A stretch of 24,000 nucleotides of DNA from an uncultured Alphaproteobacteria bacterium (GTDB taxonomy: Bacteria > Pseudomonadota > Alphaproteobacteria > Micropepsales > Micropepsaceae): positions 596 to 24,595 of the forward strand of contig CALMGU010000102.1 of the NCBI GenBank assembly GCA_937865685.1, written 5' to 3'. Shown here one piece after another: positions 1-24,000 of the stretch. Both the position numbers and the translations under genes were made by a program. Under the pieces are notes generated by a model. That model was not told the origin of the DNA. It saw only the letters and a list, made by a program, of their open reading frames with translations, and did not search any database. Every line of letters begins with the position of its first letter. Position 1 is the stretch's first letter.

Positions 1-354
1 TGGCAAGAATTGACCCGGCTCACCCAGGGAGCGCCCCTGGTGGTGGAGCGGGTACGGCTGGCGGACCGGGACATCACCGTGGAAGGGCAGTTCGTCCTGC
101 CGCAGCTGGCGCGGCTGTCTTCGGACGATCAGGTCTTTGTGGCGGCCTTTTTGCGCAGCCATGGCTCGATCAAGGAAATGGAGCAGGTGTTCGGGGTGTC
201 CTACCCCACCGTGAAAGCGCGGCTGAACCGCATCGCCGCCCAGCTGGAATTCGTCGACACCGACCCCAAGCCGCTCCGCAACGAAATTCTCGACCGGCTG
301 GACCGGGGCGAAATCAGCGCCGCCGATGCCATCCGGCAATTGGAGGGAAAATGA
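1..354 (+). CDS. DUF2089-type protein (HTH-containing putative regulator), 5' end probably cut by the window edge
   Basis: Frame 1 is open from base 1, so the TTG at 10 is probably not the real start. The C-terminal part has the HTH-like segment SIKEMEQVFGVSYPTVKARLNRI typical of DUF2089. The N-terminal zinc ribbon expected in this family is missing, which fits truncation. The stop overlaps the next ATG (ATGA at 351-354). Confidence 0.6.
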   Translation, partial: WQELTRLTQGAPLVVERVRLADRDITVEGQFVLPQLARLSSDDQVFVAAFLRSHGSIKEMEQVFGVSYPTVKARLNRIAAQLEFVDTDPKPLRNEILDRLDRGEISAADAIRQLEGK

Positions 355-629
355 CCCAGGAGATCCTGCCGCCGCTGTCCGCCAGCCTGCATGTCAAACC
401 CGCCGGCTGGCGATTCGGCCTCAAGCTGTGGTTGCCCTTGTTTCTGCTCTGGCTGCTGCTGATCCCACTCTTGATCCTGGCGTTGCCCTTGCTGTTCGTG
501 GGCTCGCTCATTTTCCGGTTCAACCTGTGGCGTTCGCTGCGCGCGGCGAACGGAGTCTTGGCGGCCACGCGCGGCTCTGAGGTGGAAGTCGATAAGCGCG
601 ATACCAGCGTCTTCATCAAATTGCACTGA
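351..629 (+). CDS. small hydrophobic membrane protein, operon partner of the DUF2089 gene
   Basis: 92-aa ORF with a long Leu/Trp/Pro-rich hydrophobic stretch (LWLPLFLLWLLLIPLLILALPLLFVGSLIF). Its start is coupled to the upstream stop by a 4-nt overlap. Confidence 0.55.
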   Translation: MTQEILPPLSASLHVKPAGWRFGLKLWLPLFLLWLLLIPLLILALPLLFVGSLIFRFNLWRSLRAANGVLAATRGSEVEVDKRDTSVFIKLH

Positions 630-648
630 GATCGAGAAGGAACGTCCC

Positions 649-1059
649 ATGCACGACAATCGCCGCCAGATCCTGGACATGCTGGCCCAGGGCAAGATCA
701 ACTCCGACGAAGCCGAACGGCTGATCGCCGCGCTGGAACGCAGCGACATGCCCGTGGCGCGCGACACCAGCGCCGTCAAATATCTGCGCGTGCTGGTGGA
801 CGCCAATGACGAGCAGGAAGGCCCCACCAAAGTGAATGTGCGCGTGCCGATGCAGCTTCTGCGCGCCGGCGTGCGGCTGACGGGCGTGATCCCCGACCGG
901 GCCCGCGAACAGGTCAACGAAGCCCTGCGTAAGGAAGGTATTCCTTTCGACATCAACAAGCTGACGCCGGACAATCTGGAAGACATGATCGAGCAATTGC
1001 GGGATCTGTCGGTGGATGTGGATAACGAGAGAGCAAAGGTCAGGGTATTCTGTGAATAG
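649..1059 (+). CDS. SHOCT-like domain protein (YvlB/LiaX-N-terminal-like), third gene of the DUF2089 operon
   Basis: 136-aa ORF. The N-terminal motif QILDMLAQGKINSDEAERLIAALE is a SHOCT-like helical motif. GGA-rich RBS (gagaaggaa) lies upstream of the ATG at 649. Confidence 0.55.
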   Translation: MHDNRRQILDMLAQGKINSDEAERLIAALERSDMPVARDTSAVKYLRVLVDANDEQEGPTKVNVRVPMQLLRAGVRLTGVIPDRAREQVNEALRKEGIPFDINKLTPDNLEDMIEQLRDLSVDVDNERAKVRVFCE

Positions 1060-1108
1060 GTTTTTTTGATTGCCCCCATCTGTCTGCCACGCGGGCAGTG
1101 AGGCCGCG

Positions 1109-1132
1109 ACAAAAGCTCAGTGGAGCTTTTGT
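1109..1132 (+). terminator. candidate intrinsic terminator / hairpin after the DUF2089 operon
   Basis: Perfect 10-bp stem ACAAAAGCTC / GAGCTTTTGT with a 4-nt loop AGTG. The 3' arm ends in CTTTTGT. It sits 50 nt after the stop at 1059 and upstream of rlmJ. Confidence 0.4.
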
Positions 1133-1217
1133 AGGCCGAACGCTAGCAGACATCTTCCCCCGCCAATGGCTTCGCCACGGGGGTAGAAAGCCGGAGCCTC
1201 GCTTCCAGAGTGTTTTG

Positions 1218-2042
1218 ATGAATTACAGGCATTCTTACCATGCCGGCAATTTCGCCGATGTCGCCAAGCATTTGGCGGAGGTGGCCATCCTTGCCCATCT
1301 GGCGAAGAAGGATGCGCCTTTCGCGGTGATCGACAGCCATGCCGGGCGGGGGCTCTATGATCTTGGATCGGAAGAAGCGCGCAAGACCGGCGAGGCGAAG
1401 GCTGGGATCGAGCGGATACGGGATTTGCCCGGTTCGGCTTTATCAGGTTCGGCTTTGCTGGAGCGTTATCTGAAGCTGGCGGCCGAGAGCGGGGCAGAGA
1501 CCTATCCCGGCTCGCCCTTGATCGCGGCGCGGATGCTCAGGCCGCAGGACCGGATGATCGCCATCGAAAAGCATCCGGCGGAGGCTGTGCTGCTGAAACA
1601 GACGCTGGCGCCCTGGCGCAAGGCACGGGCCGAAGAGGGTGACGGCTATGCGCGTCTTCTGGCGCACCTGCCGCCGCCGGAACGGCGTGGGCTGATCCTG
1701 ATCGATCCGCCATTCGAGGCACTGGACGAATTCGAAACGGCGGCGCGAACCATACGGGCCGCTGTCCGCAAATTCGCCACTGGTATCTATCTGATCTGGT
1801 ATCCCATCAAATCCACCGCCGCTGGTAACGCCTTTGCCGGGGAGATCCTGGCGAGCGGCGCGAAAAAAGTGTTGCGGATCGAGATCGTCATCGATGCCAT
1901 GGAAGGAAAGCTCAGCCGGGCGGGGCTTCTGGTGCTCAACCCGCCTTACGGATTCGATCGTGAAATGCAAGCCGCGCTGGCGATGGTGGCGCCGCGGTTG
2001 GGCGCGCTGGCGAAGCTGGACTGGCTGGCAGGCGAGGCCTAG
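1218..2042 (+). CDS. rlmJ: 23S rRNA (adenine2030-N6)-methyltransferase RlmJ
   Basis: Starts MNYRHSYHAGNFADVAKH, the characteristic RlmJ N-terminus. Contains IDPPFE and NPPYG motifs. At 274 aa it matches the family size. The track start at 1098 adds a 40-aa Arg-rich extension with no family support. Confidence 0.85.
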   Translation: MNYRHSYHAGNFADVAKHLAEVAILAHLAKKDAPFAVIDSHAGRGLYDLGSEEARKTGEAKAGIERIRDLPGSALSGSALLERYLKLAAESGAETYPGSPLIAARMLRPQDRMIAIEKHPAEAVLLKQTLAPWRKARAEEGDGYARLLAHLPPPERRGLILIDPPFEALDEFETAARTIRAAVRKFATGIYLIWYPIKSTAAGNAFAGEILASGAKKVLRIEIVIDAMEGKLSRAGLLVLNPPYGFDREMQAALAMVAPRLGALAKLDWLAGEA

Positions 2043-2046
2043 GCAG

Positions 2047-3393
2047 TCATTCCGCCGGGGATTGCGGCAGCGCCTTGTTGTCCGGCCGCTCCCAGCGCTT
2101 GGTCACCAGCGAGACCAGCCAGACCATCGCCGCGACGGCCACGGCCGCTGTCGCCCATCGCAATCCGCTCATCAGTCCATCGCGCGTGAATTCGGGCCAG
2201 GGAAATTGCGACAGGGCGTCGAACCGGTCTTCCATCCAATGCCAGGCCTGATGGGCGACCAGCGCCGAAAGAATGATAGTCCCCAGCCGCTGTGCCACCA
2301 CGCGGCGGAACAGGAAATTCAGGAATGGCACGAACAGGACCAGCATCACCAGCTGGCCGATCTCCACCCCGACATTGAAAGCGAGCAGCGACGGCAGGAC
2401 ATGGTCGCCCGCGAATTGCATGGTCTCGCGCAGGACGAATGAAAATCCGAAGCCATGCACCAGGCCGAAGAAGAAGGTGATGATCCAGCGCCGCGCCGGA
2501 TGTTCGACGACGATATTTTCCAGCGCCATGTAGACGATGGAGACCGCGATCAGCATTTCGATCAGGGGCGGGAACCAGAGCGCGTCCGGCGCCACGCCAT
2601 AGGCCGAGGCGATCAGGGTAATGGAATGGGCAATGGTGAAGGCCGTGACGACCGGGATCAACGGGCGGACGCGGCGGAACGGAATCACCAGGCAGAAGAG
2701 GAAGAGCAGGTGATCGATGCCTTCCAGGATGTGATAGAAGCCCATCACCACGAACAGCCAGGCCGCGTGATACCAGGTGGGATCCAGACGTACGAGGCCG
2801 GCATCGCCTTGCAGGTCATAGGCGCGGGCCGTGCTGCCCGGCGGCATGAACAGGACGGTGGTGGTTTCATGCTGCGCCAGCCGGTCGAAGGCGGCGTGCA
2901 TGGAGAAATAGGATTTGTCCGACTGGATCGGATATTCCAGCAGGACGTCGAGCTTGCCCTGTTCCCAGTAGAGCGTGGTCTCCGGCGGCAGCGCCGGCCC
3001 CGTCACATGGGCAAGAGCGGTCTCGTAATTGGAGAAGGAGCGGTCCGAATCCAGCGACATGCGGGTCGAGGCGATGGTTGGCTTGGGAAGCTCCTTGTCC
3101 CCTTCATACATTTTCAGGGTTTCGAGCAGGATCACGGTCGCGGCGGCGCGTAGCGACGGATCGACCTTGGCCATATCGACATAGCCGCCGGCCCGGCGGG
3201 GATATTCCGCATCGACATAAGTGGTGAGGGGGACGCGGATCATCACCTGAAGCTTGTGGCCTTCAGGCTTGACGAACATCTGCAAGGTCGCTTCGACCGG
3301 AATATTATGGGCGAAAGCGGGGAGCGGCAGGCTTAAAAAAGTCAGCGCCGCCAGTAGCAGAGCAAACTGGCGGCGCATGAGCTTATTCAACAT
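2047..3393 (-). CDS. HupE/UreJ-type (HupE_UreJ_2-like) membrane metal transporter with a large N-terminal periplasmic domain
   Basis: Signal peptide LSLPLPAFA|HNIP, then about 190 aa of soluble domain, then a polytopic membrane part. The membrane part has HILEGIDHLLFLF and GLVHGFGFSF motifs typical of HupE/UreJ proteins. It lies 22 nt downstream of the NHL gene on the same strand. Confidence 0.7.
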   Translation of the reverse strand: MLNKLMRRQFALLLAALTFLSLPLPAFAHNIPVEATLQMFVKPEGHKLQVMIRVPLTTYVDAEYPRRAGGYVDMAKVDPSLRAAATVILLETLKMYEGDKELPKPTIASTRMSLDSDRSFSNYETALAHVTGPALPPETTLYWEQGKLDVLLEYPIQSDKSYFSMHAAFDRLAQHETTTVLFMPPGSTARAYDLQGDAGLVRLDPTWYHAAWLFVVMGFYHILEGIDHLLFLFCLVIPFRRVRPLIPVVTAFTIAHSITLIASAYGVAPDALWFPPLIEMLIAVSIVYMALENIVVEHPARRWIITFFFGLVHGFGFSFVLRETMQFAGDHVLPSLLAFNVGVEIGQLVMLVLFVPFLNFLFRRVVAQRLGTIILSALVAHQAWHWMEDRFDALSQFPWPEFTRDGLMSGLRWATAAVAVAAMVWLVSLVTKRWERPDNKALPQSPAE

Positions 3394-3415
3394 TCGTACC
3401 TAACGAGACAACAGA

Positions 3416-4657
3416 CTATTTGTTGTCGGGACGGGCCACGCCCTGGTCGAACTTGACGACCTTAGCCATGCCTTTGTTGATGAACTTCTGGATACGACGG
3501 CCTTCATAGGTTTCCGTCGTGAACAGATTGCCCTTGGAGTCGATGGCGATCGAGTGCACGCCATGGAATTCGCCGGCATGGTTGCCGCCGTCGCCGAAGG
3601 TGGTGACGGGCGTCAGGGTCTGGCGGTCGATCACGACCACCTGTTCATTCACGCCGTCCGCCATGAAGATGTACTTCTGCTGCGGATCCTTGGAGAAGGC
3701 GATATCCCAGACCGAACCGTCGGTCATGGTGTTGGTCTTGTAGTACATCTCCTTCACGAACTTGCCTTCGGGCGTGAAGACCTGCAGGCGGTCATTCACG
3801 CGGTCGCAGACATAGACCATCCGGTCGACCGACATGTCGGCGCAGTGAACCGGGTTGCGGAACTGCTGGGCGTTTTTATCGCCCGGCTTGTATGCCGGCA
3901 GCGGCGTATCATCCGGCTTGTTGCCATAAGCACCCCAGAAGCGCTTCATCTTGCCGGTGTCGGCGTCGATGACCGCAACGCGGTGGTTCAGGTAACCGTC
4001 GGCGACATAGGCTTCGTTGGCCTTGGCATCGACGAACACTTTGGCGACGCGGCCGAAGCTGTCCGGGTCGTTCGAATTGGCCGCGAAACCGGCCTGCGAG
4101 GCTTCCGCGTTGGCGTCGGCAGCGGCACCGGCTTTGCGGCGCGCGCCGGCCTTGCCGTACTGCATCAGGAACTTGCCGTCCTGCGTGAACTTCAGGATGT
4201 GCGAGTCCGGACCGCCATTGCCGCCGATCCACACATTGCCCTTATGGTCCACGAAGATGCCGTGGTTGGATTCCGGCCAGTCATAACCCTGGCCCGGGCC
4301 GCCCCAGGCGTGAAGCAGATTGCCCGCTTCGTCGAATTCCAGAACCGGCGGCGCCGCCTGGCAGCACTCGCCAAGGCCGCGCTGCAGCTGATTGGTGGTG
4401 CGGTCCACGGTGTTGGCGCGATGCACCATCCAGATGTGATCATTGTTGTCGACCCACACGCCGATCGCCATGCCCATCACCCAGTGATTGGGAAGCGGCT
4501 TCGGCCAGAAAGGATCGACTTCGAATTTCGGCGCGGTCGCGCCCACCTGCGCAACGGCTTTACTTTGGAACGCGACTTGCGAGATGCCCAGCGCGCCGAG
4601 CAACACGGCGAAACTTGCGCCGATCGCAAAATTCCGGGAACGAAGAATATTTTTCAT
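3416..4657 (-). CDS. secreted NHL-repeat six-bladed beta-propeller protein (peptidyl-alpha-hydroxyglycine amidating lyase-like)
   Basis: N-terminal signal peptide. Repeated blade-like segments (HGIFVDHKGNVWIG, AYVADGYLNHRVAVIDADTGK, VYVCDRVNDRLQVFTPEGKF, IFMADGVNEQVVVIDR, HSIAIDSKGNLFTTETYEGRRIQKF). Strong RBS GGAGGA upstream of the ATG. Confidence 0.65.
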   Translation of the reverse strand: MKNILRSRNFAIGASFAVLLGALGISQVAFQSKAVAQVGATAPKFEVDPFWPKPLPNHWVMGMAIGVWVDNNDHIWMVHRANTVDRTTNQLQRGLGECCQAAPPVLEFDEAGNLLHAWGGPGQGYDWPESNHGIFVDHKGNVWIGGNGGPDSHILKFTQDGKFLMQYGKAGARRKAGAAADANAEASQAGFAANSNDPDSFGRVAKVFVDAKANEAYVADGYLNHRVAVIDADTGKMKRFWGAYGNKPDDTPLPAYKPGDKNAQQFRNPVHCADMSVDRMVYVCDRVNDRLQVFTPEGKFVKEMYYKTNTMTDGSVWDIAFSKDPQQKYIFMADGVNEQVVVIDRQTLTPVTTFGDGGNHAGEFHGVHSIAIDSKGNLFTTETYEGRRIQKFINKGMAKVVKFDQGVARPDNK

Positions 4658-4692
4658 TAAGGCTCCTCCAGCGAGCGAAGGGGCCCAATTTT

Positions 4693-4698
4693 ATTATA
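4693..4698 (-). promoter_or_regulatory. candidate -10 hexamer for the NHL/HupE operon
   Basis: The minus strand reads a perfect TATAAT, about 35 nt upstream of the ATG at 4657, inside a short AT-rich island in GC-rich DNA. No convincing -35 is visible. Confidence 0.25.
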
Positions 4699-4758
4699 TG
4701 CCCCCGACGGCCGCGAGGTTACACGAGGCACGGCCGTTCGCAAACACCTCCGCGTCCG

Positions 4759-4779
4759 CAAAACCCGGTCTGTGACCGG
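4759..4779 (-). terminator. candidate intrinsic terminator after the alpha/beta hydrolase gene
   Basis: The minus strand reads CCGGTC-ACA-GACCGG followed by GTTTTG, immediately after the stop at 4784. Confidence 0.45.
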
Positions 4780-4783
4780 AAAG

Positions 4784-5833
4784 TTACGGCTGAATTCTTG
4801 TCAGAATTGTATCGATTTCTATGCTGCGCGGCGCGGCCAAGCCGCCATATTTGGCGTCGATATTCTTGACCGCCTTTTGGGCATCGGCGCGGTTGCCGCT
4901 GGCGATCAGGGCATCCGCCTTGGCCAATTCGCCGGCAATTCCGGTTTCGATGGCGGCACGGCAAGCGGCCATCCGGTCCGGGTCCGGCCGCTCAGGCTCC
5001 AGCAGAGCCTGAAGCGCCCGCGACAGGATGGCAGGCGGCGCGACATCATGACCGGCGAAGGGCATGCGGATGCTCGCCACATCAGAGACGCACCAGTCCT
5101 GCATCGCGCGCTTGCTGCGCATCTCCGATTCGACATTGGCGGCATCATGGTCGCCGGTCACATAGAGAAGCCGCGTCCCGGTCTGAAACTGCCGGAACAG
5201 GGACGCGGAGGGCAGCGGCTCGGTGATGGTGCCGATCACGTCGCTGCCCGAGTTCAGCAAGGCGCCATGAAAAAGATCGGGATAGGCCAAGGCCAGGCGC
5301 AGTGCCATGCGCGCGCCGCCCGACATGCCGCCGACATAGACTTGCGCGGAATCGATCGGATATTGCGCCATCACATTCTGCGCCGCGATCAGGGCCAGGG
5401 GCTCGCGGCGGCTGATAATGTCTTCCTCATTGCCCGATCTGGCGGCCGTCACGAAAATCATCCCGAACTGGTCCAGCACCGGACCCCAGCCCTGGGGCAA
5501 TTGCGCCTTCTGCCAAGGCGGGACGAACACCATCAGGCGATAGCCCTGGGGCGGCCTGGTCGCCGGCACATAGACAAGGAATTTCTCTGCCGCCAGGTCG
5601 ACCGAAGTTTCGCCAATGGTTTTTCCCTTTTGCGCAAGGTCGCGCCGGATACCGGCGAGGGTCAGGGGTGTGAAAACCCGGCCGAGAAGCTCCGAATTGC
5701 GGGCCAGCGCCGGATAGCTGGAAAAAGTCACATCTTCGCGCAGTCCGGAAGCCGGCGGGCTTTCCTGCGCCATGGCGAGGCCGCCACAGGCCGCTCCTAT
5801 CACTGCAATTGCGAGAAAACGGATGCGCACCAT
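4784..5833 (-). CDS. secreted alpha/beta-hydrolase fold esterase (PHB-depolymerase/LpqC-like family)
   Basis: Signal peptide FLAIAVIGAACGGLAMA. Nucleophile elbow GGMSGGARMA (G-x-S-x-G). A later GDHD and AGHD supply candidate Asp/His residues. RBS GAGGGGA upstream of the ATG. Confidence 0.6.
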   Translation of the reverse strand: MVRIRFLAIAVIGAACGGLAMAQESPPASGLREDVTFSSYPALARNSELLGRVFTPLTLAGIRRDLAQKGKTIGETSVDLAAEKFLVYVPATRPPQGYRLMVFVPPWQKAQLPQGWGPVLDQFGMIFVTAARSGNEEDIISRREPLALIAAQNVMAQYPIDSAQVYVGGMSGGARMALRLALAYPDLFHGALLNSGSDVIGTITEPLPSASLFRQFQTGTRLLYVTGDHDAANVESEMRSKRAMQDWCVSDVASIRMPFAGHDVAPPAILSRALQALLEPERPDPDRMAACRAAIETGIAGELAKADALIASGNRADAQKAVKNIDAKYGGLAAPRSIEIDTILTRIQP

Positions 5834-5949
5834 AATCCCCTCGCCGAAAGATTACCGGACATGCAGGGGATTTGCCTGTCCCCGGGCGCGTTGCCGTCAT
5901 GCATGAAAAATGGGCCGCTTTGGATTTCGCCCGCAAAGGCGGGCGCGGC

Positions 5950-5978
5950 TTGCCAAGCGGGGGCCGCTCAAGTATCTC
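5950..5978 (+). promoter_or_regulatory. candidate promoter of tRNA-Ser
   Basis: TTGCCA (5950-5955), a 17-nt spacer, then TATCTC (5973-5978). This places the start about 7 nt upstream of the mature tRNA 5' end. Weak match only. Confidence 0.3.
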
Positions 5979-5985
5979 CGCCGGC

Positions 5986-6075
5986 GGACAGGTGGTCGAG
6001 TGGTCGATGGCACCGCACTCGAAATGCGGCGAGCCTGCAAGGGCTCCGTGGGTTCGAATCCCACCCTGTCCGCCA
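5986..6075 (+). tRNA. tRNA-Ser (anticodon CGA)
   Basis: Acceptor stem GGACAGG / CCTGTCC, discriminator G and encoded CCA. Anticodon stem CCGCA / TGCGG with loop CTCGAAA. Long variable arm and T-loop GGTTCGAATCC. Collinear with canonical bacterial tRNA-Ser, 90 nt. Confidence 0.93.
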
Positions 6076-6096
6076 GCCCCTTCGGGGGCTTTTTTA
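6076..6096 (+). terminator. rho-independent terminator of tRNA-Ser
   Basis: GCCCC-TTCG-GGGGC hairpin (UUCG tetraloop) followed directly by TTTTTTAT. Confidence 0.9.
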
Positions 6097-6223
6097 TTGC
6101 CTGATCCACCGCGCTCCGTTGCTCCACGCATTAACTTACTTTGTATGTTTTCGTTGTAAACTGTTCCAATTCTGCTAAAAGATGACGCTCAGGGAAATTG
6201 CTTAGGCCCTGGGGGCGCACGTC

Positions 6224-6484
6224 ATGTCTGAAGGTCAGACACCATCCACTGCCATGCGGGTATTCACGGTCGAGTGGGATCCGATGCAGAAGAAATTTAT
6301 TGCCCGGAATGATCTGTGTGAACCGCTCGGCATTACGGCGGATCGGGCCAATGCCATCGGCATTGCAATCCGCAGCGCCAACAATGCGGCGCGAGCAGGA
6401 AGCTTCATTGCCGTGAAAGTGCTGCTCCAGAGCGGCAAGTATCGCACCGAATACATCACCCAGCCGGTGCCCGACCGCCGCTGA
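6224..6484 (+). CDS. hypothetical small protein (86 aa), orphan ORF next to tRNA-Ser
   Basis: Only a plausible ORF in a lower-GC stretch. Third-codon positions are visibly less GC-biased than in neighbouring genes. No motif recognised with confidence. A possible sigma70-like promoter lies upstream: TTGTAA (6154-6159), 16-nt spacer, TAAAAG (6176-6181). Confidence 0.4.
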   Translation: MSEGQTPSTAMRVFTVEWDPMQKKFIARNDLCEPLGITADRANAIGIAIRSANNAARAGSFIAVKVLLQSGKYRTEYITQPVPDRR

Positions 6485-6665
6485 GCGCGGTCTACGCGCA
6501 AAATGCCAATCCGTGCGCCGCACCATGCCGGTGTTTGCAGCGAATGCCGGGTTTCGGCGACATCTTCGGGATAATTCGCTTGTGCGTCTGGTGGAGAATT
6601 CCCACTATCCGCCACGTTGTTTGACTGCGCCGTTCGGCTGGCGATGTCGAAGGGGATATCTGGGG

Positions 6666-7190
6666 ATGAGCACCAACCAGCTTCTGGCCGCGATGGATGA
6701 GGTGCTCGAGCAGGGCGAGGTCCTGCTGATGGGGTTGAGCGACGCTCAATATGCCGATGCGGATGGTTCGCGGACCTCTGTCGGCGCGCATTACCGCCAC
6801 AGCCTGGAACACTTCAAGCTGCTGCTGGAGACAGTGAACGGGCCCGAAATCGATTACGACCGGCGCGAACGGGATGCCGAACTGGAGCAGGAACGGCTTT
6901 TCGCGCTCCAAGTGACGCGGGATTTCCGCCATGCCGCCCGGTTTCTCTCCACCCTCAATCCCGACCGGCCGATCCAGGCGCGCACCAAGATTTCCTATGC
7001 CGCGTCCGGGGCCTGTTCGGCGCCTTCGACCGTCGGCCGCGAGATCATGTTTGCGGTGTCCCACGCCATTCATCATTACGCGCTGATCGGCATGATCTGC
7101 GACCTGCGCGCACTGCCCGTGCCGCCGGATTTCGGCGTCGCGCCGTCCACCATCGAATATCAAAAGACCATCGCGCGCAGATCGGCATGA
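6666..7190 (+). CDS. DinB-family (DinB_2-like) four-helix-bundle metalloprotein
   Basis: His-containing motifs GAHYRHSLEHF and VSHAIHHYALI fit the DinB His triad. RBS AAGGGGA precedes the ATG at 6666. The track start at 6513 adds an Arg-rich extension. The stop overlaps the next start (ATGA at 7187-7190). Confidence 0.6.
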   Translation: MSTNQLLAAMDEVLEQGEVLLMGLSDAQYADADGSRTSVGAHYRHSLEHFKLLLETVNGPEIDYDRRERDAELEQERLFALQVTRDFRHAARFLSTLNPDRPIQARTKISYAASGACSAPSTVGREIMFAVSHAIHHYALIGMICDLRALPVPPDFGVAPSTIEYQKTIARRSA

Positions 7191-8806
7191 CCATGCTCGA
7201 CCTCACCTGGGCCAAGGCGGCGTCGCTGTTTTTCCTCACTTTCTTTTCCGAGGACGCGGCGACCTTGGGCGGGGCTGCACTCAGCGCGGCCGGGCAGCTG
7301 GCGATGCCGTTCGGCCTGGCTGCGTGTTTTCTGGGAATCTGGCTGGGGGATCTGGGGCTTTATGCGCTGGCGCGCTATTTCGGCCGTCCCTTTCTCGGCC
7401 GCGCCTGGGTGAAGCGCCGGGTCAATGAAGACCGGCTGGCGAAAAGCGAAGCCTGGTGGAAGAAGCGGGGGCTGCTGGTGCTGCTGGTGGCTCGTTTCGT
7501 TCCGGGTCTGCGCCTCCCCACTTATTTGATTGCCGGCACCTTGGCGGTTCCCTTCCTGTCCTTTGCGGCGGTGACGGCCTTGATGGGGCTGGTGTGGGTG
7601 CCGCTGGTGTTCACCCTGGTCTGGGCTGCGGGCACCCAGGCCGTGGCCTGGTATGCGGCGGCCAAAGGCACGCTGATCGTCACGGCGGTGATTGTTCTGG
7701 TTCTTGCGGGCCTGCCGCTTCTGTTCCGCGAACGGGTCCGCGCCTGGCTCCGCTCGCCGGCAACGCAGCGTTGGCTGCAATGGGAATTCTGGCCGGCGAA
7801 CCTCTTCTATATTCCCATCGGGCTGAATTATGCGCGCCTGGCGATCAAATATCGCGGCCTTAACCTGCCCACCATCGCCAATCCCGGCATGCTCACCGGC
7901 GGCATTGTCGGGGAGTCGAAAGACGAGATTCTTCGCGACCTGTTCCGCACCTCGCCCGCTTTCACCGCTCGCGCCGGTTTGATCGCGTGTGGACCGCTGG
8001 ACCAGCGGATGGCGCAGTTCCAGCGTCTTTGCACGGAGCATGGCCTCAGTCTGCCGGTGGTGCTGAAGCCCAATATCGCCCAGCGCGGCAGCGGCTTTAA
8101 GCTGGTGCGCGTCGCGACCGATGCCCGCGATTATCTGGAACAAGTGTCCGGCGACGTACTGGTGCAGGAATATGCGGCGGGGCCCTGCGAGGTAGGGATT
8201 TTCTATTACCGCTTTCCGCATGAGGAGCGGGGGCGCATCTTTGCGATCACCGAAAAGATCTTTCCCTCGGTCACGGGTGATGGCCGACGCACGGTGGAAC
8301 AGCTGATCCTGGATGACAGCCGGGCAGCGATCATGGCCCGCACCTACCTGCATCGCCACCGCGCCATCCGTGGCAAGGTGCTGGCCGCGGGCGAGCGTCT
8401 CAAGCTGGTGGAAGCGGGCAATCACTGCCAGGGCTGCATCTTCCGCGACGGGATGCATCTGTGGAGCCCCGAGCTGGAAGCGCGCATCGACCAGATCTCG
8501 CGCCAGGTGCCCGACTTTTTCATTGGCCGCTACGACGTTCGATATGCCGAGGATGGCGACATCCTGGCAGGTGAGAATTTCAAGATTCTGGAGCTGAACG
8601 GCGCGGCCTCTGAAGCCACCAGCATCTATGACAGCCGTAATACCATCTTCCAGGCTTATGCCACCCTGTTCCGGCAATGGGATCTGGTCTTCGCCATCGG
8701 AGCGGCCAATCGCAAGCTGGGACATCGCCCCGCGACCGTGAGCCTCTTGCGGGACGAATGGAAGAAGTACCAGCAGCTTAGCGCCTGCTATCCCATGGCC
8801 GACTGA
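7187..8806 (+). CDS. fusion protein: N-terminal DedA/VTT (SNARE-associated) membrane domain plus C-terminal ATP-grasp carboxylate-amine ligase domain
   Basis: Residues 1 to about 190 are polytopic with the DedA-type motif LVARFVPGLRLPTYLIAG. The C-terminal half has ATP-grasp signatures VVLKPNIAQRGSGFKLV, VLVQEYAAGPCEVGIFYY and FKILELNGAASEATS (E-x-N Mg site). Confidence 0.7.
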   Translation: MTMLDLTWAKAASLFFLTFFSEDAATLGGAALSAAGQLAMPFGLAACFLGIWLGDLGLYALARYFGRPFLGRAWVKRRVNEDRLAKSEAWWKKRGLLVLLVARFVPGLRLPTYLIAGTLAVPFLSFAAVTALMGLVWVPLVFTLVWAAGTQAVAWYAAAKGTLIVTAVIVLVLAGLPLLFRERVRAWLRSPATQRWLQWEFWPANLFYIPIGLNYARLAIKYRGLNLPTIANPGMLTGGIVGESKDEILRDLFRTSPAFTARAGLIACGPLDQRMAQFQRLCTEHGLSLPVVLKPNIAQRGSGFKLVRVATDARDYLEQVSGDVLVQEYAAGPCEVGIFYYRFPHEERGRIFAITEKIFPSVTGDGRRTVEQLILDDSRAAIMARTYLHRHRAIRGKVLAAGERLKLVEAGNHCQGCIFRDGMHLWSPELEARIDQISRQVPDFFIGRYDVRYAEDGDILAGENFKILELNGAASEATSIYDSRNTIFQAYATLFRQWDLVFAIGAANRKLGHRPATVSLLRDEWKKYQQLSACYPMAD

Positions 8807-8819
8807 TCCGATCCATCTC

Positions 8820-9539
8820 ATGTGCACCGTTTCGTTTCTGCCGACACGCCAAGGATTCATGCTGGCGATGAATCGCGACGAACAAGTCTCGCGGCCTCGT
8901 GCCCTGGCGCCGGGCCGCCGCTGGACCGGCATGCGCGCATCGCTTTTTCCTAGCGAGGCGGGCGGCGGCACCTGGATCGGCGCCAGCGATGCGGGGCTCT
9001 CTCTCGCCCTGGTCAACTGGTATGCCAAGCCGCAGCGCGACCGCGCTTTGTGCGTCAGCCGGGGGATCATCATTCCGCATCTCTTGGCGGCCGAAAATCT
9101 GGCGGAGGTTGCCGCCATGTTCGCCGATCTGCCCCTGGCCAAGATCAATCCATTCCGGTTGATCGCGGCATCCTTGAAAGAGCGGCGCTTGTGCGAATGG
9201 CGCTGGGACGGCAAGCGCCTGACTTGCAGCCGGTTCGGGTGGAAGCGCCGGCACTGGTTCTCGTCCGGCTATGACGAAGCGCTCGCGAACAAAAAGCGCG
9301 CCGCGGTGGTGCGGGACATCGCCAAGCCGGCGCCCGCAAGATTGCGCAAATTGCATCAATCCCATCTGCCGGACCAAGGGCCTTTTTCCATCTGCATGCA
9401 TCGCAAGGATGCCAAGACAGTCAGCTATACGGAGATCGTGGCGACGAAATCCGGTGCGGCAATGCGCTATGCCGCTGGATCGCCTTGCACCAAAAAACCG
9501 GGAACGCCCCGCCTGCTGTCATTCGCAAGCGGGGCGTAA
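8820..9539 (+). CDS. NRDE-family protein (TANGO2-like, predicted Ntn-hydrolase-type fold)
   Basis: Begins MCTVSFL with Cys directly after the initiator Met. Contains the eponymous motif LAMNRDE. Lies 13 nt after the ATP-grasp gene on the same strand. Confidence 0.7.
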   Translation: MCTVSFLPTRQGFMLAMNRDEQVSRPRALAPGRRWTGMRASLFPSEAGGGTWIGASDAGLSLALVNWYAKPQRDRALCVSRGIIIPHLLAAENLAEVAAMFADLPLAKINPFRLIAASLKERRLCEWRWDGKRLTCSRFGWKRRHWFSSGYDEALANKKRAAVVRDIAKPAPARLRKLHQSHLPDQGPFSICMHRKDAKTVSYTEIVATKSGAAMRYAAGSPCTKKPGTPRLLSFASGA

Positions 9540-9542
9540 GAA

Positions 9543-10817
9543 TTAGCCGCGATAGAAGACGCGCCAGATTTTTCCCGTCTGGCTGTCGGTGATGTAGAGC
9601 GAGCCGTCCGGCCCAACCGCCACGCCATCGGGGCGTGCGGGATAGTCATTCTGGGTTTTGATCGGGGCGGAGCCGGCGAATTTGTCCGCGAAGACTTCGA
9701 ATTTGCCAGAAGCTTTTCCGTCATTGCCGATGGGCTGGAACACCACCGCGCCCGGGCGCTGTTCGCCGGAGCGGTTCCAGGAGCCGTGAAACGCGATGAA
9801 GGCGCCGCCGCGATAAGAAGCGGGGAACTGCTTGCCGTCATAGAATTTCACATCGACGGGCGCCCAATGCGCGGGAAAGCTGGCCGTCGGCAAGGTGAAT
9901 TTGGCGCAGCGCGCCGCTTCCCTGCCGTCGCCGCCATATTCGGGGCTGAGCAGAAGCTTCTGCTGGCGATAGTCGAAATAGCAATAGGGCCAGCCGAAAT
10001 CCGCGCCCTGTTCGGCGCGATACATCACTTCGGCGGGACCGTCATTGTTATCTTCGGCGGTGAAATGTTCCGGATAGAGCAGATCGATCTGGTCGCGGTT
10101 GTTCATCACTGTGTAGATCGCGCCATGGGCCCAGGCCACATCGGGCTCTTGGCGCAAACCGGTGACGATGCGGCTGCCGTCTTCCTGTTTCTGGCTCAGC
10201 TTGGCGGCGCTGAATTTCCAGATGCCGCCATGCTTCTCCAGGAGCGGGCAGGGATCCTGGCCGGGCGAATCCTTCAACCGGTCGCGCGCCTGGCAGGCGT
10301 TGGATGGGCTTCCCACATTGACGTAGAAATTGCCTTTGTCGTCGAAGGCGATGCCTTTGTCGGCATGCTCGCGGGCGCTGTCGAAACCGGAAACGACGAT
10401 TTCCGGCTGGCCTTGCGGCACCAACTGGCCTGGCGTCATCTTATAACGAACCACCTGGGTCGGCTGGGCGACATACAGATAGCCGTCATGGAGCGCGATG
10501 CCGGTGGCGCTGCCATTGTCGGCAAGGCCATTGCCGAATTTCTGCTGCACGTCGAAATGGCCGTCGCCCTTGGAATCGTGCAGCGCCACCAAGCCGCCGG
10601 GCTTGCCGCCGCTGGCGCGCAAGGCGACATAAAGGTCGCCATTGGGCGCGGCCACCGCATGGCGCGCATAGCCCAGATTTTCGGCAGCCACCATGGCGCA
10701 GAAGCCCCTGGGCAACGTGATGCCGCCATTGTCCGGCGCGCAAGTCGGTGCCGCCGAAGCGGGCGCCGCCGCCATCGCGGACAATCCCAAAATCGAAACC
10801 GTCAGCTTCAACATCAT
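9543..10817 (-). CDS. secreted PQQ-dependent sugar (sorbosone/glucose) dehydrogenase-family beta-propeller
   Basis: Signal peptide LGLSAMAAAPASA. Family-like segments HAVAAPNGDLYVA, GIAFDDKGNFYVNVGSPSNAC, GADFGWPYCY and PDGVAVGPDGSLYITDSQTGKIWRVFY. RBS GGGAGA upstream. Confidence 0.7.
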   Translation of the reverse strand: MMLKLTVSILGLSAMAAAPASAAPTCAPDNGGITLPRGFCAMVAAENLGYARHAVAAPNGDLYVALRASGGKPGGLVALHDSKGDGHFDVQQKFGNGLADNGSATGIALHDGYLYVAQPTQVVRYKMTPGQLVPQGQPEIVVSGFDSAREHADKGIAFDDKGNFYVNVGSPSNACQARDRLKDSPGQDPCPLLEKHGGIWKFSAAKLSQKQEDGSRIVTGLRQEPDVAWAHGAIYTVMNNRDQIDLLYPEHFTAEDNNDGPAEVMYRAEQGADFGWPYCYFDYRQQKLLLSPEYGGDGREAARCAKFTLPTASFPAHWAPVDVKFYDGKQFPASYRGGAFIAFHGSWNRSGEQRPGAVVFQPIGNDGKASGKFEVFADKFAGSAPIKTQNDYPARPDGVAVGPDGSLYITDSQTGKIWRVFYRG

Positions 10818-10980
10818 CGTCTCCCGTTTGGCGCTGCCGAATTTTCGTTATATCATTTGGAATATCACGCTCGAAAGCCTTTCGCCAGCCGCCCGACCGC
10901 GACATGAGGCGGCAACACGGCGTCAGCGCGCCGCGCTGACCGTCCACAATAGCGCAAATTCGACCAGGCCTTTTTCTACC

Positions 10981-11883
10981 CTATTGCAGCGGCACCGCAT
11001 AGGCGGCGAATACGCCGGGGTCCTGACCCTTGAGCGGTTCGCGCCGGTAGTTGAATTTGGATTCCAGTTCCCAGGCGGTGTTTCCCACCACCGTCACTGC
11101 CACCGGCACATTCAGGCCCTGATTCAAGACTGTGACGGTGGCCTTGTCGCCGTCCAGAACGATGCGGTCGAGACGGCCCTGGCCTTCGGCCAGAAGAATG
11201 TCGCCATTGGGTGCCAGCCGCATGCCATCCGGATTCTTCAGGGGCTGGCTGGTGGCGATCTCCGTGACTTTCACGTTTTCTCCACTCCCCTCGACGCGGA
11301 GCAGGCGCGCGCTGCTATAGGTGTTCACATAGAGTTTGCCGTCACGGGTGAAGACCAGCCCGTCGATCGATTTGAGATCCGGTCCCGACGCGAATTCCGT
11401 CAATTGCCTGGCGCCGGGCACCAGCCGCAAGATGCGGCTTCCGGATGTATCGGCGACCATGGCCGCCCCGTCGGGCGCGATGGCAATATCGTTGCACACG
11501 CCGCCGCCAGGGAAGGGATATTTGGCGCGGAATTTCCCGCCCGGCAGATCGAACGCCATCAGCGACGTATCGATATGCGCCGGATCGTCGGTGGAACAGA
11601 CCCAGAGCGTGCGGCCGTCGGCCAGGACGCCGAGGACCGAATGCATTCCTTCCGTGCCGGCCGGGATGAAGGAAGAGGCTTTGTCCTGTCCCGCCGCGGC
11701 TTTGTAGATCCCGCCTTTGGCGAGGCTGCCGATATAGACGTTGCCTGCCGCATCCGAACTCAGGCTTTCGGGAAAGACGCCGGTGTCATCGATGACGATG
11801 CGGTCGGCGGCCAAAGCGGGCGTGGTAACCGCCGCCAGGGTGCAGGCGAATAGCATGATGGGCAGATTGCGAAAGGCGATCAT
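10981..11883 (-). CDS. secreted SMP-30/gluconolactonase/LRE-like (strictosidine-synthase-like) beta-propeller protein
   Basis: Start chosen at MIAFRNLPIMLFACTLAAVTTPALA (signal peptide) with a GGAGG RBS. Repeated blade segments (AAGNVYIGS, NDIAIAPDGAAMVADTSGSRILR, IDGLVFTRDGKLYVNT, PDGMRLAPNGDILLAE). The track start at 12030 adds 49 aa with no support. Confidence 0.6.
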   Translation of the reverse strand: MIAFRNLPIMLFACTLAAVTTPALAADRIVIDDTGVFPESLSSDAAGNVYIGSLAKGGIYKAAAGQDKASSFIPAGTEGMHSVLGVLADGRTLWVCSTDDPAHIDTSLMAFDLPGGKFRAKYPFPGGGVCNDIAIAPDGAAMVADTSGSRILRLVPGARQLTEFASGPDLKSIDGLVFTRDGKLYVNTYSSARLLRVEGSGENVKVTEIATSQPLKNPDGMRLAPNGDILLAEGQGRLDRIVLDGDKATVTVLNQGLNVPVAVTVVGNTAWELESKFNYRREPLKGQDPGVFAAYAVPLQ

Positions 11884-11903
11884 GAAACCTCCGGGTCCGA
11901 ATA

Positions 11904-11919
11904 ATATGTATATACATAT
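11904..11919. promoter_or_regulatory. perfect 16-bp AT-only palindrome ATATGTATATACATAT, candidate operator in a divergent promoter region
   Basis: Read directly and checked as its own reverse complement. Lies 21 nt upstream of the ATG at 11883 (minus gene) and 130 nt upstream of the dipZ ATG, inside otherwise GC-rich DNA. Confidence 0.5.
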
Positions 11920-12048
11920 GTTCTTGCCGATTTTCCATATCGGTTCGCGCGTCATTGCCACCGCTCCGCGCGGAAAACGGGTTGCCGCAATTGCGCCGCT
12001 CAGCGGACGCTGCGAAGATGCCCGCTCCAAGACGCGGACGAATTGTCA

Positions 12049-13767
12049 ATGACCCTGATCCTATTGGCCTATCTGGGTGGCGTCCTCACCATCGTCAGTC
12101 CTTGCATCCTGCCGGTGCTGCCATTCGTGTTCGCGCGGGGCGGCCGTCCATTCCTGACGGGTACATTGCCGCTTCTGGCGGGCATGGTCGTGATGTTTGC
12201 CGCGGTGGCGAGTTTGGCGGCGGTTGGCGGCGGCTGGGCGGTGAGCGCCAATCAGTATGGCCGCATCGCCGCCATGGTCTTGCTCACGCTCTTCGCTGTC
12301 ACGCTGTTGTCGCGCACCCTGGCGGATACTCTCACCCGCCCGCTGGTGGCGCTGGGCAACCGGCTGTCCGGCGAGGCGGGCGCGGGATCCGGCATCGGCG
12401 CGTCTTTTCTTTTGGGCATCGCCACCGGATTGCTGTGGGCGCCTTGCGCCGGGCCGATCCTGGGTTTGGTGCTGACGGGGGCTGCGATCAGCGGCGCCAG
12501 CGTGCAAACCACATTGTTGTTGCTGGCTTATGCCGCCGGTGCGGCGACATCGCTGGCCTTGGCGTTGCTGGTGGGCGGGCGGCTGTTCGCGGCGATGAAG
12601 CGATCTTTGGGCGCGGGCGAATGGGTGCGCCGCGCGCTGGGTGTGCTGGTGCTGGCGGGCGTGGCGGCCATCGCCTTCGGACTGGATACCGGTTTTCTGA
12701 CGCGTGTGTCGCTGGCCAGTACCTCGCGTTTCGAGCAGGGGCTGGTGGACAAATTTTTGCCCGCCAAGCCGGTCAAAGCCGTTGCGGTGGCGGGCAGCAA
12801 TCTTCCCGTTGAAGGTGTGATTCCGGAATTGACCGGCGCCACCGGCTGGCTGAACACGCCGCCGCTGACCCGCGATGGGCTGGCGGGCAAAGTGGTGATG
12901 GTGGATTTCTGGACATACTCCTGCATCAACTGCCTGCGCGCCTTGCCCTATATCCGCGCCTGGGCCGCGAAATATAAAGATCATGGGCTGGTGGTGCTGG
13001 GCGTGCATGCGCCCGAATTTGCCTTCGAACGGGATCCCGCCAATGTGAAGAAGGCTGTGGCGGACCTGGGCGTCACCTATCCCGTGGCACTGGATTCCAA
13101 ACTCGCCATCTGGCAGGCCTTCAACAACCAATATTGGCCCGCGCATTATTTCATCGACGCGATGGGGCGCATCCGCGCCCATCATTTCGGCGAAGGTGAA
13201 TATGACAAGTCCGAGCGCATCATCCAGACCCTGCTCAAGGAAGCCGGCTACAAGAATGTGCCTGGCGGCATTGTCGATCCGGACGCCGAAGGAGCGCTTG
13301 CCGCCGCCGACGAAAACAACATGCAATCGCCGGAGACCTATCTGGGCTATGGGAGGGGAACCGGTTTCGCTTCCAACACGCCGCAACCGGACACAATTGC
13401 AACTTATACGACGCCTTACCCCTTAGGCCCCAACCAGTGGGGGCTTACCGGCCGCTGGACCATTGGCGAGGAAAAATCGGTGTCGGCTGCCGCCGGAACC
13501 AGGATCACTTTCTATTTCCATGCCCGTGATCTGCATCTGGTGCTGGGGCCCGGCGCCGGCAACAAGCCCGTGCGCTTCAAAGTGACATTGGATGGTCAGC
13601 CGCCGGGTACGGCGCATGGCATGGATACGGATGAGGCAGGCAATGGCACCGTAACGGGCCAGCGCCTTTACCAACTCATTCGCCAGCAGGGCATGATCGG
13701 CAATCGCACATTCGGCATCGAATTCCTGGATCCAGGCGTTGAGGCTTATGCCTTCACATTCGGATGA
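12049..13767 (+). CDS. dipZ: DipZ-type cytochrome c biogenesis/thiol-disulfide reductant transfer protein (CcdA-like membrane domain + thioredoxin-like domain + C-terminal DipZ domain)
   Basis: CcdA/DsbD-type motifs SPCILPVLP and WAPCAGPILG in the membrane part. Periplasmic thioredoxin-like domain with FWTYSCINCLRALP (C-x-x-C). About 170-aa C-terminal domain. The ATG at 12049 is preferred over the TTG at 12043. Confidence 0.8.
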   Translation: MTLILLAYLGGVLTIVSPCILPVLPFVFARGGRPFLTGTLPLLAGMVVMFAAVASLAAVGGGWAVSANQYGRIAAMVLLTLFAVTLLSRTLADTLTRPLVALGNRLSGEAGAGSGIGASFLLGIATGLLWAPCAGPILGLVLTGAAISGASVQTTLLLLAYAAGAATSLALALLVGGRLFAAMKRSLGAGEWVRRALGVLVLAGVAAIAFGLDTGFLTRVSLASTSRFEQGLVDKFLPAKPVKAVAVAGSNLPVEGVIPELTGATGWLNTPPLTRDGLAGKVVMVDFWTYSCINCLRALPYIRAWAAKYKDHGLVVLGVHAPEFAFERDPANVKKAVADLGVTYPVALDSKLAIWQAFNNQYWPAHYFIDAMGRIRAHHFGEGEYDKSERIIQTLLKEAGYKNVPGGIVDPDAEGALAAADENNMQSPETYLGYGRGTGFASNTPQPDTIATYTTPYPLGPNQWGLTGRWTIGEEKSVSAAAGTRITFYFHARDLHLVLGPGAGNKPVRFKVTLDGQPPGTAHGMDTDEAGNGTVTGQRLYQLIRQQGMIGNRTFGIEFLDPGVEAYAFTFG

Positions 13768-13861
13768 GATGACACACATTTGGCAACCATCGCGCCGGGC
13801 TTTTGCCTTAAAGGGGAGCCTGGCGTAGGCTTGTCGCATCGATCTATCGGCGGATACCGGT

Positions 13862-14914
13862 ATGAAGCGAAAACCTCTTTACAGCCGCGCCTCCAGGCGG
13901 CGCTCCGGTTCGTCGATCCGCGACGAAGGAGCGCCTGTTGCCTGGTCCTTTGAAGAGAACCAGGGATCTTCGCTCGCCGTCGAAATCTGGCGCAAATCCA
14001 AAGCCTTTGTGGCGCGGCATGATCGCAGCGTGCCGGCCGCGGCGGCGGTGTTGATCGCTGTTGGTCTGTTCGGCGCCTGGCAATGGTTCCATCCCGGTCC
14101 GACCGCGCTGACCCAATGGGATATCGACAATGCCGTTAAATATACGCTGAGCAACACGCCACCTGGCCCCGCCGAAACCACGGTGGCCGCCGCCACGGTG
14201 GGACCATCGGTGGTGCGGGTGGATGGGTTCCTGTCGCCCGAACATGCGGCGCAGCAGGCCAAGCTGGAAGCGGCAGAAGCCAAAAAGAATCATCTGAAGA
14301 TTCAGCCCATGCCGCCGCCCAAATCCTCGGACGGCAAGGATGCGGATAAAGATAAAGCCAAAGACGAAAGTCCCGACTCCACCGGCACAGGTGTCGTGAT
14401 CGACGACAAGGGCGACATTCTCACCAATCTGCATGTGATCCATTCCACCGATCGCTGGGTGGTGACGTTTTTCGACGGCAGCAAGTCGGAAGCGACCGTG
14501 GTGAATGTGCAGCCTGAAAACGATCTGGCGGTGATCCGCACCAAGACCCAGCCCGATGATCTGAAGCCCGCCACTTTGGCGTCGACCGCCAATCTCTTTC
14601 CCGGCGACACGGTGGTGGCGGTGGGCTTTCCGTTCGGCATCGGGCCCTCGGTCTCCTCCGGCGTGGTGGCGGGCCTGAAGCGCGAATTCGACGATCCGTC
14701 CGAGAAGGACAAACCCACCCTCACCAATCTGATCCAGTTCACCGCGCCCGTGAATCCGGGCAATTCCGGCGGGCCGCTGGTCAATCGCGACGGCGAAGTC
14801 GTGGGCATCGTGACGGCGATCTACAATCCCACCGGCCAGCGCGTGTTCGCGGGCATGGCTTTCGCCGTGCCGATCGAGAATGCCGCCAAGGCGGTGGGCA
14901 ACAATCCTCTTTGA
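13862..14914 (+). CDS. membrane-anchored S1C (HtrA/DegP-like) trypsin-fold serine protease without PDZ domain
   Basis: Catalytic triad contexts TNLHVIH (His), ENDLAVIR (Asp) and GNSGGPLVN (Ser). N-terminal basic tail followed by one TM helix (VPAAAAVLIAVGLFGAWQWF). The start codon is uncertain. Confidence 0.75.
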   Translation: MKRKPLYSRASRRRSGSSIRDEGAPVAWSFEENQGSSLAVEIWRKSKAFVARHDRSVPAAAAVLIAVGLFGAWQWFHPGPTALTQWDIDNAVKYTLSNTPPGPAETTVAAATVGPSVVRVDGFLSPEHAAQQAKLEAAEAKKNHLKIQPMPPPKSSDGKDADKDKAKDESPDSTGTGVVIDDKGDILTNLHVIHSTDRWVVTFFDGSKSEATVVNVQPENDLAVIRTKTQPDDLKPATLASTANLFPGDTVVAVGFPFGIGPSVSSGVVAGLKREFDDPSEKDKPTLTNLIQFTAPVNPGNSGGPLVNRDGEVVGIVTAIYNPTGQRVFAGMAFAVPIENAAKAVGNNPL

Positions 14915-14929
14915 CAAAAGGGTTTCGGC

Positions 14930-15925
14930 ATGGCCAGCGGCGCGCATGAAGGGTTGGAGCATCTTCTTTATGAAGTGAAGAAGGTGGTGGTCGGCCAGGA
15001 TCATTTCCTGGAGCGGGTGCTGGTCGCGCTTCTGGCGGGCGGGCATCTTCTGGTGGAAGGCGTGCCCGGCCTGGCCAAGACCCTGACGGTCTCGACCCTG
15101 GCGCGGGCGATGCAGGGCAGTTTCAAGCGCATCCAGTTCACGCCCGACCTTGTTCCCGCCGATCTGGTCGGCACCCGCGTCTATAACCAGAAGAGCGGCG
15201 AGTTCAGCACCGTACTGGGGCCTGTCTTCGCCAATCTGGTGCTGGCCGACGAAATCAACCGCGCTCCCGCCAAGGTGCAGAGCGCGCTTCTGGAAGTGAT
15301 GCAGGAACGCCAGGTCACCATCGCGGGCGAAAGCCATCCCGTGCCCAAGCCATTCGTGGTGATGGCGACGCAGAATCCGATCGAGACCGAAGGCACATAT
15401 GCCTTGCCGGAAGCGCAGGTCGACCGCTTCATGATGAAGGTGCTGGTGGGTTATCCCAGCGAGGACGAGGAGTTCGTGATCGTCCAGCGCGTCACCGGCA
15501 TGGCCGCCGCTATCGGCGCGGTCACCACCACCGATGAATTGCTGGCGATGCAGGCGCAGGCCCGCAAGATCTATATCGATCCGGCCTTGGTCACCTATGC
15601 GGTGCGGCTGGTGGCGGCGACCCGCGATCCGGGCCGGGCAGGCCTGCATAGCCATTCGCGCTTCATCCTGTATGGAGCAAGCCCCCGCGCCACCATCGGC
15701 CTGATCGAGGCGGGACGGGCGCTGGCCTATCTGCGCGGCCGCGATTATGCGCTGCCCGCCGATGTGGTGGATGTGGCGGCCGATGTGCTGCGCCACCGGG
15801 TGGTGCCATCCTATGAAGCGCTGGCCGAAGGCGTCGGCGCCGACGATCTGGTGCGCGACATCATGCGGGCCGTGCCCGCGCCCGAAAAGGTTTTGGAGCG
15901 CCATGACCGCGCCGCGAACGCCTGA
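14930..15925 (+). CDS. MoxR-family AAA+ ATPase
   Basis: Walker A GVPGLAKT and Walker B VLADEINRA. ATQNPIETEGTYALPEAQVDRF is typical of MoxR/RavA-class ATPases. Lies 15 nt after the protease gene. Confidence 0.9.
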   Translation: MASGAHEGLEHLLYEVKKVVVGQDHFLERVLVALLAGGHLLVEGVPGLAKTLTVSTLARAMQGSFKRIQFTPDLVPADLVGTRVYNQKSGEFSTVLGPVFANLVLADEINRAPAKVQSALLEVMQERQVTIAGESHPVPKPFVVMATQNPIETEGTYALPEAQVDRFMMKVLVGYPSEDEEFVIVQRVTGMAAAIGAVTTTDELLAMQAQARKIYIDPALVTYAVRLVAATRDPGRAGLHSHSRFILYGASPRATIGLIEAGRALAYLRGRDYALPADVVDVAADVLRHRVVPSYEALAEGVGADDLVRDIMRAVPAPEKVLERHDRAANA

Positions 15926-16805
15926 CGCGGTTCTTCGCCGCCTCGACCTGAAGATTACCCGGCGGCTGGAGGGTTTGCTGCAGGGCGATCACCGCACCGC
16001 GTTTCGCGGCCAGGGCTTGGATTTCGCGGACTTGCGCGAATACCAATATCACGACGATGTGCGGCACATGGACTGGAACGTCACCGCGCGGCTTCAGATT
16101 CCCCATGTGCGCGAATTCCTGGAAGACCGGGAGATCACCGCCTGGTTCCTGCTCGATATGAGCCCATCGATCGATTTTCAGTCGGTGAGTGTCTCCAAGC
16201 GCACGGTGCTGTCCGAATTCACCACTCTGATGTGCCGGTTCCTTTCGGGCAAAGGCAATCGCGCGGGCGCTCTGTTGTTCACCGGCGGGGTGGAGCACAT
16301 GGTGCCGGCGCGGGGCGGACGGCGGCAATTTCTGGTGCTGCTGGACGCGCTCACCCGCTACCGGGCGCCGAAAAAAACGCAAGCGACGGACCTCAAGCGC
16401 GTATTGACCGACGCGGGCAAGATGATCCGCCGCCGTTCGCTGGTCTTTGTGGTGTCCGATTTCATCAGCGCTCCCGGTTGGGAAAAGCCGCTCGGCCAGC
16501 TTGCCAGCCGTCACGACGTGATCGCGGTCCGTCTCACCGATCCGCTGGAAGTGCGCTTGCCCGATCTGGGCCTGATCACCTTCCAGGACGCGGAGAGCGG
16601 CGACCAGCTTTTCGTCGATACCCATGACAAGGGCTTTCGCGCCCGCTTCGTTGCCGCCGCCGAAAGACGGAACGAGGAATTGATGACCGCGTTCACGGCA
16701 GCCGGTGTGGATGCCTTGGAGCTGTCCACCGAAGACGATGTCGCGGACGCGGTGCTGCGTTTCGCCGACATGCGCCGCCTGCGTTTCGCAAAGAAGACCG
16801 CATGA
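15903..16805 (+). CDS. DUF58 domain protein (MoxR-associated)
   Basis: FRGQGLDFADLREYQYHDDVRHMDWNVTAR and FLLDMSPS motifs typical of DUF58. The ATG at 15903 overlaps the MoxR 3' end by 23 nt. The longer track ORF from 15747 is an out-of-frame overlap with MoxR. Confidence 0.85.
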   Translation: MTAPRTPDAVLRRLDLKITRRLEGLLQGDHRTAFRGQGLDFADLREYQYHDDVRHMDWNVTARLQIPHVREFLEDREITAWFLLDMSPSIDFQSVSVSKRTVLSEFTTLMCRFLSGKGNRAGALLFTGGVEHMVPARGGRRQFLVLLDALTRYRAPKKTQATDLKRVLTDAGKMIRRRSLVFVVSDFISAPGWEKPLGQLASRHDVIAVRLTDPLEVRLPDLGLITFQDAESGDQLFVDTHDKGFRARFVAAAERRNEELMTAFTAAGVDALELSTEDDVADAVLRFADMRRLRFAKKTA

Positions 16806-17938
16806 AGGAATGGGCGATCAAGGCTTGGGGTTTGGTCCCGCATATCGGCTTTCTCTGGCCGATGTTTCTGTGGCTGCTCATCGCCGTTCCGCTTGCGGTG
16901 ACTCTGTACGTGCTGTTCCTGCGCCGCCGCAAGAAGTCGGCGCTGCGCTATGCCAATATGGCGATGGTCAAGAGCGCCGCGGGGGCGATGGGCTGGCGGC
17001 GCCATGTTCCGCCCGCGCTGATGCTGGCCGCACTCACCTTGTTGCTGCTGGCGATGGCGCGGCCCACCGCGCTGGTCAGCCTGCCATCCTCCCGCGCCGT
17101 GGTGATGCTGGCAATGGACGTGTCGGGCAGCATGCGCGCCGCCGATGTGAAGCCGTCGCGCATCGAAGCGGCCCAGGCCGCCGCCAAGCAATATATCAAG
17201 GACCAGCCCAAGGACGTTCAGATCGGCATCGTCGCCTTCGCCGCCACCGCGCTGACGGTCCAGAATCCCACCACCGACCGGCTGGCGCTGAACGCGGCGG
17301 TCGACCGGTTCGAGTTGCAGCGCGGCACGGCGGTGGGCAGCGGCATCCTGGTTTCGCTCTCCACCATTTTCCCCAAGGAAGATTTTCCGATCAGCAATTT
17401 CGCCGGCGGCGGTTTTGGCAACGGCAATGGCGGTTACGGCTTTGGCGGCGGCGACCGCTTCAACCGCTTTGGCGGGCGCGCATTAGGTGATCGGGGCAAG
17501 GAGCCTGCGCCCAAGAAGAAGCATGTGCCGGTCGAGCCGGGTTCCTACAAGAATGCGGTGGTGATCCTGCTTACCGATGGTCAGACCAATGCGGGCTATG
17601 ATCCGGTGGAAGCGGCGCGGATCGCGTCGGAATATGGCGTGCGCGTTTATACGGTGGGCTTCGGCACCACCAAGGGCAATGTGGTGGGCTTTGGCGGCTT
17701 TTCGATGCGCGCCCAGCTGGACGAAACGGCGCTGAAAAAGATCGCGGACATGACGCGGGGGCGCTATTTCCACGCCGCCAGCGCCGACGACCTGAAGCAG
17801 GTCTATAGCGTCCTTTCCAAGCAACTGGTGATGGAGACCAAGGAGATGGAAATCACCTCCTTCTTCGCGGGGCTGGCCGCCCTTCTGATGCTGGCTTCCG
17901 CCAGCCTGTCGCTAATCTGGTTCGGCCGGGTGCTCTGA
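16802..17938 (+). CDS. BatA-like VWA-domain membrane protein with an internal Gly/Phe-rich insertion
   Basis: N-terminal TM (FLWPMFLWLLIAVPLAV). MIDAS residues in MDVSGSM, RGTAVGSG and ILLTDGQTN. C-terminal TM. The start overlaps the DUF58 stop (ATGA). Confidence 0.85.
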   Translation: MKEWAIKAWGLVPHIGFLWPMFLWLLIAVPLAVTLYVLFLRRRKKSALRYANMAMVKSAAGAMGWRRHVPPALMLAALTLLLLAMARPTALVSLPSSRAVVMLAMDVSGSMRAADVKPSRIEAAQAAAKQYIKDQPKDVQIGIVAFAATALTVQNPTTDRLALNAAVDRFELQRGTAVGSGILVSLSTIFPKEDFPISNFAGGGFGNGNGGYGFGGGDRFNRFGGRALGDRGKEPAPKKKHVPVEPGSYKNAVVILLTDGQTNAGYDPVEAARIASEYGVRVYTVGFGTTKGNVVGFGGFSMRAQLDETALKKIADMTRGRYFHAASADDLKQVYSVLSKQLVMETKEMEITSFFAGLAALLMLASASLSLIWFGRVL

Positions 17939-18005
17939 CGGCGCTCCAAGACCGTTGCAAAGCCGCCCGCTATCGCTCCTAATCCCGGAAACGGGGGGAT
18001 ATTGC

Positions 18006-19358
18006 ATGGCTGATTCCGGTCATATGGCGGACGCGCACCATGTCCGCGGCCGCCTCTTGCGCATTTTCGGGCTGGGTTTCGGCCTGGCGGTGGTGCTGGG
18101 CGGCGTGATCGGTTCAGGCATTCTGCGCAATCCGTCCGTGGTGGCGGCGGGTTTCCTCGATCCCACCTGGATCATTCTGGCCTGGCTGGCCGGTGGATTG
18201 TTCCTGGCGGTGGATGCCATGCCGACCGTGGAACTGGGCGCGGCGATTCCACAATCCGGCGGGCCTTATCCCTTGGCTGTGCGGGCTTTGGGACCGTTCG
18301 CCGGTTTCTTTGTCGGCTGGGCGGATTGGCTGCAACTGATTTTCTCCACCGGCTTCATCGCCGTGGCGTTCGGCGAGCAGGTGCAGCGGCTTGGGCTGCT
18401 GCCGGGACTGACCACGGGCGAGATCGCGGTGCTTCTGGTATTCGCATGCGGCGCCCTCAACTTCATCGGCGCCAAGGTCGGCGGCATGTCCCAGAGCATC
18501 GGCAGCGCCTTGAAGGCGCTGGGCCTTTTGGTGATCGTGGCGGTGTTGTTTCTGGCGCCTGGAAAAGCCGGCGTTGTTGCCGCGCCGCCTCCGCCCGCTT
18601 TCAGCTGGATCGCCGCGGCGGTGGCGATCCGCGCCATTTATGGCGCCTATGGCGGCTGGGAAGCGGCGGTCTATTTTTCCGAGGAATTGCACGAGCCGGA
18701 ACGCAATGTGGCGCGCGCCACCTTCGGCGGCATCGCCTTGGTGACGGTGATCTATACGCTGATCAATGCGGCGGTGCTGCATGTGCTGCCCATGGGCGTC
18801 TTGACCCACTCGACCCTGGCGGTATCCGACGCCATGGCGGCGGTGCTGGGACCGGGCAGCGGCGTGGTGGTGACCGTGGTCGCGATGTGGTGCGTCGCCA
18901 CCATCGCCAATCTCCAGGTGATGGAACATGTGAGGAATACTTACGCCATGGCGCGTGAAGGCAGGCTGCCCTCTGTGCTGGCCAATGTCTCCAAAAGCGG
19001 CACGCCGCGGGCTGCTCTGGGCGTGGTGGTGGTGGCGACATCGCTGGTGATCCTGGGTGCGGATCACATCAAGGGCGGCCTCTACGAAGTGCTGCTCAAC
19101 CTCTACGCCCCCAACATCATGATCATCTTCCTGCTGTTGAGCATTGGCGCGATCCGCCTGCGGCAGAAAGAGCCGGACCTGCCCAGGCCCTACAAGATGC
19201 CGCTTTATCCCTTGCCCGCCCTCATCGCCATTGCGGCCAATGGTTTGCTGGTGGTGCTGTTCGTGGTGTCGGACTGGCGTACCGGGCTTTATTCGCTGCT
19301 GAGCCTGTCTTTGGCGTTCCCGCTTTACTTTTTGGGGCGCGGCCGTAAATCGTCGTGA
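18006..19358 (+). CDS. APC-superfamily amino acid/polyamine permease
   Basis: About 12 predicted hydrophobic segments. N-terminal GVIGSGI motif typical of APC transporters. The ATG at 18006 has a G-rich RBS. The TTG start in the track is less likely. Confidence 0.75.
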   Translation: MADSGHMADAHHVRGRLLRIFGLGFGLAVVLGGVIGSGILRNPSVVAAGFLDPTWIILAWLAGGLFLAVDAMPTVELGAAIPQSGGPYPLAVRALGPFAGFFVGWADWLQLIFSTGFIAVAFGEQVQRLGLLPGLTTGEIAVLLVFACGALNFIGAKVGGMSQSIGSALKALGLLVIVAVLFLAPGKAGVVAAPPPPAFSWIAAAVAIRAIYGAYGGWEAAVYFSEELHEPERNVARATFGGIALVTVIYTLINAAVLHVLPMGVLTHSTLAVSDAMAAVLGPGSGVVVTVVAMWCVATIANLQVMEHVRNTYAMAREGRLPSVLANVSKSGTPRAALGVVVVATSLVILGADHIKGGLYEVLLNLYAPNIMIIFLLLSIGAIRLRQKEPDLPRPYKMPLYPLPALIAIAANGLLVVLFVVSDWRTGLYSLLSLSLAFPLYFLGRGRKSS

Positions 19359-19359
19359 G

Positions 19360-19875
19360 ATGAGCGGCAAGAAGCATGTCCTGCCCGAACGATTGAAGCC
19401 GGGACTGACCTTGGTGTTCTGCGGCACCGCGGCGGGCCGGCAATCGGCGCTGCAGAAAGCCTATTATGCCCATGCCCAGAACAAATTCTGGCGCACCCTG
19501 CAGGAAATCGGCCTGACCCCGCATTTGTTTGCGCCCCGGGACTATCCGGCGCTTTGGGATCTGGGGATCGGGCTGACCGATATCGCCAAATTTGCTTATG
19601 GCATGGATCACCAACTGCCCAAGGGTAGTTTAGGGCAAGATGCCGCCGATGCGCTTAAGGCTCGCATTCAAAAAGTGGCGCCGCGCTTTCTGGCCTTCAC
19701 CAGTCTTACGGCGGGACGCACGGTGATGGGCAAGCACGCCTCACCGGGCCGGCAGAGTGAAAAGGTCGGCATCACCGAAGTCTGGATCCTGCCATCGCCA
19801 TCACCGCTCGCCAGCAATCACTGGGACATCGCGCCCTGGCGCGCCTTGGCGAAAGCCGTGCGGCGCGCGCAATAA
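19360..19875 (+). CDS. Mug/TDG-family (UDG family 2-like) DNA glycosylase homologue with a non-canonical active-site motif
   Basis: Collinear by eye with E. coli Mug over its full length (LVFCG...S...YAHAQNKFW; VWILPSPSPLAS). Motif 1 reads GTAAG instead of GINPG. Motif 2 reads SPSPLA instead of NPSGLS. Confidence 0.6.
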   Translation: MSGKKHVLPERLKPGLTLVFCGTAAGRQSALQKAYYAHAQNKFWRTLQEIGLTPHLFAPRDYPALWDLGIGLTDIAKFAYGMDHQLPKGSLGQDAADALKARIQKVAPRFLAFTSLTAGRTVMGKHASPGRQSEKVGITEVWILPSPSPLASNHWDIAPWRALAKAVRRAQ

Positions 19876-19893
19876 CGCGGCGGCCGGGCGTCG

Positions 19894-20067
19894 TCAGCCG
19901 ACCCGTCTGGCCACCGTCAGTCCCAAGATGAGCAGCACCAGGAATATGGCGATGAAGATAAAGAAAAGAGTTTTTGCAATGGCGATCGAGGCTCCCGCCA
20001 CGCCGGTGAAGCCCAGAAGCCCCGCCACCAGTCCGATCACCAGGAAAATAAGCGCCCATCGCAGCAT
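19894..20067 (-). CDS. DUF1328 (UPF0391/YtjA-like) small membrane protein
   Basis: 57 aa, [50 protein letters not shown], which is the family signature. GGAG RBS upstream of the ATG at 20067. The 203-aa track ORF is an unsupported upstream extension. Confidence 0.8.
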
Positions 20068-20114
20068 CGGAATATCTCCTCGCGCAGATCTCCAAGGAAA
20101 TGCGGGGCGGCGTG

Positions 20115-21026
20115 CTAAGTTCCCGCCGGGCACTGCGCCTTGTCCATCAGCCAGTCCCGGAACAGAGGCATGGCGGAAGACTGCGCCCGGCTTATCAAGC
20201 GCGTGAGCCAATAACATCCCAGATCCGCTTCGATTGCGAAAGGCTGGATCAGCAGGCCCGCTTCCAGCTCGCGCCGGAACATGGCCACCGGCACTAGCGC
20301 CACCCCTTCGCCCCGCAAAGCCGCCTGCACCATGATCCAGGACGAATCGAACAGCGGTCCCCGCGCCGCGATATTCGGCACGCCGGCTTTTTCCAGCCAT
20401 TGCGGCCAGTCGGATGCACGGTAGGAGCGCAGCAGGGGAAATTCCGCGAGATCGGGCGGCATACGCAGGCGCTTCGCGGTTTGCGGCGAACAGACCGCGG
20501 AGCATGGCGCATCCATGACCTTTTCAGAATGGATGCCGTGCCAGGCGCCGTCGCCGAAGCGGATGGCATAGTCCAGGCTTTCGCCCGCCAGATCGACTTT
20601 GTTGTTGTTGGTGAGAAGCCTGAGATCGATCGCGGGGTTGCGGGCCTGGAAATCCGGCAGCCTCTCCAGCAGCCAGCCCACCGCGAACGTGCCCACCGCG
20701 CCGACGGTCAGCGCTTCCTTCAAGCGTCCGCCCTCGAACTGGCCCAGCGCACGCGACAAGCGCTCGAATGTTTCGCTTACTGGCACCATCAGGGCGCGGC
20801 CTTCATCGGTGAGGACCAGTCCGCGCGGCGTGCGGCGGAAAAGCTCCAGGCCCAGCTTTTCCTCCAGCCCTTTGACCTGGTGGCTGATCGCCGCCTGGGT
20901 CACCGACAATTCCAGCCCGGCGCGGGTGAAGGACAGGTGCCGTGCCGCCGCCTCGAAGGCACGCAGCGCACTGAGCGAAACGGAGGAGATGTTGATTGGG
21001 TTATTAGAAAAACTTGTGGCAGACAC
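20115..21026 (-). CDS. LysR-family transcriptional regulator (AmpR/PenR-like, divergent from the beta-lactamase gene)
   Basis: [41 protein letters not shown], then a typical LysR substrate-binding domain. A GTG start at 21026 (AAGGA RBS) gives 303 aa. The alternative GTG at 21083 would leave only 14 nt before the divergent bla ATG, so it is less likely. Confidence 0.8.
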
Positions 21027-21097
21027 GAGACAATGTCCTTTGCGCGCGAAATCCGGCTTGCGGCATGGTGGCAACCTAAGCACAGAGAGGCGTGGTC
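21027..21097. promoter_or_regulatory. divergent LysR / beta-lactamase control region
   Basis: A 71-nt interval between divergent starts, the usual location of LTTR operators. It contains the dyad TTGC-N9-GCAA (cTTGCggcatggtgGCAAc). No exact T-N11-A box could be assigned with confidence. Confidence 0.35.
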
Positions 21098-21973
21098 ATG
21101 AATAATTTTCATCGCAGAGGTTTTTTGCTGGCCGGTGCCGGCCTGGTGGCAAGCGGTCTGCCGGTCCGGGCGGCGGGGAATTTCCGCCAGGCCATGGCGG
21201 CGCTGGAAGCGCGTCTGGGCGGGCAGGCCGGGCTTTCAGCCCTCGACATGGGAAGCGGCCGGACTCTGTCCTGGCGCGGTGGCGAGCGTTTCGCCATGTG
21301 CTCGTCTTTCAAATGGGTTCTGGCGGCGGCGGTCCAGAAAGAGGTGGAGGAGAGCCGTCTGAAATCCGGCCAGGTGATCCGCTATTCCGCGAAAGCACTT
21401 TTGCCCCATTCCCCGCGCACCGAGGCGCATCTGAAGGATGGCGGCATGACGGTGGATGATCTATGCGCCGCGGTGGTGGAGGCCAGCGACAATGGCGGCG
21501 CGAACCTGCTGCTGGAGCGCGTGGGCGGGCCTGAGGGTCTGACGCGCTTCTTGCGCGAGGCTGGCGACACCGTCACGCGGCTGGACCGAAATGAACCCAG
21601 CCTGAATTCCAATCGGCCGGGTGATCCGCGCGACACCACCACACCGGATGCGATGGTGGGGACGATGAAGCGAATTTTGACCGGCGATGTGTTGCAGCCG
21701 GTTTCGCGGGACAAGCTGCTGGACTGGCTGCGCAACAGCGAGACAGGCGCAAAGCGCTTGCGCGCGGGGTTGCCTGCCGGCTGGAGCGTGGGCGACAAGA
21801 CCGGCACGGGCACGCGGGGCGCGACAGTCGACAATGCCATCGCCTGGCCGCCGGGACGGGCCCCCATCCTGATCGCGGCCTATCTCAGCGGTTCGGCCAA
21901 GCCCATCGAGGCGCTGGAAGCCGGACATGCGGAAATGGGCCGCCTGACCGCCGATTCGTTCGCCAAAGGCTAA
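21098..21973 (+). CDS. class A beta-lactamase with twin-arginine signal peptide
   Basis: S-x-x-K in MCSSFK, SDN in ASDNGGAN, E166/N170 in RNEPSLN, KTG in GDKTGTG. The N-terminus MNNFHRRGFLLAGAGLVASGLPVRA has a Tat-type RRxFL motif. GAGAGG RBS upstream. Confidence 0.9.
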   Translation: MNNFHRRGFLLAGAGLVASGLPVRAAGNFRQAMAALEARLGGQAGLSALDMGSGRTLSWRGGERFAMCSSFKWVLAAAVQKEVEESRLKSGQVIRYSAKALLPHSPRTEAHLKDGGMTVDDLCAAVVEASDNGGANLLLERVGGPEGLTRFLREAGDTVTRLDRNEPSLNSNRPGDPRDTTTPDAMVGTMKRILTGDVLQPVSRDKLLDWLRNSETGAKRLRAGLPAGWSVGDKTGTGTRGATVDNAIAWPPGRAPILIAAYLSGSAKPIEALEAGHAEMGRLTADSFAKG

Positions 21974-22653
21974 GGCGCGCGGGAAGGCTCGGCACCGGCG
22001 GGCGGTGGCAGGGCCAAGGCCCATTGCACGATCTGGTCCACCGCCTTTGCCAGCGCCACATTCAAGGCCTGAACCACGGCATCGACGCTGTTCGCCGAGG
22101 CGGGTTCGGTGAGGTTGACGGAAAAATTCGCCAGGATCTTGCGTGACTTGGTATCGGACATATGGGCAATGATCGTCACCGCCACATTCGGCGCGCCGTC
22201 GGGGGTGGCGTAGCGCGCCTCGAAGTCACGCAATTCGGTGGAGAGTTGATAATCCGATTGCAGCGCGTCTTCATCCCGTGACACCGCATCGATGCGGCCG
22301 CTGGCCTCGAAGCCGGCCAAGAGTGCCGTCTGCACCAGATCGGGCAGGCGGTCAGGCCAAGCGGCCTTGGCGTAATAGTCGAGCTGCATGCCGTTTCTGG
22401 CCAATGCAATGCGCGCACTGTCCAGATTGCCCGCTGCAGCGGGTTTTTGAATTACAAGCGCCCAGCCGACTTTGGCGCCGGAAGACTGCGTGGCCGGTAC
22501 CGTTGGACGCAGTGCATAAATCTGCGGCGCGTCGGGTGGGCCGATCAACTTGTCCAGGCTGCCGCATGCCGTGAGCGCCAACGAGGACCCGGCGATCAGG
22601 ACCAGCCGGCGATCCAAATGAAGCAGGGAATCATTTCTTTTCATTGGGGTCAT
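21970..22653 (-). CDS. ABC-transport auxiliary lipoprotein (DUF330/PqiC-like) of the MCE operon
   Basis: Lipobox LALTAC. Located immediately downstream of, and overlapping, the MlaD/MCE gene. The start could be 22653 or 22644. Confidence 0.65.
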   Translation of the reverse strand: MTPMKRNDSLLHLDRRLVLIAGSSLALTACGSLDKLIGPPDAPQIYALRPTVPATQSSGAKVGWALVIQKPAAAGNLDSARIALARNGMQLDYYAKAAWPDRLPDLVQTALLAGFEASGRIDAVSRDEDALQSDYQLSTELRDFEARYATPDGAPNVAVTIIAHMSDTKSRKILANFSVNLTEPASANSVDAVVQALNVALAKAVDQIVQWALALPPPAGAEPSRAP

Positions 22654-23509
22654 ATCCCTTGCGGCGGTCGCCGAACAAAAGCTTGGTGGGCTCCCGGTTG
22701 AGCTGGTCGGAGAAGCGGGTGAGGCTGGTCACCAGCCGCCGCATCTCATTGACCAGGCTGGAAAGCTGGCTCAAGGCATCGCCCTTGAGGAAGGCATCCG
22801 CATCGTCCGCCACTTTGTTGAATTTGCTCACCGTCACATCGACGTGATCGAGCGTGGGCTTCAGGGTGGCGGACGCATCGCGCAGATTGGCCGTGGCGGT
22901 ATTGGCGTTCTTGATCGTGGCGTCGATATCGGCCGAACGCTTGGCGATGGCGGAAGTCGTTTGATCCAGGTTGCTCAGAACATTGGTCAGGGATTTGCGG
23001 TTCTGGTCGCTGAGGACATCGTTGAGACGGGTCACGGCGACATTGAGCTTGGCCACCACTTCGGGCGCCGACTGTTCCAGCTGTTGCAAGGTCGATTGCT
23101 TGGCGCGGATGACGGGATAGTCCTGGCCTTCCTTGGCCGTCAGGACGGGCGATTTGGCGGTGCCGCCGCTGATCTCGACATAGGTGCCCCCGGTCAGGCC
23201 CTGGCTTTCGATCGAGGCCTGGCTGTCCTCGCGGATGTTGAGATTGGGCTGGACCTGCATGGTGACGATCACGCTTTGCGGATCGTTGGGATTGAATTTG
23301 AGCTCGGTGACCCGGCCCACATCGATGCCGTTGTAGCGGGTGACGGTGCCCTTGCCGAGGCCCGTCACCGGACCTTTGAAATAGGTCTGGTAATAAGCCC
23401 ATTCCTGGCTGTACTGCGCGCCCGCGAGCCACATGATCGTGATCACCAGCCCGATGACGCAGGCCAGCACGAAGGCGCCGACCGCGACGTAGTTGGCCTT
23501 GGTTTCCAA
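22631..23509 (-). CDS. MlaD/MCE-family substrate-binding protein
   Basis: N-terminal TM anchor (ANYVAVGAFVLACVIGLVITIMWL). MCE domain (GLGKGTVTRYNGIDVGRVTEL...). Long helical Ala/Asn/Thr-rich C-terminus. Confidence 0.8.
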   Translation of the reverse strand: METKANYVAVGAFVLACVIGLVITIMWLAGAQYSQEWAYYQTYFKGPVTGLGKGTVTRYNGIDVGRVTELKFNPNDPQSVIVTMQVQPNLNIREDSQASIESQGLTGGTYVEISGGTAKSPVLTAKEGQDYPVIRAKQSTLQQLEQSAPEVVAKLNVAVTRLNDVLSDQNRKSLTNVLSNLDQTTSAIAKRSADIDATIKNANTATANLRDASATLKPTLDHVDVTVSKFNKVADDADAFLKGDALSQLSSLVNEMRRLVTSLTRFSDQLNREPTKLLFGDRRKGYDPNEKK

Positions 23510-23518
23510 GCATGCCTC

Positions 23519-24000
23519 CTAACGCAGCCCGGCCAGCGCGGCGTGCCCGCGGGGACCGGAGAAATATTCGTGAATCCAGGGCGTGGTGTCTTTGCGCAAT
23601 TCCTCGATCGTTCCGGTCTTGATCTTCTTGTCGACCAGGACGGCGATGCGGTCGGTGATGGCGGCAAGACTGTCCAGGTCGTGCGTGACCATGAAGACCG
23701 TCAAGCCCAGGCCTTCCTGAAGCTCGGCGATCAGTTCGTCGAATTGGTTGGCGGAAATCGGGTCCAGGCCCGAAGTCGGTTCGTCCAGGAACAGCAGCTC
23801 CGGATCGAGCGCCAAAGCGCGGGCAAGACCCGCGCGCTTTTTCATGCCGCCGGAAAGCTCGGACGGAAGCTTTTGCGCCGTGTCGGGCGGCAATCCCACC
23901 AGCGCGATCTTCATCGCCGCGATCTCGTCCATCAATTCCTGGGACATGGGCGTATATTCGCGCAAGGGCACCTGGATATTTTCCGCGATCGTCTGGGAGG
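23519..24000 (-). CDS. MlaF-like ABC transporter ATP-binding protein, 5' end outside the window
   Basis: ABC signature LSGGMKKRAGLARAL, Walker B LLFLDEPTSGLD and H-loop VTHD. The reading frame stays open upstream of the GTG at 23971 to base 24000 (..SQTIAENIQVPLREY..), so the Walker A region lies beyond the window. Confidence 0.85.
   Translation of the reverse strand, partial: SQTIAENIQVPLREYTPMSQELMDEIAAMKIALVGLPPDTAQKLPSELSGGMKKRAGLARALALDPELLFLDEPTSGLDPISANQFDELIAELQEGLGLTVFMVTHDLDSLAAITDRIAVLVDKKIKTGTIEELRKDTTPWIHEYFSGPRGHAALAGLR

Follow-up and report, generated by a model that had tools for sequence, protein, structure and literature searches.

In the window, as we call the whole analysed stretch of 24,000 nucleotides from an uncultured alphaproteobacterium, three adjacent genes encode a DinB-fold protein, a fusion of a DedA/VTT membrane domain with an ATP-grasp ligase module, and an NRDE/TANGO2-family protein. 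Together they constitute a conserved, widespread and uncharacterised module. We assign a probability of about 45% to the reading that this triad is the core of a module that modifies or remodels ornithine-lipid-type aminolipids by ATP-dependent amide chemistry, coupled with translocation by the DedA domain. The gene families, the folds, the catalytic-type residues, the linkage and natural fusions of the genes, and their adjacency to aminolipid synthase genes elsewhere were established by the analysis.

All three genes lie on the forward strand. The DinB gene (6666..7190; 174 amino acids) starts with the ATG at position 6666 and ends with a TGA codon (7188-7190). A GTG at position 6513 was rejected as its start, since homologues align from residue 1 of the ATG 6666 product. 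Its stop codon overlaps by 4 nt with the start of the fusion gene (ATGA, 7187..7190), an arrangement from which translational coupling of the two genes may be inferred. The fusion gene, a 539-aa ORF reaching from the ATG at 7187 to a TGA codon at 8804-8806, encodes the membrane domain (7187..7771, residues 1 to approximately 195) and the ligase module (7772..8806, residues approximately 196-539). A spacer of 13 nt (8807..8819), which, like the overlap, was read directly from the sequence and in which a Shine-Dalgarno sequence was not obvious upstream of the ATG, separates it from the NRDE gene (ATG at 8820, stop TAA at 9537-9539; 239 amino acids, N-terminus MCT...). The neighbouring gene on the reverse strand is convergent and ends at 9543, 3 nt beyond the NRDE gene. 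Left of the cassette, both a tRNA-Ser(CGA) (5986-6075) and an 86-aa ORF (6224-6484) were located, which an earlier note on this DNA had named as its left border; the coordinates given there for the three same-strand genes, the overlap, the spacer and the convergent gene were all re-read and found to be correct. PADLOC models of anti-phage defence gave zero matches for the DinB, fusion and NRDE proteins.

The families proposed in the earlier note held up: Pfam confirmed DinB_2, VTT and TANGO2, and the ATP-grasp module was recognised by its predicted fold. The DinB protein matched PF12867 (DinB_2) with 26.4 bits (cut-off 24.8) and had no match in NCBIfam. It belongs to a distinct subfamily, in which R44, H45, Y64, D65, R67, R69, R125, E126, H133, H136 and H137 are invariant (94 sequences), H42 and H49 are nearly invariant (sets of 94 and 20 sequences), and a C-terminal FGxAPST motif is present. 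The histidines fit the pattern of the DinB superfamily, an early-helix His and an HxxxH on the last helix, and are predicted from the alignments to be metal ligands. The sole PDB match of a profile built from 20 homologues was a DinB-like protein (3dka, E = 0.0018).

Residues 33-144 of the fusion protein matched PF09335 (VTT/DedA) with 59.1 bits (cut-off 33.9), and E22, D23, R103, P106, G107 and R109 are invariant among 42 sequences. In the AF2 model (pLDDT 85, pTM 0.64, with uncertain inter-domain geometry) this half forms an all-helical membrane domain. Its best NCBIfam match was UptA (NF052604), but the score of 44.4 bits is far under the equivalog cut-off of 250, and identity with this undecaprenyl-phosphate transporter was therefore rejected. 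The fusion thus has the VTT/DedA domain with its conserved acidic and arginine residues in common with DedA transporters such as UptA and YqjA/YghB, yet remains under the equivalog cut-offs of both UptA and DedA, and we found no published description of a DedA transporter with a C-terminal enzyme.

The C-terminal part of the fusion protein, approximately 340 residues, matched no Pfam family, the ATP-grasp families included, and reached none in NCBIfam. Its assignment rests on the AF2 model and Foldseek, which returned cyanophycin synthetase (7txv, E = 1.2e-9) as the top match, followed by GshF and Ddl, all with probability 1.0; in all these top matches approximately 250-300 residues of the model were aligned. 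The identity is only 9-21%, and 8-16% for the Ddl matches, which ranked under cyanophycin synthetase. A profile search of the PDB likewise yielded ATP-grasp enzymes only, the best being CphA2 with 30 bits. Cyanophycin synthetase (22 bits, cut-off 850), the archaeal Ddl (15 bits, cut-off 500) and RimK (below its cut-off) were each rejected as the family of the module by NCBIfam. These scores, 15-22 bits where 500-850 are required, together with the 30 bits of the best PDB profile match, bear out the expectation that it lies outside these three clades. K294, P295, Q327, R448, D450, E469 and N471 are invariant and occur in the expected order, roles being assigned by pattern only. The module has the fold and, judging by sequence pattern, probably the residues of ATP- and Mg-binding type (K294, E469, N471) in common with the G domain of cyanophycin synthetase, GshF and Ddl, but in place of their usual N-terminal domain it carries a family-specific hydrophobic segment (W-EFWP-x2-FY-P ... 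NPG-x3-GG-x2-GESK), with a DedA membrane domain ahead of it in the same polypeptide. Stand-alone homologues keep the hydrophobic EFWP helix, some of them with an extra N-terminal hydrophobic segment. At a threshold of E ≤ 0.001 the family numbers 2,756 or more cluster representatives. Where its members carry a name, it is just 'DedA family', 'VTT domain-containing' or 'hypothetical' protein, so that the enzyme domain as a whole is overlooked.

The NRDE protein matched PF05742 (TANGO2) with 42 bits (cut-off 22.6). M1, C2, N18, R19, D20, E21, N66, C192, M193 and R195 are invariant among 34 sequences, and H194 is nearly so (at least 90%). In its AF2 model (pLDDT 86, pTM 0.87), Cys2 stands at the start of strand 1 (residues 2-8). 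Foldseek ranked 3gvz (CV2077) and human TANGO2 (8sv7, 9bwa) ahead of bile-salt hydrolases and penicillin V acylases. Model and fold search thus agree on the Ntn-like fold suspected earlier, and the protein is predicted to be an N-terminal-nucleophile amidase or transferase of the alpha-beta-beta-alpha fold using Cys2. The fold is shared with TANGO2/CV2077 (16-20% identity to the solved structures) and with bile-salt hydrolases and penicillin V acylases (8-15%), and the protein has both the Cys2 and the NRDE motif of the TANGO2 family. Bile-salt hydrolases, penicillin V acylases and NAAA act on lipophilic amides. In humans, TANGO2 is a disease gene over whose biochemical function opinions still differ, and we know of no TANGO2/NRDE protein with a demonstrated catalytic activity. 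In the crystal structure of human TANGO2, C2 superposes on the active-site cysteines of AT, BSH and NAAA (PMC12359130); Cys2 is the proposed nucleophile of this Ntn fold, and acyl chains are bound via the NRDE motif (PMC12359130, PMC11867700). No published account of an operon or fusion partnership of the TANGO2 family with an ATP-grasp enzyme, a DedA domain and a DinB protein was found.

The linkage of the three genes reaches well beyond the window genome. In 91 of 105 informative loci the gene immediately downstream of the ATP-grasp gene is NRDE, and in 90 of 101 the one immediately upstream is DinB; the loci stem from Alphaproteobacteria, Acidobacteriota, Verrucomicrobiota, Eisenbacteria, Bdellovibrionota and Bacteroidota, six phylum-level groups representing at least five phyla. 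With the same gene order kept in about 90% of the related loci, which number more than 100, chance can hardly account for the arrangement. Parts of it are even fused, as NRDE::α/β-hydrolase::DedA::ATP-grasp in the homologues P0312 and P0333 and as DinB::ATP-grasp in P0374. The 150 representative ATP-grasp homologues listed include at least 117 with an N-terminal extension: a DedA domain was detected in 111, an alpha/beta-hydrolase in 38 to 40 and a DinB extension in one, and six of the eight hydrolase fusions with no detected DedA domain are still long (715-848 aa). One homologue, P0302, carries a peptidoglycan-binding domain (PG_binding_1). The co-location of the homologues expected by the earlier note was thus found across phyla. 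Its idea of a discrete three-gene unit stood as regards linkage; in most other phyla, though, the three genes form the centre of a wider module that also has YHS and DoxX-like genes and often ECF sigma, Rieske and SDR genes. We found no published description of the cassette.

The neighbours in other genomes point to a class of substrates. At one locus (L119) olsB, olsA, dinB, the fusion gene and nrde are contiguous on one strand; at a second (L052) the order is olsB-olsA-X-YHS-DoxX-dinB-fusion-nrde; and at two more (L049, L050) olsB-olsA overlap a gene for abhydrolase::DedA::ATP-grasp. In Acidobacteriota and Verrucomicrobiota, olsB(-olsA) is divergent from the cassette, and an OlsF-like gene adjoins the genes of P0312 and P0275. 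Among the distant loci (ATP-grasp less than 62% identical to that of the window, essentially non-alphaproteobacterial) 26 of the 53 with at least 4 kb of upstream sequence contain an OlsB-like gene; we estimate that chance would give well under 1% for a single-copy gene. The best NCBIfam matches of the neighbouring acyltransferases were OlsB, OlsA and OlsF, all under the equivalog cut-offs.

The frequency of such OlsB/OlsA-like and OlsF-like genes beside the cassette or within its operon leads us to favour a lipid head group among the targets considered earlier, which also included a metabolite and a peptide tag. What we infer is the chemistry of building, trimming or transfer, and likewise which substrate is used, in which direction each reaction runs, and that the DedA domain flips the lipid. 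According to this proposal, the ATP-grasp domain would be cytoplasmic, with the EFWP helix and the fused DedA domain anchoring it to the inner side of the membrane. With ATP it would convert a carboxylate, in the simplest case the free alpha-carboxylate on the amino-acid head group of a lipid, into an acyl-phosphate and then join the activated carboxylate to an amine, whereby the head group would be extended or re-charged. The DedA domain may shift the lipid or modified lipid between leaflets. Cys2 of the NRDE protein, freed by removal of Met1, could act on an amide bond of that lipid, by hydrolysis or transfer, in analogy with the chemistry of BSH, penicillin V acylase and NAAA on lipophilic amides. 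A metal centre with His ligands in the DinB protein may serve an additional step, be it hydrolysis, thiol transfer or oxidation. The conserved order, the fusions, the membrane-type extensions, the ols neighbours, the fold relatives of NRDE and the kinship with cyanophycin synthetase, which lengthens a large polymer by adding an amino acid to its poly-aspartate backbone, were all counted for the aminolipid reading. ATP-dependent transfer of taurine to the carboxyl group of ornithine lipid, the reaction forming cerilipin in Gluconobacter cerinus, is known biochemically while its gene is still unknown (PMC12971839); therefore, the proposed type of reaction exists without an assigned enzyme. It is the kind of ATP-dependent amide formation on an aminolipid head-group carboxylate that would be expected of an ATP-grasp enzyme beside olsBA, though the amine joined by the cassette need not be taurine. 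The cerilipin-type reaction has been known since the 1970s, its gene still missing. A more specific version, in which DedA::ATP-grasp is the missing cerilipin-type enzyme amidating the carboxyl group of ornithine-type aminolipids and at the same time the first dedicated aminolipid flippase, NRDE a Cys2 lipid-amide amidase or transferase, with which the TANGO2/NRDE family would gain a first defined biochemical role, and DinB a metal enzyme on the same head group, seems rather improbable as a whole.

Several observations were counted against the aminolipid reading. OlsB, OlsA and OlsF were found neither in the window nor in the available sequence around the 19 closest loci (ATP-grasp at least 62% identical), and about half of the distant loci also have no OlsB-like gene nearby. 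Further points are the acyltransferase scores below cut-off, the pTM of 0.64 of the fusion model, the peptidoglycan-binding domain of P0302, and the characterised structural relatives of the ATP-grasp module, which to our knowledge all act on soluble substrates. Moreover, DoxX-like genes (46 of 79 loci) and YHS genes (32 of 79), which lie inside the operon in many loci, the AhpC/TSA::YHS fusions among the neighbours and the recurrent ferric-reductase::Rieske and ECF sigma genes with NrsF point to redox or metal stress of the envelope, so that the ols genes could be co-regulated only. The triad might accordingly serve the envelope under redox or metal stress by producing or recycling a small thiol or peptide with an amide linkage, which we regard as unlikely. 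The ATP-grasp domain would then act on a soluble molecule like GshF, which is among its best fold matches, DinB would be a thiol-dependent transferase, of which the DinB superfamily has examples, NRDE would trim in parallel to EgtC, which performs a trimming step in ergothioneine synthesis, and DedA would export the product. A CoaB- or CoaBC-like gene (cysteine ligase) embedded in the module fits as well, but this link exists in only two loci (L052, L135), and YHS and DoxX-like genes are missing from the window and from the alphaproteobacterial loci. The stress module also leaves unexplained the several unrelated arrangements in which ols genes, as part of one operon, adjoin the cassette or overlap it, the OlsF neighbours, and the hydrophobic membrane-type segment that even stand-alone ATP-grasp homologues have.

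It is still more doubtful that the cassette synthesises an N-acyl amino acid or aminolipid de novo, with the ATP-grasp enzyme activating a (3-hydroxy) fatty acid to the acyl-phosphate and joining it to an amino acid, the fused alpha/beta-hydrolase of those homologues that have one adding a second acyl chain like OlsI, DedA flipping the product and NRDE degrading it. There is a precedent in OlsH/OlsI, an ATP-dependent amide ligase and an alpha/beta-hydrolase proven to make ornithine lipid (PMC12493201), and, as cited in PMC11631085, in a Legionella ATP-grasp enzyme making acyl-histidines. The alpha/beta-hydrolase extensions (38 to 40 of 150 representatives) suit such a pathway, as does the alphaproteobacterial cassette, which, having no ols neighbours, could be self-sufficient. 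However, co-operonic olsB and olsA would be redundant, the window fusion has no alpha/beta-hydrolase domain, and fatty acids are not what the closest ATP-grasp relatives activate, their substrates being the carboxylates of amino acids or peptides. Very improbable is a role in modifying cell-wall precursors, with DedA handling undecaprenyl-phosphate-linked intermediates, as UptA does, a Ddl-like ATP-grasp adding an amino acid to a peptidoglycan or glycan precursor linked to lipid, and NRDE serving as the matching amidase: the UptA match, the prominence of Ddl among the fold matches and PG_binding_1 in P0302 speak for it, but UptA scored only 44 bits against 250, the Ddl matches have 8-16% identity and rank under cyanophycin synthetase, and mur, ddl, fts and glycosyltransferase genes did not recur in more than 130 neighbourhoods.

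OlsB/OlsA-like and OlsF-like genes often accompany the triad or share its operon, and OlsHI demonstrates that an ATP-dependent ligase and an alpha/beta-hydrolase can act on ornithine-type lipids (PMC12493201), but none of the Ols enzymes (OlsBA, OlsF, OlsHI, OlsC/D/E/G) is homologous to the three window proteins, and the window itself has no ols genes. The architecture of the cassette may be likened, as a functional analogy only, to the synthase-flippase MprF with its cognate hydrolase. MprF unites a cytoplasmic head-group enzyme and a lipid-translocating domain in one polypeptide, alongside which a hydrolase of the PA0919 or AcvB/VirJ type occurs. MprF, however, uses aminoacyl-tRNA and phosphatidylglycerol, in contrast to the ATP-grasp ligase and DedA domain of the window protein; there is no sequence relationship, and Pfam and NCBIfam detected no MprF-type synthase or flippase domains in the window proteins. 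The cassette is a candidate gene type for the orphan ATP-dependent amidation of ornithine lipid, raises the possibility that a DedA transporter accepts aminolipids as a class of substrates, and ties bacterial TANGO2/NRDE to defined enzymatic partners and, via the neighbours, to N-acyl amino acid lipids. Two questions thereby become testable, namely which gene is responsible for the amidation and what TANGO2 does in bacteria. The cassette is carried by abundant lineages of soil bacteria, most of them uncultured (Acidobacteriota, Verrucomicrobiota and Rhizomicrobium-like Alphaproteobacteria), so that a new modification of aminolipids would matter for environmental lipidomics.

The three genes of the cassette lie one behind the other on the plus strand: the DinB-like gene at 6666-7190 (start ATG 6666, stop TGA 7188-7190), the gene of the 539-aa DedA::ATP-grasp fusion protein at 7187-8806 (start ATG 7187, stop TGA 8804-8806) and the NRDE gene at 8820-9539 (start ATG 8820, stop TAA 9537-9539). 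The positions of these ORFs in the earlier note were borne out by the sequence, and both the 4-nt overlap ATGA (7187-7190) of the DinB stop with the fusion gene start and the 13-nt spacing in front of the NRDE gene are present. The alignment of homologues supports ATG 6666 and not the upstream GTG 6513 as start of the DinB-like gene. The ATGA overlap alone suggests that translation of the fusion gene may be coupled to that of the DinB-like gene. No convincing promoter or terminator was found within the three-gene unit. A tRNA-Ser(CGA) gene is located at 5986-6075. A recent tRNA-linked island was ruled out, since the composition of the cassette is unremarkable (GC 0.59-0.65, similar to the remaining window) and related genomes share the synteny of the esterase and beta-propeller genes on its flanks. 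A defence system was ruled out by the lack of PADLOC matches. Between the tRNA-Ser gene and the cassette we observed an 86-aa ORF (6224-6484, plus strand) that close relatives also have ahead of their cassettes, with 64-88% identity in the homologous loci L002-L006. It may encode a small regulator because of a sub-threshold CaiF/GrlA-like match (20 bits, cut-off 25).

Three genes for beta-propeller proteins with NHL, GSDH or SGL-like matches surround the cassette on the minus strand (3416-4657, 9543-10817 and 10981-12030), and at least two of the proteins have signal-peptide-like N-termini. The stop codon of the second gene, which is convergent with the NRDE gene, starts at 9543. Synteny of this gene is confined to the closest alphaproteobacterial genomes and therefore it is probably unrelated to the cassette.

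The assignment of the fusion protein's N-terminus to the DedA family was corroborated by a Pfam VTT/DedA match (59.1 bits, residues 33-144). Conserved residues of this half are E22, D23 and R103-x2-P106-G107-x-R109, and it fails the UptA equivalog (44 bits, cut-off 250). For the C-terminal ~340 residues no Pfam family was matched, nor did any of the 240 nearest fusion homologues carry a precomputed Pfam domain in this half. In an AlphaFold2 model (mean pLDDT 85.2, pTM 0.64) a helical membrane domain leads into an α/β domain, for which Foldseek retrieved only ATP-grasp enzymes from the PDB, as the earlier note had anticipated. The top match was cyanophycin synthetase (E = 1.2e-9, 21% identity); GshF and numerous Ddl structures (8-16% identity for Ddl) ranked below it. 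By sequence, the whole fusion protein had no match in the PDB. The possibility that the domain falls inside a known ATP-grasp clade was ruled out by NCBIfam scores far below threshold (cyanophycin synthetase 22 bits against 850, archaeal Ddl 15 against 500) and by a PDB profile search with 47 diverse homologues, whose best value was only 30 bits, to CphA2. Invariant in the ATP-grasp half are K294-P295, Q327, R448, D450, E469 and N471, by their pattern a putative nucleotide- and Mg-binding set. The module opens with a family-specific segment, W-EFWP-x2-FY-P ... NPG-x3-GG-x2-GESK, the first part of which is hydrophobic. Since stand-alone homologues keep the EFWP segment, and some gain an additional N-terminal hydrophobic stretch, the ATP-grasp domain probably acts at the membrane surface even without DedA. 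One stand-alone homologue (P0302, 452 aa) has an N-terminal PG_binding_1 domain.

Pfam also agreed with the proposed families of the two partners, TANGO2 for NRDE (42 bits) and DinB_2 for the DinB-like protein (26.4 bits, cut-off 24.8). The NRDE model (pLDDT 86.3, pTM 0.87) has a predicted Ntn-like fold, in which Cys2 opens strand 1. Its best Foldseek matches were CV2077 (3gvz) and human TANGO2 (8sv7, 9bwa), then bile-salt hydrolases and penicillin V acylases. The protein's invariant residues are C2, N18, R19, D20, E21, N66, C192, M193 and R195, with H194 almost invariant. TANGO2 has an Ntn fold, the Cys2 of which superposes on the nucleophile of AT, BSH and NAAA (PMC12359130), and binds acyl-CoA via the NRDE motif (PMC11867700). 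The DinB-like protein belongs to a tight subfamily with invariant H45, H133, H136 and H137 and nearly invariant H42 and H49. R44, Y64, D65, R67, R69, R125 and E126 are likewise invariant, and the C-terminus carries an FGxAPST motif. A generic DinB-like structure was its sole match in the PDB.

Among 8,000 scored candidates, 2,856 relatives of the fusion protein were detected (E ≤ 0.001). A genome scan revealed 47 loci in Rhizomicrobium-like Alphaproteobacteria, Acidobacteriota, Verrucomicrobiota, Eisenbacteria, Bdellovibrionota and one Chitinophagales genome, and 80 further loci came from metagenomes scanned with a diverse alignment. As determined by tblastn with the window proteins, the order DinB, DedA::ATP-grasp, NRDE is kept almost everywhere; the Chitinophagales locus (L044) has the order DinB, NRDE, stand-alone ATP-grasp. 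In informative loci, i.e., those with sufficient flanking sequence, NRDE was directly adjacent downstream of the fusion gene (same strand, within 400 nt) in 91 of 105 and elsewhere in 8, while DinB was directly adjacent upstream in 90 of 101 and elsewhere in 6. The first condition under which the earlier note would have been refuted, a lack of co-location beyond this genome, thus clearly does not hold. A full HMMER pass over 1.84 billion representatives gave 2,756 homologues of the ATP-grasp half at E ≤ 0.001 (1,095 at E ≤ 1e-30). The 150 listed among them comprised DedA::ATP-grasp (79), ATP-grasp alone (30), α/β-hydrolase::DedA::ATP-grasp (30), α/β-hydrolase::ATP-grasp (8, in which a single-sequence search detects no DedA), NRDE::α/β-hydrolase::DedA::ATP-grasp (2; P0312 and P0333) and DinB::ATP-grasp (1; P0374). 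Hence all three window genes occur somewhere as fusions with ATP-grasp, which is strong evidence that they function together.

The most informative neighbours of the module are aminolipid synthases. It is adjoined by a PF13444 N-acyltransferase and a PF01553 O-acyltransferase, whose best NCBIfam matches are OlsB and OlsA equivalogs, respectively; ornithine and related aminolipids are known to be made in two steps by this combination of a PF13444 and an LPLAT-type acyltransferase (PMC11631085). An OlsB-like gene was present in 26 of 53 more distant loci (ATP-grasp less than 62% identical to that of the window) for which 4 kb or more of upstream sequence was available. In L119 olsB (260-1111), olsA (1130-1888), DinB, the fusion gene (2227-3942) and NRDE (4028-4801) are contiguous on one strand, in L052 the ols genes and the cassette are part of a single string of eight genes, and L081 has the order olsA-fusion-NRDE. 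The olsB-olsA pair overlaps the start of an α/β-hydrolase::DedA::ATP-grasp gene in L049 and L050. The ols genes are divergent from the module in many Acidobacteriota as well as in Verrucomicrobiota (L020, L040, L068). An OlsF-like bifunctional synthase (408 bits, below the OlsF model's cut-off of 620) adjoins the P0312 gene, and a second one is divergent from the gene of P0275, a 643-aa DedA::ATP-grasp protein.

We therefore favour, with a probability of roughly 45%, a membrane-surface pathway acting on aminolipids of the ornithine-lipid type. The analysis itself yielded the gene families, folds, conserved residues, linkage and fusions as well as the proximity of ols genes, and from these we infer the following substrates, reaction directions and flipping. 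The ATP-grasp domain would couple an amine to a carboxylate that it has activated, the simplest candidate being the head group's free α-carboxylate; a reaction of this type, the ATP-dependent transfer of taurine to the ornithine-lipid carboxyl, is on record (PMC12971839). The DedA domain would shift the lipid from leaflet to leaflet, one of the lipid's amide bonds would be hydrolysed or transferred through Cys2 of NRDE, and the DinB metal centre would perform one further, undefined step. A main weakness is that no ols genes were found near alphaproteobacterial cassettes, this window included. Another is the redox or metal-stress flavour of the remaining neighbours.

Clustering of all ORFs in the loci revealed that outside Alphaproteobacteria a bigger module is built around the triad. 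Two genes lie ahead of DinB on the same strand. One, found in 32 of 79 loci, encodes a secreted protein with a YHS domain (matched in NCBIfam by 'YHS domain-containing (seleno)protein'); the other, found in 46 of 79, encodes a small membrane protein that resembles DoxX and in some cases matches DoxX_2. Both belong to the cassette operon in Acidobacteriota, Verrucomicrobiota, Eisenbacteria and Bdellovibrionota (L019:4087-5017; L052:5254-6642); in L046 (7566-8453) they separate the fusion gene from NRDE, and in L135 (3579-4497) they come after DinB::ATP-grasp. YHS forms a fusion with a thioredoxin-fold domain of the AhpC/TSA type in L052, L084 and L048. A ferric-reductase-TM::Rieske protein followed by an uncharacterised partner of ~270 aa occurs in 35 loci, an SDR immediately after NRDE in 14 loci of the genome set, and an ECF sigma factor is a frequent neighbour, once with an NrsF anti-sigma factor. 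The recurrence of these genes (L019:1207-2262; L048:2253-4222; L027:8448-9131; L022:8482-9138; L135:483-1707) suggests an envelope stress regulon. No homologue of the accessory genes, stress-type or ols, was found in the 19 closest loci (at least 62% identity), and none of YHS, DoxX-like, OlsB, Rieske, SDR or ECF sigma in the 24-kb window. A CoaB-like (DFP) or CoaBC-like gene is embedded in the module in two unrelated loci (L052:4268-5134 and L135:4494-5714), which is intriguing beside the published TANGO2-CoA connection, yet with two loci only a general link to CoA biosynthesis is unsupported.

A stress-induced pathway for a soluble thiol or peptide would account for YHS, DoxX, AhpC::YHS, the ECF sigma factor and the rare CoaB/CoaBC genes, but we regard it as unlikely, as it leaves both the operonic ols genes and the membrane features of the ligase unexplained. 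Still less probable is that the ATP-grasp enzyme makes N-acyl amino acids or aminolipids de novo, a role that would be redundant beside co-operonic olsBA, even though OlsH/OlsI offers a precedent (PMC12493201) and fusions to an α/β-hydrolase are frequent. The modification of undecaprenyl-linked cell-wall precursors, compatible with the weak UptA match, the Ddl fold matches and the single PG_binding_1 fusion, is very improbable given that no cell-wall genes recur nearby.

The aminolipid reading would tentatively make the cassette a system of membrane-lipid modification coupled to translocation. Its closest functional analogue may be MprF with its hydrolase, where a head-group synthase is fused to a flippase and the cognate hydrolase lies alongside, although MprF and the cassette proteins share no homology. 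The latter fall within the DinB, DedA, ATP-grasp and NRDE superfamilies and outside every characterised family there. In the literature we found no paper joining NRDE, ATP-grasp and DinB or ornithine lipid and DedA, no description of the cassette or of a DedA::ATP-grasp fusion, and nothing that connects NRDE, DinB or DedA with aminolipids. Three papers contain both terms, 'DedA' and 'ATP-grasp', but mention them in passing, no more than once or twice. The cassette may provide a bacterial context for TANGO2, a candidate enzyme type for an orphan lipid reaction and possibly a new substrate class of DedA proteins. Naming sources label the fusion only as 'DedA family', 'VTT domain-containing' or 'hypothetical' protein. 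Most entries of the 240 nearest fusion homologues are nameless; the named sources are metagenome-assembled genomes or generic, with no cultured host among them.

Some tblastn matches were split into two adjacent pieces, those to ATP-grasp in L043 (6562-7585) and L046 (6535-7541) and that to the neighbouring propeller gene in L010 (8370-9543), which suggests frameshifts or assembly errors of metagenome-assembled genomes. Elsewhere in the window, a LysR regulator gene is divergent from a class A beta-lactamase-family gene (20118-21970). This pair is adjoined by a partial Mla-like lipid-transport ABC system (21970-23971), of which the window contains MlaD, an auxiliary lipoprotein and, at its edge, a fragment of the ATPase.

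Follow-up and report, generated by a model that had tools for sequence, protein, structure and literature searches.

A conserved fusion of a DedA/VTT membrane domain and a divergent ATP-grasp domain, encoded between DinB-like and TANGO2-like genes, as a candidate aminolipid-modifying enzyme

Background

Several described systems join or pair activities of the kind considered here. In MprF, a cytoplasmic enzyme that modifies lipid head groups and a lipid-translocating membrane domain form one polypeptide, and in glutathionylspermidine synthetase/amidase, an ATP-grasp amide synthetase is combined with a cysteine-nucleophile amidase that acts on the same bond. TANGO2, which in humans underlies TANGO2 deficiency disorder, has a disputed biochemical function (that is, haem trafficking versus Cys-Ntn hydrolysis of lipid or acyl-CoA substrates). 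For the DedA/VTT proteins of COG0586 (for example, UptA and YghB/YqjA), an arginine pair is the proposed binding site for the phosphate group of undecaprenyl phosphate (UndP), and the domains listed as fusion partners of DedA (PAP2, rhodanese and pyridine-nucleotide disulphide oxidoreductase) do not include ATP-grasp. The structure of human TANGO2 is that of a Cys-Ntn hydrolase, and fatty-acid derivatives have been proposed as its substrates (PMC13044924). An activity that uses ATP to attach taurine to the carboxyl group of ornithine lipids is known biochemically, yet since the 1970s no gene has been assigned to it (PMC12971839), and the ornithine-lipid synthase gene of the olsF type, VCA0646, is the last gene of a putative four-gene operon (PMC12186959). 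Here we describe a bacterial gene in which a DedA/VTT domain is joined to an ATP-grasp domain; a literature search for DedA or ols genes together with ATP-grasp returned no paper that describes this architecture or the module in which it lies.

The fusion gene and its cassette

Within the 24-kb stretch of DNA that was analysed (hereafter, the window), a single forward-strand open reading frame at 7187–8806 (539 amino acids, ATG start) encodes a DedA/VTT membrane domain (residues 1–185; 7187–7741), a basic linker with a conserved interfacial helix (residues 186–222; 7742–7852) and an ATP-grasp ligase domain (residues 223–539, with the stop codon; 7853–8806). The first of these is delimited by Pfam, an AlphaFold2 model, invariant residues and the distribution of charge, the second by invariant columns, the model and the count of lysine and arginine, and the third by a profile search of the Protein Data Bank (PDB), Foldseek and invariant residues. 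A preliminary description had reported one frame with the two domains joined without a break, together with the VTT motif LVARFVPGLRLPTYLIAG, and both are present as described. The fusion is uninterrupted in more than 100 full-length homologues (51–95% identity) and in 80 genomic loci, and whole-genome matches to the gene are free of internal stops; given the number of uninterrupted homologues, the fusion is real rather than an assembly artefact, and VTT::ATP-grasp is a widely conserved single protein. It had also been called unusual, which holds in the sense that the architecture is undescribed so far, but not in the sense of rarity, as it is common among environmental bacteria. Because Pfam does not recognize the C-terminal domain, public annotation names such proteins only as DedA/VTT.

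The fusion gene forms the middle of a translationally coupled cassette, and the functional unit is wider than the open reading frame, including a neighbour on each side. Upstream lies a gene for a DinB-like metalloprotein of 174 amino acids (6666–7190, forward strand, ATG at 6666), which shares the sequence ATGA at 7187–7190 with the fusion gene, so that the stop codon of the one and the start codon of the other overlap. Its product scores 26.4 bits with DinB_2 in Pfam (E = 1e-5; cut-off, 24.8 bits), and H42, H45, H49, H133, H136 and H137, which are predicted metal ligands, are invariant among the DinB-like neighbours (n = 75). A DinB-like gene is found directly 5′ of the fusion in every orthologous locus with room for one. 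Downstream, beginning 13 nucleotides 3′ of the fusion gene, a TANGO2-like (NRDE) gene (8820–9539, forward strand) encodes a predicted Cys-Ntn hydrolase that scores 42 bits with the Pfam TANGO2 family (E = 1.6e-10; cut-off, 22.6 bits). All 76 TANGO2-like neighbours are identical at Met1-Cys2 and N18-R-D-E21, and the Cys2 and NRDE residues correspond to residues named in the paper on the crystal structure of human TANGO2 (PMC13044924). The order DinB-like, VTT::ATP-grasp, TANGO2-like is kept in approximately 75 of the 80 orthologous loci, which come from Alphaproteobacteria, Verrucomicrobiota, Nitrospirota, Myxococcota and Acidobacteriota. Outside the cassette, its upstream boundary in the window (5986–6090, forward strand) consists of a tRNA-Ser(CGA) gene found by ARAGORN followed by a strong terminator-like hairpin (6075–6090). 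A haem-trafficking role for the TANGO2-like neighbour (PMC10470608) was considered and not adopted, as there are no recurrent cytochrome-maturation or haem genes near the cassette.

The two halves of the protein

The Pfam model VTT_dom (PF09335) recognizes the membrane half over residues 33–144 with 59.1 bits (E = 7.8e-16; cut-off, 33.9 bits). This half is predicted to have two re-entrant segments and three membrane helices, the helices being those of the AlphaFold2 model, and secondary structure and hydrophobicity fit the re-entrant/helix pattern of DedA proteins, a comparison made without a solved DedA structure as reference. In an alignment of 40 homologues, E22, D23, D55, R103 and R109 are invariant, as are P106, G107, L110, P111 and T112, so that the acidic residues and the R-x5-R pair of the COG0586 proteins (UptA and YghB/YqjA) are kept in the fusion, although its VTT domain is shorter (around 185 residues). 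The best partial matches in NCBIfam are UptA and a COG0586-type DedA model; as the UptA model (NF052604) scores 44.4 bits against an equivalog cut-off of 250, the domain is not an UptA equivalog. The arginine pair is the proposed phosphate binder for UndP and ornithine lipids carry no phosphate, which speaks against the aminolipid reading given below.

Between the halves, the linker and helix contain the invariant positions R195, W199-E-F-W-P203, F207-Y208, P210 and Y215 (40 homologues); the model places the helix at residues 204–221, and it is retained in 19 stand-alone ATP-grasp relatives that have no VTT domain. Over the same 40 homologues, residues 181–203, which follow the last membrane helix, average 5.1 lysines and arginines versus 1.2 aspartates and glutamates, and the loop at 63–96 has a mean of 8.8 lysines and arginines as compared with around zero in the short segments predicted to be periplasmic. 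The positive-inside rule thus places the ATP-grasp half in the cytoplasm, which we regard as its probable orientation.

The C-terminal half of the window protein had no Pfam match at E < 0.01 and no usable match in NCBIfam, and a single-sequence search of the fusion against the PDB returned none. A profile built from 19 relatives and run against the PDB with hmmsearch, by contrast with the single sequence, found the G domains of the cyanophycin synthetases CphA2 (7ta5; E = 4.1e-8) and CphA1 (9.1e-8), then GshAB (1.5e-5) and Ddl (9.6e-5), with RimK also ranked below CphA and GshAB; these alignments begin at approximately profile position 90. Relatives of this half pass the RimK cut-off in Pfam (24 versus 21 bits). 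The AlphaFold2 model of the fusion (pLDDT 83) has CphA1, GshAB and CphA2 (entries 7txv, 7wac, 3ln6 and 7ta5) and Ddl as its top Foldseek matches (probability 1.00, E = 3e-8), although its pTM of 0.63 leaves the relative placement of the VTT and ATP-grasp domains uncertain. The motifs named in the preliminary description (K294-P295, R300-G301-x-G303, Q327-x-Y329 and E469-x-N471) proved invariant in 40 homologues, as did R448-x-D450, and the ATP and Mg2+ columns are also invariant in 19 distant and 23 hydrolase-type relatives. Further key residues are K245, Q327-E-Y329, K357 and G364-D-G366, and the protein ends in an invariant, flexible tail (P536-x-A-D539). Profiles and predicted structure together confirm the assignment of the C-terminal half as a divergent ATP-grasp domain.

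Contrary to what had been supposed, the ATP-grasp domain is not complete in the canonical sense, as the fusion has no N-terminal pre-ATP-grasp domain of the usual kind. In its place there is a conserved hydrophobic or amphipathic helix (W199-E-F-W-P203 to Y215) and a loop with invariant N232-P-G and G-E-S-K245, so that only about 50 residues (that is, one helix and a loop) separate the membrane domain from the K245 motif. This is no bar to membership of the superfamily, as the pre-ATP-grasp domain varies across it. The fusion has an ATP-binding lysine, a Q-E-Y hinge, R-x-D and E-x-N as Mg2+ ligands and a G-D-G-x-x-T lid insert in common with the G domains of CphA1 and CphA2 and with GshAB (GshF), and the same chemistry (that is, attack of an amine on a carboxylate acyl-phosphate) would be expected of it. 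It is nevertheless only 15–21% identical to them and differs in layout: only the G-domain region of the G, M and N domains of cyanophycin synthetase aligns, the fusion having neither the Mur-like M domain nor the N domain and ending after the ATP-grasp domain; the γ-glutamylcysteine ligase domain of GshAB is likewise absent; and a membrane-proximal helix stands where the others have a pre-ATP-grasp N-domain, next to a polytopic membrane domain.

Relatives and aminolipid synthase genes

Larger fusions also occur. An α/β hydrolase::VTT::ATP-grasp arrangement is present in 35 of 150 representatives, TANGO2::hydrolase::VTT::ATP-grasp fusions in P0193 and P0223, and a DinB::ATP-grasp fusion in P0252. 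Whether the two halves are sometimes split, a question that the preliminary description had left open, can be answered in part: the ATP-grasp domain is found without VTT at five loci (L088, L089, L175, L176 and L177) as well as in the larger fusions, and none of these five loci, all of which have room for one, contains a separate adjacent DedA gene. A further candidate for a stand-alone form, P0126, was rejected; its open reading frame runs open to the end of the contig, and it is therefore probably a truncated fusion.

The relatives connect the family to the synthases of ornithine-type lipids (OlsB- and OlsA-type proteins, identified as PF13444 and PF01553, respectively, and confirmed with Pfam). 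The hydrolase subfamily was sampled at 80 metagenomic loci, and among the 38 that have at least 3.2 kb of upstream DNA, OlsB-like and OlsA-like genes both lie directly upstream on the same strand in 25, and 35 carry at least one of OlsB, OlsA, DinB and TANGO2. At L092, the olsB-like, olsA-like and fusion genes overlap. The stand-alone ATP-grasp genes of L176 and of Kangiella (L177) stand in the order VanZ, a gene of DinB-like size, ATP-grasp, olsB and olsA, in which the gene upstream of ATP-grasp was confirmed as DinB-like in L176 only; in Solimonas soli (L175), the stand-alone ATP-grasp gene is beside an olsF-type gene and has a DinB-like gene upstream. In the subfamily to which the window belongs, an OlsB-like gene occurs within 5 kb in 9 of approximately 77 loci (around 12%), in varied arrangements and in several phyla. 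The window itself (24 kb) contains no ols genes, no Rhizomicrobium-like locus has them within 5 kb, and the genome from which the window comes has one OlsB-type gene, which is located elsewhere. With none in the window and few in its own subfamily, the link of the window protein to aminolipids rests on homology to the sister subfamilies.

In many Verrucomicrobial loci, the cassette adjoins DoxX-like, AhpC/TSA-YHS redoxin and DUF1223 genes, and these neighbours hint at thiol or redox chemistry that an aminolipid model leaves unexplained.

Proposed function and alternatives

As relatives of the fusion sit in operons for ornithine-type lipids, the protein probably modifies and moves such lipids. 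The reading that we favour, to which we assign a probability of about 0.5 and which is drawn from sequence and gene context, is that the fusion works on the cytoplasmic side as an amidoligase, with the head group of an ornithine-type lipid as its target, and is coupled to a flippase domain in a layout like that of MprF; the route would probably be an undescribed one that also involves a TANGO2 relative. The preliminary description had proposed that the fusion tethers an ATP-dependent ligase to a membrane module for lipids or carriers, and that the substrate or product is accordingly membrane-associated or exported; this is a broader claim, which the aminolipid-operon context and the cytoplasmic topology both support and narrow.

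In this proposal, the gene product would be a bifunctional inner-membrane enzyme, in which the VTT half may serve as a module of the lipid flippase or scramblase type, with E22/D23 in its first re-entrant segment and R103-x5-R109 in its second, and the basic linker and interfacial helix would lead to an ATP-grasp carboxylate–amine ligase facing the cytoplasm. With no N-terminal substrate domain of the usual kind, the ligase probably relies on the membrane surface to complete its acceptor site. The ligase may activate the carboxylate of an aminolipid head group as an acyl-phosphate, the likeliest target being the free α-carboxyl of an ornithine-type acyloxyacyl lipid, and an amine (for example, taurine, an amino acid or ammonia) would then be joined to the activated carboxyl. 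The VTT domain may present the lipid to the ligase or shift the modified lipid to the outer leaflet. The TANGO2-like Cys-Ntn hydrolase could break an amide bond within that class of lipids (that is, the reverse step or N-deacylation), and the DinB-like metalloprotein could contribute a further metal-dependent step. The domains and their conservation, the probable cytoplasmic orientation, the cassette and its neighbourhood link to aminolipid synthases are observed; which substrate and nucleophile are used, which way the lipid moves and what the two partners do is what we infer.

The likeness to MprF is one of design principle only (that is, synthase and flippase in one chain); there is no homology, and MprF uses aminoacyl-tRNA, a GNAT-like synthase and a flippase that is not of the DedA type. 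Cerilipin formation in Gluconobacter/Gluconacetobacter cerinus likewise involves ATP-dependent amide ligation onto the carboxyl of an aminolipid head group (PMC12971839), which is the reaction to be expected of an ATP-grasp enzyme in an ols operon, although nothing in the present analysis ties the family to taurine or to G. cerinus; we regard it as a candidate for kinship with the gene-less ATP-dependent taurine:ornithine-lipid ligase. The pairing of ATP-grasp and TANGO2-like Cys-Ntn domains, fused in P0193 and P0223, resembles that in glutathionylspermidine synthetase/amidase, but the amidase there has a CHAP rather than an Ntn fold, the substrates are soluble and there is no membrane domain. 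A bolder conjecture, which we put forward tentatively and consider rather doubtful, is that DinB, VTT::ATP-grasp and TANGO2 form an undescribed system of head-group remodelling, in which the ATP-grasp family includes the ligase that amidates the ornithine-lipid carboxyl (that is, a cerilipin-type ligase) and the TANGO2-like protein is the matching lipid amidase.

The family thus offers a concrete candidate for the gene of ornithine-lipid head-group amidation, with members in cultured Kangiella and Solimonas soli. Its pairing, by operon or fusion, of a TANGO2 relative with a membrane amide ligase beside aminolipid synthases predicts a substrate class for TANGO2, which, if true, would be the first defined biochemically for that family. 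DedA proteins gain a new catalytic fusion partner and, should the proposal hold, the fusion would be a second instance, unrelated to MprF, in which a single polypeptide combines a flippase with an enzyme that modifies lipids.

An alternative that we judge unlikely is that the cassette belongs to thiol or redox metabolism, with the ATP-grasp half making an amide-linked thiol, the DinB-like protein acting as an S-transferase, the TANGO2-like protein processing the conjugates and the VTT domain exporting them or anchoring the system at the membrane. DinB-fold enzymes that have been characterized include bacillithiol and mycothiol S-transferases, GshAB is close to the ATP-grasp half among solved structures, and the cassette is directly preceded, among around 80 orthologous loci, by a DoxX-like gene in 54, an AhpC/TSA(+YHS) redoxin gene in 40 and a DUF1223 gene in 20; moreover, the DinB::ATP-grasp locus L093 has redoxin, DoxX and flavoprotein/DFP (CoaBC-like) genes, and a CoaB-like DFP gene occurs in 6 further loci. 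This alternative, however, leaves unexplained both the repeated operon linkage to olsBA or olsF and the fusion to a domain of the lipid scramblase type rather than a solute exporter. Nor does the window favour it, having no DoxX gene and a single redoxin-domain gene (12043–13767, Pfam) 3 kb from the cassette, beyond two convergent genes; tblastn of the DoxX, redoxin and DUF1223 neighbours against the window gave chance-level matches only.

It is improbable, in our estimate, that the substrate is instead a polyprenyl phosphate, with the VTT domain handling UndP or a lipid-linked envelope precursor to which the ATP-grasp half adds an amino acid or which it amidates (compare Ddl, and MurT/GatD on lipid II). 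The acidic residues and R-x5-R pair that characterize the UndP flippases of COG0586, the partial NCBIfam matches to UptA and a COG0586-type DedA model and the presence of Ddl enzymes among the fold matches would all suit such a substrate; yet the UptA score of 44 bits against 250 denies equivalog status, approximately 170 loci contain no recurrent peptidoglycan, O-antigen or teichoic-acid gene, and the biosynthetic neighbours that do recur are aminolipid acyltransferases.

We give very little credence to a soluble product, that is, a small peptide or cyanophycin-like polymer built by the ATP-grasp half, with a membrane domain that only anchors the enzyme or exports what it makes. The closest solved relatives are indeed the G domains of cyanophycin synthetases, with a shared G-D-G-x-x-T lid, and the invariant flexible P-x-A-D tail could serve as a primer or self-substrate, but the protein has neither the Mur-like M domain nor the N domain, its neighbourhood has no recurrent precursor-peptide or peptidase genes, a membrane-proximal helix replaces the usual soluble substrate-binding N-domain, and no DedA protein is known to export peptides. 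Finally, the reading of the fusion as separate DedA and ATP-grasp genes merged by a sequencing or assembly error, for which the fragmented source genome (184 contigs, 87% complete) might be cited, is effectively refuted by the same unbroken architecture in more than 100 homologues and, across several phyla, in 80 independent genome loci, and by the junction segment, which is more strongly conserved than most of the protein.

Domain architecture and topology of the fusion protein

The fusion gene (7187–8806, + strand, ATG start) encodes 539 residues, the first third of which carries a Pfam VTT/DedA match (residues 33–144; E = 7.8e-16, 59.1 bits against a cut-off of 33.9), and the rest of the protein has no Pfam match at E < 0.01. 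NCBIfam gave only a weak match of the C-terminal part to cyanophycin synthetase, and a PDB search with the fusion as a single sequence returned no match; a profile built from 19 relatives matched CphA2 (4.1e-8), CphA1 (9.1e-8) and GshAB (1.5e-5) in the C-terminal part, followed by Ddl, carbamoyl-phosphate synthetase and RimK. Foldseek searches with an AlphaFold2 model (40 homologues as input; mean pLDDT 83.3, pTM 0.63) placed CphA1, GshAB, CphA2 and many Ddl structures on top (probability 1.00, E from 3e-8). The ATP-grasp motifs named in the preliminary description (K294-P295, R300-G301-x-G303, Q327-x-Y329 and E469-x-N471) are invariant among the 40 homologues, as is R448-x-D450, but the domain is not 'complete' as had been stated: it lacks the canonical N-terminal pre-ATP-grasp domain, whose position is filled by a conserved helix (W199-E-F-W-P203, F207, Y208, P210, Y215) and by a loop, N232-P-G ... 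G-E-S-K245, that is invariant. Both re-entrant segments of the VTT domain retain charged residues, E22/D23 in the first and R103-x5-R109 in the second (features of a type tied by the literature to the COG0586 DedA subfamily), and the fusion falls far short of the UptA equivalog model (44 bits against 250).

Artefactual joining of two genes can be ruled out, given more than 100 full-length homologues (51–95% identity) that are uninterrupted in the same architecture. The fusion is encoded whole in 80 species genomes, its whole-genome matches contain no internal stops, and the junction region ranks among its best conserved stretches (40 homologues). Averaged over the same 40 homologues, loop 63–96 holds 8.8 K+R against 2.9 D+E and the stretch past the last membrane helix (181–203) holds 5.1 against 1.2, and the N-terminus and the 149–152 turn have approximately no K+R. 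Taken with the helices of the model, this charge bias predicts, by the positive-inside rule, a cytoplasmic C-terminal ligase domain.

The C-terminus is always P-x-A-D (P536, A538 and D539 invariant in the alignment with 40 homologues; 8792–8803 in the window), and the ending in distant relatives is [YF]-P-x-[AS]-[DSE]. This tail, modelled at pLDDT <50, may serve the ligase for docking or as a self-substrate.

A conserved cassette and its wider family

The real unit is a cassette wider than the fusion ORF. The stop of a DinB-like gene (6666–7190, +) overlaps the fusion start as ATGA, and a TANGO2/NRDE-like gene (8820–9539, +) starts 13 bases past the fusion stop. Across 80 orthologous loci (Rhizomicrobium-like Alphaproteobacteria, many Verrucomicrobiota and a few Nitrospirota, Haliangiales and Acidobacteriota), the DinB-like gene lies upstream wherever there is room and the TANGO2-like gene downstream in about 75. 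Their conserved residues suggest that both partners have intact active sites: Cys2 and N-R-D-E, which a 2026 crystal-structure paper gives to the Cys-Ntn hydrolase active site (PMC13044924), are identical in 76/76 TANGO2-like neighbours, and six histidines are invariant across 75 DinB-like neighbours.

A scan of the C-terminal domain against 1.84 billion representative proteins matched 2,766 clusters at E ≤ 1e-3. Among the best 150 of these, 79 are VTT::ATP-grasp; 35 have an additional N-terminal region ahead of VTT (an alpha/beta hydrolase in those scanned, and TANGO2 then hydrolase in proteins P0193 and P0223); 27 consist of the ATP-grasp domain alone, some being fragments; one is DinB::ATP-grasp (P0252); and a few combine the hydrolase, about 170 unassigned residues and ATP-grasp. 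Whether the two halves are sometimes split, a question left earlier, can be answered in part: genuine VTT-less ATP-grasp proteins occur in five loci (L088, L089, L175, L176 and L177), with no separate DedA gene beside any of them. The W-E-F-W-P helix is retained in all VTT-less forms. Another candidate stand-alone protein, P0126, was rejected as a probable truncation at a contig end.

Linkage to aminolipid synthases

In locus L092, overlapping olsB-like (PF13444), olsA-like (PF01553) and alpha/beta hydrolase::VTT::ATP-grasp genes form one operon. We sampled 80 metagenomic loci of this hydrolase subfamily, 38 of which extend 3.2 kb or more upstream of the fusion, and counted neighbours in these 38, with a Pfam check: OlsB-like and OlsA-like genes are both upstream on the same strand in 25/38, a DinB-like gene in 26, a TANGO2-like gene in 12 and any of the four in 35, a typical order being olsB–olsA–DinB–TANGO2–fusion. 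Two loci, L176 (5015–8593) and L177 of Kangiella (4887–8420), hold, in this order, genes for VanZ, a DinB-like-sized protein (a match to the DinB profile was confirmed in L176 only) and a VTT-less ATP-grasp protein, then olsB and olsA; in Kangiella-type genomes the VanZ-family membrane protein occupies the place that the DedA domain has elsewhere. In Solimonas soli (L175), a divergently transcribed OlsF-type synthase gene adjoins a set encoding AraC, a hydrolase, a 149-aa membrane protein, DinB, ATP-grasp, a YHS protein and DoxX. Of about 77 loci in the window's own subfamily, 9 have an OlsB-like gene no more than 5 kb away, in several phyla and differing arrangements; with one or two such genes per 3–6 Mb genome, we would put the chance of such proximity at well under 1%. 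The window has no ols genes nearby, and the single OlsB-type gene of its genome is on another contig.

Proposed function

In ATP-grasp ligase chemistry an amine attacks a carboxylate acyl-phosphate, and ornithine-type lipids have a free alpha-carboxyl. ATP-dependent taurine transfer onto the carboxyl group of ornithine lipid was described as early as the 1970s, but no gene has yet been assigned to the reaction (PMC12971839). On these grounds we propose aminolipid head-group amidation, in which the ligase would amidate the head-group carboxyl at the cytoplasmic face, the fused VTT domain would present or translocate the lipid, and the TANGO2-like Cys-Ntn protein would hydrolyse an amide in that same class of lipid, which fits the fatty-acid derivatives proposed as human TANGO2 substrates (PMC13044924). 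Such amidation with presentation or translocation would be analogous to MprF, and the pairing of ligase and TANGO2-like protein resembles the synthetase/amidase pairing of glutathionylspermidine synthetase. The nucleophile, the transport direction and the DinB and TANGO2 roles are all matters that we infer. For the window protein, we give an aminolipid-carboxyl ligase with VTT lipid handling a probability of about 0.5.

The main rival is that the cassette does thiol or redox chemistry, as suggested by genes that Verrucomicrobial loci usually carry beside it: those for a DoxX-like membrane protein (in 54 loci), an AhpC/TSA-YHS redoxin (in 40) and DUF1223 (in 20), and sometimes a stand-alone CoaB-like DFP gene (6 orthologous loci, and L093). 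The DFP recurrence makes a link to pantetheine or cysteine chemistry possible, which is of interest because TANGO2 has been tied to CoA metabolism. In Verrucomicrobial cassettes the redoxin gene is directly upstream; in the window two convergent genes separate the two, so that a link there is doubtful. The window's gene (12043–13767, +), 2.5 kb downstream of the cassette, encodes a 574-aa Redoxin/AhpC-TSA and Thioredoxin_10 protein. Locus L093 (1924–5714) has the VTT-less DinB::ATP-grasp gene of P0252, then redoxin/YHS, DoxX-like and CoaBC-like flavoprotein/DFP genes.

Distribution and genomic surroundings

The distribution of the domain is patchy: at E ≤ 1e-20 it was found in 3/24 other genomes of the genus and 25/300 sampled across the class. 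Nearly all carriers of the window's own subfamily are uncultured organisms, and Kangiella and Solimonas are among the cultured bacteria that have the stand-alone form. In public databases the proteins are annotated as 'DedA/VTT domain-containing'. The only fusions recorded in a survey of DedA architectures are with PAP2, rhodanese and disulphide-oxidoreductase, and our literature search found no paper in which DedA, VTT or SNARE-associated domains are paired with ATP-grasp, or in which OlsB is paired with DedA/VTT, ATP-grasp or TANGO2 genes. The parts are of known kinds, a putative ATP-grasp amidoligase and a putative DedA flippase. Considerable interest attaches to the cassette because two open questions could now be put to the test: which gene accounts for carboxyl ligation of ornithine lipids, and on what class of substrate TANGO2 acts.

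Approximately 600 nt upstream of the cassette lie tRNA-Ser(CGA) and a strong terminator-like hairpin (5986–6090), a region that could be an island insertion site because the cassette is patchy in the genus; an 86-aa ORF with a sub-threshold CaiF/GrlA match (6224–6484) lies in between. Three − strand beta-propeller-type genes (3416–4657, 9543–10817 and 10981–12030; NHL, GSDH-like and SGL-like matches), at least one with a signal-peptide-like N-terminus, flank the cassette and do not recur in other cassette loci. Near the cassette a Ferric_reduct and Rieske membrane protein does recur (L003, 5535–7334, −; L087, 3013–4065, +), the L003 copy belonging to an ORF cluster found in 15 loci. A MoxR AAA+/DUF58/BatA-VWA 'aerotolerance'-type operon (14930–17938, +) is also found downstream of the cassette in L004 and L005 and therefore reflects local synteny; antisense to its MoxR gene, a 686-aa ORF with no family match (13844–15904, −) is probably a spurious high-GC ORF. 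Further on, a LysR-family regulator gene (20115–21083, −) is adjacent to and divergent from a class A beta-lactamase-family gene (21092–21973, +; Beta-lactamase2, E = 2e-39). At the window end, an MlaD-domain protein and an ABC-transport auxiliary lipoprotein (21970–23509, −) are parts of a lipid-trafficking ABC system.
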